In this document: positions 1 through 64,000 of the stretch, one piece after another | Layout of the letters: each line of letters starts with the position of its first letter | Position numbering within the stretch: position 1 is the first letter of the stretch | Assembly: GCA_016187515.1 (NCBI GenBank) | Contig: JACPJN010000007.1 | Span: 68,046 to 132,045 of the forward strand | Source: Candidatus Uhrbacteria bacterium | GTDB taxonomy: Bacteria; Patescibacteriota; Patescibacteriia; GWA2-47-26 | DNA: 64,000 nucleotides | Reading direction: 5' to 3' | The notes under the pieces: model-generated | What the model was told of the DNA's origin: nothing | Seen by the model: the letters and a program-made list of their open reading frames with translations, nothing else | The model's database searches: none | Program-made: the position numbers and the translations under genes

Positions 1-508
1 TGGTCACAATCAGGCCATCCTTACTCACAACAAATCCGCTCCCGCCGCCGACTTGTTGTTTTTTGGGCGGGCCTGGTGGTTGCTGCGGTGCCGGCTCCTG
101 CGGGATTTCAATCTCAAATCCAAATTGGCGAAACAGATCTTCGGGAAATGGTGAGGTCACACTGCGCTGCGCTACTTCTTTACTAATTACAATAGATACC
201 ACGGCGGGCGAGACCCGCCTGACCACCTCAACTGTAGAATCACTCTCTTGTCCCCCTCCCCTAACCCCTCCCACCAAGGGAGGGGAATTCCCTTTTGCTT
301 CCTCCCCCTTGATGGGGGAGGATTGAGGAGGGGGTGCGGCACGCGGCACGATCCATTGTAACGATGGCGGAAGTGACGCCAGCAACCTCTGCCCGATATT
401 ACCCGCGGCAACCTGGGAGGCCACAATACCGCCGGTTACTCCGGCAACGCTCCCCACCAAAAAACTGATGGTAATCGAGGCCAGAATTGTTTTGCGAAAA
501 TCATTCAT
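1..508 (-). CDS. HtrA/DegP-family trypsin-like serine protease, N-terminal part (gene continues beyond window start)
   Basis: Manual translation from ATG 508-506 gives MNDFRKTILASITISFLVGSVAGV (TM anchor), then VVRRVSPAVVSIVISKE and GGGSGFVVSKDGLIVT, a typical HtrA core. Absent from the ORF track because there is no in-window stop. Carries the in-frame family-1 repeat at 250-336. Confidence 0.6.
   Translation of the reverse strand, partial: MNDFRKTILASITISFLVGSVAGVTGGIVASQVAAGNIGQRLLASLPPSLQWIVPRAAPPPQSSPIKGEEAKGNSPPLVGGVRGGGQESDSTVEVVRRVSPAVVSIVISKEVAQRSVTSPFPEDLFRQFGFEIEIPQEPAPQQPPGPPKKQQVGGGSGFVVSKDGLIVT
250..336. repeat. Family-1 G/C-rich double-hairpin element (CCCCTCCC/GGGAGGGG stems, loops ACCA and TTGAT), in frame inside htrA
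   Basis: cccctccc..aagggagggg and cctccccc ttgat gggggagg hairpins. Same architecture as 2210-2298. Confidence 0.8.
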
Positions 509-582
509 ACTGCAACCTGATTTTACCATGCGCTGGCACGGGATTTCAATGGCGGAGCGCAAAGGACTGTCCTTGTCCAAAT

Positions 583-620
583 CAATCCCCCTCTCTTAAG
601 ATAAGAGAGGGTGGGGTGAG
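583..620. repeat. Family-1 single hairpin (ccctctcttaag/ataagagaggg), intergenic
   Basis: Perfect stem visible in the sequence. Confidence 0.6.
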
Positions 621-690
621 TTATGAACTCTCGTGATATGTGATACGTATTACGTATATCGTGATTTTATTCTATCAAACCCGCTTGCTA

Positions 691-726
691 TTGACAAAGG
701 TATTTTTCTATGCTATCATTATACGT
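691..726 (+). promoter_or_regulatory. Sigma70-like promoter (TTGACA-17-TATCAT)
   Basis: ttgaca aaggtatttttctatgc tatcat upstream of the ORF at 782. Confidence 0.4.
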
Positions 727-781
727 CATACTCGCCCTCTCCAGAAGGCGGGGATATGACTCACCTTCACGGAGGACAACC

Positions 782-1252
782 ATGGACACAGGACAGCAAG
801 ACGACAAGGCATACGGAGCGCGGCTGTTGCGCGCGATGTTGCGCACCATGACGCACGCAACGCACCCCTTCACTCGCGACCAAGCGCGGGTGATCATCCG
901 AGAAAACCGGAGACGGGAGCAGGGTGTCCTGTTCCTGGGCTACATCACCGCCGACAAAAAGTCCTCGCGGTGCGAAAGCTGCTCAAAGCCCTTGCCAGCG
1001 GGTGAGATTGCCCTGCTCCTTCTCGAGCAGACGGACGGACATCCGGGCGGAAGAGGACCGAACCACGGAGCGCACATGTACTGCCACATGCTGTGCCTCA
1101 TGGACGGCTTCACGACCCAAAACGACTCCATCCTCAAGATGGCACCGACGATCAAAAAGATTCTCGCCAGGGGGAAGGAAGAAGCGCGTCGGAGTCGCGC
1201 CGCAAGCAAGTCCGCGCCCAAGACCGACCCCGAGAAGCGCAAGCAGCGCTAG
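782..1252 (+). CDS. Hypothetical Cys/His-containing small protein (CxxC plus HMYCHMLC), basic C-tail; high GC
   Basis: ATG at 782 with GGAGGA 6 nt upstream. The track ORF 710..1252 starts inside the promoter -10, so the start was trimmed. GC near 62% versus about 50% in neighbours. Confidence 0.4.
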   Translation: MDTGQQDDKAYGARLLRAMLRTMTHATHPFTRDQARVIIRENRRREQGVLFLGYITADKKSSRCESCSKPLPAGEIALLLLEQTDGHPGGRGPNHGAHMYCHMLCLMDGFTTQNDSILKMAPTIKKILARGKEEARRSRAASKSAPKTDPEKRKQR

Positions 1253-1339
1253 CTGCACCGTCTCGCACCCGCGTCCGTGACGCACATCTCGCCTTCCGCT
1301 CCAGCGAGATCTGTGCCACGGCGCTTTTTTTATTTATTG

Positions 1340-1463
1340 CCCCTCACCTCGACCTCTCCCCCTCCAGAGGCGGGCAGGCGCGGGGAGAGGTGATGCTAAT
1401 TGATACCTTATTCAACTCCCCTCTCCCTCTGGGAGAGGGTGGCTGGAGGCCGGGTGAGGGTTT
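1340..1463. repeat. Family-1 composite element (outer stem cccctcacc/ggtgaggg enclosing inner hairpins), forms the 3' tail of the DUF559 ORF
   Basis: cctctcccc...ggggagagg and cccctctccc tct gggagaggg. Followed by a TTTTT run. Confidence 0.7.
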
Positions 1464-1790
1464 TTGGAGCATACTTAAAATAGTTTCTATCACCGCTTTA
1501 GTTTCCCTCACCGCAGCATCTGCTCCAAATCGTATCACTCGATATCCTTGACCTTCTAAATATCGCGTGCATGCCGCATCTTTTTCTATTTGCGTCCCGT
1601 GTTGGCTTCCATCAATCTCGATGATCAAAAATTTCTCCTCACAACAAAAGTCGGCAATATATTGCCCTACCGGATGTTGCCGCGGAAATTTATATCCGCC
1701 AAGTCGTCGGTCTCGCAAAAAACTCCACAATTTCCTTTCGCCGTCTGTTTGCCTGTGACGCAGTGTGCGGGCAAGTTTAACATTTGACAT
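1344..1790 (-). CDS. DUF559 (Vsr-like endonuclease fold) domain protein; C-terminal about 40 aa encoded by a repeat element
   Basis: The track ORF 1344..1844 contains RKLWSFLRDRRLGGYKFPRQHPVGQYIADFCCEEKFLIIEIDGSQH and RVIRFGADAA, which are DUF559 motifs. Start moved to ATG 1790 (MSNVKLARTL); GAGGGG from the upstream hairpin serves as the SD. Confidence 0.55.
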   Translation of the reverse strand: MSNVKLARTLRHRQTDGERKLWSFLRDRRLGGYKFPRQHPVGQYIADFCCEEKFLIIEIDGSQHGTQIEKDAACTRYLEGQGYRVIRFGADAAVRETKAVIETILSMLQKPSPGLQPPSPRGRGELNKVSISITSPRACPPLEGERSR

Positions 1791-1793
1791 ATT

Positions 1794-1833
1794 GCCCCTC
1801 ACCCCGTCCTCTCCCGCGGGGAGAGGGGTATTG
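1794..1833. repeat. Family-1 single hairpin (cctctccc gc ggggagagg) immediately upstream of the DUF559 start
   Basis: Seen directly in the sequence. Confidence 0.6.
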
Positions 1834-1840
1834 TTAAAAA

Positions 1841-2488
1841 TCAAAAATCCACCCCCTTCTGCGCCAGCACTCCTTTGTCATACGGGTGTTTTACTTTTTC
1901 CATTTTGGTTACCAGATCAGCCATTTCCGCAAGCTCGGGATATTCATTGTGTCCGGTCATCAGTAGATGCACCTCCGGCGGCTTGGCGCGGATTAAATCT
2001 TTTATATCATCCACGCTCAAAAGCATACTATCCACGGCCGACAATATCTCATCCAAAATCACCACTTGGAATTTGTTATTTGTAATTTGTGATTTCGCGA
2101 AGGCCAGGCCTTCGCGCGCGGCTTGCTCGTGATCCTCGATCGGCTTGGCATCCCCAAGGATGCGTACCCACCCTTTGCCGACGATGTGGTATTCCAAGTG
2201 TGCACCATCTTCCCCTCCCCTAACCCCTCCCACAAGGGGAGGGGGATTTTTAATTACTCCCTCTCCCTTGATGGGAGAGGGTTGGGGTGAGGGTGAGGAC
2301 TGCTCCAACCATCTAAACATCCTCCCCTCTCCGGTCTCCCACCCCGCCTCGGCCCCGCCTTTCATAAATTGCATAAACAACACGCGCTTCCCCTGTCCCA
2401 GCGCGCGCAAAGCCAGCCCAATCGCGGCTGTGCTTTTCCCTTTGCCATAACCCCAATAAATCATGACCAAACCTTGTTCCATATTCAC
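1841..2488 (-). CDS. cobA: Cob(I)yrinic acid a,c-diamide / corrinoid adenosyltransferase (CobA/BtuR/CobO family) with an in-frame repeat-encoded insertion of about 30 aa
   Basis: Contains GYGKGKSTAAIGLALRALGQGKRVLFMQFMKGG ... HLLMTGHNEYPELAEMADLVTKMEKVKHPYDKGVLAQKGVDF. The insertion SSPSPQPSPIKGEGVIKNPPPLVGGVRGGEDGAH is encoded by the repeat at 2210-2298. Confidence 0.75.
   Translation of the reverse strand: MNMEQGLVMIYWGYGKGKSTAAIGLALRALGQGKRVLFMQFMKGGAEAGWETGEGRMFRWLEQSSPSPQPSPIKGEGVIKNPPPLVGGVRGGEDGAHLEYHIVGKGWVRILGDAKPIEDHEQAAREGLAFAKSQITNNKFQVVILDEILSAVDSMLLSVDDIKDLIRAKPPEVHLLMTGHNEYPELAEMADLVTKMEKVKHPYDKGVLAQKGVDF
2210..2298. repeat. Family-1 double-hairpin element, in frame inside cobA
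   Basis: cccctccc acaa ggggagggg and ccctctccc ttgat gggagaggg. Encodes a peptide nearly identical to the htrA copy (SPIKGE..PPLVGGVRGG). Confidence 0.85.
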
Positions 2489-2530
2489 TCATTCTATCAA
2501 ATTCAAAGCGGGGGATAAACCCCCGCAATT

Positions 2531-2625
2531 TGTGTGCTATTCGTTATCAATTATTCGTGAGTCATTCGTTTTATATCCGTGATCCGTGGCCATCCGTGTG
2601 TTGTGGCATCAGCCACAACGAGAAA
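2531..2625. repeat. Word-repeat element with ATTCGT(G)/ATCCGTG words (family 5/6-like), intergenic between cobA and nrdJ
   Basis: ctattcgttatcaattattcgtgagtcattcgtt ... atccgtgatccgtggccatccgtg. Confidence 0.5.
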
Positions 2626-5077
2626 ATCCGCAAGCATTGCATTTGGCGCACCCCTCTTGAAAAGCGAGTAACCCGCCGCAATCCGGACAAGCTGGCGCAA
2701 ATCCTAGATCCATGACATCCCCGGTCCCTTTCTCCAGGACCAAGCGCACCGGTTCTTTAAGTCCGCGATCGCCCTCGGGAACCCACTGTAAATCCAATTT
2801 GCTCTGCCGGAACTTCATGTGTTTTTCCAAGATCTGTCCAATCGCGTCCGGCAGAGAAAGGATCATTTCGCCTTTATACCAAACCGGTTGCGGATCGCGA
2901 ATCCCTTTGAGCTGACGAATAACCGATTCAATGTGCACGCCGGAGCGCAAGGAGAGCGAGATCATCCGACAGATGGCTTCCAGATTGGCCGCGAAGAATC
3001 CTCCGGCCTTGCCCATTTGGGAAAACACCTCAAAAGGACCATGCTCATCCTCGTTAATGGTGATATAAAGATTGCCGTAAGCGGACTTGAGTTTATAAGT
3101 CGTACCGCGCAAAACTTCCGGGCGCGGGCGCGGCTCTAAAACATGAATCGTCTGGGCGGTCGCGGTAGCAGTCGCGGAATCAACTTTGCCTTTTCCATCC
3201 TCGGTTTTTCGGCTATTTAAATTCAGTACTTGCTCCTCGCGTGATCCGTCGCGGTAGACCGTCCCGCCTTTGCAGCCCAGCTCCCAGGCCAGCATATAAC
3301 CCTGGCGCACGTCATCGCGGGTCGCGCGGTTGGGAAAATTAATGGTTTTCGAAATGGAATTATCGGTGTGCTGCTGGAAAGCGGCTTGCATGCGGATATG
3401 GTCTTCCGCGGAAATATCCATCGCCGTAACATAAGTCCGCCGCAGATCTTCGGGCAGATCCGTACGGTGCGCAATCGTGCCTTTTTCCATAACATCCTGC
3501 ATCAGCTCCTCGCTCCACAAATTCCGCTCTTTGAGTTTGCGTTCAAAATAGGGATTGGCGTAAAGCAAACTATCGCCGCCCATGATGTTCTCTTTTTTGT
3601 AAGCCAGCGCGAAAAACGGCTCCACTCCGGAAGAACAATCAAAAAACATCGAGATTGAACCGGTGGGCGCCACCGTGGTGAGTGCGGCGTTGCGCTGGAG
3701 CCGATTCTGCCCGGTCGGCCCAAAAATACTCCCTTCCCAATTCGGGAATACTCCTTTTTTCTTGGCAAGTTCTTCGGAATAGTCATGGGCCGTATCGTTT
3801 ACTATTTTCATGACCCGCCCCGCCATAGCCAATCCTTCCGGAGAATTGTAGCCAAGGTCGAGCTGGTACAGCATGTCGGCAAAGCCCATAATTCCCAGTC
3901 CGACTCGGCGATTGTTTCTAAAAGTACGATTAACTTTTTCAACCGGGAAGTCCGACACATCTACGACATTGTCGAGCATGCGCACCGCCATTTTAGTGGC
4001 ATGGCGCAATCCTTCCTCGTCAATGGCCCCGCCTTTTACAAACTTCGCTAAGTTCACTGAACCAAGATTGCACACATCCCCGTCATGCAGCCACTGCTCG
4101 CCGCACGGGTTAGTCGCTTCCAGCCGCCCCAAGGCCGGAACCGGATTAGTCCGATTGGCCGCGTCCGGAAACAGCACGCCCGGCTCGCCGTTTAGCCAAG
4201 CCGACTCAACTATTTTATCCATGAGTTCCCGCGCCGTCAGAGTAACGTCTTCATGCGCAACATACGCGCCGCGGTTGTTGCGCTTAATTAACCGCGGTTT
4301 CATCTTTTGGCCTTTCCACTCGCAAAGCCAGGGCTCTTTGGAATTTGTTTTAACTTGCCGCATAAACTCATCCGTCATTCCCACCGACACATTGAAATTC
4401 ACGATCGTGCCTTCTTTGCGTTTGCAATCAATGAATTCCAAAATATCCGGATGGTCAACCCGCATGACTCCCATGTTCGCCCCATGCCGGCCTTGCTGTT
4501 TGATTACTCCAAACGCGGTGTTATAAGCGTGCAAAAATGAAATCGGTCCGGACGCTTGTCCGCGGCTGGCAACCGTAAGATTCCCCGCCGGACGCAAAAG
4601 ATGCCAGGCAAAGCCAAGGCCCGAACCGGCTTGCTGAAGAAGCGAGGCGTCGCGAAGCGTGCTAAAAATTCCGTCCATGCTGTCTCCAAAATGCAAAACA
4701 ATGCAGTTGGCCACTACTCGGGTCGGTCCTCCCGCATTGGTAATGGTTCTTCCGGCCGGAGTAAACTCAAATCGCGACAGGACCCCATAAAACTCCTTTT
4801 CCCACCCGCGCGTTTCTGCTTCTGTCGCGCCATACTGATATTCAACTTCCGCCAAAGCGCGGGCCAGGCGCAAAAACATTCCTTTCGGCGTTTCCACCAC
4901 CTCGCCCTTTTCATTACGCACCAAATAACGTTTTTCAATCACCCGAATCGCGTTATCGGTAAAACCGAGCTCGCGGCCGTCTTTCCAAATCTGCTCTTTG
5001 GTTACGGATTGCGCTTTGGCAAGATCGCTTTTTGTGGCGTAGGTATAGGAGGTTGAAGAGGCAACCGGCGACATATT
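2609..5077 (-). CDS. nrdJ: Adenosylcobalamin-dependent (class II) ribonucleotide reductase
   Basis: 836-aa ORF with B12-dependent RNR features across its length. Start set at ATG 5077 (MSPVASS); the track start is a GTG further upstream. Confidence 0.85.
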   Translation of the reverse strand, partial: NMSPVASSTSYTYATKSDLAKAQSVTKEQIWKDGRELGFTDNAIRVIEKRYLVRNEKGEVVETPKGMFLRLARALAEVEYQYGATEAETRGWEKEFYGVLSRFEFTPAGRTITNAGGPTRVVANCIVLHFGDSMDGIFSTLRDASLLQQAGSGLGFAWHLLRPAGNLTVASRGQASGPISFLHAYNTAFGVIKQQGRHGANMGVMRVDHPDILEFIDCKRKEGTIVNFNVSVGMTDEFMRQVKTNSKEPWLCEWKGQKMKPRLIKRNNRGAYVAHEDVTLTARELMDKIVESAWLNGEPGVLFPDAANRTNPVPALGRLEATNPCGEQWLHDGDVCNLGSVNLAKFVKGGAIDEEGLRHATKMAVRMLDNVVDVSDFPVEKVNRTFRNNRRVGLGIMGFADMLYQLDLGYNSPEGLAMAGRVMKIVNDTAHDYSEELAKKKGVFPNWEGSIFGPTGQNRLQRNAALTTVAPTGSISMFFDCSSGVEPFFALAYKKENIMGGDSLLYANPYFERKLKERNLWSEELMQDVMEKGTIAHRTDLPEDLRRTYVTAMDISAEDHIRMQAAFQQHTDNSISKTINFPNRATRDDVRQGYMLAWELGCKGGTVYRDGSREEQVLNLNSRKTEDGKGKVDSATATATAQTIHVLEPRPRPEVLRGTTYKLKSAYGNLYITINEDEHGPFEVFSQMGKAGGFFAANLEAICRMISLSLRSGVHIESVIRQLKGIRDPQPVWYKGEMILSLPDAIGQILEKHMKFRQSKLDLQWVPEGDRGLKEPVRLVLEKGTGDVMDLGFAPACPDCGGLLAFQEGCAKCNACGFSRCG

Positions 5078-5355
5078 TACTATAAAATTATGAGAGTTTT
5101 TAAAGAGAAAAAAATACACCTCCTTTGCGCTTCAAAATTGGGCGTGAAAAGTGGAGGTTTATCCCTACTCCTTATCCATTGTACGCTATCCCCTCCATGG
5201 GCTGTCAAATTTGCAAAAATACCCGCACTTTACTGCTGTTTTTCTGCCTGGCCGTCGCGACAATTTATTTTCTGTGGATAACCGTCTGAAATGTCTCGGT
5301 GGATAAAATCAAAACCGCCCCTTATGGGTCGGTTTTGATTTCGTGCTGCTTCGTT

Positions 5356-6540
5356 TTACGAACCAAGTTTGCGCCGGATAAACGCGGGGATTTCGAGATC
5401 TTCTTCGCTTTGCCCGGCGGCCGAGGCCGCGGCGGTCTTTTTGGGCTCTTCGCGGCGTACGGGTCTGGCCTCAAAGGACTTGGCGGTCTTTTCTTCGAAT
5501 TTGCGCTCCACCCGGGGCGGAGCATAAGAGGCAATCGGCTGAACCGGCGCCAGGCGAGGAGCGGACATAAATGGAATGGGCTGCGGCGCTCCGGAAAATC
5601 CAGTCGCAATTACCGTAATCTTGACCTCGTCTTTAAGGCCTTCATCCAAAACGGCTCCGAAAATCACTTTGGCGTGCGGATCAGCGCTGCTGGTAATCAG
5701 TTTGGCCGCTTCATTGACCTCATGCATGCCGAGCGATGTCCCGCCGGCAATGGTAAAGAGGACGCCTTTGGCGCCGTCAATGGAAATTTCCAAAAGCGGC
5801 GAGGCGATCGCGGCTTTGGCCGCCTCGGTCGCGCGATTTTCTCCGGTGGCCCGTCCAATGCCCATGAGCGCCGAACCCGCTTGCGACATGATGGCTTTAA
5901 CATCCGCGAAATCAACATTGATGAGTCCCGGCACGGTGATGAGCTCGGAGATCCCCTGGACCCCTTGGCGCAGCACTTCATCAACTGTATCAAAGGCCTC
6001 CAACAGCGAGGTCTTTTTATCAATAATCTGCAGCACGCGGTCATTGGGAATGGTGATAATGGTGTCGACTCGCTCGATGAGTTCCGCGTGCGCGCGTTCG
6101 GCAATCTCGCCGCGCTGACTTCCTTCAAAAGAAAACGGTTTAGTAACTACCGCGACAGTCAGCGCTCCGGAGTCCCGCGCGATCTCCGCGATAATGGGAG
6201 CGGCTCCGGAACCGGTGCCGCCGCCCAGTCCGCAAGTAATAAAGACCATATCCGCTCCTTTGACCGCGTCGCGGATTTCATTTTGCGCTTCTTCGGCCGC
6301 GCGCCGCCCGGACTCCGGATCCATTCCGGCGCCCAATCCCTTGGTAACGGTTTTGCCCAGCTGCAGCTTGCCCGGAGCAAGACAGTAATGCAGCGCTTGC
6401 AAATCGGTGTTCATGGCCACAAATTCCACACCGCGAATTTTGCTGCGCACCATCCGATTGAGCGCGCTGCCTCCTGATCCCCCGACGCCGACAACTTTGA
6501 TTTTTGCAAACGTCTCGATCTCCGGCTTGACTTCTGGCAT
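5356..6540 (-). CDS. ftsZ: Cell division GTPase FtsZ
   Basis: VVGVGGSGGSALNRMV and GLGGGTGSGAAPIIAE tubulin signature. Confidence 0.95.
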   Translation of the reverse strand: MPEVKPEIETFAKIKVVGVGGSGGSALNRMVRSKIRGVEFVAMNTDLQALHYCLAPGKLQLGKTVTKGLGAGMDPESGRRAAEEAQNEIRDAVKGADMVFITCGLGGGTGSGAAPIIAEIARDSGALTVAVVTKPFSFEGSQRGEIAERAHAELIERVDTIITIPNDRVLQIIDKKTSLLEAFDTVDEVLRQGVQGISELITVPGLINVDFADVKAIMSQAGSALMGIGRATGENRATEAAKAAIASPLLEISIDGAKGVLFTIAGGTSLGMHEVNEAAKLITSSADPHAKVIFGAVLDEGLKDEVKITVIATGFSGAPQPIPFMSAPRLAPVQPIASYAPPRVERKFEEKTAKSFEARPVRREEPKKTAAASAAGQSEEDLEIPAFIRRKLGS

Positions 6541-6550
6541 ACGTTTTCTA

Positions 6551-6628
6551 AGTTATTGGGTTATTGGGTTATTGGGTTATTTTTGAGTCAATTCGTAATA
6601 ACTCAATAACTTAGTAACTTAATAACTC
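6551..6628. repeat. Family-3 palindromic word-repeat (GTTATTG / TAATAAC words) between ftsA and ftsZ
   Basis: agttattgggttattgggttattgggttat ... aataactcaataacttagtaacttaataact. Confidence 0.8.
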
Positions 6629-7886
6629 ACGGTATTAGTGATTTAAATAATTTTTTCAAACCCATACTCACTTTGCCCAGTCCGCGAATAGATACGAACT
6701 GCGACAGGCGTCCTTTTGGCGCGCGATCTTTGGACATCTCATAACCCCACACGGTTAGTCCGACCGCGGTGGCAAAGGAAGTGTCGCTGCCCCGATCCAA
6801 AAGCGAGGAAACGCCGCCGGGATAGCCAAGGGAAGCGGGTAAACGCAGTTTTTCTTTAGCCAGCTCAACCAAGCCATTAAGCCGCGCTCCTCCGCCGGTA
6901 AAAATGATTCCGGAAGGCAGCATCGCGGAACGCCCGATTTTTTTCAGTTCCCGATCAATCCGTTCAAAGATCTCTTCCACGCGCGCCTGAATAATCTCGG
7001 CAATGTAACGGCGGGAAACCAGCTCATTTTCTCCGCCAAGATCCCCCAGGTTGATTTCTTCCTTTTTATTAATTTCCTTGGGCAGCGCGGTCCCATGTTC
7101 TATTTTTACCCGTTCCGCCACGTCAATGGAAGTACGCAGACCAATCGCGATATCAGAAGTAATATGATCACTGCCGATGGGAATGATGCCGGTGGTTAAA
7201 AGATCTCCTTCTTCAAAGACCACGTAACTCGTGGTGGATGAACCCAGATCAACCACGGCCACGCCCAATTCTTTTTGGCGCGAGCTGGTAATGGTTTCGG
7301 TGGCCGCGAGAATGGACAAGACCAGATCCTCGATATCCAAGCCGGTACGATATACGCATTTGGTTAAATTTTTAATCTGCGAACTTAACCCTTGAATAAT
7401 CTGCGCGTCCACTTCCAGCCGAATCCCGGTCATCCCGACCGGATCCTTTACGCCGGATTGCCCATCAACCGTAAACGACTTCGGGATGACGTGTAGAATT
7501 TCGTAGTTTAAGGGAGTGGCCACCGTGCGAGCCGCCTCAATCGCGCGTTCCACATCTTCCTCGGTAATCTCGCCATTGGGTTTGCCGACCGCGACCACGC
7601 CGCGAGATTCTTCGGTCAAAATATGCAGTCCGGAAATCCCGACCCAGGCCCGCTCCAGCGGCGCTCCCAGCACGCGTTCGGCTTTTTCAAGGCAGGAGGA
7701 GACCGCCGCGGTGGCATCTTCAATGGAAGAAATCACGCCTTTGGAAATACCGGCGGAGGGAACTTCAAATGCGCCGACGACCTGCAGTTCGCTTTCTTTC
7801 TCGCTTACGGACACGCGCTGACCCACGGCCAGACGAATCGCCGAAGATCCCAAATCCAGCCCGACAATAAATGGTTCGTTGTTCAT
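6627..7886 (-). CDS. ftsA: Cell division protein FtsA
   Basis: MNNEPFIVGLDLGSSAIRLAVG, an actin-like ATPase. Start trimmed from the track ORF (8057) to ATG 7886. Confidence 0.9.
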   Translation of the reverse strand: MNNEPFIVGLDLGSSAIRLAVGQRVSVSEKESELQVVGAFEVPSAGISKGVISSIEDATAAVSSCLEKAERVLGAPLERAWVGISGLHILTEESRGVVAVGKPNGEITEEDVERAIEAARTVATPLNYEILHVIPKSFTVDGQSGVKDPVGMTGIRLEVDAQIIQGLSSQIKNLTKCVYRTGLDIEDLVLSILAATETITSSRQKELGVAVVDLGSSTTSYVVFEEGDLLTTGIIPIGSDHITSDIAIGLRTSIDVAERVKIEHGTALPKEINKKEEINLGDLGGENELVSRRYIAEIIQARVEEIFERIDRELKKIGRSAMLPSGIIFTGGGARLNGLVELAKEKLRLPASLGYPGGVSSLLDRGSDTSFATAVGLTVWGYEMSKDRAPKGRLSQFVSIRGLGKVSMGLKKLFKSLIP

Positions 7887-8092
7887 ATCGGTATGTTCGG
7901 TATGTATATAGACATGATAGTCCAAAAAATGACACCCCGCAAAGGTGTCAATGTGGATATATTGGACAAAAAATGTGTTCACTGTTGTGGTTGGCGGTAT
8001 AGCAGCTCGTATCGGTGTAGTGATACGGTTTCGCCAATTGACGTACGACCACACCATTTAACGATACGGGCGGCGACACCTACACCGCCATC

Positions 8093-8452
8093 CTACTCAA
8101 TGAAATACGGCACAAAGATAAGCAGTCCGACAATTAGGGCGCCGAGGGAGGCGATAAGCACCGCCCCGGCCATCAGATCTTTAATCTCCTCCACCATCGG
8201 GTGGATGCGCGGCTTAAAAACGTCGACAAATCGCTCCAGAATACTGTTGATGATCTCCAGAGTCAGCACCAGAATAATCAGCATCACCAGCGCGACCGTC
8301 TGCCAAGGCGGCACACGAAACCAGATGATTAAGGCAATCACGACCAGCGCAGAAAAAATTTGAACTCGAAAACTCTGCTCGCGCTGCCAAGCCACCGCAA
8401 TTCCGCGCGAAGCGTAGTGGAAACTCTTTATAAGACGACGGATGCTGAGCAT
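8093..8452 (-). CDS. dgkA: Diacylglycerol kinase (prokaryotic DgkA family)
   Basis: 119 aa with 3 TM helices; ERFVDVFKPRIHPMVEEIKDLMAGAVLIAS. Confidence 0.8.
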   Translation of the reverse strand: MLSIRRLIKSFHYASRGIAVAWQREQSFRVQIFSALVVIALIIWFRVPPWQTVALVMLIILVLTLEIINSILERFVDVFKPRIHPMVEEIKDLMAGAVLIASLGALIVGLLIFVPYFIE

Positions 8453-8516
8453 AATTGATAATTAATCTAATTGACCTAATTGTTCTAATTATTCTAAACA
8501 AATCCCAATAATCCAA

Positions 8517-8894
8517 TCATTCCTTTTTCTTCACCTTTTTATAGATTGCATTAAATATAAGATTCAGCTCCTTTGCTTCTTGCCAGAGAACTCGTGCCTC
8601 ACTCGCAAGTTCTACTACGGCTACAGCAATCATGCGAAGAAAATGTTTTGCTTCCCGTGATTCTTTTTTACATATACCAATTTTGTGCCGAAAATCCTGT
8701 CCACTTTCAGCATCATCAGCTTCACAATAATTGGCTCCTATACTCGTGCCCGCACCCACCAATTGTGGAACAAGACGCTGGGTTACTGGAGTCATGGGCA
8801 CTCTCTTTGCAAATTTAATGATATCTTCCCCAAATTTCGCTGTTCGTTCTTCTAAATCCCACTTCTTATCATTGGGGCTTTCTTCTTTGGTCAT
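8517..8894 (-). CDS. Four-helix-bundle protein (23S rRNA intervening-sequence protein family)
   Basis: GAGTSIGANYCEADDAESGQDFRHKIGICKKESREAKHFLRMI. Confidence 0.7.
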   Translation of the reverse strand: MTKEESPNDKKWDLEERTAKFGEDIIKFAKRVPMTPVTQRLVPQLVGAGTSIGANYCEADDAESGQDFRHKIGICKKESREAKHFLRMIAVAVVELASEARVLWQEAKELNLIFNAIYKKVKKKE

Positions 8895-8924
8895 TGTTTA
8901 GGTCAATTAGGTAAATTAAAATAA

Positions 8925-9401
8925 TTAGGTTAATTCTTCGAGCACTTTCGCTTCTATCTTCTCCATCTTCCTCGCCTCTTTCTCTTGAACATGATCATAC
9001 TCCAGGAGGTGCAGGAAGCCATGCAAGGCCAGTCGAGCAATTTCGTAGTTCATGGTCCACCCGCACTTTTTTGCCTCGCGCTTTGCTTCCGGAAGGGAAA
9101 TAAAAATATCACCCAAGTCAACTGAAGAACGTAGGGACTTATGAACTAAAGAACTCGATTGTTCTTTCGTTCTTTTATTCTTTCGTTCTTTTGTTGTTCC
9201 AAACGCCAGCACATTCGTCGTCCTATCTTTCCCGCGATACTGACTGTTGAACGCGCGCATTTTTTCATCACCGACAAAACTGACTGATACGGCTGTACCG
9301 CTAGGATATTTTACATTCTTCGCGGCGTGCTCAATAATTTTTTTTACCACGCCGTCATATTTTTTTGCAGATGACAGTTCGTATCGAACAACAATTTCCA
9401 T
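8925..9401 (-). CDS. ybeY: rRNA maturation endoribonuclease YbeY
   Basis: HGFLHLLEYDH metal-binding motif. Contains a low-complexity insertion of about 30 aa. Confidence 0.85.
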   Translation of the reverse strand: MEIVVRYELSSAKKYDGVVKKIIEHAAKNVKYPSGTAVSVSFVGDEKMRAFNSQYRGKDRTTNVLAFGTTKERKNKRTKEQSSSLVHKSLRSSVDLGDIFISLPEAKREAKKCGWTMNYEIARLALHGFLHLLEYDHVQEKEARKMEKIEAKVLEELT

Positions 9402-9413
9402 GATTCATGATTC

Positions 9414-10316
9414 CTAATTCATAATTCTCAAACTATTGAGCATCATCGTGAAGGTCGTCCGGTAGGTTGGCCGGGCTCCGTCTTCCAGATCTTCCAGGAG
9501 GTATAGGCGCGCGGGTCCTTTGATCGCGGCGCGCCGCCGGTCCGCTCCCGCCTGGATCTCCAGCCCGGCCTTACTATCGCGCCAGGGGGAGGACGGCTCT
9601 CCCGGCCAATTTTGGCTATACCAGTCCTTAGCCGACAATCCGGCGGAATTTTCTCGCGCCTGTATCGAGAAAATCGTCCCGCCCTCGCCATCCGCGATAG
9701 TGACCTTACCAGGTGTCTCCAGATTGGTCTGGATCTGCCAGGGGGACGGAATCAGTACGGCGTAACCGAAAGAATTTTCATTAAACCAGCGCACCAGATT
9801 GGTTTCTTCCAGGCGCTCGGGGGCATTACCAGAGGCGTTATACAAGTGAAAAATCTCATGGCCGTCCAGAAACCCGTCTTTATCCGTATCGGGTTGCGTG
9901 GGGCCGCTGTGATACAAAATTTCTTCGGCATTACTTAAGCCATCCCGATCCGTATCTTCCCAGACCGGCGGAGGAGCGGGCGCCTCGGAGACGGGTTCGG
10001 TTAAAGGCGGCTCTGGCGCGGGTGGAATTTTTGGTTCTGCGCTGGGCGCTATCAGCGCTTCGGTTTCCGCCGGCGGGGCTGGAATTTCCACTGGCGGCGG
10101 CAGGACTGGCGCGGGCTTGACCCGCAGCGGACGGGTAAAGTACCAAGCCGCGGCCGCCACGACGATCAAAAACATCCCGCCCACCACAATCCAAAAGAGC
10201 GCTCGCGGAGATAATGCTAATTTTCGCGCCGCTCCCGCTTCCTTTTTCCGCGCGCCTTTCGGAATCCGGCCTCCCCAATAGGCGTCCGGAATGACATGGA
10301 TGATTAGATCGGACAT
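9414..10316 (-). CDS. Single-pass membrane protein with a Pro-rich linker and thrombospondin-type-3-like Ca-binding repeats (DxDxDG)
   Basis: TM helix, then PAPVLPPPVEIPAPP, then DTDRDGLSNAEE..DTDKDGFLDGHE. Confidence 0.6.
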   Translation of the reverse strand: MSDLIIHVIPDAYWGGRIPKGARKKEAGAARKLALSPRALFWIVVGGMFLIVVAAAAWYFTRPLRVKPAPVLPPPVEIPAPPAETEALIAPSAEPKIPPAPEPPLTEPVSEAPAPPPVWEDTDRDGLSNAEEILYHSGPTQPDTDKDGFLDGHEIFHLYNASGNAPERLEETNLVRWFNENSFGYAVLIPSPWQIQTNLETPGKVTIADGEGGTIFSIQARENSAGLSAKDWYSQNWPGEPSSPWRDSKAGLEIQAGADRRRAAIKGPARLYLLEDLEDGARPTYRTTFTMMLNSLRIMN

Positions 10317-10320
10317 AAAG

Positions 10321-10405
10321 GGAGTAAATCAAGCGAGACAAGCAAGGCAAGTAAATTAAGTACTGGACTTGCCTGATTTACCTGATTCACTTGATTTACT
10401 GACTT
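10321..10405. repeat. Family-2 palindromic word-repeat (GTAAATCAAG / CTTGATTTAC words)
   Basis: gagtaaatcaagcgagacaagcaaggcaagtaaattaag ... cctgatttacctgattcacttgatttac. Confidence 0.8.
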
Positions 10406-11115
10406 GGCACCGTAAACAGCCGCCCCTCTCCTTTGGGATTATACCCGTTGGAGACCTCGGCGCCGTCTTTATATCCATCGCCGTCCGTATCCGGATTTAA
10501 TGGATCGGTCTGATAAGTAAAAACCTCCTCACCGTCAAACAAGCCGTCATTATCCGAGTCGGGGTTTCCCGGATCAGTGCCGCGGTCTTGTTCTTCTCCA
10601 TTAGTCAGCCCATCGCCGTCAGAATCAGCATCATCACCCTCGGCCTCCTCACGCGCTGGCGGAGCCGCTTCTTCTTCCGGGGGCAAGAAAGACGCGGATC
10701 CTTCCGGGGTTTGTTCCGGGGTCTCCGGAAGCGTGGGGATGGTTGGTTCAACACTCTCGTCAAGCATAAACGCCGCGGATTGCGGAGGAAGCGGCGCCGT
10801 AGCGCGGCGGACAAAACGCAACACCCCCAAAGCCACCCCCAAGACGGCTAAAACTCCCACCACAATTCCGGCAAAAATAATCACTTTCCGAGACGCGATA
10901 AGCGGGGGCTTTACCTCGGCGGCCGTCGGCGTAGGTTGGGGTAGAGGCGGCGCTGCGGATGGGGGCGGCTCGGGCATCGGCGCCGCGGGTTTAACCGCTG
11001 GACCCCCCCCTTCGCGAAGAGGGGGATGGGCCGGTTCTATCTGGGCAAAAATATCATCCGGCTCTTTATCGCCGGTAGGTAGATTAGCCGGAGGCGTGGG
11101 TTGATCGTCAAACAT
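10396..11115 (-). CDS. Paralogous Pro-rich membrane protein with TSP3-like Ca-binding repeats
   Basis: DSDGDGLTNGEE, DSDNDGLFDGEE and DTDGDGYKDGAE repeats, with a central TM helix. Confidence 0.6.
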   Translation of the reverse strand: MFDDQPTPPANLPTGDKEPDDIFAQIEPAHPPLREGGGPAVKPAAPMPEPPPSAAPPLPQPTPTAAEVKPPLIASRKVIIFAGIVVGVLAVLGVALGVLRFVRRATAPLPPQSAAFMLDESVEPTIPTLPETPEQTPEGSASFLPPEEEAAPPAREEAEGDDADSDGDGLTNGEEQDRGTDPGNPDSDNDGLFDGEEVFTYQTDPLNPDTDGDGYKDGAEVSNGYNPKGEGRLFTVPSQ

Positions 11116-11343
11116 ATATGGGGAATTAAGAATTTAGAATGAAGAATAAGGGTTTCTTGTTGAGATTGTGTATAACTATCATGAAACCGTTGAATAATCA
11201 ATTATTCGTGGTCATTTGTCAGGCCGCCTGGTAAGCGCCTCGCCGGAATACTGCGGTTTTGGCGGCCGTCTATTCGTGTATATTCGTGTGAACCGTCGAA
11301 GGTGTTAATCCTTCAACACTCTCATCATACCACAAAAAACCGC

Positions 11344-11373
11344 TTGACACCAGGCCGAAAATAACCTATGCTA
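11344..11373 (+). promoter_or_regulatory. Sigma70-like promoter (TTGACA-17-TATGCT) for the lipoprotein gene
   Basis: cttgaca ccaggccgaaaataacc tatgct. Confidence 0.4.
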
Positions 11374-11403
11374 AAAGTGGCTCTACCAACAAAGGAGGAA
11401 GCC

Positions 11404-13728
11404 ATGCGTACCTTGACAATGACCGCGTTTTTGCTGGCGTTCTTTGCCGCCTGCGGAGGCGGCGACTCCACCACCGCGCAGGAAGGCGAGGGTGAGGAAA
11501 GCGAAGAAGGCGAGGCCGAAGGCGGACGCGAAGGTGAAGGTGAGGGCGAAGGCGAAGGTGAAGGCGAAGGTGAAGGTGAATCCGAGTCCGAAGCCGAATC
11601 CGAGTCCGAGTGCGAACGCGAGGACTGCGACGACGGCGTGGACTGCACTGACGATCGCTGGAACGCACCGTCGTGCAGGTGTATCCACACGATCGTGCCG
11701 GCGCTCTGTGAGCCGGGCGAGTACTGCGACCCCGAGGAGGGTTGCATCGAAACACCTCCGTGCGATGAGCCCTCGGACTGTCCGGACCGCGGCAGTGAAG
11801 ACGGACTTTGCCTGGATGAGGGCTGTGACCTTTCTACGGCTTCGTGCACCTACACGATCCATGACCGCGACCGGGACGGCCACGCGCCTAGGCGATGCGA
11901 AATTGAGGGTGGGGATGACTGCGACGACGATAATCCCCTGATCTATCTCGGCGCGCCAGAGCGCTGTGACGGGGAGGATAACGACTGCAACGGCGAGGTG
12001 GACGATCTTCCCGAGCTTGGCCAGCCCTGTGATGGGCGGGATGCGGACGAATGCGAGGAAGGGGTTTGGGTCTGCGAGGGCGGTGAAGGTGAGAGTGAAA
12101 GCGAGGGCGAATACGACGACCTATATTGCAACGATTTCACCAACGACAGCCGCGAGACCTGCGACGGGCTGGACAACGACTGCGATGGGGAGGTGGATGA
12201 GAACTTCAGATGGCGCGATCCGGAAACCGGATCCCAGCGCGAACTGGGACAATCCTGCACGGTTGGACTTGGTGTTTGCGAAAACACCGGCAATGTGATC
12301 TGCTCCGTATTCGGAGAATCTGCCCGCTGTCCAGTCAGCCCCTTGCCCGCAGAGTCGCCCGAGGTCTGCGATGGGCTGGACAATGACTGCGATGGCATCA
12401 CAGATAATGGTCCGCCCGAGGTCTGCGACGGGGAGGACAACGATTGCGACGGGGAGACGGACGAAGGCGTTGTCAATGCCTGCGGTACCTGCGGACCTGT
12501 ACCATCCGAGATCTGCGATGGGGAAGACAACGACTGCGATGGGGAGACGGACGAGGACTTTGGTGGAACATCCTGTGGTGTTGCTTCCACTGCCTGCATA
12601 GCTGGCGAGATCGTGGAATGCGATTGCTGTGACGGACTGGACAATGATGGGGACGGTTTGATTGACCAAAACGATCCAGATTGCCCGGCCGATGACTATT
12701 GGTGCCCGACCTCCACCGCTGGCGCGCCTGCGGTGCGCCAATCCCATACCGCCATCTGGACCGGGTCCGAAATGATGGTGTGGGGAGGATGGGGTGGTGG
12801 TTCGCCTCTCAACACCGGCGGACGATATGATCCGGAAACCAATACTTGGACTGCGACTTCCACTGTTGACGCGCCTACGCCGCACTGGCTCCATACCGCC
12901 ATCTGGACCGGGTCCGAAATGATGGTGTGGGGAGGATGGGATGATGAATTCAATCCCCTCAACACCGGCGAGCGATATGATCCGATCACCAATACCTGGA
13001 CTGCGATTTCCACTGCTGGCGCGCCTGCGGGGCGCTACTCCCACACTGCCATCTGGACCGGGTCCGAAATGATGGTGTGGGGAGGATGGGGTGGTGGTTC
13101 GCCTCTCAACACCGGTGGGCGGTATGATCCGGAAACCAATACTTGGACCCCGACTTCCACCGCTGGCGCGCCTGTGGCGCGAGGTAGCCACACCGCCATC
13201 TGGACCGGAAGTGAAATGATAGTGTGGGGAGGAGCGGATGATAGCGGTCGTTTCCACACCGGCGAGCGATATGATCCGATCACCAATACCTGGACTGCGA
13301 TTTCCACTGCTGGCGCGCCTGCGGGGCGCTACTCCCACACTGCCATCTGGACCGGAAGTGAAATGATAGTGTGGGGAGGAAGGGATTGGGACTTCATCCC
13401 CTTCAACACTGGCGGACAGTATGATCCGACAACCAACTCCTGGAGCTCGACCTCCACCGCTGGCGCACCTGTGGCGCGCACCAGCCACACCGCCATCTGG
13501 ACCGGGTCGGAAATGATGGTGTGGGGAGGAATGGATAATGGTCGGAATCTGATCAACACTGGCGGCCGGTATGATCCGACAACCGACTCCTGGAGTCCGG
13601 TCTCCACTGCTGACGCGCCTGTGGCGCGTGGCTCGTACACTGCGGTTTGGACCGGGAGTGAAATGCTGGTGTGGGGAGGATATGGTAGTGGTGGTTATCT
13701 CAACACCGGCGGGCGGTACGTGCCCTAG
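11404..13728 (+). CDS. Secreted lipoprotein: acidic low-complexity region, MopE-like Cys-rich repeats (CDGxDNDCDGxxDE), then a Kelch-type beta-propeller with about 9 repeats
   Basis: MRTLTMTAFLLAFFAACGG (lipobox) with AGGAGG 8 nt upstream. Repeated HTAIWTGSEMMVWGG..NTGGRYDPxTNTWT blades. Confidence 0.8.
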   Translation: MRTLTMTAFLLAFFAACGGGDSTTAQEGEGEESEEGEAEGGREGEGEGEGEGEGEGEGESESEAESESECEREDCDDGVDCTDDRWNAPSCRCIHTIVPALCEPGEYCDPEEGCIETPPCDEPSDCPDRGSEDGLCLDEGCDLSTASCTYTIHDRDRDGHAPRRCEIEGGDDCDDDNPLIYLGAPERCDGEDNDCNGEVDDLPELGQPCDGRDADECEEGVWVCEGGEGESESEGEYDDLYCNDFTNDSRETCDGLDNDCDGEVDENFRWRDPETGSQRELGQSCTVGLGVCENTGNVICSVFGESARCPVSPLPAESPEVCDGLDNDCDGITDNGPPEVCDGEDNDCDGETDEGVVNACGTCGPVPSEICDGEDNDCDGETDEDFGGTSCGVASTACIAGEIVECDCCDGLDNDGDGLIDQNDPDCPADDYWCPTSTAGAPAVRQSHTAIWTGSEMMVWGGWGGGSPLNTGGRYDPETNTWTATSTVDAPTPHWLHTAIWTGSEMMVWGGWDDEFNPLNTGERYDPITNTWTAISTAGAPAGRYSHTAIWTGSEMMVWGGWGGGSPLNTGGRYDPETNTWTPTSTAGAPVARGSHTAIWTGSEMIVWGGADDSGRFHTGERYDPITNTWTAISTAGAPAGRYSHTAIWTGSEMIVWGGRDWDFIPFNTGGQYDPTTNSWSSTSTAGAPVARTSHTAIWTGSEMMVWGGMDNGRNLINTGGRYDPTTDSWSPVSTADAPVARGSYTAVWTGSEMLVWGGYGSGGYLNTGGRYVP
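12700..13728 (+). repeat. Near-identical tandem DNA repeats of about 150 bp encoding Kelch blades
   Basis: cacaccgccatctggaccgggtccgaaatgatggtgtggggagg recurs with few changes. Confidence 0.8.
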
Positions 13729-13757
13729 CTCTTTTTCCGTGAGGATTGCAAAGCCGA

Positions 13758-13797
13758 GGTTCCCATTCGGGAACCCCGGCCTTTTTTTATCCCCACA
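13758..13797 (+). terminator. Rho-independent terminator after the Kelch lipoprotein gene
   Basis: ggttccc attc gggaacc ccggc followed by TTTTTTT. Confidence 0.5.
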
Positions 13798-13821
13798 TCT
13801 TTCGCTCACAATTTTAAATTC

Positions 13822-16800
13822 TTAATCTAAGGCCGCCCCCTCCTCGACTAGCACTCCACCGGAAAGAGTGGAGATGTTGCACTGATTGTCACAATAGGTA
13901 CAGCCCACTAAACCATAGCCCGGCGTACACCGAGTCCCATTGGAAGTTCCTTCATCACATTCCTCTGGATCAGTACACCGGCCACGACCGCAATCCTGGT
14001 CGCGCCGACAGGTCACGCCGTCACGATTACGATCGCCAGTGCCCACACACACCAGTCCCTGATTGAATCCGTCGCCACATTTTGCGTGCTTGCAGTCGTT
14101 AATGCAGCCATCCGCATTTTCCGCCGCATCGTTTTGCCCGTCGTTCGTGGTTCCATCGTCACACTGCTCATTTCCTTCGCGCGCGCCATTGCCGCATTGT
14201 CCTTGGGCAACTGTAGTGAGACCGCCCCAACGACATGGACCACCACTACGGCAGGCCTGCCGCCAGAGATACGGGTAGCCCTCGGGCTCTGTAAACTGTT
14301 GACTGTCATAAACATGCGTTCCATCCCACTGGATTGGCCCAGTAAATTTACAGCTACCAAATGACGTATCGCAATCAGAATCTTGGCGGCAGGGCTTTCC
14401 AAAATCCGAAGCCCCCCACACCCACATACACACCTGTGGACTCTGGCGAGTATCTCCCGCTTCGCACTGCTCATTCCACTCTTCCTGTATCTCATTGTCT
14501 CCGCACCGCGCCCCTGGCCCGGAGCAGTCAAACCGACAACACCCATAATCGCCATTGACACATGCTGCACCGCTGGAATTTGTAGAATCACATACTTCGG
14601 GTCCATTGCGCGTACCGTCGCCGCAATAGGCACTAAGTGCGGTTGCTGAACATTGACCCCACGGGAAACAATTATTATCCTCGGTGCAGATATTTCCCTG
14701 ATTAGGCCCCCCGATGCAGGTCCTAGCGCATACCGTATTGCACTTGCCATACTGACCATTTAACAGCCCATCATCACATACTTCGCTTCCTTCTCTTATG
14801 CCATTACCGCAGATTACGCCGCCTTGGCATATGTCAAGGTTGGATGTCGGGTTTTGGGATCCACCCCATATTTGCCAGTCAGTCACCTGCGGAGCATCAT
14901 TCCACTCGCACCTATTCGTGCACGCCCGTACTGCCTGGCACTGCGATGAAAGAATACAAACCCCTTCATTGTCAGCGCAGTTTTCATCATTAACACACTC
15001 CTTCGAAGGATTCAAACTGCATGAACGCAACGGAACACATGAAGAACCTCTCGCATGCAACGTACAGGTTGAACCAGAATCTGGGAACCTTGGGGCTGTT
15101 GATATTACCCCGGTTTCTGGATTACACCTTTGCCGAAATCCCCCCTCAAAGGGGGCACCAGGGTCACCACAGTATCCAAACCAACGGGCTTGCTGGACCT
15201 CTTCCTGCCCCACTTCGCAGAATTCCTGGCAATTATTCACCCCGCACGAAACCCCGGGATAATTTGCGCAGGTTCCGTCCGGGAGACATTCACCACGTTC
15301 AAGAATTCCATTGCCGCAGGTCGCCGTGGCATTGGACCATAATCCCCCGGCTGGCGCGCCCGGCGCGCTCACCCAGGAACAATTGCTCGGGGTTAGCAGG
15401 TTGGTTCCCGCCGGATCAAAATTAAACACTTCCCAGCGGCTCTGCCCGGGAGCTGGCGGACGATACAGCAGTTCAAAATCTACGCCCAATTCATAGTCCA
15501 CTGCCCCAATCGCGCGATACTGATACACGTGGGATCCAGCCGGACAGCGGTAGGTTTGGGTCTGTTCATTCCAGCAAGTCGCGGGATCAAATTGCCCGCG
15601 CTCGCCTGGAATCGCGGCACAGCCCGGCGCGAAGCTATTGAGCGGATCTTGCGGCAAGGAGGCGCCCAATGTTGCGCCAAGCGTGGCCTGCCAAGAAGGC
15701 CATTTGGAGGTGGACATGGAACGGATAAAAGTGCCGGCCTGAAGCGGCGGATAGCGTCCGTGAGTATTGCGGTAATCCTCCAGTGCGGATTGTATCGAAC
15801 TGATATGATTTAAACGCAATAGATCTCGGCGCAGCTTGTCTCGGTTGGAGTTCTCGACATTCACATTAAGCTGGAAGTTGGAAACAAACTGGTCAAACAC
15901 TTGCTGCATCGCGCTGGGCGCGTTTTCAGAAAGCGAAAGCACGTAGATATTGCTGTACACTACTTTTAATGTGGGGACGTACCTATCAGTAACCGCGTTT
16001 GTGCCAGCGACATACACCGTATTCCGGTCCCGGATCGCCTCATAACCATCCACCCCGGGATTAATTGGCGCCGGAGTTCCAGTAAAGCCCATTTGCTCAT
16101 ACCAAGTTCTGACCGGCAAACGCCTCGGGTTTGGAAATACCCGAATTCCAATGGCCTGCTGTTTTTCTGCTGATTCAACCAAAAGATACTCCTTCAGCGG
16201 AGCAGGGCCAGTATGGCTGGTGGCGATACGGAAGGTGTCCAAAGTAACCGGCGCACCCTCGTCCGCGCCTGCCGCGGGAGGACGAATCGCGCCCGGGTAA
16301 ATTAAAGCCGGCAAATCGCCTGCGAGGCCCTCCTCACCACTGTCGCGGCAGTACCAAGTGCGAAAATTCATGGGGTCTCCTCCGCCAAGGAGTGCGCCTT
16401 CGCGATCCTCAAACCGCGGCAAGGGGTGCTCAATACGCGATGGCCAGGGATTTTCGCACAGCGTGGTAATAAATTCCGCGCTCCCCTCGCGCACCGCGTC
16501 CTGATGATCCTCCGGCTGCGGAAGCGCGCTGGCGTCAGTAATTGTGGCAGTGGCATTCACGTCCGTCTCGCCATTGCGATTCCCGGCAGTTACGGTTTGA
16601 TCTGGATCAGCGTTGATCGGATCCGCAGCGTTGATGGGATCCGGCTCATTGGTAACGCTGGCCACGGTATTTTCCGCTGATCTCCAGGACCAGGCCCAGG
16701 AATATCCGGTTGTCCGCTGCAGCGCCTGCCCGCTGCTGGAGAGCGCCTCGGCCCGAACTTGGGCCTGCTGCCCGGGACGAGAAAAACCCGCGCCGCCTTC

Positions 16801-19800
16801 TCCTTCAAAAATGCTCACCGCTTCATCCGCGCCAGTTACGTTAACGCGCACGTTTTCCACGGTACAGATCTCGGATCCGGTAGTGAAGTTCCAACTTGAA
16901 TCTGTTCCGCCTTCGGCAGCGGGACCGCGGAAGGCCACGCCGAAAATCGAGCGCACTCCAGAAGCGATCAAATCATTAAGGTTCGGGTCGCCAGCAATGG
17001 TGATCTGATAATCTGTCGCGTTATCCAAAATCCGCGAAGGTTGCAGGACTAAACGACTCCCCTGTGCTGCCGATTCAACCGACGCCTTTAAGCTCAAGGA
17101 CGGATCAGCGCACCACACCGAATTTCTTGCCCGGCCCTGAAGAGTCAGGCCATCCGGACACGTCGCAGTGTTTTCAACACGCTTGGCAATTCCGATCGCT
17201 TGATCAAGATTTGCGGAATCCATGGGTTGATCAAAAGTTACTTCCAAAAGTCCATTGGGACAGGCGTCTGGCGTATTGATGCCCGGCACGCGCTCCACAA
17301 TTTTCGGGCGAAGATAACAACAGTTGTCGCTCCCGCGGCCCACGGCCTCGGATGGCCCTTGTCCGGGCGTTGGACAATCGGCTTCGCTGCGGGCCACGCA
17401 AAATACGGTAATACTGGCGCTGCCCGGCGCGCCCGCTTGTCCCTCCACCGCCGCCTCTACCGCCACCGTACTCCAAGGATTAGGCGGAGCGCAGACCGGA
17501 AAATTCTCATCCGTACAATTGCCATTGCTGCTACAGGGCGCGCGCGGTTCCTTAAATTCTCCGGTCTCTTTGCGGCAGAACTTCCGAATCCCCAAGGCCC
17601 TGGCTTGCTGAATTGGATCAATGCGCCGAGGCGACTCCGCAACCGTCCCTTCATTAAGACAGCGCGCGGAACAGCCGTCTCCGGCAGCCGTATTGCCATC
17701 ATCACAGTCCTCAAAACGATCAATCCTCCCATTGCCGCAAAACGGCGAAGGAGTTCCTTCATTAAGACACCGGGATGAACAGCCATCGCCATTGGCGCGA
17801 TTATTTAACTGATCGCATTCTTCACCGGCCTCCACTAATCCGTTGCCGCAGGTGGAAACCGGAAGAGTGCCTTTTAAAAGACACGTGGCTGGGTCGCAGA
17901 ATTCCGAAAGAAGGGGGGCACCTAAAAGGTCGCGGTAACGCTGCTGGTCTTCGGGATCACATTCTTCCCCGCGATCAATCTGCCCGTTTCCGCAAGTAGT
18001 CGCCCGAGAAGTCCCTTCATTCCGACACTGCGTAGAGCAGCCATCGCCCGGTAAAACATTGCCGTCGTCGCAATCCTCGCCATTTCCGGGTTCCGGGTCT
18101 CCGCCACTGCCGCAGCAATTGGTTTGCTCCGGAGCGACACAGCGCGCCAGCGCTCCGGCGTGCAGACAACTCGCGGTGCACCCGGGCAAGCCGGGCGGGT
18201 CGCATTCCTCGCCCGGATCAATAATACCATTCCCGCAGGCGAATCTTCCGAGAATTCCCGCGCTGGATCCCTCGTTTAAACACTGCGCTAAACAGCCATC
18301 GCCATCTATTAAATTTCCGTCATCGCAATCTTCCGCGTATTCCCGCACCCCATTGCCGCAGGAAGGCAAACGATCCACTCCGGTCCGCACTACTCCGGCA
18401 ATCATGGTATTGCCCACCACGCCGGCGACCCGATCATCTTCTTCAAGTTCCGGATCGTCAATCTTCCAACCCCAATCGTAGGACAGCGAATTTAAGCGCT
18501 GGCCCTGCGGATCGCAGGCATCCGGAGCGCTCCGCGGCTCCGCGGAAAAACTCGCGCGCGCGCCGATAAGATAGAGCGCGGCTTGCGGAGGGCTTAATTC
18601 CACGCGATCAACCTGACAGGATGACGCGCCGGTTTTAAAGGTCCAAGAAAAAGTATTGCACTGCGCGCCCGCGCACTTCCCTGGCCCGGGAGCGAGCATC
18701 GCTCCGGTTATCGCGTCACGGCCGGCCCAATTGTAGGAAAAGTTCAGTCCGGCCAGCGGCTTGCCCGGTACGGAGCTGTCGCGGCGGCTTGAATGTAGGC
18801 CAGCGCTGCCGCCTTTGAGTAAAACCCGATAAAAAGTATTGGGCAGTAAGAGATCTTCTCGCGCCGAGGTGGCCGGGTTATCGGTAAGTCCGATCTCCAG
18901 GGTATTTTCTGCGCTCTTCCAAGAAAGTGCGGGGCTCAAAACTCGCTCCGCCAAGCGGCCGGGTTTAAGACAGCGGACGGTGCAGAGCGGATCACGCTCG
19001 CCCCCATCGCAACCGATATCTTCGCCATTGTCCAGCACGCCATTGCCGCAAAGCGCGGGTTCGGATCCCTCGTTTAAGCACTGCGGTAAGCAGCCATCGC
19101 CGGAAAGGCGATTGCCATCATCACAATCTTCCGCGTACTCGCGCAAACCATTGCCGCATTGCGCGAAACGCGTTCCTTCATTAAGACAATTGGGGGAGCA
19201 GCCATCGCCCGCGTTGGTATTGCCGTCATCGCAATCCTCCGCTTCCGAGGCAAGGATCCCATCGCCGCAAGCCGGTACTGACCCGGCGGCAATTGAACCT
19301 TCATTAACACATACTTCGGAACAGCCGTCTCCGGGCCGCAGATTGCCGTCATCGCAGTCCTCGCCCAGTTCAATGCGGCCATTGCCGCAGCCCTGACCTC
19401 CGGCGGAAGAGGGACGACGCGTGCCGGTCCACTGACAAATACTGGTGCAGAGATTGCGCTTGGCCGGGGTGTTTAAAAGCGGCGAATTAGGGTCGCACTC
19501 CTCGCCCGGATCAATCTGGCCATTGCCGCAAAGCAGCGGACTTACCGGATTGCCCCGCCTTAAACAGTCCTGCGGATCGCACCACGACGCAAATTCGTGA
19601 TCAAAATTCACTTCACATTCCTCGCCCGCTTCCAAACGGCTATTGCCGCAAACCGCGAAGTTCGAACTGGTCCCCTCGCGAAGGCATTGCGCGGAACAGC
19701 CATCTCCGGCTTGTCGATTCCGATCATTATCACACTCCTCACCCGGATTAATTTTACCGTTTCCACACAGCGCGGGTCCGGTTCCCTCGTTTAAACACTG

Positions 19801-22800
19801 CGACGAACAGCCATCGCCGTTTTCCAGGTTGCCATCATCACAATCTTCTCCGCGGTCAAGACAGCGGCCGCCTTGGCAGCTCTCTCCTGGCCCGCACTCG
19901 GAAGCATTGCGGCACGCCCGTCCGTCTCCGCAGCGCAGAGAAAAGTTTGATCCCTCATTAAGACAAACTGCGGAACAGCCGTCTCCGGAAGTCGTGTTGC
20001 CATCATCACACTCTTCTCCCGTCTCCACGCTGCCATTGCCGCAAGGCACGGCCCAGAGTAACGCGTTTTGAACATTGGTCACGCTTTGGGGATGCAAAGT
20101 GTTTGAGGAGGTAAACATGGCCACATTAAACCGCGCGGCAATCTTGGCGTTGGTACAGGCCTCTCCGCAAGCCGGCCACCATTGTATTACTTGCGGGTCC
20201 ATAAATGAAATCTTGAGCTTCCCAAAACCGGTGGTCCGTGGGGGCTGCGGCGGAGTATGCGCGCGGACTCTGATCTCTTCGCCTTGGGTGTCTTCCAAGG
20301 CAATTACGGTTACGGTCCAGGGCATGTGCTTACAATACCCTCCAACACAGGCCTCGGTCACGCAAGTATTGGGCTGACCGCCGCAGTCGGCATCTACCTG
20401 GCACGGCGCGTCGTAATTGTTGGAACAATGGCTGTACCCGATCGCGCACTCCGCGTCTTCACTACAGGCCTTGCCGATCGCCGGGGAAATTCCGCTGGAA
20501 TTATAAGTAACCGCCGCGCGCTCCGGATTCTCCGTATCATAGACATCCCAGGCCCACGAATAGTCGTCCGACGACGGCACTACGCAAGGATCGTCAAGCG
20601 CCACGGGAATTGCTAAATAATCAATCGGCTCATTTTCCGTAGTGGCCTCATAAGGGCTGGGCACCACCGCGATCCCGCCGACTTGACAAAGATTATTGTC
20701 CGGATTGGACTCGTTTTTGGTTTGAAACGCAAAACAGTACGCGGCGCGCGCGTCTCCGCAGCGGGATAAGCCGTCTGGAAGCGGGATCATGGGCTGGCCT
20801 TGAAGAGCGCCGCGATCTTGCGCGGTAATTCCTCCGGTCCCGCCCAAAAGTACCACGCGATACCAGGAACCGGCTGAAAAATTATCCGACAGCCAGAAAC
20901 TAAATCCTAATCCGCCGGAATACGGCCCAAATTTACGGCCGAGCGCCTGATCTTCAACTTGGCTGCAGGCCTCCCCTTCAATCTGGACATCATCAACATA
21001 AACCGCGAAGTCCTCTCCGGAACTCGCCTCCTCGCCAACCTCATAAGGATCGCCTTCCAAAAATACGCGCACATAGCCGGGAGCATTGCCATTAGGACTG
21101 GCATCAAAGGTCATGGTTACCGACACCGGCTGCCACTCATTGGTGAGCGTAATTTCGGACCGAACTTTTTGCCAAAAACCACGGGTGGCCAGACAGGTCC
21201 TTTGTCCGGCATTGGTTTGGCTCGCGCACCCGGTGTCCGCAGTACAAGCCACTCCGCCGGATATTCCGCCGCAACGCATTCCGTCAGCGCCGCCCGCGCG
21301 TTGAATTAAAATTCCGGCGCGCTTCCCCGCCCCCGCGGCATCAACCGCTTTCATCCACGCGGTTGCCGTATATATTTTCCCGCTGGTATCGGCAATGGCA
21401 TTGGCTTGGTACCCAAACCAATGCTCATAATTTTGTTGCAGTCCGCGAGTATCTCTCCATCCTGGGCCGGTGTCGTTGTCCAGCTTGGTAAGGGCGAGCG
21501 CAAAATTGCCCGGATCCGCACTAGAAGCGCCGCGCCCAGCGCCTAGCACGGTTTCCACCCCCAACAAATCCTCGTGGCGAAGGTTTGTCGGCGGATCCAG
21601 CGTGGGCTCTGGCGGGCGGCCCCACACGGCAGTATCCGCGGTGAAATTCGGACTTCCAAAAGTGGTGTCCGCGCCATTCAACAGTTCGGTCGGCGCCGTG
21701 CACTTTTGGAGCTTAATCGTCTGCGAATTTAAGGTCGCCGGATCAACCCGGGCGTCCGGATTAAAACTCACTGCCACGGCCGCGTTAACGCATACTCCGG
21801 TATTTGATCCTCTTCCGGATTCGACAGCCGGCGACGGCGAAGGCGGATATTGCGGAAAACCTTCCGCGTCGGCTGCTTTATCGCATCCTTCAAACACCGT
21901 CGGGGTAAGCGGGGCCTGGGAGGTGGTAAACTGCCAAGCAAACGCGGACTCCCCGGGCTGCGCGCCAGCGCAGTCCGCCCTACAAGTTCCGTCTCCACAG
22001 CAAGTCAGACCTCCGAGCGCGGCGCAATCCAAGCGCGCTTCATCAGGGGCCGGCAACCGGCAATCACCAACCAAAAACGTCCGCAAATTCGAAGCGCGCG
22101 TGATCTGGCCTCCTCCAGCTTGCGGAAAATCATTTTGTATAATTACCTCTCCGGCTGGAGTCCCAGCCACGGTGTTTCCGGGCACTTGCGCGCATACTTC
22201 TTGCGCGTCCCAGCCACCGCGCGGACAAGCATCCAAACGGATACCTCCGACATTGGTGAGCGTGGCCGGTAAAGTCGGCGCCCAGGACTGATCCGCGGAA
22301 CTCCTGCGCGCCGTAAATAGCGCCCCGCGGCCGGAAGCCGGCGCGGATCCAAACCGATCTCCAAAAATGCTGACATTGGTAAACGTTGGGCCGGAGGCCG
22401 GCTCAATACAAGCTAAAAATGGCGCGGCTGACTCTTGATCTAAAACATCAAAATCCTTGGGACTGGACTGCTGACGATCATAACGCTGCACATAAAGGTA
22501 GGCGCCATCATCAAAAAGAAGATCGGAGGCGCTGCCATCTTCATCCGCGTCGTGGATATCCAAAATGCGCGGCACTTTAACCGTGATCTGTATTGGACTC
22601 CACCAACTGCTCCCGCATTGCGAAGGAAAGTCCACGTTTCCCTGCACTCCTCGCCCATCGGAAGTAACAAACCAAACCATTCCGGGGGTATCGCCGAAAT
22701 TCCGTCCGGAAATGGTGCACCCGGCCCCTGGCCCGCCGCGCGCCGGATTATCTTCCGGCGCGCCCGCGCAAACTACCGTCGTAATAATTGGCAAAGTGCC

Positions 22801-24813
22801 GGCATCCGGAGAAAGCACGGTAAAGGGAAGGGCGTTGGAGGGAACTTTTTCGGTGTTTTCAACTTGCACCTGGGTTGGGCCAAATGCCAGCGCCGGCACG
22901 CGGCTTAAAATGGCAGTCGCGGACCAGGCGTCCACGGCGCCCGGCTGTCCGCCAAACCGCGCTTGCGCCCGCAGAATCTGCTTGCCCAGGCGGCGGGTCT
23001 GCTCGCCAAACTGCACACCGGTAATATTCACTGGCGCATTCCAAAGCCCGGCGATTGGATTCACGCTGCAAATCCCGGGGTGCTCCACCTCGTTTACTTC
23101 AAATAAACCGGTCGGAGTTGACGATCCGCGCGGCGGGGGATGAACCGGAACGATCGGGCCCCGCGAGTCATTGCTGGTGTCGCGGCACAGATTATCATTG
23201 TCCGCACACCCATCAGCGACCACCGTAACCGGCCCGACCTGCGCGCCCTCCGGAAGACCGACTAAAATATAATTATCAGACCAGGTCGTGTTACCCGCGC
23301 AGGCCTCCGGAGCTTGAGCGCGGACTCCGTTATGGAAAAATGCCGCGCCCGGGGTCTGGCCAAAATTTAATCCGGCGACCGTCACGAGTGTCCCGGCTTT
23401 ACCGTCTCCCGGAGAAATGCCGGTAATCGTCAAGGGCGTAGTGCACTCTTTATCTCCATCACCATCTAGATCCGTGCAAACCCCGCCGGAACATTGGATA
23501 TTATCCGTACAACTGCTGCCGTCGCACAATCCGCAGCCGGAGGGGCCGTCTGCCGCGCTATCGCAATTCGGCCCATCTTCATCATCATCTTGAAGCGGGA
23601 ACCCTAACTGGTCGCGATTAAAGCAGTGACTGGGACGGACGATCACCCGCACCGGAGCAGACCATACCGCGTTATCATCAATATCAAAAGCGCGCGCGCG
23701 CAACTGATGCTGGGCCGGAGCCGGCGGATTCGCCGGAAAACATGGTAAGGTTAAAATAATTTCCAGCGGATAAGTGCCTTCCGGCGGAGTAAGCAGGCCG
23801 TCTAGAAGTGCCGTCCCATCCGCATAGATTTCCACGTGCTCCACTCCCCCATCATCTTTGACTCTGACCTGAACCGGCACGCAAGTGTCCACTTCCACTG
23901 CCGCGCCGTCATCCGGCGACTCAATAGTTACTTCCGGCGGCGCCACATCAATAATACTTCCCGAACGAAACTCTACCCGACAAGTTGGCGCAAATCCGCC
24001 GCAAAGCAAATCCCGGCCATCAAAGCGTTTGACGCCGTCCGCCCCGTCTCGGATCTGCACCACAAATTCAGTATCCGCGTCAAAACAGCGCCGATCTTGA
24101 TTCGGTTCCGGACACGCCGCGGATGGGCGCAATTCTACGATATTGCCAACCACGGCCGCCGGCTCCAAGGCAACCGCTGCGCCGCTGTCTTTGCGCGTAA
24201 GGTTCAGATTTCCGGCCAGGGTCTCCGGGTCGGGCGCGCCGCTAAAAAATACCCGTACCACAATGTTGCGAATCGGCACCGCTCCGGAAGGGGCAATGCG
24301 CCGCACGATAAACGCGTCGGACGGTAAAAACGGGCAATCCGGTCCGGGACAGCGAACATCCGCGGGAATCGTGAGCGGCCCTCCGGCCGCTAACTGTAAA
24401 CGATTCAATACGAATTGGACAATTCCAAACGCCGAAAGAATAATCGCGAGTCCAATCACGGAATTAACCAGCACTTTTTTGGCCTTGTCAATTTGCTCTT
24501 CATTGCCGGCCGAAGTCAGCCATAAAAAACCGCCGTAAAGAATCAAGGCCACGGCCACCAGACCGAGAAAACCCAGCGCCACGCGAATGATGCGCGCCAC
24601 AATCACTCGCGGATCAGCCGTGGGCAAAATCAGTCCGGCTTGCCCGGGAACCGCCGCGATCTCTGCGCCGGTTTGAATCTGGGAAGGCAGCGGCACGCCT
24701 TGAGCCAGCGCCGTCGGAATGGAGAATGCAGAATGAAGAATGAAGAATAAGAAAATCACTACAAACCAGCGAAATATCCATCGGCAATGTTCAATCCGGC
24801 ATTCTAAATTCAT
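13822..24813 (-). CDS. Giant (3663 aa) secreted or surface protein: N-terminal T4SS-pilin-like (VirB2/TrbC-like, two TM helices) domain, Ig-like domains, about 20 Myxococcus-type cysteine-rich repeats, and an internal type IV pilin/GspG-like globular segment
   Basis: Uninterrupted 10,992-nt ORF. N-terminus is signal peptide, then LGFLGLVAVALILYGGFLWLTSAGNEEQIDKAKKVL, then IGLAIILSAFGIV. Contains CGNGxxExGEECDDGNxxxGDGCS repeats and SIQSALEDYRNTHGRYP. Confidence 0.9.
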   Translation of the reverse strand: MNLECRIEHCRWIFRWFVVIFLFFILHSAFSIPTALAQGVPLPSQIQTGAEIAAVPGQAGLILPTADPRVIVARIIRVALGFLGLVAVALILYGGFLWLTSAGNEEQIDKAKKVLVNSVIGLAIILSAFGIVQFVLNRLQLAAGGPLTIPADVRCPGPDCPFLPSDAFIVRRIAPSGAVPIRNIVVRVFFSGAPDPETLAGNLNLTRKDSGAAVALEPAAVVGNIVELRPSAACPEPNQDRRCFDADTEFVVQIRDGADGVKRFDGRDLLCGGFAPTCRVEFRSGSIIDVAPPEVTIESPDDGAAVEVDTCVPVQVRVKDDGGVEHVEIYADGTALLDGLLTPPEGTYPLEIILTLPCFPANPPAPAQHQLRARAFDIDDNAVWSAPVRVIVRPSHCFNRDQLGFPLQDDDEDGPNCDSAADGPSGCGLCDGSSCTDNIQCSGGVCTDLDGDGDKECTTPLTITGISPGDGKAGTLVTVAGLNFGQTPGAAFFHNGVRAQAPEACAGNTTWSDNYILVGLPEGAQVGPVTVVADGCADNDNLCRDTSNDSRGPIVPVHPPPRGSSTPTGLFEVNEVEHPGICSVNPIAGLWNAPVNITGVQFGEQTRRLGKQILRAQARFGGQPGAVDAWSATAILSRVPALAFGPTQVQVENTEKVPSNALPFTVLSPDAGTLPIITTVVCAGAPEDNPARGGPGAGCTISGRNFGDTPGMVWFVTSDGRGVQGNVDFPSQCGSSWWSPIQITVKVPRILDIHDADEDGSASDLLFDDGAYLYVQRYDRQQSSPKDFDVLDQESAAPFLACIEPASGPTFTNVSIFGDRFGSAPASGRGALFTARRSSADQSWAPTLPATLTNVGGIRLDACPRGGWDAQEVCAQVPGNTVAGTPAGEVIIQNDFPQAGGGQITRASNLRTFLVGDCRLPAPDEARLDCAALGGLTCCGDGTCRADCAGAQPGESAFAWQFTTSQAPLTPTVFEGCDKAADAEGFPQYPPSPSPAVESGRGSNTGVCVNAAVAVSFNPDARVDPATLNSQTIKLQKCTAPTELLNGADTTFGSPNFTADTAVWGRPPEPTLDPPTNLRHEDLLGVETVLGAGRGASSADPGNFALALTKLDNDTGPGWRDTRGLQQNYEHWFGYQANAIADTSGKIYTATAWMKAVDAAGAGKRAGILIQRAGGADGMRCGGISGGVACTADTGCASQTNAGQRTCLATRGFWQKVRSEITLTNEWQPVSVTMTFDASPNGNAPGYVRVFLEGDPYEVGEEASSGEDFAVYVDDVQIEGEACSQVEDQALGRKFGPYSGGLGFSFWLSDNFSAGSWYRVVLLGGTGGITAQDRGALQGQPMIPLPDGLSRCGDARAAYCFAFQTKNESNPDNNLCQVGGIAVVPSPYEATTENEPIDYLAIPVALDDPCVVPSSDDYSWAWDVYDTENPERAAVTYNSSGISPAIGKACSEDAECAIGYSHCSNNYDAPCQVDADCGGQPNTCVTEACVGGYCKHMPWTVTVIALEDTQGEEIRVRAHTPPQPPRTTGFGKLKISFMDPQVIQWWPACGEACTNAKIAARFNVAMFTSSNTLHPQSVTNVQNALLWAVPCGNGSVETGEECDDGNTTSGDGCSAVCLNEGSNFSLRCGDGRACRNASECGPGESCQGGRCLDRGEDCDDGNLENGDGCSSQCLNEGTGPALCGNGKINPGEECDNDRNRQAGDGCSAQCLREGTSSNFAVCGNSRLEAGEECEVNFDHEFASWCDPQDCLRRGNPVSPLLCGNGQIDPGEECDPNSPLLNTPAKRNLCTSICQWTGTRRPSSAGGQGCGNGRIELGEDCDDGNLRPGDGCSEVCVNEGSIAAGSVPACGDGILASEAEDCDDGNTNAGDGCSPNCLNEGTRFAQCGNGLREYAEDCDDGNRLSGDGCLPQCLNEGSEPALCGNGVLDNGEDIGCDGGERDPLCTVRCLKPGRLAERVLSPALSWKSAENTLEIGLTDNPATSAREDLLLPNTFYRVLLKGGSAGLHSSRRDSSVPGKPLAGLNFSYNWAGRDAITGAMLAPGPGKCAGAQCNTFSWTFKTGASSCQVDRVELSPPQAALYLIGARASFSAEPRSAPDACDPQGQRLNSLSYDWGWKIDDPELEEDDRVAGVVGNTMIAGVVRTGVDRLPSCGNGVREYAEDCDDGNLIDGDGCLAQCLNEGSSAGILGRFACGNGIIDPGEECDPPGLPGCTASCLHAGALARCVAPEQTNCCGSGGDPEPGNGEDCDDGNVLPGDGCSTQCRNEGTSRATTCGNGQIDRGEECDPEDQQRYRDLLGAPLLSEFCDPATCLLKGTLPVSTCGNGLVEAGEECDQLNNRANGDGCSSRCLNEGTPSPFCGNGRIDRFEDCDDGNTAAGDGCSARCLNEGTVAESPRRIDPIQQARALGIRKFCRKETGEFKEPRAPCSSNGNCTDENFPVCAPPNPWSTVAVEAAVEGQAGAPGSASITVFCVARSEADCPTPGQGPSEAVGRGSDNCCYLRPKIVERVPGINTPDACPNGLLEVTFDQPMDSANLDQAIGIAKRVENTATCPDGLTLQGRARNSVWCADPSLSLKASVESAAQGSRLVLQPSRILDNATDYQITIAGDPNLNDLIASGVRSIFGVAFRGPAAEGGTDSSWNFTTGSEICTVENVRVNVTGADEAVSIFEGEGGAGFSRPGQQAQVRAEALSSSGQALQRTTGYSWAWSWRSAENTVASVTNEPDPINAADPINADPDQTVTAGNRNGETDVNATATITDASALPQPEDHQDAVREGSAEFITTLCENPWPSRIEHPLPRFEDREGALLGGGDPMNFRTWYCRDSGEEGLAGDLPALIYPGAIRPPAAGADEGAPVTLDTFRIATSHTGPAPLKEYLLVESAEKQQAIGIRVFPNPRRLPVRTWYEQMGFTGTPAPINPGVDGYEAIRDRNTVYVAGTNAVTDRYVPTLKVVYSNIYVLSLSENAPSAMQQVFDQFVSNFQLNVNVENSNRDKLRRDLLRLNHISSIQSALEDYRNTHGRYPPLQAGTFIRSMSTSKWPSWQATLGATLGASLPQDPLNSFAPGCAAIPGERGQFDPATCWNEQTQTYRCPAGSHVYQYRAIGAVDYELGVDFELLYRPPAPGQSRWEVFNFDPAGTNLLTPSNCSWVSAPGAPAGGLWSNATATCGNGILERGECLPDGTCANYPGVSCGVNNCQEFCEVGQEEVQQARWFGYCGDPGAPFEGGFRQRCNPETGVISTAPRFPDSGSTCTLHARGSSCVPLRSCSLNPSKECVNDENCADNEGVCILSSQCQAVRACTNRCEWNDAPQVTDWQIWGGSQNPTSNLDICQGGVICGNGIREGSEVCDDGLLNGQYGKCNTVCARTCIGGPNQGNICTEDNNCFPWGQCSATALSAYCGDGTRNGPEVCDSTNSSGAACVNGDYGCCRFDCSGPGARCGDNEIQEEWNEQCEAGDTRQSPQVCMWVWGASDFGKPCRQDSDCDTSFGSCKFTGPIQWDGTHVYDSQQFTEPEGYPYLWRQACRSGGPCRWGGLTTVAQGQCGNGAREGNEQCDDGTTNDGQNDAAENADGCINDCKHAKCGDGFNQGLVCVGTGDRNRDGVTCRRDQDCGRGRCTDPEECDEGTSNGTRCTPGYGLVGCTYCDNQCNISTLSGGVLVEEGAALD

Positions 24814-24832
24814 AATTCTTCATTCTCAATTC

Positions 24833-26896
24833 TCAAAATCCGCACGGCCCAGCTTGCGCCACGCCATTGCAACAATAAGGAGTGGCTGCCGTGAGATCTC
24901 CTTGACACTCGCCTGACGGGAAATAACAATTCTGGAAAAGATCTTTAACGTCCGAGTCAATCCGACTGGTATAATCGGTTTCTTCCCAAAGTCCGCCGTT
25001 TAAAATATCCGCCCGGGTTTGTCCATACGGGAAATCATCCAAATCCTCGGCCAGATTTTGACTGCCCACAGTCCACCAAGTGTCCCAGAACCCGCCGGTT
25101 AGCTTATCAGTGCCGGCCAAGTTCAGATTTCTGGAATTAAGCGTCGCGGCCGCCATGGCTCGGTTAAAGGTAATGCCCAAGGTCGTCTGTAAAGGCACTC
25201 CCGGCGTAACTGCACCGGCGGTCACCGTGGGAGTCGTGAGCGTTACCTCGGGCGCCCCGAGCAAAATCTCGTGGGAAGTATAAAATGACCAACGCACGTT
25301 ATCACCTCTGGCCGGATTTTCCGCGTTACGGCTAAAGAAAGTCGTCTCTGCTAAATCACCCGGGCCTTGCGCGGCGCCATTGCCATTGCCATCCAGCGAA
25401 TTGCCCGCGACATCTTCTATGCCGTCCAAGCCACCGGACGAGGTCGGACCGCCTTGGGAAGACAGCGTGGCGGCCAGGACCTCCCCGCGAATCTGACGGC
25501 CGCCCGGCAAGCAAAACACGTCTCCGCCGCAAGAATTAACCGCGCACCGATCTTGACTGATAAATTCCGCGGTCTGGTATTGATTGGCCAGCTCAAACCG
25601 ACCGGCCACAAAACGATACTGATTATCCGGGGCTGGCTCGGAGACCCGCATGATCTGATAGGTTCCCTTCTTAATCTCCCCTTGGTCAGTAACCGCGGTT
25701 ACTCCCGAGGCCACGGTCGGCAGAATCGGTTCGCTGAAATTAATCTGGACAATGGAGTTGCGCGGAACATCTTTTCGGCAGGGCGGACTGGCGCACGCGC
25801 TTTCATCTCCGGCATTATCCGGCAGCGGAATTACGCTGGTGATGCGCGGCGGAGTCAAATCTAAAAAGGTGCCGACTTCAAACGACCACTGATAATCCGG
25901 AAAGCGCCCGGCAAACGCGGGTAGGCCGTTTAAGAGTTTAATCCCCTCCCGCCGACAATTACCTCCGCGGGAAGCGGTGCCGCATAAATAGACCGTGTAG
26001 GGGGTGTCTTCTTCCGCGCTGCCAAAATAAGCCCGCTGCGCGTGGTTATCGCGAGATACCGGCGTGAGCACCAAAGTGCGCAAATCGGTAAAACTTACCA
26101 GCACGTCCGCGTCTCCGGCCGCGCTTCCCAAATACCGATCCTTATCGCTTTCGCGCACCGAACCCTCAATATCGGCGGTGCGGATAATTTGAATCGCGTC
26201 CGGACGCAGCGTCAGTCCCGGAACTGACTTACGTGTATCAATTACGCCATCTTGATCCGCGTCCACCGCGTCAAAATACTGCGGGTTACCTTGCGCGTCT
26301 TTTGCGAGAGTATCCGCAAAACTCGCCGGATCAACCGCGTCTTTAAAAGTAATCAAAATTCGCACGTTGCGCGGAACTCCGCGTTGTCCGCGAGTGGGAT
26401 AATGGCTCTCCACCATGCCGGAACCGAGCGCTCCTCCGCCAACTCTTGCGGCGGCAGCGGAGGGCGGCGGCAAGGGCGGCGCCTCCAATCCGGAGGTCAG
26501 CGCGCGCAGCACAAACAAAACAATGCCATAAGCCGAAAGAATAATCGCGAGCCCAATGGTCGCGTCAATCAACACCTTTTTGGCTTTTTCAATCTGCTCT
26601 TCATTGCCGGCCGAGGTCATCCAAAGATACCCGCCCCAAAGAATTAAGATGAGCGCCACGACCCCTAAAAACCCTAATGCCACTTGAATGATCTTAGCCA
26701 CAATCACCCGCGGGTCACTCACGGGCAAGATCAGTCCGGCCTGCCCGGGGACTGCCGCGATCTCCTCCCCGGTGCGGATCTCGAGGGTAGGCGGAATTTG
26801 CGCCGCGACAAAAACCGGCCATACCAAAAGTACGCCTAGGGCTATGGTAATGATTATCGCCTGAAATCGACGCATGTAATCCCAGATTATGCTCAA
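24833..26896 (-). CDS. 687-aa secreted protein with the same N-terminal T4SS-pilin-like domain plus Ig-like domains; paralogous to the N-terminus of the giant protein
   Basis: TGEEIAAVPGQAGLILPVSDPRVIVAKIIQVALGFLGVVALILILWGGYLWMTSAGNEEQIEKAKKVLIDATIGLAIILSAYGIV. Sits 20 nt upstream of the giant gene on the same strand. Confidence 0.85.
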   Translation of the reverse strand: MSIIWDYMRRFQAIIITIALGVLLVWPVFVAAQIPPTLEIRTGEEIAAVPGQAGLILPVSDPRVIVAKIIQVALGFLGVVALILILWGGYLWMTSAGNEEQIEKAKKVLIDATIGLAIILSAYGIVLFVLRALTSGLEAPPLPPPSAAAARVGGGALGSGMVESHYPTRGQRGVPRNVRILITFKDAVDPASFADTLAKDAQGNPQYFDAVDADQDGVIDTRKSVPGLTLRPDAIQIIRTADIEGSVRESDKDRYLGSAAGDADVLVSFTDLRTLVLTPVSRDNHAQRAYFGSAEEDTPYTVYLCGTASRGGNCRREGIKLLNGLPAFAGRFPDYQWSFEVGTFLDLTPPRITSVIPLPDNAGDESACASPPCRKDVPRNSIVQINFSEPILPTVASGVTAVTDQGEIKKGTYQIMRVSEPAPDNQYRFVAGRFELANQYQTAEFISQDRCAVNSCGGDVFCLPGGRQIRGEVLAATLSSQGGPTSSGGLDGIEDVAGNSLDGNGNGAAQGPGDLAETTFFSRNAENPARGDNVRWSFYTSHEILLGAPEVTLTTPTVTAGAVTPGVPLQTTLGITFNRAMAAATLNSRNLNLAGTDKLTGGFWDTWWTVGSQNLAEDLDDFPYGQTRADILNGGLWEETDYTSRIDSDVKDLFQNCYFPSGECQGDLTAATPYCCNGVAQAGPCGF

Positions 26897-27033
26897 ATTT
26901 CCTAATGATTAGTATAGCATAAAATAAAAAACCCCGCACCAGCCGTCTACGCAGGGCGCGGGCTCCGAGGAGTAGGGACAAAGTGCTGGTTTCATCCGGC
27001 CTAGGTCCCACAAACCCCGAGAAACAGACGGAA

Positions 27034-27342
27034 CTATCCACCTGCAAATACTCTGAAGCCATGTGACATGAGTTCTGTCTCTGCTGGAGTGGCTGTGCAC
27101 AGACCGTACAAGAAGGCGGTGAGCACTACCGTGATAAACGCACTGCTAGAGAGATTGGGATACCTCTCTACGAAGGCAATCACTACCCAGACCAGCAATC
27201 CAGTACCGGGGAACATAAGGAGCAAACCTAGACCTTCATCGAGATTCGCCATGGAGACCTCCTCGATTATCAGTGTACAAAAGAAGATGATAAATGTCAA
27301 CGCATACTTTCTGCCGTTCCACCTCACCCATCCATACGACAC
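27034..27342 (-). CDS. Small hydrophobic membrane protein, hypothetical
   Basis: 102-aa ORF with 3 predicted TM segments. Confidence 0.4.
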   Translation of the reverse strand: MSYGWVRWNGRKYALTFIIFFCTLIIEEVSMANLDEGLGLLLMFPGTGLLVWVVIAFVERYPNLSSSAFITVVLTAFLYGLCTATPAETELMSHGFRVFAGG

Positions 27343-27353
27343 AAAAACAACCT

Positions 27354-27387
27354 AACAAAATAAGGTCCGGCCGGACCTTATTTTGTT
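27354..27387. repeat. Perfect 34-bp palindrome aacaaaataaggtccgg|ccggaccttattttgtt (bidirectional terminator-like), copy 1
   Basis: Identical copy at 28094-28127. Confidence 0.85.
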
Positions 27388-27480
27388 ATACACAGTTTTG
27401 ACTTATTTTAGACAATTTTATACTTTAGACTATCGACTCCTTTCAATCACGGCGTCCTCCACTCCCTAATCACACTCCTT

Positions 27481-27497
27481 TGTGATATAATTCCTAC
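27481..27497 (+). promoter_or_regulatory. Extended -10 promoter (TGaTATAAT); ATG about 3 nt after the predicted TSS, so leaderless
   Basis: tgtgatataat ttcctacact ATG. Confidence 0.45.
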
Positions 27498-27500
27498 ACT

Positions 27501-28103
27501 ATGTCCGGCGCACCTCCTACACAATCCGCACAATCAAAAGAGCGGCTCGCTGATGTGCGGGATTATCTTCATGGTCTTGCGGAATGGGCGGAGTGGGCAA
27601 GCTCGGGTAAGGCCTGGATGAGCATCGCAGAGTATCAGGATTGGAAACGCCGCGAGATCATGAGAGAGAAAAAAGAAATGCTCTATGAACTAAAGCGTCG
27701 TAAATGGATTGAAACTAAAACCATCGGTAAGCGACTGGTGGGACGGCTCACCGAAGCCGGATGGCAGATGGCGCTGCGAAATCGGATACGGAACGAGGAC
27801 AAAAAATGTACCAGCGGTAACTGTTTTATAATTTTTGATATTCCCGAATCACAACGGTATATACGAAAACTGTTAAGACAGTTCATCAAAGAATGCGGCT
27901 TCAAGCGATTACAACATAGTGTATGGATTACTGACAAAGATGTGGCAAAACCTCTCCTACTCCTTCTTCAACGCCGCAAACTCAATCGCTGGGTCCAGAT
28001 AATCCAGGGTCACGTACTTACCTCTTCCACAATCGACACTATCCGAGCTATAAGGACCACTGCAAATACGAATACTTCTCATTTATATCATCCAACAAAA
28101 TAA
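27501..28103 (+). CDS. PaaX-like protein: N-terminal winged-helix plus C-terminal Cas2-fold domain
   Basis: CFIIFDIPESQRYIRKLLRQFIKECGFKRLQHSVWIT matches the Cas2/PaaX_C beta1-alpha1-beta2 pattern. The stop codon lies inside the downstream palindrome. Confidence 0.55.
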   Translation: MSGAPPTQSAQSKERLADVRDYLHGLAEWAEWASSGKAWMSIAEYQDWKRREIMREKKEMLYELKRRKWIETKTIGKRLVGRLTEAGWQMALRNRIRNEDKKCTSGNCFIIFDIPESQRYIRKLLRQFIKECGFKRLQHSVWITDKDVAKPLLLLLQRRKLNRWVQIIQGHVLTSSTIDTIRAIRTTANTNTSHLYHPTK

Positions 28104-28127
28104 GGTCCGGCCGGACCTTATTTTGTT
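28094..28127. repeat. Perfect 34-bp palindrome, copy 2 (identical to 27354-27387)
   Basis: Exact match to copy 1. Confidence 0.85.
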
Positions 28128-28151
28128 GCTAACCTTACATACTAGAATACT

Positions 28152-36820: not shown

Positions 36821-37396
36821 CTACTCGCTGACGAAGCCAACGAGAGAGTCCCGAGCCCAGGCGCCCCTGACCGCGCCGCGGCCCAGGCCGCGCCAGCCGG
36901 AAGAGCCGCGAAGGTAGAGCACGAGACCATCGCGCACGGAGCCGAGCTCCACGATGAACCGCTCGCGCTGCTCGTTCGGAAGCCCTGCGGCAATGCCCAT
37001 GAGATGCGCGACCGCGATCGGCTCCTTGCCGTTCGCCACACCCCAGGCGATCGCTTCGTTCCTCCACCAGTCGCGATTGAACTCCACGAGGTCGATCCTC
37101 ACCGACTTGTCGAGTCCCACCCACTCCTTGGCGAACTGGCGAACGATGTTGCCGGTGTCGTTGTCGAACTTGCCGAGCCGAACCGCCTCGGCAAAGTCCT
37201 CCGCCGTGTAGGCCGGAACGATGATGGTCTTCACCACCTTGCCGGCAAGCGGCGGCTTCGGCTGCTCGGGCCGCGCGATCTGGTTGATCGTCAGCGTGCG
37301 CTCACCGCGGAGCACCGCCCGCGCCACGTCCACGCCACCCACCACGTTCAGAAGCGCCTCGGTCTCGCCGAGGGTCCAGCCATCGTACTTTGCCAT
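36821..37396 (-). CDS. Hypothetical protein, compositionally foreign (GC about 65%)
   Basis: ATG 37396 (MAKYDGWTLGE) with GGGAGGA upstream. The track ORF extends to 37504. Confidence 0.5.
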   Translation of the reverse strand: MAKYDGWTLGETEALLNVVGGVDVARAVLRGERTLTINQIARPEQPKPPLAGKVVKTIIVPAYTAEDFAEAVRLGKFDNDTGNIVRQFAKEWVGLDKSVRIDLVEFNRDWWRNEAIAWGVANGKEPIAVAHLMGIAAGLPNEQRERFIVELGSVRDGLVLYLRGSSGWRGLGRGAVRGAWARDSLVGFVSE

Positions 37397-37555
37397 TGTG
37401 CTATCCTCCCGGGCTGAAAGCCCGAAAAGCAATTTGCCCCTGCCCGGGGCCCGGGTCTCCACCTCAACATAAGGAGAGCTTTTGAGCCGTTTTAGACGAA
37501 CCAAAAGCCCTCTTCATATTTTTTCAATTATAAAGAACAATCAATTATAACCCAT

Positions 37556-37951
37556 TTAAGCACGGCTGTCAAGCCACCCTTGTAGAATAAGCGCCGCAGC
37601 GGCTGAATCTTTATCGATTCTCTTGCGGTCTTTTCCATAATTTTTCATAGTTTTTTCAATCTGCGCAGTGGTAAAATGTTCATCTACAATCTCCACGCGC
37701 ACAAACTTCCGCAACTTTTCCGCAAACTTCCGCACCTTCTCCTCCATCGGCCCCCTCCCGCCTTGCCCAATCACAATCAATTCCACACCCTCTTCTTTCA
37801 CAATCTTTACAATCGCATCAACAACGTTTCGAATTTCGAATTTCGAATTTCGAATTTCAAGCATAGCGAGCGGCGCCGCCACCCGCGCCTCGCTGTCCCC
37901 AATCGCGACTCCAATTCGCTTGGTGCCGTAATCAATACCTAAAACCCTCAT
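37556..37951 (-). CDS. ruvX: Holliday-junction resolvase-like RuvX/YqgF carrying a 7-nt tandem repeat in frame
   Basis: MRVLGIDYGTKRIGVAIGD. Confidence 0.85.
   Translation of the reverse strand: MRVLGIDYGTKRIGVAIGDSEARVAAPLAMLEIRNSKFEIRNVVDAIVKIVKEEGVELIVIGQGGRGPMEEKVRKFAEKLRKFVRVEIVDEHFTTAQIEKTMKNYGKDRKRIDKDSAAAALILQGWLDSRA
37826..37857. repeat. Heptanucleotide SSR (TTCGAAT x4, self-complementary) inside ruvX, encoding EIRNSKFEIRN
   Basis: gtttcgaatttcgaatttcgaatttcgaatttcaag. Confidence 0.85.
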
Positions 37952-37962
37952 AATAATCTACT

Positions 37963-38008
37963 CTATCAAAAAAAGGGTCCCCACACCAGTGCAACCCGGT
38001 GTGGGGCA
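37963..38008 (-). terminator. Minus-strand rho-independent terminator
   Basis: ccccacaccggguugcacuggugugggg followed by acccUUUUUUU. Confidence 0.6.
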
Positions 38009-38049
38009 AACCGCCGGCGCGGTCGCTGGCATATTCTCCTCCTTACATC

Positions 38050-38487
38050 TTACACCACCTTAATAAGCCAGAGCCAGGAGACGACGAAATCGCCGTAGGC
38101 CTCACGGACGCGCGAGCCGCCGCCGTACGCATCCACGAACGGAAAAAAGGGCAGGCCGCGCGGATCAATCCATGAGGCATCGGCGATCCCGCGGGGATGC
38201 TGACCGTCGGGCGCGAAGGTCCTGGCCACCGCCTCGCGCCATTGCCCTTCCGGGATCTTGCCGCACGTCTTGAGCATGATGCGAACGTCCGCGAAGGTGG
38301 GACGGTGGCCGATCGCGACCCATCTGAACCGCTGGGTCGGCGTACCTTGGATAGTTGGTCCGCTATGTTTCCATTCACCGGCGCGGGGCTCGTCTTGCAC
38401 CATCACAAGCGGATGATTCTCCGGCGCGCCGCCGTCAAGGGTGAGCTCGAACACTTCACCTTGGGGGTAATGCGGAAGTTTATCCAT
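38050..38487 (-). CDS. Hypothetical protein, compositionally foreign (GC about 62%)
   Basis: 145-aa ORF followed by the terminator. Confidence 0.45.
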   Translation of the reverse strand: MDKLPHYPQGEVFELTLDGGAPENHPLVMVQDEPRAGEWKHSGPTIQGTPTQRFRWVAIGHRPTFADVRIMLKTCGKIPEGQWREAVARTFAPDGQHPRGIADASWIDPRGLPFFPFVDAYGGGSRVREAYGDFVVSWLWLIKVV

Positions 38488-38646
38488 GAACTACTCCTCC
38501 TGTTCTTGTTGCGTTGCCTGGTGAGCCCCGCACCACGCGGAATTTCCAAACAACCGGTGTATCCGCCTACCCTATATCCTCCCGCATTTTGACATATCTG
38601 TCAAGGGCTGACTCGGTCATGAAATTGTTCTGCCATACGCTAGTAT

Positions 38647-39504
38647 TTATGTTACCACCTCCGCCCCGCGCTTGCGCACAATCACCGTATGCTCAAAATG
38701 CGCCGAGGGTTTGCCATCGGCCGTTACGATGGTCCAGCCGTCGGGTTGCACATTGACGCGCCAGGTTCCTAAATTTACCATCGGCTCAATCGCAATCACC
38801 ATTCCCTCTTGCAGTATGCAATCCGGAAATCCTTCCACCCAAAAATTCGGGATCTCTGGCGGTTCGTGCACGCGGTAGCCCACGCCGTGTCCGACGAGTT
38901 CGCGCACAATCCCAAACCCAAATTTCTCCACATACTTTTCAATGGCTTTGGAAATATGGCTAACGCGATGACCGGCGCGCACTTGTTTGATGCCAATCTT
39001 TAACGCGCGCCCGGTTACTTTGATCAGTTCACGCACCTTGCGATCCACGCGGCCGACCATGACTGTGCGTGCCGTATCAGTATAGAGACCCCTCCTAACC
39101 TCCCCTTGTAAAGGGGAGGAAATTGTTTCATTTCTCCCCCTCTCGGAGGGGGAGTGAGAGGGGGTCCGTAGAACCGGCCACCGCATGCCGATGTCTATTT
39201 TCACAAGATCTCCATCCTTAATTACCCGCGACGGCACCGCCGGCGCGTGCACTACTTCCTGATTTAGGCACGCGCAAATCGTCGTGGTAAACGGCGGATG
39301 ATCCGGCCGCGGCGCGTAGCCCTTAAACGCCGGCTCTCCGCCGGCCTCCCGAATCATCCGCTCCGCCGCCACATCAAGTTCTTCGGTCGTTACTCCCGGC
39401 TTTACCATTTTACAAAGTCGCTCCAAAATCTTCGCCAAGCGCTTTCCGCCTTGGCGAATCAACTCCAGCTCCTTGGGGTTCTTTATAGTTGCTCCGCGTT
39501 CCAT
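38647..39504 (-). CDS. map: Type I methionine aminopeptidase with an in-frame repeat-encoded insertion of about 32 aa
   Basis: VVHAPAVPSRVIKDGDLVKIDIGM [insertion] GLYTDTARTVMVG ... HGVGYRVHEPPEIPNF ... IEPMV. Confidence 0.9.
   Translation of the reverse strand: MERGATIKNPKELELIRQGGKRLAKILERLCKMVKPGVTTEELDVAAERMIREAGGEPAFKGYAPRPDHPPFTTTICACLNQEVVHAPAVPSRVIKDGDLVKIDIGMRWPVLRTPSHSPSERGRNETISSPLQGEVRRGLYTDTARTVMVGRVDRKVRELIKVTGRALKIGIKQVRAGHRVSHISKAIEKYVEKFGFGIVRELVGHGVGYRVHEPPEIPNFWVEGFPDCILQEGMVIAIEPMVNLGTWRVNVQPDGWTIVTADGKPSAHFEHTVIVRKRGAEVVT
39085..39168. repeat. Family-1 element (cctcccctt gtaa aaggggagg / ctccccctc tc gagggggag), in frame inside map
   Basis: Seen in the sequence. Confidence 0.85.
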
Positions 39505-39642
39505 AGTCCCACTATCTTATCACAGAACGTAAAAAGAAAAAAGCCGCTCGGACTCCCCTTTGCTCCAGGGTGTCCCGCGGCTCTCGAGGTCGACCGCTCA
39601 ACTTCACGCGGCTTGACCGCTCTCCTGGCCGGTCTTTTCCAA

Positions 39643-39999
39643 TTAGGCCTGGAGCATGCGCTCCAGGTCCGCGACTGCCTGGCGAATCCGCGCGTCTTTC
39701 TGAATCCGCGCCTTAGTTTTACGGCAAGCCGTAATCACGGTCGAGTGATTCATGCCGCCAAAACGCCGGCCAATCTCCGGATAGCTCAAGTCGCACAGTT
39801 GACGCATCAGATACATCGCGATCTGGCGCGGGACGCTAATTGCGCGATGCCGCTTTGGTCCGCGCAGGTCCGCGACCGTGACGTGAAAGTAGTTGGCCAC
39901 GGTCCGCTGTACAGTTGGAGCATCCAGCGCCTCTTGACGCTGACGCGGGAAAGTGTAGCCGGGATTAAGCCCCGACCAGGTTCTACTGGCTGATTCCAT
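39643..39999 (-). CDS. Stand-alone DnaA domain IV-like (C-terminal HTH DNA-binding domain) protein
   Basis: VANYFHVTVADLRGPKRHRAISVPRQIAMYLMRQLCDLSYPEIGRRFGGMNHSTVITACRK. Has RBS GAGGAGG and a TTGACA promoter upstream. Confidence 0.65.
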   Translation of the reverse strand: MESASRTWSGLNPGYTFPRQRQEALDAPTVQRTVANYFHVTVADLRGPKRHRAISVPRQIAMYLMRQLCDLSYPEIGRRFGGMNHSTVITACRKTKARIQKDARIRQAVADLERMLQA

Positions 40000-40137
40000 T
40001 AATCTTGTCCTCCTCGCTTTTATTCTGGCATACTCTTACACCCGTGTCAACTGCAAGTCAAACCTTGCGACCAATACTTGTGAAAAAAAATACGAATCTT
40101 TTCAAAATATTTCTGGACTCTTTTCGCATTCAAATTT

Positions 40138-40791
40138 TTAAAATCCCGTTTGCAGCGCTTGCATGATATTTTCGTGGATTTTTTCAATTGAGGAAGAGGC
40201 CTCTATTTCACGCAAAATTCCGCGATGGCGGTAAAGATCCAGCAGGGGTTCGGTTTCGGCGCGGTAGATTTGCAAACGCTTGGATACGGCTTCGGGTTTG
40301 TCATCATCACGCGAAGTTAAGGGCACGCCGTCTTCATCGCAATGCCATACTCCCTCGCCGCGGGATTCTTTAGGCGGAGCATAAACCACATGATAATTAG
40401 TGCCGCATTTGGTGCAGACCAGTCGGCCGGTCATGCGCTTGAGCGCTTCGTGGTCGGAAAGATTAAGTACCAGCACCTGGGTGGCCGCGATAAATTCACC
40501 AAGCAAATCATACTGCGCGCGGTTTCGCGGGTAGCCATCCAGAATAAACCCCTTTTGCGCATCTGCCTGGTTCAAGCGCGCGCGCACCACTTGCGCGGTC
40601 AAATTATCCGGCGCCAGGTTGCCGCCGCGAATAATTTCCTCGGCGCGGCGCCCCAGCGCGGTGCCGGCCGCGATTTCCGCGCGCCAAAGCGCTCCGGCCG
40701 AAATCAAAGGGATGCTCAATTTTTCCGACAGCAATTTGCCTTGGGTGCCTTTGCCTGAACCCTGGGGGCCTAAAAGTAGAATGCGATACAT
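40138..40791 (-). CDS. adk: Adenylate kinase with a zinc lid
   Basis: LLLGPQGSGKGTQ plus CTKCGTNYH...CDEDG. Confidence 0.95.
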   Translation of the reverse strand: MYRILLLGPQGSGKGTQGKLLSEKLSIPLISAGALWRAEIAAGTALGRRAEEIIRGGNLAPDNLTAQVVRARLNQADAQKGFILDGYPRNRAQYDLLGEFIAATQVLVLNLSDHEALKRMTGRLVCTKCGTNYHVVYAPPKESRGEGVWHCDEDGVPLTSRDDDKPEAVSKRLQIYRAETEPLLDLYRHRGILREIEASSSIEKIHENIMQALQTGF

Positions 40792-40796
40792 AGTGA

Positions 40797-40874
40797 TTGA
40801 GTTATTAAGTTAAGGGTTATTAAGTTATTGAAATCACTACTTAATAACTTACTAACTCAATAACCTAATAACTC
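40797..40874. repeat. Family-3 palindromic word-repeat
   Basis: gattgagttattaagttaagggttattaagttattg ... cttaataacttactaactcaataacctaataact. Confidence 0.8.
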
Positions 40875-41676
40875 CAAATCCGGCCAAGGTTCCCAGCACA
40901 ATTGAAGGCAGCGCCGGCAAGGGGCGGCGATGACCCAACTGGAACAAGAGATCCGTGCCTAAAAGACCGAGCAGTGACCCGGCCGCGGCGCCGACGCCAA
41001 ACCAAAATCCTTCCCGCGCCGCGGCGGCCACAAATACCGCGGGGAGCGCCAGGTCTCCGGTTCCCAGAAAGAAAAAACCCTCGCCCGGGGTAACCGCGCG
41101 CAGCTTTTTAAAAAACCATCTTGGACGCTCGGGAAGGATCAGCGCGAAAATCACTCCCTTATCAAGCAGACCCTTAAACATGGTTACCATGTGGTGGGTT
41201 CCATAAACCGCGATCACATCATAGAGACCCAGAATAATCAGCACCACTGCCATTGATTCCCAAGCAATCACGCTTCCCAACGAGGCCGCGATACCGGCAA
41301 TCCCCCCGAGCATAATCACATTCTGCGCGATAATCAGAGGAAACAAGTAGCGCAGGGCAATCAGCCCCAGGGCTAAAAATAACGCCTCCTGCGGAAGATA
41401 CAGCTCCAAAAGCGCCCAAAGACCAATCAGAATCGACAAGCCAAAAATCGCTTCAAATACGACTCGGCGCCGGAGCTTGCGGATCAGAAAAAAAAGCACT
41501 GCCGTGGATAATAAAAAAGAGAAAATCAGCCGCGGCGCGGATAATTCCAGCGTTGTTCCGGAACCGACCAGGATATCGGCGCTCCTTAAGCGCGCGGCGG
41601 CCGATAAAACCAGCGCCTCGGTTGCCGCCAGCAGAAGCACGGTTTGTAAGATAAGAAAAAGCTGCTTTTTGGACAT
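40852..41676 (-). CDS. Presenilin / signal-peptide-peptidase-like intramembrane aspartyl protease homolog (A22-like)
   Basis: Polytopic membrane protein with ordered motifs LGLYDVIAVYG (YD), FLGTGDLALP (GxGD) and LPALPSI (PAL). Confidence 0.55.
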   Translation of the reverse strand: MSKKQLFLILQTVLLLAATEALVLSAAARLRSADILVGSGTTLELSAPRLIFSFLLSTAVLFFLIRKLRRRVVFEAIFGLSILIGLWALLELYLPQEALFLALGLIALRYLFPLIIAQNVIMLGGIAGIAASLGSVIAWESMAVVLIILGLYDVIAVYGTHHMVTMFKGLLDKGVIFALILPERPRWFFKKLRAVTPGEGFFFLGTGDLALPAVFVAAAAREGFWFGVGAAAGSLLGLLGTDLLFQLGHRRPLPALPSIVLGTLAGFGVIRLLS

Positions 41677-41726
41677 AAGACCTCTTGCAAAACAATATGT
41701 TCTACTGTAATTGGTTTGGCCGAGGG

Positions 41727-41963
41727 TTACTGGCCGAAAATGGCTTGCTCAATGGCCGAGGCGTCTCCTTCGGAGATTTTGAACTCGGCGCGCAGCTTAC
41801 GCAGACCTTTGCGCAACTCCGCTTCATATAGCCCGCCGGACCGCGCTTGCTTAAGCAGCTCTTTGACCTGCGCCTGTTCTTTCCAGCCCAACCGCTCGCG
41901 AAGTTTATATAAAATCGCGTTGATTTCCCGATCGGAGAGTTGTTTAGCCATATATTTAGTCAT
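41727..41963 (-). CDS. Hypothetical small protein (78 aa)
   Basis: ORF between secY and the protease gene. Confidence 0.4.
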   Translation of the reverse strand: MTKYMAKQLSDREINAILYKLRERLGWKEQAQVKELLKQARSGGLYEAELRKGLRKLRAEFKISEGDASAIEQAIFGQ

Positions 41964-42036
41964 CAGTTCACAGTCGTCAGTTCACGGCATTGTATTGGCG
42001 CAACTGTGAACCGACGTCTGACGACTGTAGACTCAA
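41958..42036. repeat. Family-4 palindromic word-repeat (CAGTTCAC / GTGAACTG words)
   Basis: tcatcagttcacagtcgtcagttcacgg ... caactgtgaaccgacgtctgacgactg. Confidence 0.75.
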
Positions 42037-43317
42037 TTAGGTTTCATACTCATGCATAGTCAGCTGCGCTTCAATCTGCGTAAGGGTCTCAATCACCACC
42101 GAGACCACGATGAGCACGCTGGTTCCGCCAATCGCGAGCGCCTGTAATCCGGTCAGCCGCTGCATGGCTAAAGGAAGTACCGCGATGACTGCCAGAAATA
42201 AGGCGCCCACGAGGATCACGCGCGAGGTGACGTATTGAAGATAAGCCGCGGTGGGCTTTCCCGGACGAATCCCGGGGACAAAGCCGCCTTGTTTTTGAAG
42301 ATTTTCGGCAATCTGACCCGGATGAAAGACCACGGCCGTATAGAAGTACGTAAAAATAAACACCAAAATAAAGTAGAGTATTCCATATACTAAATTATTT
42401 TGAAAAAAATTGACTACCCATTGCGCGAGGCGGACGACTGTGAGATTGCTGGCCTGCAGGAAAAACTGGGCAATCATTGGCGGAAAAAGCACGATGGAGA
42501 TCGCGAAGATAATCGGGATAACGCCGGCCATATTCACCTTCAGCGGCAGGTGCGTGTCCACTCCGCCATACATTTTCATGCCGCGCACGCGCCGAGCGTA
42601 GGAAACCGGGATATTGCGCTGCGCTTGAGTGATGAGCACCACGCCCACCACCGTCGTAAGCGAAAGGGCGGCAAACAGCGCGAAATTGAGCGCTTGGGTA
42701 GGATCAAAACTCACCAGCACCTGCTGCGCCGCGGTCGGCAGACCGGCGATAATGCCGGCAAAGATCAAGAGTGAGATTCCATTGCCAACCTTGCGTTCCG
42801 TGATCAACTCTCCAATCCACATCAAAAACATGGTTCCGGCCGTAAGCGTCAGGATGGTAATGATATAGGCCTGGGGAGTGAGAATTCCAATAATCTGAAT
42901 CGGCGACTGGCGCAGCAGAGTAATCAGTCCAAACCCCTGGAGAGCCGCCAGCGGAACCGCGGCGTAGCGGGTCCATTGGTTGATTTTCTGGCGACCCGCC
43001 TCGCCTTCTTTCTGAAGCGCTTCCAGCTGGGGAACGACCATGGCGAGCAGCTGAAAGATAATCGAGGAAGTAATGTAGGGCGCCACCCCCAGAGCCACTA
43101 CTGAAAAACTCTCCATGGTCCCGCCGGAAAAGACATTCAAGAGTCCTAAAATCGCGTTGCTTCGAAAAAACGCCTGCAGATTCTCGGTATTCACGCCGGG
43201 AATGGGAATGTGCGCGGCTAACCGAAAAATAAAAAGCATCGCCACCACGTACAGGATACTACGGCGCAAATCCTTAAGACGCCAGATTCGGATGATCGTG
43301 CTCAAGATGCGATTCAT
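42037..43317 (-). CDS. secY: Preprotein translocase SecY
   Basis: Start trimmed to ATG 43317 (MNRILSTIIRIW). The track ORF's first 34 aa are read-through into the family-2 repeat. Confidence 0.9.
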   Translation of the reverse strand: MNRILSTIIRIWRLKDLRRSILYVVAMLFIFRLAAHIPIPGVNTENLQAFFRSNAILGLLNVFSGGTMESFSVVALGVAPYITSSIIFQLLAMVVPQLEALQKEGEAGRQKINQWTRYAAVPLAALQGFGLITLLRQSPIQIIGILTPQAYIITILTLTAGTMFLMWIGELITERKVGNGISLLIFAGIIAGLPTAAQQVLVSFDPTQALNFALFAALSLTTVVGVVLITQAQRNIPVSYARRVRGMKMYGGVDTHLPLKVNMAGVIPIIFAISIVLFPPMIAQFFLQASNLTVVRLAQWVVNFFQNNLVYGILYFILVFIFTYFYTAVVFHPGQIAENLQKQGGFVPGIRPGKPTAAYLQYVTSRVILVGALFLAVIAVLPLAMQRLTGLQALAIGGTSVLIVVSVVIETLTQIEAQLTMHEYET

Positions 43318-43326
43318 AGTTGCGTT

Positions 43327-43407
43327 GAGTAAATCAGGTAAATCAAGCGAGACAAGTGAATCAAGTGTTTGACTGGCCTGATTTACTTGATTCACTTGAT
43401 TTACTCT
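43327..43407. repeat. Family-2 palindromic word-repeat between rplO and secY
   Basis: gagtaaatcaggtaaatcaagcgagacaagtgaatcaagtgtttgactggcctgatttacttgattcacttgatttac. Confidence 0.8.
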
Positions 43408-43843
43408 CAACAGAGCCACCGGCCTGCTCTATTTTAGCACGCGCGGACTTAGAAAGCGAACAACCCTTAACCGTTAGGGCCTTTGTCAGCGTACCCTCTC
43501 CCAGAATTTTAATCGGCGCTCGTAGATTCTGTACCAAATCAAACTTTACTAAAAGTTCCGGCGTAATTGACGTGCCGGCCGCGAAACGCTCATCAAGCAC
43601 TCCGACATTCACCACCGCGGGTCTTCGATGAATGGAAGTAAAGCCGCGCCCCTTGGGGATTCTTTGCATAATCCGCTTCAGTCCGATGCGCTTAAGTCCA
43701 CGGCGTCCGCCTGATCGCGCGCGCTGACCCTTAGTTCCCTTTCCCGCGGTAGTCCCTCGCCCGGAACCGGCGCCGCGACCAATTCGTCTGACTCTGGTGC
43801 GCGAGCCGGAAGCGGGTTTTAGATTGGAAAGCGTGAATGTCAT
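43361..43843 (-). CDS. rplO: 50S ribosomal protein L15; last about 13 aa encoded by the repeat
   Basis: MTFTLSNLKPASGSRTRVRRIGRGAGSGRGTTAGKGTKGQ. Confidence 0.9.
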   Translation of the reverse strand: MTFTLSNLKPASGSRTRVRRIGRGAGSGRGTTAGKGTKGQRARSGGRRGLKRIGLKRIMQRIPKGRGFTSIHRRPAVVNVGVLDERFAAGTSITPELLVKFDLVQNLRAPIKILGEGTLTKALTVKGCSLSKSARAKIEQAGGSVESKSSESSKSGQSNT

Positions 43844-43851
43844 ATTGGGCG

Positions 43852-43938
43852 GGATGGCCACGGATTTTCTACGGATGGCCGACGGATCACGGATCCGTGA
43901 TCTTGTGGCTATCCTGTCTTCTATCCGTGGCTATCTAT
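43852..43938. repeat. Family-6 palindromic repeat (CACGGAT / ATCCGTG words), at the position where rpmD (L30) would normally lie
   Basis: gatggccacggattttctacggatggccgacggatcacggatccgtgatcttgtggctatcc. Confidence 0.8.
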
Positions 43939-44403
43939 TTAACGCAGCTGTTCAATCGCCTGGAGCGTCGCTCTGATAATATTAATTTTATTCTTGGTCG
44001 TCCCCAGAATTTTTCCCACTACATTGGGCACTCCCGCGAGCTCAAAAACAATCCGCATCGGGCCTCCGGCTTTAATACCGGTTCCGCGCGGAGCGGGTTT
44101 TATAAGGACGAGCGCCGCGCCGGATTTGGCGCGAACTTCAAAAGGAATCGTCTCATTCATTATTGGAACCTGGATAAGATTCTTGCGCGCCCGTCGAAAC
44201 GCCTTGGCGGTGGAAAGGGCGACGTCGGCGCCTTTGCCTAAGGCAAAACCAAGCTGTCCTTTGCCATTGCCGACCAGTACCGTCGCGCGAAAAGTCAGGC
44301 GTTTTCCTCCTTTAGTCACCCGCGTAACCCTGCGCAGGTCTATCACGCGCTGCTCAAATTCTTTTTCCTCCGGTGATCGCGTACCAACTCGTCGTTCTCG
44401 CAT
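43939..44403 (-). CDS. rpsE: 30S ribosomal protein S5
   Basis: VTKGGKRLTFRATVLVGNGKGQLGFALGKG. Confidence 0.9.
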   Translation of the reverse strand: MRERRVGTRSPEEKEFEQRVIDLRRVTRVTKGGKRLTFRATVLVGNGKGQLGFALGKGADVALSTAKAFRRARKNLIQVPIMNETIPFEVRAKSGAALVLIKPAPRGTGIKAGGPMRIVFELAGVPNVVGKILGTTKNKINIIRATLQAIEQLR

Positions 44404-44439
44404 ATTGATGTATAGGACCTATAGGTCTTATGGGACTTA

Positions 44440-44811
44440 TCAAAACTTCAACCCGCCCTCGCGCGCTCCTTCCGCAAACGACCGCACTCTTCCGTGATAG
44501 GTTTTTGATCCCCGATCAAAGACCACCTGTGCAATCCCTTTTTGCAAGGCCAGCTCCGCGAATTTACGGCCCAGCGCGCGCGCGGCCTCCACTTTAATAT
44601 GTTTTGCCGCCGGCGGTCCCAATATCGCGTCGGAAACCGCTACCAGAGTTTGCTGTACTGCATCATCAACGCATTGCGCGTACATGTGTTTATTGGTGAC
44701 ATGCACGCTTAACCGCGGACGTCCGCTTTCGCCCCTGATCTTCGCGCGAACTCTTCGCGCCCGCTTTCCAGCTTTTACTTTGATACGCGTAATAGATTCC
44801 TGCATATTCAC
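44440..44811 (-). CDS. rplR: 50S ribosomal protein L18
   Basis: RPRLSVHVTNKHMYAQCVDD. Confidence 0.9.
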   Translation of the reverse strand: MNMQESITRIKVKAGKRARRVRAKIRGESGRPRLSVHVTNKHMYAQCVDDAVQQTLVAVSDAILGPPAAKHIKVEAARALGRKFAELALQKGIAQVVFDRGSKTYHGRVRSFAEGAREGGLKF

Positions 44812-44815
44812 TATA

Positions 44816-45370
44816 TTAGGCGCCCGCGCCGGCGGTCTTCGCGGCCTTACCGGCCTTTCTTCTGATCACCTCGCCGGCATACTTAATACCCTTGCCTTTA
44901 TAGGGTTCCGGCTTGCGAATCGCGCGAACTCTAGCGGCAAAGGCGCCCACGCGCGCTTTGTCAAAACTCCCCAGATTAATTGTACTCTTTTCCACCGTAC
45001 AAGTAACGCCCTCGGGGATATCCAGCTCCACCGGATGAGAAAAGCCCGCCTCGACGATAAGCTTTTTTCCCTGCACGGAAGCGCGATATCCGACTCCCAC
45101 CATTTCAAGTTTTTTCTCAAACGGAGTAAACACTCCTTGCACTAAATTGGCCAGCAGCGCCCGATGCAGTCCCCAAAGCGCGCGTTCGGCTTTTACCTGC
45201 GGATTCTTTACCGAAACCGCCAGTAATCCTTTTTCCTGGATTACCTGAACCGCCGGGTGAATTTTAAGCTGATTTTCTCCCTGGGGGCCCTTGGCCGCGA
45301 TAATATCGCCGGCAATCACTACACTGACTCCGGACGGAATTGGGATTGGTTTTTTTCCAATGCGCGACAT
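44816..45370 (-). CDS. rplF: 50S ribosomal protein L6
   Basis: MSRIGKKPIPIPSGV. Confidence 0.9.
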   Translation of the reverse strand: MSRIGKKPIPIPSGVSVVIAGDIIAAKGPQGENQLKIHPAVQVIQEKGLLAVSVKNPQVKAERALWGLHRALLANLVQGVFTPFEKKLEMVGVGYRASVQGKKLIVEAGFSHPVELDIPEGVTCTVEKSTINLGSFDKARVGAFAARVRAIRKPEPYKGKGIKYAGEVIRRKAGKAAKTAGAGA

Positions 45371-45374
45371 AATT

Positions 45375-45451
45375 TTAGTCGTCAGTCATCAGTTCACGGT
45401 TCACAGTACCGATCGATACTGTTGACTGTGAACTGACGTCTGTGAACTCAA
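45375..45451. repeat. Family-4 palindromic word-repeat
   Basis: gtcgtcagtcatcagttcacggttcacagtaccgatcgatactgttgactgtgaactgacgtctgtgaact. Confidence 0.8.
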
Positions 45452-45853
45452 TTAATAAATCTCACAGATAATCTCTCCGCCCAACTTTCTCTTGATGGCT
45501 TCTTTATCCGTCATTAATCCTTGCGGGGTCGATACAATTCTAAATCCGCGCACCACGCCGCTTTTCTTGAGATCAGCATGTCCCATGTAGATTCTGCTGC
45601 CCGGCTTTGAAATTCTTTTTAAAATATGGATCGCGTTTTTCTTACCCTCGCCGTATTTAAGGACGACCTGAAGATCGTCAAAGCTGCCTATCCGGGAGCG
45701 TACTTTCTCCGCCGACAAAATATAGCCCTCTTTAAGCAAGATCTCGGCAATCGCGAACTTGATCTTGGAGTACGGCAAACTTACCTCGGTCTTCCTGGCC
45801 AGCGAGGCGTTACGGATACGGGTGAGCATGTCAGCGATAGGATCAGTCATCAT
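45452..45853 (-). CDS. rpsH: 30S ribosomal protein S8
   Basis: MTDPIADMLTRIRNA. Confidence 0.9.
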   Translation of the reverse strand: MMTDPIADMLTRIRNASLARKTEVSLPYSKIKFAIAEILLKEGYILSAEKVRSRIGSFDDLQVVLKYGEGKKNAIHILKRISKPGSRIYMGHADLKKSGVVRGFRIVSTPQGLMTDKEAIKRKLGGEIICEIY

Positions 45854-45865
45854 AGGTTGAGGAAA

Positions 45866-45945
45866 TGAGTTATTGGGTTATTGAGTTATTCGTATCGTTT
45901 CAGCGTACTTAATAACCTAATAACTTAATAACTCTTAACTAATAT
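45866..45945. repeat. Family-3 palindromic word-repeat
   Basis: gagttattgggttattgagttattcgtatcgtttcagcgtacttaataacctaataacttaataact. Confidence 0.8.
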
Positions 45946-45946
45946 T

Positions 45947-46132
45947 TTACCAACTACTCTTCCTTATCCCCGGAATCTGCCCAACGCTGGCCAGTTCCCG
46001 AAAACAAATTCTGCATAAATCAAAATCTCGGATATATCCGCGCTTGCGCCCGCATCTCCAACACCTCCGCACGTTACGGGTGCTGAATTTTGGATTCCGT
46101 TTAGATTTTTCGATTTGCGCTGAAGTAGCCAT
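45947..46132 (-). CDS. rpsZ: 30S ribosomal protein S14, type Z (zinc-binding)
   Basis: [32 protein letters not shown]. Confidence 0.85.
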
Positions 46133-46179
46133 ACAACCACTCACGAATATTTGTGGGCTATTCGTAAACCATTGGTGCG

Positions 46180-46719
46180 TTATTTGTTACTTTCACGAAA
46201 CGGGAAGCCCATTAATTTAAGCAAAGCCAGTCCTTCTTCCCGCTTTTTGGCCGTAGTAACTACGGTGACTTCCAGGCCATGCTGATGCTCGAGTTCTCCG
46301 GCTTTAACTTCGGGAAAAGCCACCGCCTCGCGAAATCCGATCGAAAAACTTCCGCGGCGGTCAACCATTTTTGAATCCAGACCGCGGAAATCGCGGACCC
46401 GCGGCAGAGTGAGGCGCACGAATTTTTCCAGAAAATCATACATCCGCTTGCCGCGCAGCGTAACCTTAAATCCGACCGTCTGACCTTTGCGAACCTTAAA
46501 ATTGGAAATGGACTTTTTTGCCGGACGCGCGACCGGGTTCTGCCCGGCAATAGTACGCAAGGTTTCACTCATTACTTGCAGGGCCTTTTGTTCTTTAACC
46601 CCGGACGGAACTCCAATATTAAGCACCACCTTGACAATTTTTGGCACGGCCATCACGTTTTTATATCCAAAGCGCTCCTTCAATACCGAGACGACTTGGG
46701 TGCGATAGTGTTCTTGCAT
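46180..46719 (-). CDS. rplE: 50S ribosomal protein L5
   Basis: [36 protein letters not shown]. Confidence 0.9.
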
Positions 46720-46736
46720 AGACATAGACATACTGA

Positions 46737-47048
46737 TCAATCAATGATCGTGCGGCATTTTTTACAAACGCGGCGCTTTTTTTCTCCCGCTTTCATCACG
46801 TATCCTACTCGCGTGGTTTTACCGCACTTCGGACAGACCAGCGCCACTTTTGAGGACGGCAGCGGAGCGGGAAACTCCACTACTTGACCCTGTTGTCCTT
46901 GTTTGCGGGGACGAGTGTGCTTTTTGTGCAGATTAACCCCTTCCACCGTGACTGTTCCATTTTGAAGAAATACATTTAACACTTTCCCGGTTTTACCCTT
47001 CGAGGTTCCGGTTAGTATTTTTACAATGTCTCCTTTTTTAATCTTCAT
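46737..47048 (-). CDS. rplX: 50S ribosomal protein L24 with a C-terminal CxxC...CxxC zinc-ribbon-like tail
   Basis: MKIKKGDIVKILTGTSKGKTGKV ... CPKCGKTTRVGYVMKAGEKKRRVCKKCRTI. The track start at 47156 is read-through into the repeat. Confidence 0.85.
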   Translation of the reverse strand: MKIKKGDIVKILTGTSKGKTGKVLNVFLQNGTVTVEGVNLHKKHTRPRKQGQQGQVVEFPAPLPSSKVALVCPKCGKTTRVGYVMKAGEKKRRVCKKCRTIID

Positions 47049-47051
47049 ATT

Positions 47052-47128
47052 GAAGTCGTCAGTCATCAGTTCACGGTTCACAGTACCGCTCGATACTGTC
47101 GACTGTGCACTGACGTCTGTGAACTCGT
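47052..47128. repeat. Family-4 palindromic word-repeat
   Basis: gaagtcgtcagtcatcagttcacggttcacagtaccgctcgatactgtcgactgtgcactgacgtctgtgaact. Confidence 0.8.
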
Positions 47129-47499
47129 TATAGCAGTTCCGGAGCGAGCGAAACAATCTTCTGAAACCCTTTGGCTTTCAGTTCGCGCGCGACCGGTCCG
47201 AAGATGCGCGTGCCTTTGGGTTCCTTGCTCTTTTTATCCACGATTACCGCCGCGTTGTCATCAAATCTGATATAGGTACCATCCTCGCGCCGAGATTCTT
47301 TCCTGGTTCGGACCAGGACGGCGTGGACTACATCGCCCTTTTTAATTTGACTATGCGGAATCGCCTCTTTCACCGCGCAAGTGATGATATCTCCAATTCG
47401 CGCGTAACGCTTTTGGTATCCGCCAAGGACGCGAATACACTGGAGCTTTTTAGCGCCAGTATTGTCCGCCGGTACTAACATTGAGCGATGTTGAATCAT
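47128..47499 (-). CDS. rplN: 50S ribosomal protein L14
   Basis: [27 protein letters not shown]. Confidence 0.9.
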
Positions 47500-47514
47500 A
47501 TTTTAATAACTAAT

Positions 47515-47590
47515 TGCTCGCGAATGTTTACAAATGGCCCACCAATATTCGTGAGTTATTCGTAATTTATTCGTGAGTGATTCGTGTCAG
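47515..47590. repeat. Family-5 word-repeat (ATTCGTGAGT words); overlaps the rpsQ stop
   Basis: tgctcgcgaatgtttac...attcgtgagttattcgtaatttattcgtgagtgattcgtg. Confidence 0.65.
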
Positions 47591-47806
47591 AACCCGCCAG
47601 CGCTTATCTTTCGAAATTGGCCGAGTTTCTTCAATAATTACCTGATCACCCGCATGATATTCGCCTTTTTCGTCATGGACTTTGAATTTTGTGCTGACCC
47701 GATACCGCTTCTTGTATTTCGGGTGAATTTTCATCCGCTCAACTTTAACCACCACGGTTTTTTGCATTTTATCGGAAACAATCGTGCCTTGCAGTCGCCG
47801 CCTCAT
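47567..47806 (-). CDS. rpsQ: 30S ribosomal protein S17
   Basis: GTIVSDKMQKTVVVKVERMKIHPKYKKR. Confidence 0.9.
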   Translation of the reverse strand: MRRRLQGTIVSDKMQKTVVVKVERMKIHPKYKKRYRVSTKFKVHDEKGEYHAGDQVIIEETRPISKDKRWRVLTRITHE

Positions 47807-47808
47807 AT

Positions 47809-47994
47809 TTATTTTGACGGTTTATCAATAGTTAAAATGCGCGCAACGGTCTTTTTGGTCTCGCGTATTTCGCGGATATTCTTAAGCTCTCTCCGAGCCG
47901 CCTTAAAACGCAACTCCCGCATTTTATCCTTCAGTTCTTGAAAGAGTTTTTGCCGCTCTTTTTCTCCCAGTTGACGCAATTCCTTAATGGTCAT
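47809..47994 (-). CDS. rpmC: 50S ribosomal protein L29
   Basis: MTIKELRQLGEKERQKLFQELKDKMRELRFK. Confidence 0.85.
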   Translation of the reverse strand: MTIKELRQLGEKERQKLFQELKDKMRELRFKAARRELKNIREIRETKKTVARILTIDKPSK

Positions 47995-48000
47995 ATCTTG

Positions 48001-48086
48001 GGTTATGAGTTATTGGGTTATTGAGTTATTCGTATTGATTGGCCGTACTTAATAACCTAATAACTTAATAACTCTTAACTCTTATT
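48001..48086. repeat. Family-3 palindromic word-repeat
   Basis: ggttatgagttattgggttattgagttattcgtattgattggccgtacttaataacctaataacttaataact. Confidence 0.8.
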
Positions 48087-48488
48087 CACAATTATCGCTT
48101 TTACCGGCAATTTGTGACCAGCTAGCCGCAGGGCCTCGCGCGCGGAAGCGCTATCAACTCCATCAATCTCAAAGAGGATTGCCCCGGGCTTGACCGGAGC
48201 CACATAATGGTCAACCGCTCCCTTGCCTGAACCCATGGGAATATCAATGCCTTTGGTCGTGCGGGCTTTGTCCGGAAAAATGCGAATCCAGATTTTTCCG
48301 CCTTTTTTGGTATAACGGGTGAGCACTTTACGCGCCGCTTCAATCTGGCGGGAGGTAATCCAGCCGATCTCCGTGGTTTTCAGTCCGAAGGATCCAAAAC
48401 CAAGCTCCACCCGCCGAGTCGCAATGCCGGTACGCGCCCGCCGGCCTTTGTGCCATTTACGATGTTTGACTTTTTTGGGTAAAAGCAT
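48075..48488 (-). CDS. rplP: 50S ribosomal protein L16
   Basis: [16 protein letters not shown]. Confidence 0.9.
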
Positions 48489-48497
48489 ATTGTGTTG

Positions 48498-48560
48498 GGT
48501 AAATCAGGCGAGGCAGGTGAATCAAGCTCTTGATTTACTTGATTTACTTGATTTACTTGC
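48498..48560. repeat. Family-2 palindromic word-repeat
   Basis: gggtaaatcaggcgaggcaggtgaatcaagctcttgatttacttgatttacttgatttac. Confidence 0.8.
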
Positions 48561-49197
48561 GATCCTTCTCAAATATCTCCCCCCGATACACCCAAACCTT
48601 AATCCCGATCTTGCCGTAGATCGTCTGGGCTTCTCCGAAGGAATAATCAATATCCGCGCGAAGATTCTGCAGGGGAATTGAACCAAAGGAAACGGTCTCA
48701 TCGCGGGCAATTTCCGCGCCATTCAGCCGCCCGGAAACGGTAATCTTGGCGCCCAGCGCTCCGGCCTTGGAAATACGCTCCAGGGACTGCTTAATCGAAG
48801 TCCGAAACGGAATTCTTTTTTCCAGATCAAGTTTAATGCCTTCCGCCACTACCGCTCCGTGCAAAGACGGCTTGTCGATCTCTTGGATGTTAATGGTCAG
48901 CGTGGTCAGCGTTTTAAACTTCGACTTGAGCTTGCGCTTCAGCTCCTCGATCTGCGCCCCGCCGCGGCCGATAATCAGGCCCGGCTTGGCGGCAAAAATC
49001 GTGGCCACTGCTCCGGAACTGGAGCGTTCAATCTCTATTTTAACCACCCCGGCCCCGACCAATGATTTTAGGATAAAATCGCGCATCAGCACGTCATCTT
49101 TAAGATAGCCCCGCATATTCTTACGGGAGAACCATTTGGATGGCCAGGTATAAATATTGCCGATTCGGAAGGCGAAAGGATGGACTTTTTGACCCAT
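48553..49197 (-). CDS. rpsC: 30S ribosomal protein S3
   Basis: MGQKVHPFAFRIGNIYTWPSKWF. Confidence 0.9.
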   Translation of the reverse strand: MGQKVHPFAFRIGNIYTWPSKWFSRKNMRGYLKDDVLMRDFILKSLVGAGVVKIEIERSSSGAVATIFAAKPGLIIGRGGAQIEELKRKLKSKFKTLTTLTINIQEIDKPSLHGAVVAEGIKLDLEKRIPFRTSIKQSLERISKAGALGAKITVSGRLNGAEIARDETVSFGSIPLQNLRADIDYSFGEAQTIYGKIGIKVWVYRGEIFEKDRK

Positions 49198-49203
49198 GTT
49201 TTT

Positions 49204-49297
49204 GTAGTTATTAGGTTATGAGTTATTGGGTTATTAAGTTATTCGTATTGATTTCGACGCATTTAATAACCTAATAACTTAATAACTATTAACTCTT
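49204..49297. repeat. Family-3 palindromic word-repeat
   Basis: gtagttattaggttatgagttattgggttattaagttattcgtattgatttcgacgcatttaataacctaataacttaataact. Confidence 0.8.
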
Positions 49298-49621
49298 TTC
49301 TGTCAATACGATTGTTATATGGCTGGTTCGTTTGCGAATCGGAGCGGCGCGTCCCATCGCTCTGGCTCTAAAACGTTTAAGCGTTGGACCGGGATCAACA
49401 GTAATCTTCTGGATATACAATTTTTCCGGATTCATTTTTTTCCCTTCCGCGTTGGCTCTTGCGGATTGAAGAAGTTTTAAGAGCGGCCCTTTGGCGGCCT
49501 TGGTAACCACCTGCAGCTGAAGTAAGGCCTGCGCTAATGATTTTCCCCGCACCAAATCCGCAAGCAGGCGAATCTTGCGCGGTGACATTCGGATGAATCT
49601 TGCGGTGGCTTTTGCTTCCAT
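49289..49621 (-). CDS. rplV: 50S ribosomal protein L22
   Basis: MEAKATARFIRMSPRKIRLLADLVRGK. Confidence 0.9.
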   Translation of the reverse strand: MEAKATARFIRMSPRKIRLLADLVRGKSLAQALLQLQVVTKAAKGPLLKLLQSARANAEGKKMNPEKLYIQKITVDPGPTLKRFRARAMGRAAPIRKRTSHITIVLTEKS

Positions 49622-49627
49622 ACAATC

Positions 49628-49708
49628 GAGTCGTCAGTCATCAGTTCACGGTTCACAGTACGATCGGAATCAATACTGTCGACTGTGAACTGACGTCGGT
49701 GAACTACT
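49628..49708. repeat. Family-4 palindromic word-repeat
   Basis: gagtcgtcagtcatcagttcacggttcacagtacgatcggaatcaatactgtcgactgtgaactgacgtcggtgaact. Confidence 0.8.
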
Positions 49709-50039
49709 TCTTAGTTTCCGTCTTCGCCGCCTCGGTCTGCGCTTTGGCGGCCTCCGCCGCTTTGGTCTCCAGCTCGCGCTGCATCTTACCGCCGTGTCTG
49801 ACGAATTTACGCGTCAGCGCGAACTCTCCAAGCTTGTGTCCCACCATATCTTCAACGATAAAGACGGGAAGGTGATTTCTGCCATTATGCACGCCGATGG
49901 TAAACCCAACCATTTCCGGAGCGACTGTCGAGTCGCGCGACCAGGTTTTAATGACAGTTTTATCGCCCGGCCGCAGACGGCGAACTTTATTCAGCAATTT
50001 CTCATCAACAAACGGGCCTTTTTTTAAACTTCGCGACAT
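49704..50039 (-). CDS. rpsS: 30S ribosomal protein S19 with a Lys/Ala/Glu-rich C-terminal tail
   Basis: [16 protein letters not shown]. The track start at 50087 is read-through into the family-2 repeat. Confidence 0.9.
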
Positions 50040-50050
50040 ATTGTGTGTCG

Positions 50051-50128
50051 GGTAAATCAAGTAAATCAGGCGAGGCAAGTGAATCAAGCGCTTGATTTAC
50101 CTGATTTACTTGCTTCACTTGATTTACC
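50051..50128. repeat. Family-2 palindromic word-repeat
   Basis: ggtaaatcaagtaaatcaggcgaggcaagtgaatcaagcgcttgatttacctgatttacttgcttcacttgatttac. Confidence 0.8.
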
Positions 50129-50954
50129 GTCGTCTTTTTATAATTAAACTGTCAGACCATTTCTCGCGTTTGCGGGTTTTGACTCCCAAGGCCGGCTTGC
50201 CCCACGGAGTTTTTGGACGAGTCAAGCCGATCGGATTATGACCTTCTCCGCCGCCGTGGGGGTGATCGACCGGATTCATGGCCTTACCGCGCACCGTCGG
50301 CCGGCGTCCTTTGTGGCGCATCCGGCCGGCTTTTCCCCAGCGAATAAGCCGCCGATCCGGATTGGAGACCTGTCCCAGGGTCGCCGAGGCGTCTTGCGAA
50401 ACCTTGCGCACTTCCCCGGAAGGGAGCTGAACTTGCGCGTAACCATTTTCCAGAGCCAGCAGTACCGCGCTTTCTCCCGCGCTGCGAACCAGAATGCCCC
50501 GGGTGGCCGGCTCCAGTTCAATGCTAAAGATCGGCTGACCAACCGGAATGTATTTCAACGGCATGCGGTTGCCCGGTTTTGGCTCGACCGGCTTTCGCGA
50601 GGAAATCACGGCCGCTCCGACTTTAAGACCGTTGGGCGCGACAATATACCGGCGCTCGCCATCTGCGTATTTAATAAGCGCAATCCGCGCGCTGCGGTAG
50701 GGGTCATATTCAATGGCCTCCACCACGGCGGGAAGATCGTACCGATCCTGCTTAAAATCAATCAAACGATAATAGCGCTTGGCTCCGCCGACCCGATGGC
50801 GCACCGTGACTTTTCCTTGGATATTGCGGCCGGCGTGAGTGGGGAGCATGACGGTAAGCGATTTCTCCGGTTCATGCTTGGTAATATCTTCAAAGGCATC
50901 CACGCTGATATTGCGGCGTCCGGAACTGGTAGGTTTTAGAATTCGGATTGGCAT
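50124..50954 (-). CDS. rplB: 50S ribosomal protein L2
   Basis: [14 protein letters not shown]. Confidence 0.9.
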
Positions 50955-50958
50955 ATAT

Positions 50959-51040
50959 TGAGTCATCAGTCATCAGTTCACGGTTCACAGTATTGTTGGA
51001 CTCAATGCTGTTGACTGTGAACTGACGTCTGTGAACTATT
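50959..51040. repeat. Family-4 palindromic word-repeat
   Basis: tgagtcatcagtcatcagttcacggttcacagtattgttggactcaatgctgttgactgtgaactgacgtctgtgaact. Confidence 0.8.
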
Positions 51041-51461
51041 TCTTGTACACATCAATGGTTTTCCCGGCTGGTAAAGCCACCACGGCCTTTTTCCAATCCT
51101 TGGTCTGGCCTCCGGACCGGCCGAAACGCACCAGTTTACCGGCCATCCGGGTCATATTTACCGCCGTCGGCTTTATCCCGAACAGTTCCTCCACCGCTTT
51201 CATTACTTCGCCTTTGGAGGATGAAATTCCCACTTCAAAGATATACTGGCCGGACGCTTGCAGCAGGGAGGACTTTTCGGAAACATGCGGACGCAGCAGG
51301 ACGTGCGCGTATCGGCCGGCGCCCTGCGGCGCAGAGCTTAGGGCGGGAAGCGGAGAGCTTTTAGCCGCTACCGCTTGCGCTTTGCTCGCCGCGCTTTGCT
51401 CGCCGCGCTTTGCCCCAAAGGGCTTCTTTTTCCAACGAAATAATTTATCAAGAAAGGCCAT
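51036..51461 (-). CDS. rplW: 50S ribosomal protein L23 with an N-terminal extension of about 45 aa containing a 14-nt x3 tandem repeat
   Basis: HVLLRPHVSEKSS ... the L23 core. Repeat cgctttgctcgccg at 51375-51416. Confidence 0.85.
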   Translation of the reverse strand: MAFLDKLFRWKKKPFGAKRGEQSAASKAQAVAAKSSPLPALSSAPQGAGRYAHVLLRPHVSEKSSLLQASGQYIFEVGISSSKGEVMKAVEELFGIKPTAVNMTRMAGKLVRFGRSGGQTKDWKKAVVALPAGKTIDVYKK

Positions 51462-51466
51462 ATATT

Positions 51467-51540
51467 GAGTCGTCAGTCATCAGTCCACGGTTCACAGTAC
51501 CGATCGATACTGTCGACTGTGAACTGACGTCTGTGAACTA
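51467..51540. repeat. Family-4 palindromic word-repeat
   Basis: gagtcgtcagtcatcagtccacggttcacagtaccgatcgatactgtcgactgtgaactgacgtctgtgaact. Confidence 0.8.
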
Positions 51541-52167
51541 TCGTGCGTATATCTTCTCCATTTCCTTAACTCCTTCCACCGTGGTAATCAGATTTTGATG
51601 CCTTAAAATATCCACGACATTAAAGCTGCCAACCCACATCGCCGTCACACCCCGGGCATTGGCCGCCAGATGTCCCACCTCTTTTAGCGCGGAGGGCAGC
51701 GCGAGAATGGTTTTTCCGCGCTTAAGCGGCAGCTTATTCAATATCTCCATAACCGCTTTGGTTTTTTTCAGCGCCGGAGTCAAATTTTCAAGCACCAGGA
51801 ACTGCTGTCCGAAAACCTTATCGGAAAGAGCCATCGCGAGCGCGGCTCGCCTGACCTTGCGGTTGACTTTTTGCTTAAAATTACGATTGGAGCGGGGACC
51901 AAAAGTAATGCCTCCGCCGCGCCAGAGCGGTGAACGGATTGAGCCATGACGAGCGCGACCCGTGCCTTTCTGCTTCCAAGGTTTTTTACCTCCGCCGCGC
52001 ACTTCTCCGCGTTTTTTGGTATGCGCAATACTGACTCGCGCGTTAGCTTGCTGGGCAACGACGGCTTGGTGCAGCACCGCCGCCTTTGGTTTTACTCCAA
52101 ACAACGCCTGGCTTACCTCAAGCGTGCTTACTTTTTGACCTTGCTGGTTGTAAACGGGTAATTGCAT
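51538..52167 (-). CDS. rplD: 50S ribosomal protein L4
   Basis: MQLPVYNQQGQKVSTLEVSQALFG. The track start at 52209 is read-through into the family-6 repeat. Confidence 0.9.
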   Translation of the reverse strand: MQLPVYNQQGQKVSTLEVSQALFGVKPKAAVLHQAVVAQQANARVSIAHTKKRGEVRGGGKKPWKQKGTGRARHGSIRSPLWRGGGITFGPRSNRNFKQKVNRKVRRAALAMALSDKVFGQQFLVLENLTPALKKTKAVMEILNKLPLKRGKTILALPSALKEVGHLAANARGVTAMWVGSFNVVDILRHQNLITTVEGVKEMEKIYAR

Positions 52168-52169
52168 AT

Positions 52170-52242
52170 GCGGGATACTGATGGCCACGGATTTTTTACG
52201 GATGGCCAACGGATCACGGATCCGTGATCTTGTGGCTATCCA
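52170..52242. repeat. Family-6 palindromic repeat
   Basis: gatggccacggattttttacggatggccaacggatcacggatccgtgatcttgtggctatcc. Confidence 0.8.
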
Positions 52243-52838
52243 GTTATTACGACCAACCCTCCCCTCGCGCCCGGAATCGCCCCTTTGATCAGCAACTGAT
52301 TTTTATCTTTATCAACTTCCATAATTTGGAGATTCGCGACGGTAACATTTCCTCCGCCCATGCGTCCGGCCATCCGCTGTCCTTTACGCACATGCTGCAC
52401 GCCTCCGGCGCCGATTGATCCCGGCATCCGGAGCTGATCCTTGTGGCCGTGGGTCGCCGGACTGCCATGAAAGCCATGGCGTTTAACCACGCCTTGAAAC
52501 CCTTTCCCTTTGGAGACACCGGTCACCTTAACTTTGTCACCTGGCGCAAACATACTGACATCCAACACATCGCCGCGCTTGACTTCTGCATCGTGAATCA
52601 TGATCTCGCGAAGCCACCTTAACTGCGGCAACTCTTTCAAGTGTCCGCGCAGCGGTTTAGTGAGCTGCTTTTTTAGACCGCTACCAAGCTGAACCGCTTC
52701 GTAGCCGTCCTTATCTTTGGTCTTGACCTGGGTGATGTAGCAAGGCCCGGCCTGAACAATAGTTACCGGCACTACGCGGCCCTTTTCGTCCCACACCTGG
52801 GTCATGGATAATTTTTTTCCGAGGATGCACTTCACCAT
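52236..52838 (-). CDS. rplC: 50S ribosomal protein L3
   Basis: GILGKKLSMTQVWDEKGRVVPVTIVQAGPC. Confidence 0.9.
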   Translation of the reverse strand: MVKCILGKKLSMTQVWDEKGRVVPVTIVQAGPCYITQVKTKDKDGYEAVQLGSGLKKQLTKPLRGHLKELPQLRWLREIMIHDAEVKRGDVLDVSMFAPGDKVKVTGVSKGKGFQGVVKRHGFHGSPATHGHKDQLRMPGSIGAGGVQHVRKGQRMAGRMGGGNVTVANLQIMEVDKDKNQLLIKGAIPGARGGLVVITG

Positions 52839-53007
52839 AAAGCAAAAGCCAGAAACCCGCCGGATACGAGTTTCTAGCCCTTAATTACACAAAGGCCCGC
52901 TATTTTCTTGATCTCAAGTTACGCGATACGCTTTACTTTCTATGCTTCCGGCAGGTTGCGGATGTTTTCTTGAAGATCTTATCCGCCCCATTTTGAAGCA
53001 TGGTTCG

Positions 53008-53062
53008 ATTTTTCATTCGTGAGTCATTCGTAAACATTCGCGAACGATTCGTGTATACTTAC
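53008..53062. repeat. Family-5 word-repeat (CATTCGT words)
   Basis: ttttcattcgtgagtcattcgtaaacattcgcgaacgattcgtg. Confidence 0.6.
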
Positions 53063-53421
53063 ATCTTGATCTCCACGTCCACTCCGGCCGGCAGATTCAA
53101 ACTGGTCAGCGCTTCGATGGTGCGCGGCGTGGGATCAACAATATCCAGGAGTCGTTTATGGATGCGCATCTCGTACTGTTCCCGGCTATCCTTGTGCACA
53201 AACGTGGCGCGATTTACCGTATACTTGCGCTTCTCGGTCGGAAGCGGAACCGGCCCGTGAATGGCGGCGCCGGTACGCAAGGCGGTATCCATAATGGTGC
53301 GCGCTGATTGATCAATGATCTTATGATCATAAGCGCGAATCCGGATGCGAATCCGCTGATGCGTCTCTTCCTGGCTTTTTTTGGCGCTTGGACTTTGAGG
53401 ATGGTGATGAGCTTCGGTCAT
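53059..53421 (-). CDS. rpsJ: 30S ribosomal protein S10 with a His-rich N-terminal extension of about 20 aa
   Basis: [26 protein letters not shown]. Confidence 0.9.
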
Positions 53422-53434
53422 GAAAGAACAAGGT

Positions 53435-53497
53435 TTAGTTATTGAGTTATTAAGTTATTATTTACTCAATAACCCAATAACTCATAACTTAATAACT
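53435..53497. repeat. Family-3 palindromic word-repeat
   Basis: ttagttattgagttattaagttattatttactcaataacccaataactcataacttaataact. Confidence 0.8.
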
Positions 53498-54690
53498 CAC
53501 TTTATAATTTTCGTCACCACCCCGGCGCCCACGGTTTTACCGCCCTCACGGATCGCAAACCGCTGCTTCTCTTCCAGCGCCACCGGGGAGATAAGTTTGA
53601 TTTTAAGCGCTACCGTATCGCCCGGCATGACCATTTCCACTCCGGCCGGAAGCTCCGTAATGTCTCCGGTGACGTCCGTAGTGCGAATGTAGAACTGCGG
53701 CTTGTATCCTTTGAAGAACGGCTTATGCCTTCCGCCTTCTTCTTTGGTCAAACAATACACTTCCGCCTCGACTTCCGTATGCGGGGTAATCGAACCCGGC
53801 TTGGCGAGCACCATCCCGCGCTCCACTTCTTCTTTTTTGGTGCCGCGCAGCAAGATTCCGGCATTGTCCCCGGCGCGCCCTTCGTCCAATTGTTTGTTAA
53901 ACATCTCAATACCGGTTACGACGGTCTTGCGCGTGTCTCCCAAACCCACAATCTCGATTTCCTCGTTGATCTTAACCTGGCCGCGTTCAATACGGCCGGT
54001 TACGACCGTACCGCGGCCTTCAATGGAAAAGATATCCTCAATCGGCATCAGGAAGGGCTTGGCGACATCGCGCACCGGTTCAGGAATATATTCATCCAGG
54101 ATTTTGACCAACTCCAAAAGCGGTTTAGCGGACTCTTCATCCTTGGGATTCTGCAGGGCTTTGAGCGCTGAACCGCGAATAATCGGGGTGGTGTCCCCGG
54201 GAAAATCGTATTTTTTAAGCAGTTCGCGAACCTCTTCTTCCACCAGATCAATCAGCTCCTTATCTTCCACTTGATCAACTTTATTCAAAAATACCACAAT
54301 AAAAGGCACGCCGACTTGACGGGCCAGCAAAATGTGTTCGCGGGTTTGCGGCATCGGGCCGTCGGCGGCGGAAACCACCAAAATCGCGCCATCCATCTGG
54401 GCCGCGCCGGTAATCATGTTTTTTACATAATCCGCGTGCCCGGGACAGTCCACGTGAGCGTAGTGGCGCTTGTCCGATTCATACTCCACATGAGCAGTGG
54501 CAATCGTAATTCCGCGCGCCTTTTCTTCCGGCGCGTTATCAATTTGATCCACTGATTTATCCTGCGCTTTCATGCCATGCGCGCGCAGCACGTTTAAAAG
54601 CGACGCCGTCAAAGTCGTCTTGCCATGGTCAACGTGGCCAATGGTGCCCACGTTAATATGTGGTTTAGTGCGCTCAAATTTCTCGGCCAT
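53497..54690 (-). CDS. tuf: Elongation factor Tu
   Basis: [29 protein letters not shown]. Confidence 0.97.
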
Positions 54691-54698
54691 ACTTTTTT

Positions 54699-54782
54699 AG
54701 TGAGTGATTGAGTTATTAAGTTATTGAGTTATTAAGGCATGAAAAACCTAATAACCTAATAACTCAATAACTTAATAACTAC
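54699..54782. repeat. Family-3 palindromic word-repeat
   Basis: agtgagtgattgagttattaagttattgagttattaaggcatgaaaaacctaataacctaataactcaataacttaataact. Confidence 0.8.

Positions 54783-64000: not shown

Follow-up and report, generated by a model that had tools for sequence, protein, structure and literature searches.

Palindromic repeats that lie in frame within bacterial genes have been documented mainly in Rickettsia, where RPEs of about 150 bp sit in frame in genes (Ogata et al. 2000, 2002, as recounted in PMC10969869 and PMC3733652), and a 2024 review of MITEs treats similar repeat-driven protein evolution in other prokaryotes as merely conceivable (PMC10969869). The REP and REPIN sequences (PMC3116915; PMC3733652) are built from an imperfect palindromic unit of 20–40 nt, their mobile-looking form being an inverted doublet that makes a long hairpin, and they are associated with one protein gene flanked by units, the RAYT, which is an IS200/IS605-type tyrosine transposase. 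REPs are mostly extragenic, but some, including GTAG/CGTC REPs (Di Nocera et al., PMC3733652), also lie inside ORFs. The bacterial MITEs, among them Correia/NEMIS, ERIC, BOX and RUP (PMC10969869), have terminal inverted repeats and internal secondary structure and are occasionally fused in frame to an ORF.

We report an analysis of a comparable repeat in a CPR bacterium with a small, gene-dense genome. The window, by which we mean the whole 64-kb stretch of Candidatus Uhrbacteria DNA that was analysed, carries within a partial htrA gene what is very probably a copy of a short, non-autonomous palindromic repeat, an inverted doublet of a 34-nt unit, which is REPIN- or MITE-like in its make-up and is tolerated in frame in the manner of the RPEs of Rickettsia. 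Like the RPEs, it belongs to a short palindromic repeat family with many in-frame copies in unrelated housekeeping genes that are still functional, it adds a conserved peptide where the fold can accommodate it, and it is found in a small-genome bacterium. It differs from them in its length (87 nt against about 150 bp), in being a doublet of a 34-nt unit, in its CPR host, in the presence of the unit in many other phyla and in having a candidate partner gene, DUF559; as the host is Candidatus Uhrbacteria we do not file the element as an RPE, and the comparison is one of behaviour and not of sequence.

With the REP/REPIN-RAYT systems it shares the size and palindromic nature of the unit, the inverted doublet, a single protein gene flanked by units and compensatory changes in the stems. 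The ends of the unit, however, bear neither a GTAG nor a CGTC tag, and the flanked gene encodes a DUF559/Vsr-like nuclease rather than a tyrosine transposase; in the part of the window's ORFs that was scanned, no RAYT (Y1 transposase) flanked by units was seen. Whereas REPs are mostly extragenic, four of the five full copies in the window outside the DUF559 locus are intragenic, a behaviour that matches that of the intragenic GTAG/CGTC REPs. The element resembles the MITEs in size range, terminal inverted repeats, internal structure and in-frame fusion, but here we saw no target-site duplication and could identify neither a parent insertion sequence nor a transposase. Our library of the literature, which is incomplete, yielded no paper containing the sequence of this element, describing such repeats in CPR bacteria or linking DUF559 to repeats.

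The host gene, the element and the parts of the element are as follows:

2..508, minus strand: partial htrA/degP-type gene, ATG at 508, with 169 open codons, running off the left edge of the window
251..337, minus strand: family-1 palindromic element, in frame as HtrA residues ~58–87
252–261: C-run (CCCCCTCCCC), followed by TAA at 262–264
265–285: hairpin 1, with stem 265–272 CCCCTCCC, loop 273–277 ACCAA and stem 278–285 GGGAGGGG
286–300: AT-rich spacer of 15 nt
301–321: hairpin 2, with stem 301–308 CCTCCCCC, loop 309–313 TTGAT and stem 314–321 GGGGGAGG
326–334: G-run, complementary to the C-run at 252–261

The 87-nt palindrome thus consists of C-run, hairpin 1, AT-rich spacer, hairpin 2 and G-run, and the C-run at 252–261 pairs with the G-run at 326–334 to give terminal inverted repeats, with helix 1 paired in 87% of cells. 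Its basic unit, of 34 nt, comprises the C-run, TAA and a pyrimidine-stem hairpin; such units are found both as singletons and as doublets and start with CCCC(T)CCCC, the flanking bases being variable. On folding, either strand comes out well below shuffled controls in predicted energy (-56 to -69 kcal/mol, z-scores -3.6 to -7.0). An intein, an intron and a CRISPR were ruled out by the anatomy (some 30 codons, no splice-type junction residues and no regular spacing). We also note that four G-runs can be read in sequence in the G-rich arm, GGGAGGGGTTAGGGGAGGGG, where a G-quadruplex is a candidate only, and that hairpin 1, read on the antisense strand, has a T-rich tail behind it and a terminator-like score.

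The open reading frame from ATG 508 had been read, from the sequence alone, as passing through the element in frame to give RAAPPPQSSPIKGEEAKGNSPPLVGGVRGGGQESDS, and our translation of the minus strand agrees exactly. The placing of this peptide between a membrane anchor and the protease core likewise holds: the anchor occupies residues ~7–30, the element residues 58–87 and the core begins at about residue 94, so that the element adds some 30 residues rich in Pro, Gly and Ser to the linker of HtrA between its membrane anchor and its protease domain.

Counting the one in htrA, the window contains five full copies of the palindrome outside the DUF559 locus, together with part-copies, and five of its eight family sites fall within the first 2.3 kb, around the DUF559 gene; the sites beyond htrA, and that gene, are as follows:

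586..620: single unit, hairpin and G-run, intergenic, upstream of htrA (covariance model E 0.1)
1340..1453: full two-hairpin element directly following the DUF559 domain on its 3' side (E 4e-4, outside the training set); a hairpin scan places a single unit at ~1410–1455
1344..1790, minus strand: DUF559 (Vsr-like endonuclease fold) gene of 148 aa, its last 39 residues encoded by the element after the domain
1795..1828: single unit, C-run and hairpin on the plus strand, directly 5' of the DUF559 start codon
2210..2296, minus strand: closest copy, 80% identical, in frame in the CobO/BtuR adenosyltransferase ORF 1841..2488
29262..29346: intergenic doublet, arranged the other way round (hairpin-G-run / C-run-hairpin) and lying downstream of scpA, with stops in all six frames
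36256..36342, minus strand: divergent copy of the same architecture, in frame in the RecO ORF 35887..36708
39085..39169, minus strand: divergent copy, in frame in the type I methionine aminopeptidase (MetAP, Map) ORF 38647..39504

The copies in HtrA, CobO, RecO and MetAP have one orientation and one element frame (PPxQSSPIKGE...PPLxGGxRGG), and all lie in minus-strand ORFs. The intragenic copies have two or three stop-free frames out of six, the intergenic one has none. The MetAP and DUF559 proteins of the window match NCBI proteins of 'Candidatus Uhrbacteria bacterium' at 100% identity, and the genome is a MAG. The surrounding genes are housekeeping genes, among them those for ribonucleotide reductase, FtsZ, FtsA, ScpA, RuvX and a class II aminoacyl-tRNA synthetase. 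The sequence LEIRNSKFEIRN in RuvX was considered as an in-frame copy of another family and rejected, since the Pfam RuvX match is unbroken over residues 1–129.

The sequence-only reading had placed the HtrA element in one family with the copy in CobO (its 'cobA') and had looked to alignment for their divergence. The two copies prove to be identical at 70 of 87 bases (80%) without gaps, while the maximum in 20 block-shuffled windows was 40–44 of 87, and a repeat finder paired 253–339 with 2212–2298 at 80% identity over 87 nt, also free of gaps. The further statement that loops and stems match is largely correct: stem 1 and loop 2 (TTGAT) are the same, but loop 1 differs (ACCAA against ACAAG), as does stem 2, where the changes are compensated (CCTCCCCC/GGGGGAGG in HtrA and CCCTCTCCC/GGGAGAGGG in CobO).

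Four intragenic copies of the window and seven copies from other phyla were used to train a covariance model, whose 20 base pairs form an outer stem and two hairpins. It recovers its training copies, those of HtrA and CobO at E-values of 4e-22 and 8e-21; beyond the training copies it finds the element at 1340–1453 and parts of the site at 29.2–29.4 kb. In the three-helix consensus 94% of cells are paired; shuffling gives 89%, and sliding the partners gives 80% at most. The pairing score of hairpin 1 is inflated because 7 of the 11 aligned sequences were chosen by a pattern that fixes this hairpin. Two-sided, compensatory changes are present in 11 of the 20 pairs as against 2.6 in shuffles, and the observed value was reached in none of 500 shuffles.

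Could the likeness be a chance resemblance between low-complexity, C/G-rich stretches, with no repeat family at all? The sequence is simple in composition, and the RecO and Map copies, compared ungapped, reach only 45–47 of 87 bases, just over the shuffled maximum of 44. We nevertheless give this next to no probability, for chance is already refuted for the HtrA-CobO pair by its identity of 70 of 87, the copies have a five-part architecture in common with compensatory changes in the stems, and unrelated proteins of relatives carry near-identical peptides. A search with the HtrA fragment found such peptides in an AtpI-like protein, a ribulose-phosphate 3-epimerase and a lipoprotein, and one RecG from Uhrbacteria contains two in-frame copies. 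Moreover, a 28-base pattern of the unit, CCCCTCCCCTAACCCCTCCC-N3-7-GGGAGGGG, matches at least 118 stretches in a collection of species-representative genomes (596 Gb), for which the expectation is far below one; identity between these stretches in the 28 fixed bases is by construction.

The hosts of the pattern include Sphingomonas, Planctomycetota, Deltaproteobacteria, Omnitrophota, Chloroflexota and Uhrbacteria; most matches are single units, and some are two-hairpin elements very near to the HtrA copy. At the protein level, a profile of the four window peptides searched against 1.84 billion representative proteins gave 22 matches, among them RecG, a GT4 glycosyltransferase (with two copies), TatD, TsaD and a lipoprotein with a Germane domain; the remainder have no Pfam domain and resemble translated arrays of units. 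A BLAST search of plasmids gave one partial match at the level of the unit, on a Capnocytophaga plasmid, and the low-complexity filter probably hides others. The repeat has spread within Candidatus Uhrbacteria genomes. Essential enzymes are affected, namely MetAP (between two metal ligands), RecO, RecG, TsaD and HtrA, and gene calling, domain annotation and homology searches in CPR genomes can be led astray by inserts of this kind.

The HtrA fragment is by itself only weakly recognisable. It gives a DegP-like match in the PDB with E 0.015 from residue 94, the fragment ending at the start of the domain, and a Pfam search of the fragment gave no match. A related metagenomic genome (contigs L120/L121 and L167–L169) has the same gene order, cobO - DUF559 - (MGMT-like gene) - htrA, and its htrA, which is ~70% identical to ours, carries the element at the same site, reading SSPPPQSSPIKGEEEKENSPPLAGGVRGGGQDES. 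In L167/L168 this orthologue is complete at 443 aa, with a Trypsin/Trypsin_2 domain (TNKHV His, Asp region, GNSGGP Ser) and a PDZ domain, and the identity of the window fragment as HtrA is secured by the Trypsin_2 and PDZ domains of the orthologue.

This comparison also bears on whether htrA might be a pseudogene, broken by insertion of the repeat and with a merely fortuitous open frame through it. The window stops at codon 169, leaving the 3' two-thirds of the gene beyond the edge, and the protein search returned no identical HtrA although it did return the Map and DUF559 proteins of the same contig; pseudogenes are given no protein record in NCBI annotation. That absence is no evidence, however, because the intact orthologue was missed by the same search too. 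All 169 of the visible codons are open, a promoter-like TTGAAA-18-TAAAAT lies just upstream of ATG 508 (549..520), the codons 3' of the element show 32 synonymous against 18 non-synonymous differences, and the orthologue, which has this insertion too, is a complete gene with its catalytic motifs and PDZ domain. We therefore consider a broken htrA very unlikely; on the sequence comparison, in which the complete orthologue carries the element together with triad motifs and PDZ, the gene is evidently not decaying, a defect further downstream in this genome being possible.

The two orthologous elements also allow the fate of the repeat to be followed within one gene. Not one of the 48 stem bases differs between them, whereas 10 of the 44 non-stem bases (loop, spacer and linker) do (p = 3e-4). 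Over the element the DNA is 87% identical, with 21 identical, 5 synonymous and 5 non-synonymous codons, while the flanks of htrA are 66% and 76% identical, with 48 identical, 49 synonymous and 41 non-synonymous codons. Codons that specify the same amino acid have thus changed in 5 of 26 cases within the element and in 49 of 97 in the flanks, a synonymous deficit with p = 0.007. It follows from the contrast between stem and non-stem bases that the hairpins are either constrained at the level of the nucleic acid or homogenised, beyond what the peptide alone would impose, and from the far better preservation of the stems than of neighbouring codons that the repeat is not simply decaying. On this comparison of two orthologues, the hairpins appear to be under constraint at the nucleic-acid level. 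It is this stem conservation, along with the different inserts found at one MetAP loop in close relatives and the consistent attachment of the unit to DUF559 genes, that takes the case beyond a further example of an in-frame repeat.

Such conservation invites the thought that the peptide is a native or exapted protein module, a Pro/Gly-rich linker selected as protein in which the DNA palindrome is incidental. The 30-residue peptide is indeed 84% conserved between the orthologues, at one point TTAGG has become TGCGG with Val-Arg retained, and a flexible linker is plausible at this site. We think this quite unlikely all the same, given that the same DNA recurs in unrelated genes and in intergenic DNA, in the window and in other phyla, that the conservation sits in the paired stems, third codon positions included (0/48 against 10/44), and not in particular residues, and that the insert of MetAP is predicted to be disordered and is missing from close orthologues.

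Alternatively, the element may be retained as a nucleic-acid signal that the host has co-opted: in mRNA its hairpin might pace translation or stabilise the transcript, or the element might block transcription from the antisense strand, form a G-quadruplex or act as a DNA-binding site. The stems are unchanged between orthologous copies whose flanks have diverged by 24–34%, the folds are very stable, and both the terminator-like score of the antisense hairpin 1 with its T-rich tail and the four G-runs seen in the G-rich arm would suit such a role. A search of the entire window against Rfam, on the other hand, found no family at the gathering score and, in E-value mode, only microRNA-hairpin look-alikes far below threshold. 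A partner enzyme that recognises the stems, or gene conversion, could account equally well for their conservation, and copies at unrelated positions in unrelated genes, some of them missing in close relatives, are better explained by a selfish repeat than by a gene-specific signal; a co-opted signal is accordingly a minority possibility, rather unlikely in our estimation. The in-frame mobile-type repeat is the reading that we retain.

The other host genes of the window show how the repeat is accommodated. Pfam CobA_CobO_BtuR, RecO_C and Peptidase_M24 each match their ORF in two separate stretches. CobO aligns to 4hut/1g5r on either side of ~38 extra residues, and MetAP aligns to the T. maritima enzyme (PDB 1o0x) as residues 6–107 and 134–285, its insert falling in the beta-hairpin between two metal-binding Asp residues. 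An AlphaFold2 model of MetAP has a mean pLDDT of 83.9 and a pTM of 0.83, with a core above 90; in it residues 114–137, which lie between the modelled strands 100–110 and 139–149, have a pLDDT below 50. The insert is accordingly predicted to be a disordered loop at the tip of the beta-hairpin, compatible with the fold in this model. The intragenic copies seen add whole codons in a stop-free frame and lie in linkers or surface loops, and their host genes are intact.

Relatives without the element are available for several of these genes. The CobO orthologue of the related metagenomic genome, near-identical elsewhere and 76% identical over its full length with the insert region included, lacks the element and has a different stretch of 25 residues in its place. 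MetAP orthologues at 72–84% identity exist without the insert, and the DNA of the empty site (ATG CGG TAT AAG GGG TTG TAC) is 28 codons shorter than the window allele. Orthologues 70–84% identical fall into four groups at this site, having no insert (257–259 aa), GC-rich inserts of the family, an unrelated AT-rich insert (ANNESRTNLRISNSEIRKFE) or shorter inserts, and in a second Uhrbacteria genome the MetAP allele is longer by 32 codons, which come from another subfamily. More distant HtrA homologues (45–51% identical) have no recognisable copy. Judged from the MetAP orthologues and the CobO orthologue without the element, and from these distant HtrA homologues, the insertions are the derived state.

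Comparison of filled and empty MetAP sites reveals no direct repeat that would indicate a target-site duplication, and none flanks the HtrA and CobO copies. All filled MetAP alleles have an 'RWP' junction in common despite their differing inserts, which simple independent insertion fails to explain. Neither a transposition event, nor a target-site duplication, nor a transposase was found, the last in the part of the window's ORFs that was scanned. We would envisage that insertions which break the frame or the fold are purged by selection, so that the tolerated ones are left, and that the repeat may be moved or maintained with the help of the DUF559 (Vsr-like) clade whose genes its units consistently bracket, either as a RAYT acts on REPINs or through a homing-type gene that targets the units.

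The product of the gene at 1344–1790 matches Pfam PF04480 (E 2.6e-36) and PDB 3HRL, an 'endonuclease-like protein' (E 5e-22), and so belongs with the DUF559/Vsr-like fold proteins, a family without an assigned function. A hairpin and G-run precede the gene and a full element follows it, with GGTGAGGGGCAAT repeated on both sides, and the same bracket of units is found in relatives of this gene and at the DUF559 loci of an Afifellaceae MAG and an Omnitrophota MAG. The locus can be compared with the parent of a MITE in that the same units stand at both ends of the gene, although DUF559 is no known transposase. Vsr-like folds reportedly serve as homing endonucleases, as in I-Bth0305I.

Among 41 DUF559 loci of IMG/VR, pyrimidine-stem hairpins lie within 150 nt in 18 of the 19 closest, and on both sides in 8 of these; the 22 distant loci have none. 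With just the DUF559 core as query, a search gave 120 homologues, in which motifs encoded by the hairpin (P.P..GEG and GGEGRVRG types) occur in 47 of 68 C-terminal and 18 of 30 N-terminal tails; shuffled tails gave 4–8 and 0, respectively, and the cores none. The link between DUF559 and the unit is an association, which would fit a protein that mobilises or maintains the units as the RAYT does REPINs, or a homing-type gene that inserts into them.

We tentatively extend this to a wider proposal, somewhat less likely than not, in which the 34-nt unit and its doublets are the non-autonomous partners of one DUF559 (Vsr-like) clade, a REPIN-RAYT-like arrangement founded on a different enzyme, across CPR bacteria, Alphaproteobacteria, Planctomycetota, Chloroflexota, Omnitrophota and others, and in Uhrbacteria routinely colonise coding sequence, with their stems actively maintained in genes. 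Were this so, DUF559 would gain a function and a second lineage would stand beside Rickettsia in having its proteins remodelled by palindromic repeats; the consistent attachment of the unit to DUF559 genes across phyla already offers a testable function for a large family whose role is unknown. Approached in the opposite direction, from loci selected by the unit, DUF559 is adjacent in only 2 of 118, so that a simple autonomous/non-autonomous adjacency was rejected for these loci and the link is clear only from the DUF559 genes; a figure of this size is expected if units greatly outnumber the DUF559 gene.

Genes of one DUF559 clade, which have a Vsr-like endonuclease fold, are flanked on both sides by the 34-nt hairpin units whose inverted doublet makes up the family-1 element, and this arrangement recurs across many phyla. 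Flanking units were seen at 18 of the 19 closest DUF559 loci in IMG/VR, and the annotated proteins of the clade often carry hairpin-encoded tails at the C-terminus (47 of 68) and at the N-terminus (18 of 30). The copy in the window is arranged as follows, with further loci at L023, L031 and L119-L141:

1344-1790, minus strand, DUF559 gene
1340-1453 and 1795-1828, flanking hairpin units

In L119, a related metagenome contig, the DUF559 gene (14-388) contains an internal stop and is therefore a pseudogene. Downstream of it lies an MGMT-like neighbour gene, the frame of which apparently continues through a C-run-plus-hairpin unit.

Residues ~108-137 of the methionine aminopeptidase Map (window 38647-39504, minus strand) form a single beta-hairpin loop, lying between the two metal-binding Asp residues, whose contents vary. 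Amongst Uhrbacteria orthologues that are 70-84% identical, the alignment (A3) reveals loops that are empty or that hold GC-rich family-1 inserts, an unrelated AT-rich insert (ANNESRTNLRISNSEIRKFE) or short inserts, and an 'RWP' junction is common to all of the filled alleles.

With the HtrA fragment as query, a word-indexed protein search did not return a complete, ~70%-identical HtrA orthologue that is present among the called genes of the contig collection. A protein missing from the results of that search is not necessarily missing from the genomes. The G-rich arm of the HtrA family-1 element, GGGAGGGGTTAGGGGAGGGG, has four G-runs (window 252-285 and 314-334, both strands) and, judged by its sequence, might fold into a G-quadruplex, either as DNA or within the mRNA.

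Reverse-transcriptase genes adjoin the syntenic regions in relatives (L165, 5477-6873; L167, 353-1393). Because a weak bAvd match was found at one of them, a diversity-generating retroelement is suggested there. Of the window ORFs that were scanned, none was recognised as a reverse transcriptase.

The window holds a second repeat family, long hairpins of tandem 9-mers (GTAAATCAA... / ...TTGATTTAC), occupying short gaps that separate minus-strand genes, and additional palindrome families of short tandem repeats (GTTATTGA/AGTTATTA, CAGTTCACGGTTCACAGT and ATTACAAAT types), which are intergenic and lie for the most part at 40-55 kb:

10306-10400, 33122-33225, 43320-43405, 48481-48566, 50034-50128, 60354-60457, tandem-9-mer hairpins between minus-strand genes
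6541-6637, 40789-40883, 45858-45946, 47998-48086, 49211-49297, 53426-53500, 54693-54782, short-tandem-repeat palindromes, first group
41949-41993, 45368-45448, 47045-47125, 49625-49712, 50952-51044, 51459-51539, second group
35748-35871, third group

Two ORFs, of 3663 aa (13822-24813) and 786 aa (11368-13728), abound in Cys-rich repeats, one of them of the CDG.DNDCDG..DE type, and probably encode large secreted or surface proteins.

Follow-up and report, generated by a model that had tools for sequence, protein, structure and literature searches.

The gene for ATP:cob(I)alamin adenosyltransferase (cobA) of a Candidatus Uhrbacteria bacterium raises the question of what an 88-nt palindrome is doing inside the reading frame of a conserved enzyme, how it came to be there, and how the protein accommodates it. 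We approached this from the whole 64,000-nucleotide stretch of DNA in which the gene lies (hereafter, the window), where the gene and the parts of its element are placed as follows.

1841..2488, minus strand: cobA, ATP:cob(I)alamin adenosyltransferase, 215 aa (Pfam PF02572, CobA/CobO/BtuR, E 3.7e-52)
2211..2298, no strand: cobA element, an inverted doublet of two triplex-motif units forming a G/C-rich 88-nt palindrome
2212-2220, TAA, 2224-2244: left unit of the element, made of a C-box, the TAA and a hairpin
2245-2258: AT-rich spacer of the element
2259-2281, TTG, 2285-2293: right unit of the element, made of a hairpin, the TTG and a G-box

A reading of this DNA made from the sequence alone (the sequence-only reading) had quoted two hairpins within cobA, and both are present: the left one (2224-2244) reads CCCCTCCC-acaag-GGGAGGGG and the right one (2259-2281) CCCTCTCCC-ttgat-GGGAGAGGG. 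Together with the outer C-box (2212-2220) and the outer G-box (2285-2293), they turn the full 88 nt into a single extended palindrome. Computed as RNA, it folds at -61.5 kcal/mol (z -5.2), and computed as DNA at -30.7 kcal/mol (z -4.65), with 0 of 200 shuffles as stable in either case. The same reading placed the element in frame, and the open reading frame (1841..2488, minus strand) indeed continues without interruption throughout the 215 aa.

In the protein, the insert corresponds to residues 63-96. The PF02572 match is split around it, residues 98-215 aligning to profile positions 56-172, and the CobA chains of PDB entries 1g5r and 4hut likewise align to the window protein in two separate stretches. 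The NCBIfam TIGR00708 score of 156.8 bits lies just below the cut-off of 167.75, an example of how the insert pushes a real enzyme just under a family threshold. NCBI has the same protein, at 100% identity, from Candidatus Uhrbacteria, in an entry that begins two residues later. An AlphaFold (AF2) model, computed with a homologue alignment as input, gives a helix at 53-64, coil through residue 96 and a strand at 97-103, so that the insert falls in the loop between these two elements, the kind of position that had been anticipated for a tolerated insertion. The insert coil is modelled with pLDDT values of 42-49, and the model as a whole matches Salmonella CobA (1g64, 1g5r) with a TM-score of 0.81-0.87 on the target (Foldseek); we therefore describe the insert as a predicted extra, disordered loop on an intact CobA fold.

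When the orthologous sites of related genomes were compared, the element behaved as an insertion, as first suspected. Seven close CobA orthologues (P0006, P0008, P0011, P0012, P0014, P0015 and P0021), with up to 84% identity over the aligned parts, have 4 residues where the window protein has 34 (P0006, P0008, P0012 and P0015 being 177-aa forms), and at the cobA locus of the relative L005 the site is empty at the DNA level. The earlier estimate of about 30 added residues stands as the net figure, 30 codons, with the refinement that this gain arises because 34 residues take the place of the 4 found in the empty-site orthologue. The flanks of the cobA junction, filled in the window and empty in L005, are too diverged to define a target-site duplication or the insertion boundary. 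Other relatives have something else at this site. The L001 gene (79% protein identity) carries the same doublet with TCCTCCCCC/GGGGAGGA where the window has CCCTCTCCC/GGGAGAGGG, a compensated stem change in which one hairpin is altered on both arms; L003 has a single long-form unit, L006 an unrelated 38-nt insert, and L088 a different, AT-rich palindrome. An assembly artefact was considered as the source of these inserts and rejected, since P0002 comes from two independent metagenomes and the L003/L004 locus from two sources.

The element of cobA is one of several in the window, and a small nuclease gene of the DUF559 family lies among them. The remaining copies, together with this gene, are given here in order of position.

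252..334, no strand: doublet, in frame in the gene for an htrA-like serine protease (minus strand; the gene starts at 508 and runs off the window)
589..620, no strand: single intergenic unit, hairpin plus G-box, between htrA and the ORF at 710-1252
1340..1460, no strand: doublet directly 3' of the DUF559 gene; in gene sense C-box, spacer, hairpin, then hairpin, G-box
1461..1790, minus strand: DUF559 (Vsr-like PD-(D/E)XK) nuclease gene, core of 110 aa (Pfam PF04480, E 2.6e-36; tblastn)
1795..1826, no strand: single unit in the gap from the stop codon of cobA to the start codon of DUF559
29264..29345, no strand: intergenic doublet upstream of scpA; hairpin and G-box, 17 nt, C-box and hairpin
36258..36337, no strand: doublet, in frame in recO (35887-36708, minus strand), encoding NPPQPSLTLREGAANNPPLKIRGGAGG
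39089..39164, no strand: doublet, in frame in the methionine aminopeptidase gene, map (38647-39504, minus strand)

In total there are 14 units, one large-loop copy counted among them, at 8 sites, 6 of which are doublets. Perfect pyrimidine/purine hairpins with a stem of at least 7 bp number 13 in the window, compared with 0.055 +/- 0.23 in 200 dinucleotide shuffles, and a scan of the window that allowed one mismatch returned no further copies of the element. A tally of in-frame against intergenic copies, which the sequence-only reading had proposed for the whole genome, comes to 4 against 4 sites within the 64-kb window, the in-frame ones being cobA, htrA, recO and map. Given that about 90% of the window is coding, these counts correspond to about 0.6 sites per kb of intergenic DNA versus 0.07 per kb of coding DNA, a roughly nine-fold per-base enrichment outside genes, as expected if selection removes most coding insertions. 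The recO and map copies, the intergenic copies and the unit-flanked DUF559 gene downstream of cobA had all escaped the earlier reading.

The copy in htrA, which that reading had called near-identical to the one in cobA, is real, in frame and in the same orientation; its identity is 80% over 87 nt on the same strand (253-339 against 2212-2298), short of the earlier wording. It reads PPPQSSPIKGEEAKGNSPPLVGGVRGGG and falls in the linker that joins the N-terminal membrane helix to the protease domain. In RecO, the Pfam RecO_N match covers residues 1-74 and RecO_C residues 153-256, aligned to profile positions 52-155, which places the insert before residue 153. For methionine aminopeptidase, the alignment to the Thermotoga (T. 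maritima) structure 1o0x breaks at query 107/134 versus chain 110/109, leaving about 26 extra residues at a site that we take to be the beta-hairpin between the two metal-binding aspartates. Among the relatives, the htrA site is filled in L003 and L006 as it is in the window, the element following the residues LQWIVPR in both; their arms vary from those of the window, yet remain complementary. Further in-frame units occur in YbeY (L003) and pyruvate kinase (L006), and the YbeY loop carries different palindromes in the window and in L003.

How such DNA can remain open to translation follows from its composition. Arms of pure C/T or pure G/A cannot encode a stop codon, so that stops are possible only in loops, spacers and arm junctions, and as a consequence 2-3 of the six frames are open in the coding copies. 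The intergenic doublet at 29264-29345, laid out like the flanks of the DUF559 gene but with no gene between its halves, has stop codons in 6 of 6 frames. Two candidate origins of the symmetry were discarded on these data. Codon bias as the cause of an apparent palindrome was rejected on the hairpin excess over shuffled sequence (13 against 0.055), on the intergenic position of 4 of the 8 sites and on the one copy with stops in every frame; a repeat arising at the protein level was rejected as well. What had been called a palindromic DNA element is just that, a multi-copy palindrome in DNA and not a protein motif.

The same observations bear on whether the inserted peptide could itself be selected, as a functional Pro/Gly-rich flexible loop or linker in CobA, HtrA, RecO and methionine aminopeptidase. 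Two lineages whose proteins are 79% identical both retain the insert in frame, and the coding copies use the frame that gives P/S followed by G/E/R residues, both of which would suit such a function. However, the peptide differs between the cobA orthologues (PSPIKGEG becoming SSPTSGEE) while the pairing of the DNA is preserved, the seven close orthologues do without it, the region is predicted to be disordered, and the same DNA is also found between genes, with one copy closed in all frames. We accordingly hold selection on the peptide to be very improbable.

Repeats of the BoxC/PIT/TMECO type have been known for decades, first from Escherichia coli, and we know of no function, partner gene or spreading route assigned to them so far. 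Judged by its sequence pattern, the cobA element is a member of this family of intrastrand-triplex repeats, an affiliation that the sequence-only reading had missed. The published TMECO pattern, CCCTCNCCC-N3-6-GGGNGAGGG-N3-GGGNGAGGG, has one exact match in the window (2259-2293; 0 expected), covering only the right half of the cobA element; the left half and most of the other copies use variant arms. What the units have in common is a third block that mirrors the adjacent arm: among units with asymmetric arms in all loci fetched, the mirror arrangement fitted better in 76 and the direct one in 6, with 34 ties. Window examples include CCCCCTC|tag|CTCCCCC and CCCCTCC|tgca|CCTCCCC. An alignment of 26 units with MAFFT contained no internal gaps and, because loop lengths differ, left the hairpins out of register; a covariance model was therefore dropped and direct counts were used.

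The family was described by Holder et al. 2015 (PMC4666352), who counted 3610 TMECO across 262 proteobacterial genomes; for E. coli MG1655 the count is 23, all of them intergenic. According to that study, the repeats often occur as inverted pairs and are tied to locus variability, neither an association with flanking genes nor a link to mobile elements was found, and the motif folds into an intrastrand triplex in vitro, with no stable triplex found in vivo. The triplex reading of units of the cobA type is thus already known from the TMECO literature, and the window units share with these repeats the succession of C-rich arm, loop, complementary G-rich arm, short loop and mirroring second G-rich block, as well as their multi-copy occurrence, often as inverted pairs, in variable loci. 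Unlike the TMECO of E. coli, which are always intergenic and have no associated gene, half of the window sites are in frame in conserved genes, the host is a bacterium of the CPR, and units bracket DUF559 genes. Many window arms also depart from the literal TMECO pattern (CCCCTCCC, CCTCCCC, CTCCCCC and others) with the mirror and hairpin rule kept. No in-frame BoxC-type copy in a conserved enzyme, in CPR or other bacteria, is described in the literature that we searched; the cobA case shows a repeat of known type in a role that is new, within a reading frame and in a CPR bacterium.

Membership in this family also touches on a possible role at the RNA level, where the element would stabilise the mRNA, serve as a processing site, pause translation or act as a terminator. 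As RNA, the hairpin is predicted to be very stable (-61.5 kcal/mol), and around DUF559 copies stand at the ends of genes. In earlier experiments that PMC4666352 cites, however, neither promoter nor terminator activity was seen for PIT/TMECO elements, and an Rfam search with the element returned nothing at gathering score, sub-threshold matches being eukaryotic miRNA hairpins only. A terminator within four essential-type genes would moreover be harmful, and copies are found in either arrangement at unrelated positions. An RNA-level role is, in our estimation, highly unlikely.

The gene directly downstream of cobA offers another way into the question of how the units spread. Its annotated ORF extends to 1344, through the downstream units, and beyond its core. 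The DUF559 profile matches PDB entry 3hrl (E 6e-39), and there is a weak match to I-Bth0305I, a homing endonuclease (3r3p, E 1.4e-3); across 16 homologues, E58, D60 and D71 are invariant and H64 nearly so, a Vsr-like set of acidic residues and histidine. Read in the sense of the gene, a hairpin and a G-box precede it and a C-box and hairpin follow immediately, with a further unit after these. The upstream unit (1795-1826) runs hairpin, G-box and then ATG and is conserved in L088, where the architecture of the downstream doublet (1340-1460) is found as well. DUF559 is likewise flanked by units in L003, L006 and L088, its placement relative to nrdJ, cobA and htrA varies among these relatives, and a 937-bp insertion containing the DUF559 cassette is present in L088 and absent from L005. 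Transposases, Y1_Tnp included, were not found among the 45 window ORFs scanned with Pfam (about 21 short ORFs lay outside the scan).

To place this arrangement in a wider context, we surveyed 80 DUF559 loci in species-representative genomes, drawn from Proteobacteria, Chloroflexota, Nitrospinota, Binatota, Planctomycetota, Bacteroidota, Cyanobacteria and other phyla. Within 200 bp of the gene there were 72 hairpins upstream and 80 downstream, compared with about 0-4 per 100-bp bin beyond, and none inside the DUF559 genes of these 80 loci. Hairpins were present upstream in 56 of 80 loci, downstream in 62 and on both sides in 48. The box stood on the gene-proximal side in 35 loci versus 6 upstream, and in 37 versus 5 downstream. 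In 8 of the 48 loci with hairpins on both sides the flanks were exact inverted copies of each other, loops included, where random pairing gives 0.26, and direct copies were seen at one locus. The strict TMECO pattern lies right at the DUF559 flanks in 27 of the 80 loci, and it also adjoins ycjD of E. coli. DUF559 genes of many phyla, ycjD of E. coli and the gene next to cobA among them, thus have the units as inverted terminal repeats, in 48-62 of the 80 loci. Annotation is affected as well: terminal extensions such as LSPxGGEGRVRG and PSPCPLPKGER, found on DUF559 homologues in many phyla, are translated units, pipelines thereby creating spurious N- or C-terminal extensions of the forms LSPxGGEGRVRG and PSPxPLPxGER.

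Of 5426 complete E. coli genomes, 3375 have the ycjD region. In E. coli O157:H7, TetR/RND genes replace it and there is no precise deletion, and E. coli genomes lacking ycjD still carry TMECO copies. Full-text literature searches returned no paper connecting DUF559 with these repeats, so that DUF559 as a candidate partner gene appears to be undescribed in the literature searched, and it is not listed as a defence protein in PADLOC. A published survey groups VSR, DUF559 and the homing enzyme I-Bth0305I together, and a proven homing endonuclease belongs to the Vsr/DUF559 clade (PMC3239194, PMC3424549). A DUF559 protein of Caulobacter, for its part, acts as a Vsr-like repair nuclease (PMC12907096).

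Units of this kind extend well beyond the CPR. A metagenome scan with the pattern of the left-unit subfamily returned at least 120 stretches, of which we read 80 loci with G+C contents from 0.38 to 0.70. In-frame copies of this subfamily, confirmed by Pfam, were found on unrelated metagenome contigs in UvrA (two contigs), an RmlD-like protein, DUF6391 and an ImuB-like protein. Within the metagenome loci read, 6 of 86 unit matches adjoin a DUF559 gene, and each of the 5 DUF559 genes found in these 503 kb either abuts a unit or has one within 50 bp; the 6/86 adjacency fits non-autonomous copies and, equally, independence from DUF559. Since the hairpin and mirror rule allows few arm sequences, exact matches between taxa need not mean recent horizontal transfer. 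A 61-aa concatenate of the inserted peptide, searched against a database of 5.8 billion proteins, gave 3 weak matches, presumably a low-complexity effect.

From these observations we consider it probable that the cobA insert is a selfish doublet of the BoxC/PIT/TMECO class, tolerated as a disordered loop, with DUF559 likely acting in trans. The insert would be a copy of a non-coding selfish repeat, consisting of two units in inverted orientation, each built from a short pyrimidine-arm/purine-arm hairpin and a third block that mirrors one arm. An ancestor of this Uhrbacteria lineage would have acquired such a doublet in the alpha2-beta3 surface loop of its CobA, and the survival of the doublet there may be put down to three properties: it added exactly 30 codons; its stop-free pyrimidine and purine arms leave 2-3 of the six frames open; and the frame in use would yield a disordered peptide rich in Pro, Ser and Gly that leaves the P-loop fold undisturbed. 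The peptide would then be a passenger, and the symmetry of the DNA what is conserved. The small DUF559 nuclease, whose unit-bracketed gene lies downstream of cobA, would spread the units in trans, in a role likened to that of the RAYT transposase for REPINs or to that of a free-standing homing endonuclease. On this reading DUF559 would recognise or cut the units, dispersing them as a result, and the hairpin or triplex folding of the units would matter in vivo.

The main rival to this explanation is that the units spread and turn over with no dedicated enzyme: hairpin or triplex folding would stall replication, and slippage, template switching and illegitimate recombination would copy, delete and reshape them, with DUF559 being either a nuclease of the repair type or a selfish gene in its own right, one that lands or is retained at such unstable sites. 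Holder et al. indeed tie TMECO to local instability and propose stalling and slippage (PMC4666352), and one and the same loop can carry different palindromes in close relatives (for cobA, the window, L003 and L088; for YbeY, the window and L003). The arms of the solo copies are also diverse, and TMECO persist in E. coli genomes that lack ycjD. Left unexplained by an enzyme-free process are the precise placement of DUF559 between a G-box and a C-box, and the loop-exact inverted flanks in Chloroflexota, Nitrospinota, Cyanobacteria and Proteobacteria. On balance we think enzyme-free spread unlikely, if much less so than a role for the peptide or the RNA.

For dispersal by DUF559, the arms are informative in a further respect. 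Among the units of solo doublets in the window, the right unit of cobA is the only one that shares its arm with the DUF559 flanks, the solo arms being otherwise diverse, which indicates that there is no single, recently expanded population matched to one nuclease. This diversity, together with the TMECO of E. coli genomes without ycjD, counts against a model of one nuclease and one repeat. The repair-type DUF559 of Caulobacter and the negative results of Holder et al. on mobility and on triplexes in vivo are further points against the DUF559 step. With these in mind, we advance only tentatively, as possible and well short of probable, the broader proposal that DUF559 and units with the BoxC/triplex motif constitute a pan-bacterial gene-plus-repeat system like RAYT-REPIN, in which a structure-specific nuclease recognising hairpins or triplexes in DNA would disperse the units and, in compact CPR genomes and occasionally elsewhere, these would seed disordered loops in essential enzymes.

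Comparison with known systems helps to delimit what is shared and what is particular here. The weak but specific match of the DUF559 profile to 3r3p likens the nuclease to Vsr-like 'EDxHD' homing endonucleases such as I-Bth0305I, and some members of that group are free-standing selfish nuclease genes (PMC3239194, PMC2677866). Unlike homing endonuclease systems, the present DUF559 consists of one small domain and is associated with neither an intron nor an intein. In-frame MITEs, such as QMITE of Coxiella and ERIC (PMC5896051, PMC10969869), resemble the units as short non-autonomous inverted repeats that are occasionally tolerated within ORFs, and terminal inverted repeats, a MITE feature, are present in the sense that the whole cobA element is palindromic; unlike MITEs, the units come with no transposase-bearing parent insertion sequence that we found, and across the diverged flanks at cobA no target-site duplication is visible.

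The likeness to REPIN-RAYT systems (Bertels & Rainey 2011; PMC3116915; PMC3337134) goes further, in that both have doublets of two inverted hairpin repeats with a spacer, and many solo copies next to few copies of a small gene flanked by inverted repeats. RAYT is a Y1, IS200-like transposase, whereas the flanked gene here encodes a Vsr-like PD-(D/E)XK nuclease and mobilisation is putative; nor are the window copies confined to extragenic space as REPINs are. REPs, as outlined in PMC3733652, have GTAG or CGTC as a tag at one of their ends, and among 33 units read directly no conserved tetranucleotide was found at either end. The units that flank DUF559 nonetheless give a concrete hypothesis for the origin of BoxC-type repeats, one that is testable in E. 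coli.

Rickettsia palindromic elements (RPEs) were the comparison made by the sequence-only reading, and the likeness holds for behaviour, that is, for in-frame insertion compatible with the fold; it does not hold for sequence anatomy, which is that of BoxC/PIT/TMECO. RPEs (Ogata et al. 2000), as summarised in PMC10969869, are about 100-150 bp long, restricted to Rickettsia and marked by a conserved peptide in each family. The units described here differ in their length of about 35 nt (doublets about 80-90 nt), their G/C-rich composition, their combination of hairpin and mirror, their occurrence in many phyla and their candidate partner gene. Set against the RPE families by description, the Uhrbacteria host, the unit length and the G/C-rich triplex anatomy argue against membership. 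Like RPEs, however, they are palindromic selfish repeats that lie in frame in unrelated housekeeping genes, place their peptide at fold-compatible positions and have intergenic copies as well. BoxC-type repeats act in an RPE-like manner in the CPR, in cobA, htrA, recO and map of the window and in ybeY and pyruvate kinase of its relatives, and do so elsewhere in UvrA and an RmlD-like protein; with in-frame copies across these taxa, repeat-driven insertion of loops into proteins is wider than the Rickettsia case.

Two protein loops carry different palindromes in the window and in its relatives. In YbeY, the loop holds a triplex-motif unit (936-956) in L003, a relative's locus with a unit-flanked DUF559 gene, whereas the window has a different insert of ~27 aa there, an AT-rich purine-arm/pyrimidine-arm palindrome with a DNA fold z of -2.7. 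The same is seen in the cobA loop of L088, the closest syntenic relative, where cobA is followed by DUF559 and the flanking units are as in the window. At L088:2690-2725 an AT-rich palindrome, CCCGCCTAAATTTTGC-ttc-GCAAAACTTAAGCGGG, takes the place of the window's G/C-rich doublet, to which it is unrelated. These differences suggest that both loops are insertion hot spots or, alternatively, that palindromes turn over in place. The window genes concerned and their neighbors are as follows:

1841-2488, minus strand: cobA, adjoining the class II ribonucleotide reductase gene
2609-5119, minus strand: class II ribonucleotide reductase that depends on adenosylcobalamin (TIGR02504; score 629 bits, cut-off 400)
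8517-8894, minus strand: 23S rRNA intervening-sequence protein gene (PF05635)
8925-9401, minus strand: YbeY gene, with the AT-rich palindromic insert at 9116-9200

Since CobA makes the cofactor of the reductase, the insert-bearing cobA is probably under strong selection. The reductase of another such relative's locus, L006, is 1189 aa long and contains an intein with a LAGLIDADG domain, compared with which the window copy is intein-free. PF05635 genes are common to the window, L003 (1201-1593) and L006 (15535-15912).

Five further window genes were annotated:

710-1252, plus strand: 180-aa ORF with htrA on one side and the DUF559 cassette on the other
13822-24813, minus strand: 3663-aa protein, N-terminal PF18895 domain
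24833-26896, minus strand: neighboring 687-aa protein, N-terminal PF18895 domain
39643-39999, minus strand: 118-aa ORF made up entirely of the C-terminal helix-turn-helix domain of DnaA (PF08299 at E 9e-29)
62264-63403, plus strand: AAA_14 + DUF4143 ATPase (hit to PDC-S01, a candidate defence family in PADLOC, at E 5e-50)

The 180-aa ORF had no match in Pfam, NCBIfam or PADLOC and lies within a segment that differs among the relatives. Both PF18895 proteins begin with this type IV secretion pilin-like domain, continue with Ig-like, TIG and DUF4215 repeats, and look like giant surface proteins. The 118-aa ORF is immediately upstream of map, adjoining it on the higher-coordinate side.

DUF559 genes also accompany units outside the window. 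The reading frame of P0124, a 169-aa homologue from a Logan contig with 80% identity to the window's DUF559, runs on across its 3' unit and takes in the C-terminal portion of an O6-methylguanine methyltransferase domain, with the PCHRVV motif (PF04480 + PF01035), and this cassette may have been inserted into, or fused with, a methyltransferase gene. In Rickettsiales bacterium AM-377-L16 (L014:2270-3040), arrays of several tandem and inverted units lie on either side of a DUF559 gene, with four exact matches to the TMECO pattern. BoxC was reportedly first described in the region of envM, another name for fabI. In E. coli K-12 the fabI-ycjD interval (L209:2700-2945) holds a TMECO at 2706-2740; ~40 nt of the 3' end of ycjD, the DUF559 gene (GAGACGGTGCTGGAGAATATTC...CTGAACCG), are duplicated between ycjD and this TMECO, and there is also a degenerate unit overlapping the stop codon of ycjD.

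Follow-up and report, generated by a model that had tools for sequence, protein, structure and literature searches.

The P1-P2 gene pair and its neighbourhood

The window, meaning the whole 64-kb stretch of DNA that was analysed, comes from a groundwater Uhrbacteria (CPR/Patescibacteria) genome and carries two tandem genes, P1 and P2, on its minus strand, to which all coordinates given here refer. P1 (24833..26875), as judged from its ORF translation together with NCBI and Logan records, encodes a 680-aa protein, and P2 (13822..24813), translated from an ORF that begins 19 nt past the P1 stop codon, encodes a giant of 3663 aa; both are treated below as candidate modular pilins. The earlier note had placed both ORFs and their same-strand tandem order correctly, as well as the length of the giant, while two of its figures need adjusting. 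Its 687-aa version of P1 is the mechanical maximum ORF, opening at a TTG at 26896; translation probably begins at the ATG at 26875, in agreement with the database records; its 20-nt gap is one of 19 nt. P1 is deposited at NCBI as HYW17_03320, labelled 'hypothetical protein', from Candidatus Uhrbacteria bacterium.

Relatives are encoded by at least 508 GTDB species representatives. The pair occurs in 68 of the 80 GTDB loci fetched, with 8 of the remaining 12 stopping at a contig edge, and was present in all five further contexts examined; the gap between the two genes in relatives has a median of 3 nt. P1-P2 is a conserved operon in a core-genome neighbourhood, and the gene pair has apparently not been described before in the literature. 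It is hardly conceivable that the locus arose by misassembly or by the fusion of gene calls, or that it is a pseudogene. The identical contig was recovered in assemblies of 12 sequencing runs, so the locus is not an assembly artefact; moreover the P2 frame is unbroken across 10,989 nt, its architecture is collinear with those of relatives at 28-44% identity, and the pair recurs as just described. The one observation on the other side is a giant that seems to be broken in a single relative (L089).

The gene order P1-P2-TSP3-TSP3-YbeY-DAGK-FtsA-FtsZ is conserved, with HisRS-YqeY, LytR and an S26 signal peptidase as conserved upstream neighbours. By annotation and synteny, the downstream partners in the window are two single-pass membrane proteins, the first with extracellular TSP3 repeats (10396..11115) and the second likewise a TSP3-repeat protein (9414..10316). 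TSP3 repeats are the Ca-binding thrombospondin type 3 repeats. Such proteins lie 3' of the giant in 17 of the 19 relatives with sufficient downstream sequence. The conserved order, with LytR and the signal peptidase upstream, might point to a module for envelope biogenesis or cell division, for example an FtsA/FtsZ- and LytR-linked scaffold, rather than to host contact. We regard this as very improbable, however, since housekeeping synteny in reduced genomes is often historical and the upstream synteny is already broken in the window; the giants, whose modules vary and whose lengths run from 1544 aa to beyond 4000 aa, better fit an exposed, fast-evolving surface protein.

N-terminal pilin hairpins

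Sequence and hydropathy delimit a signal peptide in each protein: aa 1-25 of P1 (26801..26875), where the model has a helix at 2-25 and an AXA-type site falls between VAA and QIPP, and aa 1-37 of P2 (24703..24813), with a site of the same type between TALA and QGVP. A VirB2-like pilin domain follows at aa 26-135 of P1 (26471..26800; assigned by PF18895, the model and family conservation) and aa 38-145 of P2 (24379..24702; assigned by PF18895 and the model). In P1 it consists of a pre-helix segment, TM1, the loop SAGNEEQIEKAKK and TM2. Hydrophobic segments are confined to the N-terminus of each protein and number three, one for the signal peptide and two for the TM helices, and AlphaFold models a hairpin after the signal peptide with pLDDT above 90 (also for P2), its helices in P1 spanning residues 55-87 and 92-130. 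The signal peptide-TM-loop-TM topology described in the earlier note is thus borne out by hydropathy and by structure prediction of the N-terminus, and the stretches that it singled out, TGxEIAAVPGQAGLILPxxDPRVIV and SAGNEEQI(D/E)KAKKVL, are present in P1 and P2 alike.

The HMM search proposed in that note agreed with its identification of both N-termini as T4SS pilins. Against the curated gathering cut-off of 26.6 bits for PF18895 (T4SS_pilin), P1 scored 31.3 bits; P2 scored just below it at full length (26.1) and above it for aa 1-420 (30.0) and for the isolated mature domain (33.8). All 32 homologues of the N-terminal domain match PF18895, most of them being stand-alone proteins of 113-156 aa; in the 30-member alignment A1 every member matches PF18895 and 13 also match TrbC/VirB2 PF04956. 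The hairpin can be aligned end to end with stand-alone Patescibacteria pilins of 113-177 aa and retains all family-invariant residues. A fold search with the hairpin returned non-specific matches, none specific to solved conjugative pilins, and a sequence search against solved pilins gave no significant match; because the fold search was non-specific, it is the sequence profiles alone that carry the pilin assignment. These profiles support the reading of the P1 and P2 N-termini as VirB2-like T4SS pilin hairpins. Two marks of T4SS pilins, a cleavable signal peptide and two hydrophobic helices joined by a short charged loop, are predicted for both proteins; a third, a mature length of about 70-130 residues without a further domain, does not apply, since 545 (P1) and about 3500 (P2) residues follow helix 2. 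The residues past the hairpin are predicted to be extracellular in both.

Ectodomains

The P1 ectodomain, about 545 aa (24836..26470), was mapped from Big_5 matches, the structure model (pLDDT 85.9) and Foldseek. It comprises a Pro-rich disordered linker, three Ig-like (Big_5-type) beta modules and a Cys-rich C-terminus, the Pfam matches and modelled Ig-like folds upholding the modules that had been noted there. The best Foldseek matches were the S-layer protein SbsC, the BIg domains of LdtMt2 and Fabs; SbsC came top, with low TM-scores that reflect only generic Ig strings. The earlier note had the two proteins sharing Ig-like modules after the hairpin: BLASTP of P1 against P2 does find a common module, but the similarity is weak. 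In P2 this Big_5-like module and a subsequent Big_7 domain (Pfam match at aa 293-340) occupy aa ~165-400 (23614..24321).

Further along P2, Pfam places an IPT/TIG domain region at aa ~462-960 (21934..23430), where aa 462-535 and a second stretch are matched and the outer limits are estimated. Two blocks of myxo_disulf_rpt/DUF4215 Cys-rich acidic repeats (CGNGxxExGExCD) follow, at aa ~1560-1960 (18934..20136) and ~2140-2400 (17614..18396), delimited by profiles and Cys density, and then a Pfam-assigned Big_5 Ig-like domain at aa 2502-2622 (16948..17310). TIGR02232 scored 266.8 bits on P2 over 11 stretches, which places P2 in myxo_disulf_rpt; DUF4215 matched 8 stretches, and 12 CGNG..E.CD motifs were counted. 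The ectodomain holds 196 Cys in about 3500 aa. Profiles thus bear out the Cys-rich repeats and other domains attributed to the giant, in which TIGR02232, DUF4215, TIG, Big_7 and Big_5 all have matches. A C-terminal Cys-rich region at aa ~3130-3663 (13825..15426), recognized by its density of 7-11 Cys per 100 aa, has no Pfam or TIGR02232 match; by eye, its repeats resemble degenerate DUF4215 units.

Weak profile matches mark aa ~2985-3120 of P2 (15454..15861) as a sub-threshold segment like the globular head of GspG-type T2SS/T4P pseudopilins. The score against T2SSG PF08334 (E=0.013, 16 bits) is under the 21-bit gathering cut-off, and membership in that family was rejected. A PDB profile search returned only GspG chains (E 0.55-1.6), and the segment is also kept in four other giants (L005, L007, P0153 and P0296). 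The resemblance to the GspG head, short of membership, is suggestive.

The Ig strings, TIG domains, Cys repeats and candidate vWA are modules typical of surface and adhesion proteins; none of the domains recognised is an adhesin of known specificity. The candidate vWA (DxSxS) motif was spotted by eye in one relative.

Hairpin conservation and proposed membrane assembly

Within the P1 family the hairpin, cytoplasmic loop included, is the best-conserved region: its mean pairwise identity is 58.7%, while the Ig modules reach 34-48% and the signal peptide and linker 29%. In the window, the P1 and P2 hairpins agree at 73% of 100 aligned aa (77% of a 73-aa core) alongside only 54% third-position identity; this pairing of high amino acid with low third-position identity indicates that selection, not recent gene conversion, keeps them alike. 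P1 and P2 hairpins from the same genome have a median identity of 64%, versus 52-53% in every cross-genome comparison, and the closest giant hairpin was that of the genome's own giant in 32 of 69 cases. Alternatively, older gene conversion or a common lipid or insertion constraint could produce this within-genome likeness. In one assembly, a P1-type hairpin shows 62-63% identity to two pilins from a 6-gene array in the same genome.

Our leading explanation, to which we give a little less than an even chance, treats P1 and P2 as modular pilins of the VirB2-like kind: their hairpins would assemble together in the membrane and bear adhesive fibrils. The bacterium is a monoderm and, by assumption, likely an episymbiont. 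Both proteins would be exported by Sec and trimmed by signal peptidase I, leaving the hairpin in the cytoplasmic membrane with the charged loop SAGNEEQIxKAKK facing the cytoplasm; outside the cell P1 would present about 545 aa with three Ig-like modules, and P2 about 3500 aa made up of Ig/TIG domains, Cys-rich acidic repeats and others. The hairpin would be a sequence-specific assembly module rather than a passive anchor, with P1 packing against P2 and the cell's stand-alone VirB2-like pilins probably packing into the same membrane-embedded oligomer. This oligomer would bear P1 as a short stalk and P2 as a very long fibril stabilised by disulfides, near 100 nm when fully extended by a rough estimate from the domain count rather than a computed value, which may serve attachment to a surface or host. 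The analysis shows the domain identity, the topology, the conservation of operon and hairpin, and the closer likeness of hairpins within a genome; from these we infer membrane retention and an adhesive role along with oligomerisation, the last from conservation patterns only. To our knowledge, no polymer or oligomer of a Patescibacteria VirB2-like pilin is known from experiment.

The hairpin could instead have been exapted as a plain anchor, leaving P1 and P2 as independent wall-spanning surface, S-layer-like or adhesin proteins without pilin-type assembly, comparable to giant membrane-anchored Gram-positive adhesins such as Ebh. The neighbours (LytR, the S26 peptidase, the TSP3 proteins, FtsA/FtsZ) are envelope and division genes and not a T4SS island, the P1 ectodomain is similar to SbsC, and the hairpin fold is generic, all of which would suit such proteins. 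Yet the hairpin and its cytoplasmic loop are what is most conserved, unusual in a passive anchor, and partner hairpins track each other within genomes although synonymous sites have diverged; we hold a plain anchor to be distinctly unlikely.

Linkage to T4SS genes

The search for nearby virB4, virB6 or pilus genes, a check set out in the earlier note, came back empty: no T4SS gene was found in the 64-kb window or 10 kb past one end, nor in the 10 kb flanking the pair at any of the 85 related loci examined. Stand-alone pilin arrays of the same lineage are likewise unlinked to T4SS genes, and the pair's lack of linkage is therefore weak evidence against a T4SS role. Of the four assemblies with the pair that Table S1 of PMC12102498 lists, three encode VirB4 elsewhere; the fourth, without VirB4 there, is 619 kb and may be incomplete.

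A doubtful but serious possibility is a true T4SS pilus in which P1 and P2 act as minor or tip subunits. Their hairpins would be pulled from the membrane by VirB4 and VirB6, whose genes would lie elsewhere, and would make up the first, most distal layer when stand-alone VirB2-like pilins polymerise, putting the giant ectodomain at the tip; the arrangement would then be a T4SS analogue of modular type IV pilins, standing in for VirB5 or the PrgB adhesin. The hairpins are indistinguishable in sequence from stand-alone pilins, with the conserved loop kept and the array likeness noted above in one assembly, and the C-terminus of canonical pilins is at the pilus exterior. Besides the VirB4 records, the published absence of PrgB-type adhesins, none being found in Patescibacteria by a 2025 survey, and the essential VirB2-like pilin array of Southlakia epibionticum (Wang 2023, PMC10633639; Quinonero-Coronel 2025, PMC12102498) fit this reading. 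Against it, if weakly, the pair never adjoins T4SS genes in the window or the related loci. In addition, we know of no precedent for a VirB2 pilin with a C-terminal domain, still less one of 3500 aa, and of no T4SS pilus yet seen in any Patescibacterium.

A bolder formulation, which we think rather improbable, makes these the first modular VirB2 pilins, with hairpins that, in a monoderm, nucleate or cap a T4SS-type pilin-lipid filament tipped by a very long adhesin rich in disulfides, or that build a pilin-type filament free of any T4SS. If true, a T4SS-type filament with P2 at its tip would provide the adhesin that is missing from the Patescibacteria T4SS, and either kind of filament would amount to an overlooked host-contact organelle, conserved in the core genome of the ABY1 class. 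The pair is an obvious adhesin candidate for Patescibacteria, whose T4SS genes and pilin arrays have proved essential to epibiotic growth in the only system tested, and it gives handles for epitope tagging, cryo-ET and proteomics. The pair also shows the PF18895 hairpin to be a general building block, used stand-alone, concatenated or fused to giants; the literature consulted treats PF18895/VirB2-like pilins as small proteins only.

Comparison with known systems

Known Patescibacteria pilins (PF18895/PF04956) are about 110-160 aa and end after helix 2; virB4 is often close by, and identity within an array averages 25% (PMC10633639; PMC12102498). P1 and P2 share with them a homologous N-terminal domain, the topology, the phylum and tandem paralogy, but carry 545 or 3500 extra residues, have hairpins that are 73% identical, and sit in a conserved housekeeping neighbourhood without T4SS genes.

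With VirB2/TrbC/TraA of diderm T4SSs the pair has in common the helical-hairpin topology, and its homologues cross-match PF04956. A T4SS pilin would be expected to form an extracellular, VirB4-dependent polymer with phospholipid. P1 and P2 differ in lacking a significant sequence match or a specific fold match to the solved pilins, in their monoderm host, in showing no sign of cyclisation and in their huge C-terminal fusions.

Modular type IV pilins (PilB and PilC of Streptococcus sanguinis, and the minor pilins CofB and TcpB) join a pilin module to an adhesive C-terminal module, and the likeness of P1 and P2 to this fusion of polymerisation and adhesive modules is an analogy only. Theirs are a class III signal peptide, a single N-terminal helix, PilD processing and unrelated machinery, whereas P1 and P2 have a type I signal peptide and a two-helix hairpin.

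Pam pili are also Ig-like-domain surface structures of CPR implicated in host contact; their pilins use donor-strand exchange and membrane-anchored chaperones and occur mainly in Saccharimonadia and Microgenomatia (bioRxiv 10.64898/2026.03.03.709456). A T4SS-type hairpin is not described there. The annotated conserved neighbour families of the pair include no chaperones.

Finally, long strings of Ig-like modules projecting from a monoderm surface are shared with S-layer SbsC and with Ebh, a giant membrane-anchored Gram-positive surface protein. The anchor of P1 and P2 is different, being an N-terminal pilin hairpin in place of SLH domains, an LPXTG motif or a C-terminal TM helix.

The gene pair and its conservation

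The two tandem reading frames of 687 and 3663 aa described in the earlier note are both present on the minus strand of the window, at 24833-26896 (P1, the mid-size protein, with a TTG start) and 13822-24813 (P2, its giant partner, with an ATG start). The length of P2 stands, while that of P1 is a mechanical maximum; its real start is most likely the ATG at 26875, which public gene calls use and which gives 680 aa, and the P1 stop is separated from the P2 start by 19 nt rather than 20. P1 carries the locus tag HYW17_03320 in a 'Candidatus Uhrbacteria bacterium' MAG. The P1-P2 locus was assembled identically from 12 sequencing runs, which rules out misassembly as the source of the giant ORF, and we regard the possibility that the locus is artefactual as negligible, excluded for practical purposes.

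P1 and P2 form a conserved operon. Long contigs of five relatives carry a gene for a 572-753-aa protein with PF18895 (Pfam T4SS_pilin) and Big_5 domains and, directly behind it in the same orientation, a giant gene of 1859 to 4284 aa, whose product combines PF18895 with Big_5 and TIG and, in some, Big_7 or Laminin_G_3. The P1 family comprises at least 420 clusters at 90% identity, from Uhr-, Magasanik-, Falkow- and Buchananbacteria among others, and a relative is encoded in at least 508 GTDB species-representative genomes. Among 80 fetched loci the pair is present in 68 (8 of the remaining 12 end at a contig edge), with a median intergenic gap of 3 nt; the complete giants in these loci reach 3468 aa, their median being 2851 aa. 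CP129476.1 (1.17 Mb), a complete or near-complete ABY1 genome, is one of those with the pair (L086). P2 is collinear with the giants of two other loci, at 44% identity over about 3000 aa (L007) and at 28-34% identity in two long stretches (L005).

We note some peculiarities of these loci: (i) In two genomes a third PF18895 protein of 360-382 aa is encoded between the mid-size and giant genes (L006 11930-13012, L008 12100-13248), its hairpin domain being more divergent, with 42-60% identity to the other hairpins compared. (ii) Many GTDB records with a Patescibacteria-type locus (L012, L014, L017 and others) carry the title 'uncultured Gammaproteobacteria bacterium' or 'Candidatus Methylomirabilis sp.', probably through mislabelling of TPA MAGs. 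(iii) Directly upstream of P1 in the window, a 72-aa ORF with two hydrophobic stretches (27034-27252, minus strand) has been annotated as a gene in the public record; by eye, a GC-rich hairpin and T-run follow it (26925-26965), a site absent from the terminator-scan list. If this terminator is real, the P1-P2 pair begins its own transcription unit. Scans of the window for tRNAs and Rfam families gave no matches.

A pilin domain at the N terminus

Judged by sequence, the N-terminal domain of P1 and P2 is a VirB2-like pilin, as the earlier note had proposed. Against PF18895 (cut-off 26.6 bits) P1 scores 31.3 bits; P2 scores 26.1 as a whole protein, just under the cut-off, and above it as its first 420 aa (30.0) or as the isolated mature domain (33.8). 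When the first 163 aa of P2 served as query, 32 homologues were retrieved. All have PF18895; most are stand-alone proteins of 113-156 aa, and some are named 'pilin' by NCBI. The P1 and P2 domains can be aligned with these small pilins over their full length, keeping all invariant and near-invariant residues, and 13 of 30 aligned sequences also match TrbC/VirB2 (PF04956). By hydropathy scan each protein has just three hydrophobic segments, all N-terminal, corresponding to the signal peptide, TM1 and TM2; AlphaFold models the domain as two helices forming a hairpin (pLDDT above 90). No PDB sequence matched a profile built from the pilin alignment.

The hairpin (TM1, charged loop, TM2) is clearly a reusable building block in the Patescibacteria phylum. 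In a set of 1.84 billion proteins, its profile matches 86,508 cluster representatives at E<=1e-3, and the top matches include single-hairpin giants of 2047-3300 aa. Other top matches, including P0156 (552 aa) and P0159 (1775 aa), concatenate 2 to 17 T4SS_pilin hairpins per polypeptide, clearly six in succession in P0156; these are apparently pilin arrays fused into polytopic polyproteins.

Conservation of the hairpin

Among 73 members of the P1 family the hairpin is the best-conserved region, with 58.7% mean pairwise identity (60.6% for its cytoplasmic loop); the Ig modules reach 34-48%, and signal peptide and linker 29%. Hairpins of the mid-size and giant proteins within a genome have a median identity of 64%, compared with 53% (mid-mid and giant-giant) and 52% (mid-giant) across genomes, and in 32 of 69 cases the nearest giant is the one from the same genome. 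A P1-type hairpin in one assembly is 62-63% identical to two members of the pilin array of the same genome. Recent gene conversion as the cause of the likeness is ruled out by low third-position identity: the window hairpins are identical at 73% of amino acids, 70.7% of nucleotides and 54% of third positions, and those of L007 at about 93% of amino acids and 64% of third positions. Since amino-acid identity exceeds third-position identity, selection rather than recent conversion keeps the hairpins alike.

These patterns fit hairpins that have to pack together or onto a shared partner, and fit poorly with a purely passive anchor, a reading that we consider improbable; the hairpin is probably more than that. 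Our leading, still tentative, reading is that the hairpins co-assemble in the membrane and the ectodomains serve attachment. P1 and P2 would be exported by Sec and their signal peptides cut by signal peptidase, at VAA|Q in P1 and ALA|Q in P2; the hairpin would be retained in the membrane, with the loop cytoplasmic and the ectodomain facing outwards. Hairpins of P1 and P2, possibly with stand-alone pilins, would then co-assemble into a membrane oligomer from which a short stalk of Ig modules and a very long fibril rich in disulfides would project for attachment.

Ectodomains

Beyond helix 2, both proteins are predicted to be wholly extracellular. The P1 model (pLDDT 85.9) has a Pro-rich disordered linker and then three beta-rich Ig-like modules, with the S-layer protein SbsC, the bacterial Ig domains of LdtMt2 and antibody Fabs as top structural matches. 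An Ig-like module common to the two proteins was recovered, with weak similarity: the first module of the P2 ectodomain is Big_5-like and homologous to the first of P1. Big_7 and IPT/TIG domains follow in P2, then two blocks of Cys-rich acidic myxo_disulf_rpt/DUF4215 repeats, another Big_5 domain and a Cys-rich C-terminus. The Cys-rich repeats were likewise found as described, with TIGR02232 scoring 266.8 bits over 11 stretches; there are 12 CGNG..E.CD motifs and 196 cysteines in the P2 ectodomain.

Two further segments caught our attention. One, at P2 aa ~2985-3120 (window 15454-15861, minus strand; DKLRRDLLRLNHISSIQSALEDYRNTHGRYP...LPQDPLN...YQYR), is reminiscent of the globular head of GspG-type pseudopilins (T2SS/T4P): it matches Pfam T2SSG under the cut-off (E=0.013), a PDB profile search brought up GspG chains only (E 0.55-1.6), and it is kept in other giants (L005, L007, P0153, P0154, P0296). 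Just two proteins were recovered when homologues of P2 aa 2780-3140 were sought. If confirmed, this would be a type IV-pilin-like head within a T4SS-pilin-anchored protein. The other, noticed by eye near the C-terminus of P0296 (3300 aa, a homologous giant of another genome) in a region unlike P2, is a vWA MIDAS-like motif (VFDVSRSMG) that, if real, supports variable adhesive end modules.

Genomic neighbourhood

Clustering of flanking ORFs with Pfam annotation identified conserved neighbours. Upstream of the pair are HisRS (55 loci), signal peptidase S26 (45) and YqeY (42), with LytR and Der also upstream on the opposite strand; downstream are two single-pass membrane proteins with TSP3 repeats, then YbeY, DAGK, FtsA and FtsZ. 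The window retains the downstream order of two TSP3 genes, YbeY, FtsA and FtsZ. Both TSP3 proteins (10396-11115, nearest the giant, and 9414-10316, minus strand) have a Pro-rich linker and extracellular Ca-binding TSP3 repeats; because TSP3 proteins are encoded behind the giant, in its orientation, in 17 of the 19 loci that extend far enough downstream, the two may be part of the same surface module as the pair. A role in division or the envelope has this synteny as its sole basis, and we think it very unlikely.

Two genes in this part of the window depart from the common arrangement. A gene inserted convergently between the giant and TSP3 genes (11368-13728, plus strand) encodes a 786-aa predicted lipoprotein (lipobox FFAAC) with acidic EGE repeats, MopE-type Cys-rich metal-binding motifs and a Kelch beta-propeller, and has no counterpart among the conserved downstream neighbour families of relatives. 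Between YbeY and FtsA, where relatives usually have the diacylglycerol kinase, lies a gene for a 23S rRNA-intervening-sequence protein (PF05635; 8517-8894, minus strand).

The neighbourhood is core genome and not a T4SS island. The earlier note had suggested looking for virB4 and virB6 nearby; no gene for VirB4, VirB6 or a coupling protein was found in the 64-kb window, in 10 kb past one window end or among the conserved neighbours of relatives. This carries little weight, because stand-alone pilin arrays of this lineage are likewise unlinked: the closest ones, of 5-6 genes (L092 9082-11621, L094 9342-11768), have no recognisable T4SS genes within 10 kb, and the L092 array shares its assembly with a P1/P2 pair (L042). 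In front of both arrays lie genes for an NTP-transferase and a solute-binding protein; behind them, unannotated proteins of 687 and 794 aa are encoded. VirB4 is encoded elsewhere in the genome in three of four pair-carrying ABY1 assemblies in Table S1 of PMC12102498, the fourth being small (619 kb). The main rival to co-assembly in the membrane is that a T4SS encoded elsewhere extracts the hairpins and places them at the distal end of a pilus, where P1 and P2 would act as tip adhesins; we hold this to be possible, if somewhat unlikely.

Comparison with known systems

Published work describes VirB2-like pilins and pilin arrays, and reports that they are essential in Southlakia (PMC10633639, PMC12102498, PMC12857230); these papers treat pilins as small proteins, and one of them reports that PrgB-type adhesins were not detected in Patescibacteria. 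Some members of our family are auto-annotated in public databases as 'pilin' or 'Ig-like domain-containing protein'. In the limited full-text literature covered on T4SS_pilin/PF18895 and on Patescibacteria VirB2 and adhesins, we found no description of pilin-ectodomain fusions. The recently described Pam pilus of CPR bacteria, based on donor-strand exchange, appears to be a different system; going by its published description, P1 and P2 are unlikely to belong to it (bioRxiv 10.64898/2026.03.03.709456). We regard P1 and P2 as VirB2-like pilins of Patescibacteria in a modular, giant form, encoded by a two-gene operon conserved across the ABY1 class.

What the first reader, a model, noticed from the sequence alone, without database searches (positions are those of the whole stretch)
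27354..28127. Cas2-fold/PaaX-like gene cassette flanked by two identical perfect 34-bp palindromes, with a leaderless promoter
The same palindrome (aacaaaataaggtccgg|ccggaccttattttgtt) occurs immediately upstream and overlaps the stop codon of a 200-aa ORF. Its C-terminal half has the Cas2/PaaX_C pattern (hydrophobic beta1 FIIFDI, then RKLLRQFIKECGFKRLQHSVW). An extended -10 (TGaTATAAT) ends 9 nt before the ATG. No cas1 gene or CRISPR array is nearby. The identical bidirectional terminator-like flanks suggest an insulated or mobile cassette.
Basis: partly seen in the sequence, partly recalled or inferred. Interest (0 to 1): 0.6.

Follow-up and report, generated by a model that had tools for sequence, protein, structure and literature searches.

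The report
Regulator gene bracketed by own operators
A small DNA-binding protein of an uncultured Uhrbacteria bacterium (a short relative of the PaaX repressor, often mislabelled Cas2) has its gene bracketed by two copies of a 34-bp palindrome that is most likely its own binding site, and the same layout recurs across this large protein family.

Summary
Two identical perfect 34-bp palindromes (27354-27387, 28094-28127) bracket a 200-aa ORF (27501-28103). The ORF has an extended -10 nine nt before the ATG and no Shine-Dalgarno.

The fold claim holds. Pfam PaaX_M scores E 7e-13. The AlphaFold model (pLDDT 93.6) best matches E. coli PaaX, then many Cas2 structures. There is no PaaX effector domain, cas1 or CRISPR array.

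The flanks are not generic terminators or cassette scars. All 18 distinct family loci with both flanks readable, from several Patescibacteria lineages, have a pair of roughly 30-42 bp dyad-symmetric sites bracketing the gene. The sites match within a locus and differ between loci.

Conservation is tripartite: a GC core, a variable spacer, and outer half-sites about 29 bp apart. This resembles the PaaX operator TGATTC-N27-GAATCA. Distant members' sites do not fold as hairpins. Paralogs in one genome share the core but differ in the outer arms and in the N-terminal domain.

Best reading: a short PaaX-type autoregulator bracketed by its own operators. Here the downstream copy probably also acts as terminator. 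Recent mobility is not supported. DNA binding is inferred, not shown.

The parts
27354..27387 (.). Upstream copy of the 34-bp perfect palindrome, read here as a putative operator. It lies in the divergent region between a minus-strand small membrane-protein gene and the regulator gene. Its centre is 131 nt upstream of the ATG.
   Evidence: as RNA it folds at -22 kcal/mol, z -6.5; the minus-strand scan flags it as terminator-like
27483..27491 (+). Extended -10 promoter element TGaTATAAT. Nine nt separate it from the ATG and there is no Shine-Dalgarno, so the transcript is leaderless or nearly so.
   Evidence: the same arrangement (-10 hexamer 6-12 nt before the ATG) is seen in L019, L001, L020, L021, L026 and L027
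27501..28103 (+). Gene for a 200-aa short PaaX-like protein (NCBI HYW17_03325, Candidatus Uhrbacteria).
   Evidence: AlphaFold pLDDT 93.6; Foldseek top hit E. coli PaaX 8a39
27624..27791 (+). N-terminal DNA-binding region, residues about 42-97: a long helix, a beta-hairpin wing and a helix (winged-helix-like), including the invariant LKRRK..E motif.
   Evidence: secondary structure; weak wHTH hits to DUF6293_C (E 1e-3) and to the CARF-wHTH PADLOC model (E 6.5e-5); invariant columns
27819..28019 (+). Cas2-like ferredoxin-fold domain, residues about 107-173, equal to Pfam PaaX_M. D113, P115, R122 and S140 are invariant in 68 diverse members.
28094..28127 (.). Downstream copy of the palindrome. 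It overlaps the stop codon and sits 25 nt before the yraN ATG. Read here as a putative second operator that probably also serves as the gene's intrinsic terminator: a 16-bp stem, a 4-nt loop (GGCC) and a U-rich 3' side.
   Evidence: RNA fold -23.2 kcal/mol, z -6.75
28152..28556 (+). Context only: the YraN/UPF0102 nuclease-family gene immediately downstream. The regulator-yraN order is conserved in L001 and L019. In L001 a third variant site follows yraN.
27034..27300 (-). Context only: the divergent small membrane-protein ORF (probable ATG at 27252 preceded by GAGGAGG) with a promoter-like site TTGACA-17-TACACT at 27300-27272.

Best explanation
The ORF encodes a short PaaX-type DNA-binding protein. 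It has an N-terminal winged-helix region and a Cas2-fold domain, which in PaaX is described as the dimerisation motif. It lacks the C-terminal effector-binding domain of PaaX.

I propose that the protein binds as a dimer to the 34-bp dyad-symmetric sequence. The two winged helices would read the outer half-sites (AACAAAAT...ATTTTGTT, centres about 29 bp apart). The GC-rich centre (GGTCCGGCCGGACC) would be contacted by conserved parts of the protein.

Two copies of this operator bracket the protein's own transcription unit. Occupied sites would therefore set its own level, either by pairing of the two bound dimers (a roughly 740-bp loop) or by acting as roadblocks at both borders.

In this Uhrbacteria clade the spacer is also self-complementary. 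The downstream copy therefore very likely doubles as the intrinsic terminator of the leaderless mRNA. It also sits right in front of yraN.

**Shown here:** the fold, the domain make-up, the conserved site-gene-site layout, the tripartite conservation, and paralog-specific outer arms.

**Inferred:** that this protein is what binds the sites, that it binds as a dimer, and looping or autorepression.
For: 1. **Fold.** Pfam PaaX_M scores 49 bits against a cutoff of 24, and all 68 diverse members hit PaaX_M. Two AlphaFold models (pLDDT 79.5 and 93.6) both give E. coli PaaX 8a39 as the top Foldseek hit over 125 columns, followed by dozens of Cas2 chains.
2. **Site-gene-site layout.** Matching dyad-symmetric sites bracket the gene in 18 of 18 distinct loci with both flanks readable. 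Protein identity to the window protein goes down to about 30% and the lineages include Uhr-, Davies-, Doudna- and Berkelbacteria. Among 410 control pseudo-genes from the same DNA the median flank-match score is 10 and the 95th percentile 13. Real loci score 11-39, with 12 of 16 at 15 or more.
3. **Specific linkage to the gene.** No further copy occurs in the 64-kb window or in the 18-20.5 kb fetched around each of six long loci, at up to 10 mismatches of 34.
4. **Binding-site-like conservation.** Identity between the two copies, and dyad symmetry, are high at 1-7 nt from the centre. Both dip at 8-11 nt, rise again at 12-17 nt, and fall to background beyond 19 nt. The E. coli PaaX operator is TGATTC-N27-GAATCA (PMC9493321).
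5. **Hairpin not conserved.** The window sites fold with z about -6.5, but the L023 and L025 sites give z -2.0 and +0.1.
6. **Paralogs in one genome.** P0172 and P0175 have a nearly identical C-terminal half (2 differences in residues 101-180) and a diverged N-terminal half. They share the core TGTCCGGCCGGACA but have different outer arms. P0213 and P0238 share the core ACGGCCGT, with outer arms AGACAAAT versus TTTCAAAC.
7. **Closest syntenic relative.** L019 (71% protein identity) keeps the outer arms and has two symmetric double changes in the core.
8. **Promoter overlap.** In L009, L021-L024, L026 and L027 the upstream site overlaps the promoter or start region, with the centre 12-47 nt from the start. 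That is the classical position for autorepression.
9. **Sites elsewhere.** In MAG JAHISC01 the same 22-nt core flanks a 39%-identical homolog (L009). It also occurs on two other contigs, once directly in front of a maf-like ORF.
Against: - No binding experiment exists, and no dimer-DNA model could be computed here.
- In the window and in L001 the upstream site centre lies 131-135 nt upstream of the start codon. It does not overlap the promoter, so simple promoter occlusion cannot be the mechanism in this clade.
- 34/34 and 38/38 identity between the two copies (window, L001) is more than a transcription-factor site needs. It suggests an added hairpin constraint or gene conversion between the copies.
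- The N-terminal region does not reach any Pfam winged-helix threshold.
- Asp113, equivalent to the Cas2 metal-binding Asp, is invariant. A pure dimerisation role does not explain that.
- The source genome was apparently not in the genome collection. The copy number of the palindrome is therefore known for only 64 kb of a contig of at least 318 kb.
Confidence: 0.6

Rival explanations
1. The palindromes are only bidirectional intrinsic terminators that insulate a small stand-alone gene. Gene conversion between the two hairpins 740 bp apart keeps the copies identical. The encoded protein does not bind them.
For: In the window both copies form a 16-bp stem with a 4-nt loop, flanked by A-rich and U-rich tracts (-22 to -23 kcal/mol, z about -6.5). 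The scan flags the upstream copy as terminator-like on the minus strand. The downstream copy overlaps the stop codon, which is a natural terminator position. Perfect identity including the spacer fits homogenisation. A gene-conversion tract ending in a site core is seen in L021/L022.
Against: - The upstream copy lies between divergent genes and has nothing to terminate.
- In L027 the upstream giant gene has its own separate hairpin before the site.
- In distant members the sites do not fold and their spacers are neither conserved nor complementary.
- In L026 the gene sits inside the dcw cluster between ftsI and murE. Terminators there would be polar.
- This rival does not explain why the same gene family always lies between the sites, or why paralogs have their own outer arms.
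Confidence: 0.15
2. The unit site-promoter-gene-site is a small mobile or selfish cassette. The palindromes are its ends or recombination sites, and the Cas2-fold domain with its invariant Asp acts as a nuclease or recombinase on them.
For: - The module is compact and self-contained.
- Across lineages it sits in unrelated housekeeping contexts: before yraN, inside the dcw cluster, before rplJ, before rpmG, next to glmS.
- Some genomes carry two paralogs.
- A palindrome at both ends is at once a direct and an inverted terminal repeat.
- Asp113 aligns with the Cas2 catalytic Asp and is invariant.
- A hybrid site shows recombination ending at the core.
Against: - No transposase or integrase is present in the module or nearby (gene tables).
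- Synteny is conserved at 58-71% protein identity in the Uhrbacteria clade.
- One identical protein shows a single context across the 10 places shown of 24 contigs read.
- There are no hits in IMG/VR, GenBank phages or PLSDB plasmids.
- No empty site was seen, but none could be searched for.
- The core motif is conserved across distant lineages, so the flanks are not duplicated target DNA.
Confidence: 0.12
3. The protein acts on RNA. Its RRM-like Cas2 fold binds the hairpin at the 3' end of its own mRNA, or hairpins in neighbouring transcripts, and controls stability or termination.
For: Cas2 and VapD relatives include RNases (Foldseek hits). The downstream palindrome is transcribed and folds strongly.
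Against: The upstream copy lies upstream of the promoter and would not be part of the gene's mRNA. Hairpin potential is absent in distant members. The tripartite pattern with a variable, non-complementary spacer does not fit an RNA stem. The best full-length structural match is a DNA-binding repressor.
Confidence: 0.05

Closest known systems
PaaX, the phenylacetyl-CoA-responsive repressor of E. coli and Pseudomonas (PDB 8a39, 3l09; Pfam PaaX_N/PaaX_M/PaaX_C)
   Same: It has an N-terminal winged-helix region followed by a Cas2-like central domain. It is the best structural match and PaaX_M scores above threshold. PaaX represses its own promoter and binds two 6-bp inverted half-sites separated by 27 bp (PMC9493321). 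That size is similar to the 34-38 bp sites here.
   Different: The window protein has no C-terminal effector (PaaX_C) domain. It ends about 30 residues after the Cas2-like domain, and none of the 68 members hits PaaX_C. There are no paa catabolic genes nearby. The sites have an additional conserved GC-rich core, and two copies bracket the regulator gene itself. PaaX_N is not detected by sequence.
Cas2 of CRISPR-Cas adaptation modules (Pfam PF09827, TIGR01573)
   Same: It shares the ferredoxin-like beta-alpha-beta-beta-alpha-beta fold. An Asp at the end of beta1 aligns with Asp10 of SSO1404. NCBI names many family members 'CRISPR-associated endonuclease Cas2'.
   Different: The window protein is twice the size, with an N-terminal DNA-binding region. 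It scores below the Pfam Cas2 threshold: 19.7 against 23.8 bits. No cas1, other cas gene or CRISPR array was found in the window or within +/-10 kb of seven annotated loci. The Cas2 name is a misannotation.
Phage repressors flanked by their operators, such as lambda CI with OL and OR, and 186 CI with flanking sites (from general knowledge)
   Same: A repressor gene lies between two operator regions bound by its own product, and distant sites cooperate by DNA looping.
   Different: This is an analogy only. The fold is unrelated, there is no phage context, and looping is not shown here.
REP sequences flanking RAYT genes (from general knowledge)
   Same: A single-copy gene is flanked by genome-specific palindromes that co-vary with the protein.
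   Different: REPs are dispersed in tens to hundreds of copies, and RAYTs are Y1 (HUH) transposase relatives. Here the sites are essentially confined to the gene and the fold is PaaX/Cas2.
Integron gene cassettes with attC sites (from general knowledge)
   Same: An ORF lies between two similar imperfect palindromes that have conserved boxes and a variable centre.
   Different: There is no intI and no cassette array. The cassette always carries the same gene family, and the gene has its own promoter.

Membership tests
CRISPR-associated Cas2 | Ferredoxin-like beta-alpha-beta-beta-alpha-beta fold of about 90-110 aa | tested here: met
   The fold is met for residues about 107-173. DSSP order is E107-112 H116-131 E135-138 E141-144 H149-158 E165-170, and many Cas2 chains appear among the Foldseek hits. 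The protein as a whole is 200 aa with an extra N-terminal domain.
CRISPR-associated Cas2 | Conserved Asp at the end of beta1 | tested here: met
   D113 aligns with the Asp of 'LIFYDI' in SSO1404 and is invariant in 68 members.
CRISPR-associated Cas2 | Score above the curated family thresholds | tested here: inconclusive
   PF09827 scores 19.7 bits, below the 23.8 cutoff. TIGR01573 scores 24.8 against a 24.5 cutoff, but only over residues 110-142.
CRISPR-associated Cas2 | Genomic association with cas1 and a CRISPR array | tested here: not met
   There is no array in the 64-kb window. No Cas1 hit was found among ten of the window's 240-460-aa ORFs. No cas gene lies within +/-10 kb in seven annotated family loci.
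PaaX-type repressors | Central Cas2-like domain (Pfam PaaX_M, PF20803) | tested here: met
   49 bits against a cutoff of 24, E 6.8e-13; 68 of 68 members hit it.
PaaX-type repressors | N-terminal winged-helix DNA-binding domain (PaaX_N, PF07848) | tested here: inconclusive
   There is no PF07848 hit for this protein, though one family member (P0256) has it. The model shows a helix, a beta-hairpin wing and a helix. The Foldseek alignment to 8a39 spans 125 columns, more than the Cas2-like domain alone. Weak wHTH hits: DUF6293_C at E 1e-3 and CARF-wHTH at E 6.5e-5.
PaaX-type repressors | C-terminal helical effector-binding domain (PaaX_C, PF08223) | tested here: not met
   The protein ends about 30 residues after the Cas2-like domain. 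There is no PaaX_C hit in this protein or in any of the 68 members.
PaaX-type repressors | Linkage to phenylacetate catabolic (paa) genes | tested here: not met
   The neighbours are a small membrane-protein ORF, yraN, scpA, a YbaK-like gene and lon. No paa genes appear in the gene tables of related loci.
PaaX-type repressors | Binds inverted half-sites separated by about three helical turns and represses its own promoter | not testable with these tools
   The site geometry is consistent with this: outer half-sites at 12-17 nt on either side of the dyad, and promoter overlap in seven loci. Binding itself needs an experiment.
Bidirectional intrinsic terminator | GC-rich stem flanked by an A-tract and a T-tract, located at the 3' ends of genes | tested here: inconclusive
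   The hairpin and U-rich tails are present in the window. The downstream copy is at the gene's 3' end. The upstream copy lies between divergent genes, with no 3' end to serve.
Bidirectional intrinsic terminator | Hairpin potential conserved at the homologous positions of related loci | tested here: not met
   The L023 and L025 sites give z -2.0 and +0.1. Spacer positions 8-11 show only 0.53-0.67 dyad symmetry.
Dispersed palindromic repeats (REP/RAYT-like, MITE-like) | Many dispersed copies per genome | tested here: not met
   Only the two flanking copies occur in the 64-kb window and in the 18-20.5 kb fetched around each of six long loci. Low-copy extras occur in L001, L013 and MAG JAHISC01. 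Whole genomes could not be scanned.

The most novel reading that the evidence does not exclude
The wHTH-Cas2-fold protein is not only a regulator. Its invariant Cas2-type Asp would make it catalytically active on its 34-38 bp palindromes, which are about the size of CRISPR repeats. The repeat-gene-repeat unit would then be a self-maintaining or self-propagating module. It would be a free-living relative of the Cas2 adaptation subunit that recognises palindromic repeats by itself, in a phylum that largely lacks CRISPR-Cas.
Probability: 0.07. Interest if true: 0.85.

Novelty: new variant of a known kind. Interest (0 to 1): 0.55.

Why it matters
**Annotation.** The family is large: 4,847 clusters at 50% identity with E up to 1e-3, almost all 160-210 aa among the top 150. 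All source-named members are from Patescibacteria or unclassified MAGs. NCBI's pipeline labels many of them 'CRISPR-associated endonuclease Cas2'. Surveys of CRISPR-Cas in these lineages would count false orphan cas2 genes.

**Regulation in reduced genomes.** Each member comes with an easily recognised pair of cognate sites. The family therefore offers a ready-made set of predicted protein-operator pairs with natural specificity variants, including paralogs with the same core and different outer arms. These could be used to study how a PaaX-type scaffold reads DNA and to map regulons.

**Evolution.** The family adds a short form, without an effector domain, to the link between Cas2 and PaaX-type regulators.

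No paper in the searched library connects PaaX with Cas2 or with Patescibacteria.

Tried and rejected
- **Genome-wide count of the 34-mer.** The single genome-contig scan with the 22-nt core did not return the source genome. It returned only another MAG. The count is therefore known only for the 64-kb window.
- **Common terminator.** Rejected for the DNA available.
- **Recent mobility.** An identical protein (P0194) appeared to have different upstream contexts. These turned out to be runs of N inside a repetitive giant gene, so the context is the same.
- **Carriage on mobile elements.** IMG/VR gave no relative in two scans, and a third call failed for lack of a conserved stretch. GenBank phages and PLSDB plasmids gave no match. 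PHROGs gave nothing meaningful.
- **Defence system.** PADLOC gave only weak Cas2 and CARF-wHTH domain hits.
- **Integron cassette or attC, and REP/RAYT.** Considered and rejected; see the membership table.
- **Foreign island.** GC dips to 0.42-0.46 over 27150-28200, against 0.55-0.61 in the giant genes to the left. The housekeeping genes to the right are 0.45-0.54, so this is not a clear island.
- **The other long palindrome in the window (34280-34317).** It is single-copy, unrelated and sits between convergent genes.
- **Empty-site test.** A search for a related genome lacking the gene between the membrane-protein gene and yraN could not be run.
Full report
**1. The observation**

The window contains AACAAAATAAGGTCCGGCCGGACCTTATTTTGTT exactly twice, at 27354-27387 and 28094-28127. 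No further copy appears even at 3 mismatches, for the full 34-mer or for the 18-nt core, and none is expected by chance. Each copy is a perfect palindrome.

Among all perfect hairpins in the 64 kb with a stem of at least 10 bp, these two and one unrelated 38-mer at 34280 stand out.

The ORF 27501-28103 encodes 200 aa, and its TAA stop lies inside the second copy. TGaTATAAT occupies 27483-27491, nine nt before the ATG, with no Shine-Dalgarno.

The protein is identical to HYW17_03325 of a Candidatus Uhrbacteria MAG, on a 318-kb contig.

**2. The protein**

- Pfam PaaX_M ('PaaX protein central Cas2-like domain') matches residues 109-173 with 49 bits against a cutoff of 24.
- Pfam Cas2 is below threshold (19.7 against 23.8 bits). 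TIGR01573 cas2 is marginal (24.8 against 24.5 bits, 33 residues only).
- A weak winged-helix hit (DUF6293_C) covers residues 42-91.
- A profile of close homologs hits archaeal Cas2 SSO1404 in the PDB (E 0.004). D113 aligns to that protein's beta1 Asp.
- AlphaFold with 12 sequences gave pLDDT 79.5, and with 68 diverse sequences 93.6. The model has two long helices, a beta-hairpin wing and a helix, then a beta-alpha-beta-beta-alpha-beta domain.
- For both models the best Foldseek hit in the PDB is E. coli PaaX 8a39 (E 1.7e-4 to 4.4e-4, probability 1.00, 125 columns). Dozens of Cas2 chains and VapD follow.

The protein is a short PaaX-like form without the C-terminal effector domain. None of the 68 members hits PaaX_C.

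There is no CRISPR array in the window. No Cas1 was found among ten of its 240-460-aa ORFs. No cas gene lies within +/-10 kb of seven annotated family loci.

**3. The family**

An exhaustive HMMER search found 4,847 representative clusters at E up to 1e-3, and 1,485 at E up to 1e-10. Nearly all of the top 150 are 160-210 aa.

Named members come from Uhr-, Kerfeld-, Veblen-, Davies-, Doudna- and Berkelbacteria and from 'Patescibacteria group' MAGs. NCBI labels many of them 'CRISPR-associated endonuclease Cas2', and JGI labels some 'PaaX'.

D113, P115, R122 and S140 are invariant across 68 diverse members.

**4. The key comparative result**

I fetched 18 distinct loci in which both flanks can be read:
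- the window, L001, L004, L009, L010, L012, L013, L015, L017 and L018;
- L020 to L027.

Every one has a pair of roughly 30-42 bp dyad-symmetric sequences bracketing the gene, 540-804 bp apart. The two copies are alike within a locus and differ between loci. Examples:

| Locus | Site |
|---|---|
| L001 | TGAGCAAAAAAGCGTCCGA\|TCGGACGCTTTTTTGCTCA, twice |
| L012 | TTCAAAACATAGTGCGG\|CCGCACTGTGTTTTGAA |
| L022 | TCATTATCTAATTATGTCCGG\|CCGGACATAATTAGATAATAG |
| L023 | TAGACAAAT..ACGG\|CCGT..ATTTGTCT |
| L025 | CTCCCAAT..ACGG\|CCGT..ATTGGGAG |

As a control I scored 410 pseudo-genes of similar size from the same DNA. Their best upstream/downstream match had a median of 10 and a 95th percentile of 13. 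The high outliers probably come from repeats inside the repetitive giant genes. The real loci scored 11-39, with 12 of 16 at 15 or more.

No additional copy (up to 10 of 34 mismatches) exists in the window or in the 18-20.5 kb fetched around each of six long loci. The 'common genome-wide terminator' refutation therefore does not apply, within the DNA I could search.

**5. What kind of site**

I aligned all 36 sites on their dyad centre.

| Distance from centre | Dyad symmetry | Reading |
|---|---|---|
| 1-7 nt | 0.75-1.00 | core (CGGCCG, CGATCG, CACGTG types) |
| 8-11 nt | 0.53-0.67 | variable spacer |
| 12-17 nt | 0.69-0.92 | outer half-sites |
| beyond 19 nt | about 0.2-0.5 | background |

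Identity between the two copies at a locus follows the same profile.

This is the signature of a protein-binding site with two outer half-sites about 29 bp apart plus a central contact. It is not the signature of an RNA stem.

The published E. coli PaaX operator is TGATTC-N27-GAATCA, and PaaX represses its own promoter (PMC9493321).

As RNA, the window copies fold strongly (-22 to -23 kcal/mol, z about -6.5). The sites of distant members do not: L023 gives z -2.0 and L025 gives +0.1. In L027 the upstream gene has its own separate hairpin before the site.

**6. Natural specificity experiments**

- **Genome CAYGDX01.** It has two paralogs, P0172 and P0175. Their C-terminal halves are nearly identical (2 differences in residues 101-180), while the N-terminal halves have diverged. 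The sites share the core TGTCCGGCCGGACA, but the outer arms differ: CCGTCGTCACAAAT versus TCATTATCTAATTAT. The downstream site of L021 is a hybrid. The high-identity tract between the two loci ends at the core.
- **Complete Daviesbacteria genome CP066688.** It has P0213 and P0238, which are 69% identical. They share the core ACGGCCGT, with outer arms AGACAAAT versus TTTCAAAC.
- **Closest syntenic relative, L019.** The protein is 71% identical and the gene is also followed by yraN. The downstream site keeps the window's outer arms (AACAAAATAAG) but has GATGCGGCCGCATC in place of GGTCCGGCCGGACC. That is two symmetric double substitutions.
- **An unrelated low-GC MAG, JAHISC01.** It carries the window's 22-nt core on three contigs. 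One (L009) flanks a 39%-identical homolog, whose upstream site overlaps its start codon. Another lies directly in front of a maf-like ORF.

**7. Position relative to promoters**

Seventeen of 18 family genes lack an SD-like motif. In seven, a -10 hexamer lies 6-12 nt before the ATG (window, L019, L001, L020, L021, L026, L027). Leaderless expression therefore looks like a family trait.

In L009, L021-L024, L026 and L027 the upstream site centre is 12-47 nt from the start and overlaps the promoter core. In L026 the -10 lies inside the site.

In the window and L001 the upstream centre is 131-135 nt upstream of the start. In this clade the effect on the gene's own promoter must be indirect, by looping with the downstream copy or by a boundary function. 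Alternatively, the site may serve the divergent promoter at 27300-27272.

The downstream site is always 0-70 nt from the stop codon.

**8. Mobility**

Across lineages the module sits in unrelated housekeeping contexts:
- before yraN;
- between ftsI and murE;
- before rplJ;
- before rpmG;
- next to glmS.

Several results argue against recent mobility:
- The window, L001 and L019 are syntenic at 58-71% protein identity.
- One identical protein occurs in a single context across the 10 places shown of 24 contigs read. The apparent differences are N-gaps.
- No relative was found in IMG/VR, GenBank phages or PLSDB plasmids.
- No transposase or integrase accompanies the module.

**9. Conclusion**

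The finding is real and the fold assignment is right. The identical flanks are best explained as two copies of the cognate operator of a short PaaX-type, Cas2-fold DNA-binding protein that brackets its own, probably leaderless, transcription unit.

In this Uhrbacteria clade the sites are fully self-complementary. The downstream copy therefore probably also terminates the transcript.

Binding, dimerisation and looping are inferred, not shown.

The perfect 34/34 identity and the invariant Cas2-type Asp remain incompletely explained. They leave some room for a terminator-only reading (about 0.15) and for a catalytic or mobile reading (about 0.1).

The family is a new variant of a known kind. It is widespread in Patescibacteria, commonly misannotated as Cas2, and I found it undescribed in the literature I could search.

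Noticed in passing
window 34280-34317: A single 38-bp perfect palindrome, CGTTCCTCGATTTTCGCGATCGCGAAAATCGAGGAACG, lies between the 3' end of aspS (34330-35733, minus strand) and a small plus-strand ORF. There is one copy only, and it is unrelated to the finding's palindrome.
   Followed up: partly
window 589-611, 29264-29286, 29323-29345, 36269-36291, 36305-36327: A family of short hairpins of the type CCCCCTCTTA-nnn-TAAGAGGGGG (10-bp stem, 3-nt loop), twice in close pairs. This could be the genome's usual terminator or a REP-like element.
   Followed up: no
window 33139-33217, 48529-48559, 50091-50127, 60409-60458: Short tandem runs of a 9-mer (TACTTGATT / CTTGATTTA / AGTAAATCA) recur at several places. 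The first set sits just upstream of lon and next to a 97-aa winged-helix-like ORF (33212-33505, minus strand).
   Followed up: no
window 13822-26896: Two adjacent very large minus-strand genes (3,663 aa and 687 aa) encode similar hydrophobic, pilin-like N-termini. The larger has many Cys-rich 'DCDDGN..GDGCS..C..EG' repeats. These are typical giant surface proteins of Patescibacteria.
   Followed up: no
window 55194-56549 and 62264-63400: In the PADLOC scan run to exclude Cas1, a 452-aa ORF matches DpdF-type helicase models very strongly (E 1e-159). A 379-aa ORF matches the candidate defence family PDC-S01 (E 5e-50).
   Followed up: no
L026 10001-10501 (Daviesbacteria CP066688.1): A family member with its two sites sits inside the otherwise canonical dcw cluster, between ftsI and murE and on the same strand as the cluster.
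   Followed up: partly
L001 1507-1545: In the syntenic relative, a third variant copy of the local palindrome (same 24-nt core, different outer arms) follows yraN. As a result yraN is also bracketed by sites.
   Followed up: partly
L013 3487-3926: This locus has three site copies in tandem upstream of the gene, about 200 bp apart, plus one downstream copy.
   Followed up: no
family N-terminal region (window residues 42-91): The N-terminal region weakly matches the winged helix of CARF-wHTH (Csa3-like) CRISPR-associated regulators and Pfam DUF6293_C. Both domains of this family therefore have their nearest sequence relatives among CRISPR-associated proteins.
   Followed up: partly

Follow-up and report, generated by a model that had tools for sequence, protein, structure and literature searches.

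Palindromic DNA that has colonised housekeeping genes in frame is best known from Rickettsia, whose palindromic elements (RPEs) lie in frame in many genes and encode peptides that are compatible with the fold of the host protein (PMC10969869). RPEs are about 100-150 bp long, belong to AT-rich Alphaproteobacteria and form dispersed families with copies in unrelated and often essential genes. Two further kinds of bacterial repeat share some of these traits. REP/REPIN elements are short hairpin modules with a conserved head (GTAG/CGTC), often arranged as inverted doublets and extragenic by definition, and their partner RAYT, an HUH Y1 transposase, is encoded by a single-copy gene that lies between two inverted modules. 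Bacterial MITEs (Correia, ERIC and Nezha) are small, non-autonomous elements with strong secondary structure and occasional in-frame fusions (PMC10969869).

We analysed a repeat that is read through in frame by map, the gene of type I methionine aminopeptidase (MetAP), in a 64-kb stretch of Candidatus Uhrbacteria DNA, the whole of which is referred to below as the window. RPEs are the closest known kind. As in RPEs, the family is palindromic, multi-copy and dispersed, with copies in frame in unrelated conserved genes, and insert-free orthologues were found for two of these (MetAP and RecO). In contrast to RPEs, the elements described here measure about 45-85 bp, are GC-rich, occur in Patescibacteria, combine homopyrimidine/homopurine hairpins with short terminal inverted repeats and encode peptides rich in Pro, Ser, Gly, Arg and Glu. 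Since size, base composition and host all differ, the Uhrbacteria family would be an analogue of RPEs rather than a homologue, a comparison drawn from these properties. With REP/REPIN elements it shares the short hairpin module with a conserved head and the frequent inverted doublets, and a DUF559 nuclease gene occupies the place of RAYT between two inverted modules; however, its copies are often intragenic, its head reads CCCCTC(A)CC instead of GTAG/CGTC and its candidate partner is of the Vsr-like PD-(D/E)xK fold. Neither the window nor the related loci that were compared showed a RAYT-like gene. Like MITEs, the family has terminal inverted repeats (GACCCCTC...GAGGGGGTC) enclosing units of 80-84 nt, but a target-site duplication is missing from the four full copies of the window, where no related IS encoding a transposase was detected either. 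A literature search of incomplete coverage returned nothing relevant on such elements in CPR, Patescibacteria or Uhrbacteria. The locus would bring to the Candidate Phyla Radiation a phenomenon known chiefly from Rickettsia, with selfish DNA reaching a universally conserved protein-maturation enzyme.

The double-hairpin element of map

The map gene (38647..39504, minus strand) encodes 285 amino acids including the insert, as determined from the ORF list and a phmmer search of the PDB, in which the product matched the Thermotoga maritima MetAP 1o0x with E = 5e-56. The ORF is full-length, its product is 100% identical to NCBI MBI2552312.1 (Candidatus Uhrbacteria), and the gene sits in a ribosomal-protein/secY/adk/map region with the canonical secY-adk-map order that is also found in relatives. 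The element, a double-hairpin repeat that we call family 1, occupies 39087..39166 (80 nt, minus strand) and is read through in frame at residues about 113-140, with a net gain of 28 codons. Folds and the family alignment place at its left end the C-rich terminal inverted repeat GACCCCTC (39087..39094), which pairs with 39158-39166; at its right end stands the G-rich terminal inverted repeat GAGGGGGTC (39158..39166, from the fold and the codon table), whose GGT is the codon of the conserved G139. Between them lie hairpin 1, CCTCCCCTT-GTA-AAGGGGAGG (39099..39119), and hairpin 2, CTCCCCCTC-TCG-GAGGGGGAG (39134..39154), separated by a 14-nt spacer. Both are perfect 9-bp stems, in agreement with the double hairpin that had originally been proposed, and the arms carry pyrimidines on one side and purines on the other. 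The predicted fold of the whole element is a three-way junction in which the outer stem GACCCCTC/GAGGGGGTC encloses both hairpins, with a folding energy of -46.6 kcal/mol as RNA (z -3.0) and -23.4 kcal/mol as DNA (z -3.4).

The extent of the insertion could be measured in two ways. The phmmer alignment of the map product to 1o0x stops at query residue 107 and restarts at 134, which leaves about 27-28 residues without counterpart. At the same site, the insert-free relative P0008/L001 (84% identity) reads ATGCGG TAT AAG GGG TTG TAC ACG GAT, so that the window gene carries a net addition of 84 nt. The original prediction of a repeat-family element lying in frame in MetAP is borne out by the ORF, by the codon positions and by this insert-free relative, and the 84-bp interval that it gave (39085..39168) corresponds exactly to the 28 codons R113..L140. 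The peptide that it bracketed must be corrected, however: its 32 amino acids would require 96 nt, at odds with the 84 bp, and it contains two G where the actual sequence has one (...EVRRGLYTD). RWP, which had been counted as part of the insert, is native to the loop and is common to many insert-free homologues. The element itself encodes about 26 residues (T114-G139), and the codon of the conserved G139 is supplied by the element end.

It is to be noted that an intein, an intron or a translational bypass was ruled out, the element being too small, in frame and free of stop codons. An assembly artefact was likewise ruled out, inserts being found at the same site in independent assemblies.

A dispersed family with covarying stems

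The two hairpins of the map element, whose exact patterns have a chance expectation of 0, were searched for exactly and with 3 mismatches, which yielded no copy in the window beyond map itself. The stems covary between copies, so that the family becomes visible only in a scan for composition and structure. Such a scan of the window detected 13 perfect hairpins with one pyrimidine and one purine arm, compared to 0-1 in 20 shuffles (about 0.1 expected), and these correspond to about eight element sites in 64 kb. Four of the copies are full double hairpins of 80-84 nt, all in frame in minus-strand genes. Besides the copy in map, one lies in recO (gene 35887..36708; copy 36256..36339, minus strand, 84 nt), where it encodes NPPQPSLTLREGAANNPPLKIRGGAGGV and Pfam RecO_C is matched in two stretches; RecO of the relative locus L020 lacks the insert and shows a 22-aa gap. 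Another lies in a gene for a CobA/CobO/BtuR-type adenosyltransferase (gene 1841..2488; copy 2211..2294, minus strand, 84 nt), in which Pfam PF02572 is again matched in two stretches. The fourth (252..335, minus strand, 84 nt), recognised by six-frame translation, is located in an open frame that runs off the start of the window and is apparently the N-terminal part of an HtrA-like protease. No Pfam domain was found in this fragment itself; the syntenic genes of L014 and L017 encode Trypsin-PDZ proteases and also contain hairpins. The hairpin scan further detected an intergenic copy (29264..29345) with its halves swapped, in the order hairpin, G-rich end, 11 nt, C-rich end, hairpin. In relatives and metagenomes, in-frame modules of the family were present in YbeY, CobA, HtrA, pyruvate kinase, the ExoVII large subunit and MnmE.

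Covariation was tested on hairpin 1 only, because MAFFT alignments put hairpin 2 in an inconsistent register. Across six copies, hairpin 1 is 96.3% paired and six of its nine pairs are changed on both sides, with a covariation score of 0.689 as compared to 0.367 in shuffles (0/500 of which reach the observed value) and at most 0.35 in slid controls. The map element matched no Rfam family, the best hit being a chance-level miRNA match (E = 0.56) whose 20 bits fall short of the gathering score of 72.

We looked for traces of the insertion process. Direct repeats indicative of target-site duplication were absent from the four window copies and from the MetAP junctions of L002, L003 and L004, no common target motif was found at the insertion junctions, and no obvious transposase was seen in the window, for which a rough ORF map was available and ten ORFs were scanned against Pfam.

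The loop between the two aspartate ligands

The two metal-binding aspartates of the map product were assigned from the codon table as D104 in KIDIG (39193..39195, minus strand; equivalent to E. coli D97) and D143 in YTDT (39076..39078, minus strand; equivalent to E. coli D108). Both are invariant in 118 homologues, as are the further ligands H206, E240 and E271 and the substrate-pocket histidine H86, and the protein carries the M24A ligand set (Asp, Asp, His, Glu, Glu) together with the pocket His. An AlphaFold2 model computed with the alignment of the 118 homologues reached a pLDDT of 94.2 and a pTM of 0.91; it places strands at residues 100-109 and 140-149, and the insert between them alone drops to a pLDDT of about 50-74. 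Foldseek matched the model to 1o0x with E = 5e-28, a target-normalised TM-score of 0.95 and an rmsd of 1.6 Å, in keeping with the pita-bread fold. In this modelling, a kind of check proposed with the original prediction, the core is predicted with confidence and only the insert poorly. In the model the insert protrudes from the tip of the β-hairpin bearing D104 and D143, and its loop is probably disordered. The insertion had been described as next to a catalytic-site segment, which holds along the sequence, where it falls between D104 and D143, but not in the predicted structure, where it emerges at the far end (the tip) of the β-hairpin.

We counted the residues between the two Asp in 118 Patescibacteria MetAPs sharing 45-84% identity. 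The spacing ranges from 10 to 46 residues and is 38 in the window protein. Twenty of the 118 proteins have a spacing of 10 residues, 27 have 13 and nine have 14, and in the other 62 it amounts to 15 or more (up to 46), with at least 20 residues in 49. Insert states are scattered on the MetAP tree and the nearest relative of the window protein is without insert; the closest relatives P0008, P0010 and P0012 (83-84% identity) have the minimal 10-residue loop. Among close Uhrbacteria MetAPs, these three as well as P0015 and P0017 carry no insert, the family-1 element is found in the window protein, P0009/L002, P0006 and L004, a DUF559-type variant in P0002/L003, an AT-richer CGAATT palindrome in P0003, P0005/L020 and P0011, and other inserts in the remaining sequences. 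The MetAP inserts of L020, L011 and L003 come from repeat families that differ from one another, and further copies of each are present in its own roughly 20-kb locus; for L020, 86 nt of the insert recur at 89.5% identity in an intergenic spacer of that locus. At least four unrelated families have therefore entered the same loop independently.

Within family 1, hairpin 2 of the MetAP copy of L002 reads CCCCTCCTC-TCG-GAGGAGGGG and differs from that of the window by compensatory swaps. The two copies are about 80% identical although the synonymous sites of the flanking gene are saturated, which is consistent with related master copies having inserted separately, or with constrained hairpins, and inconsistent with one ancient insertion drifting passively. 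In both L002 and L004, perfect family hairpins occur nowhere in the whole locus but in MetAP, which target preference, ancient retention or selection for a long loop would explain better than neutral random insertion.

The same loop is occupied outside the Patescibacteria. The alignment of S. pneumoniae MetAP1a (4KM3) runs unbroken through the insert region, and the protein has its own 27-aa insert in this β-hairpin loop, with an Asp-to-Asp spacing of 37 residues as compared to 38 here, and the enzyme is active and Met-specific (PMC3790777). Unlike the Uhrbacteria insert, the streptococcal one is conserved, ordered and lineage-wide, has a motif of its own and does not represent a dispersed DNA repeat. 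With at least four unrelated repeat families and the streptococcal insert, the tip of the Asp-Asp β-hairpin ranks among the most permissive sites of MetAP, which may be useful in protein engineering and in the reading of MetAP alignments. An insertion into an essential enzyme had originally been singled out as notable if tolerated. Tolerance agrees with all the comparative evidence; the emphasis calls for moderation, given that the site is known to be permissive from the S. pneumoniae insert and from the extended loops of 62 of the 118 homologues, and this permissiveness softens the drama of an insertion near the catalytic site.

We consider it likely, and by a good measure the best account of these observations, that a selfish hairpin repeat sits in a permissive surface loop of MetAP and is translated as a disordered loop while the enzyme remains functional. 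The map element would be one copy of a selfish REP/MITE-like family that is dispersed in the genome of this Candidatus Uhrbacteria and its relatives. Each member combines a C-rich and a G-rich end with one or two hairpins, whose 5' arms are homopyrimidine and whose 3' arms are homopurine. This copy would have entered map at the point that encodes the tip of the β-hairpin, the strands of which hold D104 and D143. Arms made purely of C/T or purely of A/G exclude TAA, TAG and TGA in any frame, so that, by the genetic code, copies with a net length that is a multiple of three should be read through. The product would be an otherwise normal type I MetAP from which, at a permissive surface site, about 28 additional loop residues project, with a high content of Pro, Ser, Gly, Arg and Glu, and the insertion would be tolerated as neutral or mildly costly rather than functional. 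The element may persist because compact, gene-dense genomes offer few harmless landing sites, and for the same reason surviving copies would mark permissive loops. The element and its family, its in-frame read-through, the intact catalytic residues, the purifying selection and the repeated use of this loop are observed here, and from them we infer an active protein, a disordered loop and the way in which the element moves.

In an alternative scenario, repeats would have been co-opted repeatedly to lengthen the MetAP hairpin, for example for docking to the ribosome or to a partner in Patescibacteria, and selection would keep the loop. The frequency of lengthened loops in the survey (62 of 118, including the 49 with at least 20 residues) speaks in favour of such a role, as do L002 and L004, in which perfect family hairpins are confined to MetAP, and the S. 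pneumoniae insert, which shares its territory with the N-terminal extensions of type Ib/Ic enzymes and with the type II insert, proposed to mediate interactions (PMC3790777). However, the inserts are unrelated between lineages and stem from at least four repeat families, they are low-complexity and poorly predicted (pLDDT 50-74), the relatives at 83-84% identity (P0008, P0010 and P0012) manage with the minimal 10-residue loop, and the same elements occur in many unrelated proteins. A function of the extended loop thus seems improbable to us.

A second alternative is that this map copy is inactivated or decaying, its function being supplied by a further map gene at another place in the genome, as could be imagined for an insert between two Asp ligands. 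We examined the divergence of map from its relatives, for which pN is 0.10-0.18 and pS, which is saturated, 0.60-0.77. The dN/dS ratio is 0.078 between the window and the insert-bearing L003 and 0.10 between the window and the insert-free L001, values that are averages over long branches and with which a very recent inactivation would be compatible. At the sequence level, selection on map is strongly purifying. Besides these ratios of about 0.08-0.10, the decay of map is disfavoured by the intact ORF with its invariant catalytic residues, by the canonical secY-adk-map position kept as in relatives, by the lack of a second map gene within the 64-kb window and by the presence of inserts at the same site in many independent lineages. 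In addition, Patescibacteria have small genomes in which housekeeping genes are usually single-copy. Loss of function of this copy is highly improbable, and the enzyme with its insert most likely still works; its presumed catalytic activity has indirect support from the dN/dS of about 0.08-0.10 and from the precedent of an active MetAP that bears an insert at this site.

Finally, a role at the nucleic-acid level in the operon, as an mRNA stabiliser, RNase site or pause signal with incidental coding read-through, would be in line with the very stable fold (-46.6 kcal/mol), with the compensatory changes that keep the hairpins and with the effect on mRNA stability described for REP elements (PMC3733652), but it has hardly any likelihood: copies are found at arbitrary places within many unrelated genes as well as between genes, close relatives do without the element, Rfam returns no family match (best E = 0.56) and conservation of the hairpins is equally expected if the mobility machinery recognises them.

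Where Patescibacteria proteins vary in length or contain low-complexity segments, the cause can be an inserted repeat and need not be a functional domain specific to the lineage. The recurrent use of the MetAP loop and the association of the repeats with DUF559 genes are the parts most worth attention, and the latter may be the weightier.

DUF559 endonuclease genes and the hairpin modules

In the window, the only gene with ends matching the element belongs to the DUF559 family. This gene for a DUF559 (Vsr-like) endonuclease (1344..1844, minus strand; Pfam PF04480, E = 2.6e-36), a candidate partner nuclease, is bracketed by related hairpin modules, with hairpins at 1419-1439 and 1808-1826 and CCCTCACC/GGTGAGGG at 1796 and 1453. 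The ends follow the order hairpin-G-rich...C-rich-hairpin, the reverse of that in the doublet. The Vsr/DUF559 clade includes a homing endonuclease (PMC3424549). A nuclease of the DUF559 family might be involved in moving the element, as suggested by the bracketing of its genes by the same modules. We tentatively propose, as a possibility that we hold to be rather doubtful at present, that the map insert is a non-autonomous member of an unrecognised nuclease-repeat partnership. DUF559 genes, encoding Vsr-like PD-(D/E)xK enzymes in Patescibacteria and Proteobacteria and bracketed by inverted copies of a CCCTCTCCCC hairpin with GGGTGAGGGG or CCCCTCACCC, would maintain or spread the modules as RAYT does with REP/REPIN elements. 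The modules would have invaded coding sequence on a large scale in Uhrbacteria because their homopyrimidine/homopurine arms are free of stop codons in all six frames. A literature search, incomplete in coverage, found nothing relevant on a DUF559-repeat link, which would provide a concrete hypothesis for a widespread domain of unknown function.

Several observations on these genes are recorded here in their own right. On the coding strand, the window unit runs from hairpin (1808-1826) through GGTGAGGG and the ATG to the domain end, CCCTCACC and the second hairpin (1419-1439), and the same module order surrounds the DUF559 genes of L014 and L017-L019 (Uhrbacteria), L015 and L022. Genes bracketed in this way come from several phyla. 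The intergenic copy of the window at 29264-29345 has the order of a DUF559 unit without the ORF. The L003 MetAP insert is, in its right half, near-identical to the repeat upstream of the DUF559 gene of L017. C-terminal tails like PSPxPLPKGEG are translated hairpins in many DUF559 proteins, in a sample biased by the query's own tail. The 6.4 kb of L015 (Edaphosphingomonas, 68% GC) contain only two such hairpins, both flanking the DUF559 ORF, and the decamers GGGTGAGGGG and CCCCTCACCC recur at the DUF559 gene of L022 (65% GC). A cyanobacterial DUF559 gene (L021) has a different repeat on its flanks.

DUF559 genes bracketed by hairpin modules

Inverted copies of the hairpin module were observed on both sides of genes for DUF559 (Vsr-like) endonucleases, in the order hairpin, GGGTGAGGGG, ORF, CCCCTCACCC, hairpin. 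Besides Uhrbacteria, two proteobacterial loci of high GC content show this bracketing. In the window, the DUF559 gene occupies 1344-1844 (-) and its hairpins map to 1419-1439 and 1808-1826; among the comparison loci such units were mapped at L014 9917-10507, L015 2961-3385, L017 9954-10450 and L022 1443-1900. The G-rich box of these units lies 4-6 nt upstream of the ATG, in the manner of a ribosome-binding site. Translated-hairpin tails (PSPxPLPxGEG) form the C-terminal ends of many DUF559 proteins, in a sample biased by the query's own tail. An intergenic copy in the window (29264-29345) carries its halves in the opposite order, with a hairpin followed by the G-rich end, then 11 nt, then the C-rich end and another hairpin, which corresponds to the arrangement of a DUF559 unit devoid of its ORF.

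Palindromes in other genomes

In the related Uhrbacteria genome L020, the methionine aminopeptidase loop is occupied by a different, CGAATT-rich palindrome of roughly 90 nt with a fold energy of -34 kcal/mol, and a second copy (89.5% identity) resides in the ScpA/UPF0102 spacer of the same genome (copies at L020 9290-9385 and 18692-18777). The metagenome hits (L023-L047, for example L036 53-261, L031 and L046) contain a second repeat family in which the hairpin CCTCCCCTTACAAAGGGGAGGAAATTG is identical and the head differs (CTCTACCCCACC). In these other metagenomic contigs its copies are frequently tandem or closely spaced.

Other repeats and ORFs of the window

Two further, AT-richer palindromic repeat families occupy spacers between ribosomal-protein and translation genes, the first with AGTTATT-like units (49206-49294, 53437-53499, 54711-54780 and 40792-40857) and the second with GTAAATCAAGT-like units (33139-33207, 50051-50128 and 60371-60457). 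Some of these repeats lengthen the apparent N-termini of S19, S12, SecY and similar ORFs. Two palindrome pairs, each with near-identical members, GGATGGCCRACGGATCACGGATCCGTGATCTTGTGGCTATCC (43873-43914 and 52200-52241) and ACAAAATAAGGTCCGG/CCGGACCTTATTTTGT (27353-27388 and 28093-28128), both look like terminators.

Between adk and map lies a 118-aa ORF (39643-39999, (-)) consisting only of the helix-turn-helix domain of the DnaA C-terminus (PF08299, E = 8.9e-29); in the relatives L001 and L020 this site holds other small ORFs or none. Finally, a 3663-aa ORF (13822-24813, (-)) adjoins an ORF of 786 aa (11368-13728, (+)) that contains long Gly-Glu repeats.

Follow-up and report, generated by a model that had tools for sequence, protein, structure and literature searches.

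A PSH-family, presenilin-type intramembrane aspartyl protease gene between secY and adk in the ribosomal superoperon of a Candidatus Uhrbacteria genome

The window, a 64,000-nucleotide stretch of a Candidatus Uhrbacteria genome, carries on its minus strand (40852..41676) a gene for a 274-residue member of the PSH family of di-aspartyl intramembrane proteases (MEROPS A22, Pfam PF06550), located in the spc part of a ribosomal superoperon between secY and adk. By every testable criterion the protein belongs to this family, and the assignment itself is routine; the one unusual point is the place of its gene in the operon, which is conserved and lineage-specific. The protein is probably a catalytically competent PSH-type protease with a predicted presenilin orientation, probably co-transcribed with secY, that may serve in housekeeping clearance or quality control of membrane proteins.

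Sequence family and catalytic motifs

The reading frame opens with an ATG at 41676, and a Shine-Dalgarno-like AAGAGG (41681..41686, minus strand), as read from the sequence, lies 4 nt 5' of it. Its product is 100% identical to the Candidatus Uhrbacteria protein NCBI HYW17_03405, deposited as "hypothetical protein". In the profile search that the first-pass annotation had proposed as a check, the protein scored 67.5 bits against PF06550 ('SPP', signal-peptide peptidase/presenilin aspartyl protease), well above the gathering cutoff of 23.9 (E 1.7e-18), with a full-length alignment spanning profile positions 3-276 of 283, and the same family is precomputed on the identical database protein. Two further Pfam models gave weaker matches below their cutoffs, namely Peptidase_A22B (PF04258; 18.5 bits, cutoff 23.3) and Presenilin (PF01080; 9.6 bits, cutoff 34.3), and no other Pfam family, Peptidase_A24 and transporters included, appeared at E <= 1. 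The NCBIfam model NF041679 (IMP_arch_presen, the archaeal PSH equivalog) likewise aligned over its full length (7-277 of 281, E 1.9e-18), but its 67 bits stay below the equivalog cutoff of 125, which would account for the 'hypothetical protein' label in NCBI. Judged by these scores the protein is homologous to archaeal PSH, but it cannot be filed as an NF041679 equivalog.

A phmmer search against PDB sequences found a single protein, the PSH of Methanoculleus marisnigri (4HYC and related entries, E 1.7e-11). Its alignment places YD on YD and GTGD on GMGD, and at the PAL position, in the corresponding segment ahead of the final helix, sets the canonical PALP of the window protease against AGL followed by the conserved P in 4HYC (AGLP in MCMJR1). 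Taken together, this hit and the full-length PF06550 match mean that the motifs co-occur far beyond chance. The initial call of a presenilin/A22-type intramembrane protease resembling archaeal PSH/MCMJR1 is thus borne out by PF06550, by 4HYC and by the Foldseek search described below. The three segments on which that call was based (LGLYDVIAVYG, FLGTGDLALP and LPALPSI) are all present in the 274-residue product, with A22 order and spacing: YD at residues 152-153, GTGD at 205-208 and PAL at 254-256. Specifically, the codons of Y152-D153, the latter being the first catalytic Asp, occupy 41218..41223 (minus strand) and fall inside the TM6 helix (139-160). Those of G205-T-G-D208, which include the second catalytic Asp, occupy 41053..41064 (minus strand), at the cytoplasmic start of TM7 (helix 206-222). 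Those of P254-A255-L256 occupy 40909..40917 (minus strand), directly before TM9 (helix 256-273), in a motif extended to PALP (P254-A-L-P257) as in presenilin-1.

A first protein search yielded 44 homologues, every one of them (44/44) with a precomputed PF06550 match, and 24 of these, at 26-62% identity to the query, were aligned to assess conservation. No substitution occurs at Y152, D153, G205, G207, D208, A255 or P257 in this 24-homologue alignment; conservation reaches at least 90% at P254 and L256, and is also strong across a (T)xHMxxMFK motif past YD. YD and GxGD were also found in 76 of the 77 other PSH reading frames taken from genome loci, the exception being a mis-called 523-aa ORF, and many other CPR copies depart from strict PAL. 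When the window gene was compared with its 57%-identical orthologue in the Uhrbacteria locus L001, nucleotide differences numbered 105/61/165 at codon positions 1/2/3, and different codons encode 90 of the 153 residues that are identical. Such third-position bias, read from this pair of sequences, is the signature expected of a translated gene under purifying selection.

Predicted fold and membrane orientation

An AlphaFold2 model built from the 24-sequence alignment (pLDDT 88.7, pTM 0.88) has nine TM helices, at residues 3-32, 47-67, 71-93, 98-111, 115-134, 139-160, 206-222, 224-247 and 256-273, together with an amphipathic helix (162-172) and two short beta-strands (178-182 and 201-205) between TM6 and TM7. 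The model thus predicts a nine-TM presenilin fold with A22 placement of YD, GxGD and PAL. A Foldseek search of the PDB points the same way: the top 25 matches were all PSH, human SPPL2a or presenilin-1/-2 chains (probability 0.95-1.00, TM-scores about 0.6-0.7), the next hit had a probability of 0.04, and no further hit exceeded 0.09. No A24 structure was listed among the PDB hits, and transporter hits stayed at probability <= 0.07 and TM-score < 0.25. With YD in TM6 and GxGD in the adjacent TM7 of the model, the topology is the one that the first-pass annotation had anticipated; neither of the two outcomes that it had named as damaging, motifs lying outside the TM helices or a match to a transporter, was seen in the model, Pfam or Foldseek.

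The orientation of the protein in the membrane was assessed by counting K+R in model-defined loops across the 24 aligned sequences. The mean count was 16.8 in the N-terminus plus loops 2, 4, 6 and 8, and 2.8 in the alternate loops plus the C-terminus, with the excess on the side of the N-terminus in 24/24 sequences. Applied to these counts, the positive-inside rule puts the N-terminus and the TM6-TM7 loop in the cytoplasm and the C-terminus outside, a predicted orientation that is presenilin/PSH-like and opposite to that of SPP/SPPL. In the characterized enzymes orientation and substrate class go together: SPP/SPPL are oriented opposite to presenilin, and presenilin, with its cytosolic N-terminus, cleaves type I segments, whereas the inverted SPP/SPPL cleave type II segments, including signal peptides (PMC7366577; PMC2947513; PMC12745688). 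If this eukaryotic rule holds here, the presenilin-like orientation leads one to expect N-out/C-in (type I) substrates and not signal peptides, which, the linkage to secY notwithstanding, speaks against the protein being a classic signal-peptide peptidase. The marks of a eukaryotic-type SPP, a PF04258 score over the cutoff combined with an inverted topology, were not found, the values being 18.5 bits and N-in in 24/24. Thus, of the original heading 'presenilin / signal-peptide-peptidase-like', the presenilin half stands and the other half needs qualification, the orientation not being SPP-like.

Relation to known intramembrane proteases

The nearest characterized relative is archaeal PSH/MCMJR1 (4HYC, 4HYG, 4Y6K; PF06550; NF041679), which shares with the window protease the Pfam family and the nine-TM fold (TM-score about 0.65-0.73). 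The two stand-alone proteins are close in length, 274 aa here and 301 aa in the archaeal enzyme; in each, YD falls in TM6 and is followed by a conserved (T)KHM, GxGD falls in TM7, and the loop joining these helices is basic and cytoplasmic. The two differ in that the window protease has only 21-25% identity to archaeal PSH, a bacterial (CPR) host, a place in the spc operon and a score below the equivalog cutoff, and its closest non-CPR relatives among the best 80 of 147 loci are DPANN proteins, not the euryarchaeal prototype. For MCMJR1, Asp-dependent cleavage of TM substrates and inhibition by transition-state analogues have been shown, and its physiological substrates are stated to be unknown (PMC2947513). 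A literature search for intramembrane cleavage by any bacterial member of the family found no report.

[quoted passage not shown] Unlike presenilin, to which it is 14-17% identical, the window protease has no long regulatory loop and no endoproteolysis site. SPP/SPPL (PF04258; SPPL2a 9K92) are alike in fold (TM-score about 0.67-0.71) and in being cofactor-independent, and the link of the window protease to secY echoes the role of eukaryotic SPP past signal-peptidase cleavage; the predicted orientation is inverted relative to theirs, however, and signal-peptide (type II) cleavage is not the activity to be expected. SppA, a serine protease, and RseP/S2P, an M50 metalloprotease, could be its counterparts in function, removing the TM remnants that Sec-dependent export leaves behind, although their folds and catalytic mechanisms are unrelated to those of the window protease.

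Genomic context in the window

The window contains the str-S10-spc ribosomal superoperon on its minus strand. Upstream of the protease gene lies secY (42037..43419, minus strand; PF00344, E 1.3e-105), whose mechanical GTG start gives a product of 460 aa. Translation probably begins in fact at Met 35 of this frame, about 43317, since orthologues have 424-427 aa and not 460; the window SecY is 79% identical to the 426-aa SecY of L001. Downstream, 60 bp past the protease stop, follows adk for adenylate kinase (40138..40791, minus strand; PF00406, E 2.5e-36, plus ADK_lid). The earlier description of the gene as lying between secY and adk was therefore right as to place, with all genes on one strand, but it passed over a small reading frame, ORF78 (41727..41963, minus strand), between secY and the protease gene. 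ORF78 encodes a small, soluble, charged, helical protein of 78 aa, whose translation probably begins at the second Met (41951), giving the 74 aa of NCBI HYW17_03410. An orthologue 75% identical to it occupies the same place in L001-L004, with differences of 13/12/44 at codon positions 1/2/3; it is missing from that place in L006, L007, L084 and L085, and in L005 it sits after adk. Its homologues form only 6 clusters, all unnamed or from Uhrbacteria, and no Pfam or NCBIfam family matched it. A role for ORF78 as a protease cofactor is unsupported, given that its family is very small, restricted to Uhrbacteria, lacks any domain and varies in presence and position, and genes for gamma-secretase-type cofactors (nicastrin, APH-1, PEN-2) were not evident near the protease gene. 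An overlapping antisense reading frame (41716..42009, plus strand) was rejected as a real gene, because the antisense frame in L001 has stops and ORF78 is third-position-biased.

The gaps separating secY, ORF78, the protease gene and adk are 73, 50 and 60 bp, all on one strand. Simple scans of these three gaps on the minus strand found no promoter-like and no terminator-like site. The spacer between secY and ORF78 (41964..42036, minus strand) can form a stable RNA hairpin with a perfect 12-bp stem and without a U-tract (MFE -28.5 kcal/mol, z = -3.28 vs shuffles), which was not called as a terminator on the minus strand. Because the genes share a strand, lie at short distances and are interrupted by no predicted terminator, the protease gene probably shares a transcript with secY and the ribosomal-protein genes, and would hence be constitutively expressed. 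Other, clearly unrelated genes have also been inserted in the superoperon, namely HicAB, a RecQ-like helicase and a DnaA domain-IV ORF. Elsewhere in the window there is a gene of the M50/site-2-protease family (61108..61725, E 1.4e-15), and Rfam and tRNA scans across the window found nothing.

Distribution and conservation of the secY-PSH-adk arrangement

A narrow pattern scan with one genome per species gave 147 loci with PSH relatives, the best 80 of which were examined. Most of these best 80 of 147 carry Patescibacteria titles (Uhr-, Falkow-, Yanofsky-, Nealson- and Moranbacteria, Paceibacterota, 'Parcubacteria'), and DPANN archaea (Pace-, Woese-, Nano- and Undinarchaeota) are also among them. 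Taxon counts are not to be taken at face value, as some titles of metagenome-assembled genomes ('Gammaproteobacteria', 'Saccharibacteria', 'Sulfurovum') appear unreliable; L005, for one, is titled Gammaproteobacteria and has a SecY 77% identical to that of the window. The suggestion in the first-pass annotation that bacterial homologues are uncommon consequently does not apply to Patescibacteria, and is correct only outside the CPR. Indeed, databases already tag Patescibacteria relatives as 'presenilin family intramembrane aspartyl protease', and the presence of the family in CPR bacteria is already known to annotation pipelines.

The position of the gene in the spc operon, by contrast with its family, is as unusual as had been proposed, being both lineage-specific and conserved in Uhrbacteria-like genomes. 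The order secY-PSH-adk is found in L001-L007, L069, L084 and L085, which come from NCBI, ENA, JGI and Logan assemblies, and the linkage reaches down to about 40% PSH identity and 42-46% Adk identity. In the order typified by L001 (Uhrbacteria RIFCSP genomes, ENA assemblies), L15 is followed by secY, a 75-aa ORF, PSH, adk, a small ORF and map, and the gaps from secY through the ORF and PSH to adk are only 14, 3 and 3 bp in L001. When the scanned loci were searched by tblastn with the SecY, Adk and Map of the window, the arrangement was found only in L004-L007 and L069, and it also occurs on two metagenomic contigs carrying the relatives P0037 (51% identity) and P0038 (40%). It was not found at about 70 other CPR/DPANN loci searched by tblastn, nor on the contig of P0042. 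The arrangement is thus confined to an Uhrbacteria-like lineage, within which it is conserved. An origin of the operon position in faulty assembly or binning was rejected, since the arrangement recurs in the independent NCBI, ENA, JGI and Logan assemblies. Linkage of this kind may carry no function, a gene inserted in an ultra-conserved operon being able to persist by trapping, and this weighs on any claim of a role.

In a rough neighbour-joining tree without support values, the window protein and those of L004-L007 form one clade, outside which L069 lies on a long branch; for both L069 and P0038 the best BLAST hits are mixed. A single ancestral insertion into the spc operon is plausible. At other loci the recurrent neighbours are Lon, an MBL/beta-CASP nuclease, a cupredoxin-like protein and a Mur ligase, each at 17-19 of the 80 loci, a recurrence that is probably synteny inside one CPR subgroup. 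A functional neighbourhood common to all CPR/DPANN homologues was sought and none was found, Lon and the others looking like lineage synteny. The window protease is 33-39% identical to DPANN copies and 21-25% to euryarchaeal PSH, which hints at a gene pool common to CPR and DPANN; exchange of the PSH family between the two radiations by inter-domain gene transfer is possible.

Proposed mechanism and alternative readings

On the preferred reading the protein would act as a single-chain, nine-TM enzyme in which Asp153 of TM6 and Asp208 of TM7, set opposite one another close to the cytoplasmic leaflet, cleave a peptide bond inside the transmembrane helix of a substrate by hydrolysis. By homology to presenilin-1 and SPPL2a, the PALP motif and the beta-strands at 178-182 and 201-205 would contribute to the form of the active site and to docking of the unwound substrate. 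Its substrates would be type I TM segments, most plausibly short-ectodomain stubs and orphan or misinserted single-pass proteins, and with constitutive expression from the spc operon the enzyme could serve in membrane-protein clearance or quality control beside Sec-dependent insertion. Removal of type I TM stubs or of misinserted proteins may be the most economical role to propose. A stronger version, in which Uhrbacteria recruited a presenilin-type protease to work constitutively with the Sec translocon and clear the TM remnants of export and insertion, is a speculation to which we give little weight.

Two other accounts retain the protease activity and differ as to what the linkage to secY means. 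The gene could encode an uhrbacterial signal-peptide peptidase coupled to SecY, clearing the signal peptides that stay in the membrane past signal-peptidase cleavage, the task of SPP in eukaryotes and of SppA and RseP in model bacteria. The best Pfam model is indeed named SPP, the gene lies downstream of secY in a conserved arrangement, and the protein is apparently stand-alone, like SPP and PSH, with no gamma-secretase-type cofactors encoded nearby. Against this, the strong positive-inside signal makes the protein N-in, opposite to SPP/SPPL, and signal peptides are type II-oriented and cleaved by eukaryotic enzymes of inverted topology (PMC7366577). Moreover, the linkage to secY is missing in most CPR/DPANN homologues, and the window encodes a separate M50/S2P enzyme at 61108..61725. 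An enzyme of the M50 family, RseP of E. coli, can degrade signal peptides. We consider a signal-peptide peptidase improbable on this balance. A rather more serious competitor, though still on the unlikely side, is an active PSH-type protease whose place in the spc operon reflects accidental insertion and subsequent trapping, and whose job has nothing to do with secretion, for example regulated intramembrane proteolysis of one or a few particular regulators tethered to the membrane. The unrelated HicAB, RecQ-like helicase and DnaA domain-IV insertions in the same superoperon, the entirely different neighbours in other CPR lineages and the gain and loss of ORF78 at the same site are all in keeping with such an origin. 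Conservation of the arrangement over deep divergence and its tight spacing in L001 speak against it, although neutrality is still compatible with both, and no candidate regulator-substrate pair is encoded beside the gene.

The remaining accounts dispense with the protease activity or with the family, and are far less probable. That the presenilin fold here serves a pseudo-protease or some non-proteolytic function, such as a scaffold or leak channel, could be read from the score below the NCBIfam equivalog cutoff. Pseudo-enzymes normally lose their catalytic residues, whereas both catalytic Asp and the GxGD glycines are invariant in the 24 homologues and the PAL region varies little within this clade; with purifying selection added to these invariant catalytic residues, a pseudo-enzyme is unlikely, and we regard this account as very improbable. 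Lower still, close to negligible, stands assignment to another GxGD enzyme, a type IV prepilin/preflagellin peptidase (MEROPS A24), or to an unrelated polytopic transporter. A24 enzymes also have a GxGD-like motif, and CPR bacteria commonly encode type IV pili; Pfam (E <= 1) and Foldseek nevertheless rule out an A24 peptidase, including the FlaK/PilD fold, as well as a transporter.

Significance

The literature on intramembrane proteolysis treats presenilin/SPP-type proteases as eukaryotic and archaeal, yet bona fide members are widespread in the CPR. A full-text literature search found no paper linking presenilin homologues with CPR, Patescibacteria or Parcubacteria, and the lineage-specific fixation of such a gene in the secY-adk interval appears to be undescribed. 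The present assignment allows the annotation 'hypothetical protein' to be corrected, and leaves what is known of the mechanism of the family unchanged. Fixation between secY and adk provides a testable handle, in that the type I orientation predicted for substrates and probable co-expression with the translocon could guide the search for physiological function. If the protease does work together with the Sec translocon, a prokaryotic presenilin homologue would for the first time have a physiological role assigned to it, and presenilin biology would gain a simple bacterial model.

Gene boundaries and the small ORF between secY and the protease

The mechanically called secY ORF (42037..43419, minus strand) opens at a GTG and encodes 460 aa, including an N-terminal extension of 34 residues that contains a VNQVNQVNQ repeat. 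Since SecY orthologues are 424–427 aa long, translation probably begins at a Met near position 43317; the longer version would, besides, share sequence with the end of rplO (43361..43861). On its other side, secY is separated from the small ORF78 by a spacer that can fold as an RNA hairpin (41964..42036, minus strand) with a perfect 12-bp stem, a folding energy of -28.5 kcal/mol and a z-score of -3.28 relative to shuffled sequences. Lacking a U-tract, this hairpin may serve in processing or stability and not in termination.

ORF78 itself (41727..41963, minus strand) encodes a small, charged, helical protein and is flanked by secY on one side and by PSH, the presenilin-type aspartyl intramembrane protease gene, on the other; the NCBI annotation begins it at the second Met, giving a 74-aa product. 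Searches of Pfam and NCBIfam returned no family match for this protein and its homologues form only six clusters, those that are named being from Uhrbacteria, where it shares 75% identity with its orthologue, a level above that of PSH or Adk. Among the loci with the secY–PSH–adk arrangement its position varies: in L005 the homologue is placed after adk instead, and in L006, L007, L084 and L085 it is absent.

Downstream of adk

Between adk and map lies a 118-aa ORF (39643..39999, minus strand) consisting of DnaA domain IV alone (PF08299 Bac_DnaA_C, E 8.9e-29) and covering positions 340–437 of the 437 in TIGR00362. A promoter-like site (40050..40022) stands immediately 5' of it, and tblastn found no match to this ORF in the syntenic loci L001–L007. 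The methionine aminopeptidase encoded by map (38647..39504, minus strand) is 78% identical to its counterpart in L001, the locus from a related Uhrbacteria genome. Its PF00557 profile match is split into two stretches, and an S/P/R/E-rich insert of about 30 residues appears to be present around residues 100–130.

Other proteases and insertions in the window

A second intramembrane protease, unrelated to PSH, is encoded just upstream of the str operon (61108..61725, minus strand), a 205-aa metalloprotease of the Peptidase_M50 (site-2-protease) family (E 1.4e-15) that carries an HEYMH motif. The Lon protease gene (30765..33131, minus strand) is located about 8 kb from PSH, and among further CPR loci, the best 80 of 147, there are 19 where Lon lies at most three genes from the PSH homologue, a proximity that may be functional or plain synteny. 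Within the ribosomal superoperon, the fusA–tuf interval (55191..57100, minus strand) holds non-ribosomal insertions, namely a RecQ-like DEAD-box helicase (55191..56549) that carries a RecQ zinc-binding domain, a HicA toxin (56546..56785, E 1.2e-13) and a HicB-like antitoxin (56789..57100), all on the minus strand; upstream of rpsL, an ORF at 60526..60780 gave a weak ParE/RelE-like match. Elsewhere, a giant ORF of 3663 aa (13822..24813, minus strand) with a hydrophobic segment at its N-terminus is followed by one of 687 aa (24833..26896).

Relatives of the protease

In L001, an Avd-like gene (weak PF22296 match) and a reverse transcriptase gene (PF00078) occupy positions 9280..10819 of that locus, approximately 4 kb downstream of PSH, and as a pair may represent a diversity-generating retroelement. 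Homologues of PSH from DPANN archaea (L010, L014, L017, L018, L020–L022, L024, L025, L029, L031–L033, L036, L059 and L077) share 33–39% identity with the protein of the window, versus 21–25% for the euryarchaeal prototype, PSH of Methanoculleus marisnigri (4HYC). In a rough NJ tree these DPANN sequences cluster together and adjoin those of CPR bacteria which, with their closer resemblance, suggests gene sharing between CPR and DPANN for this protease.
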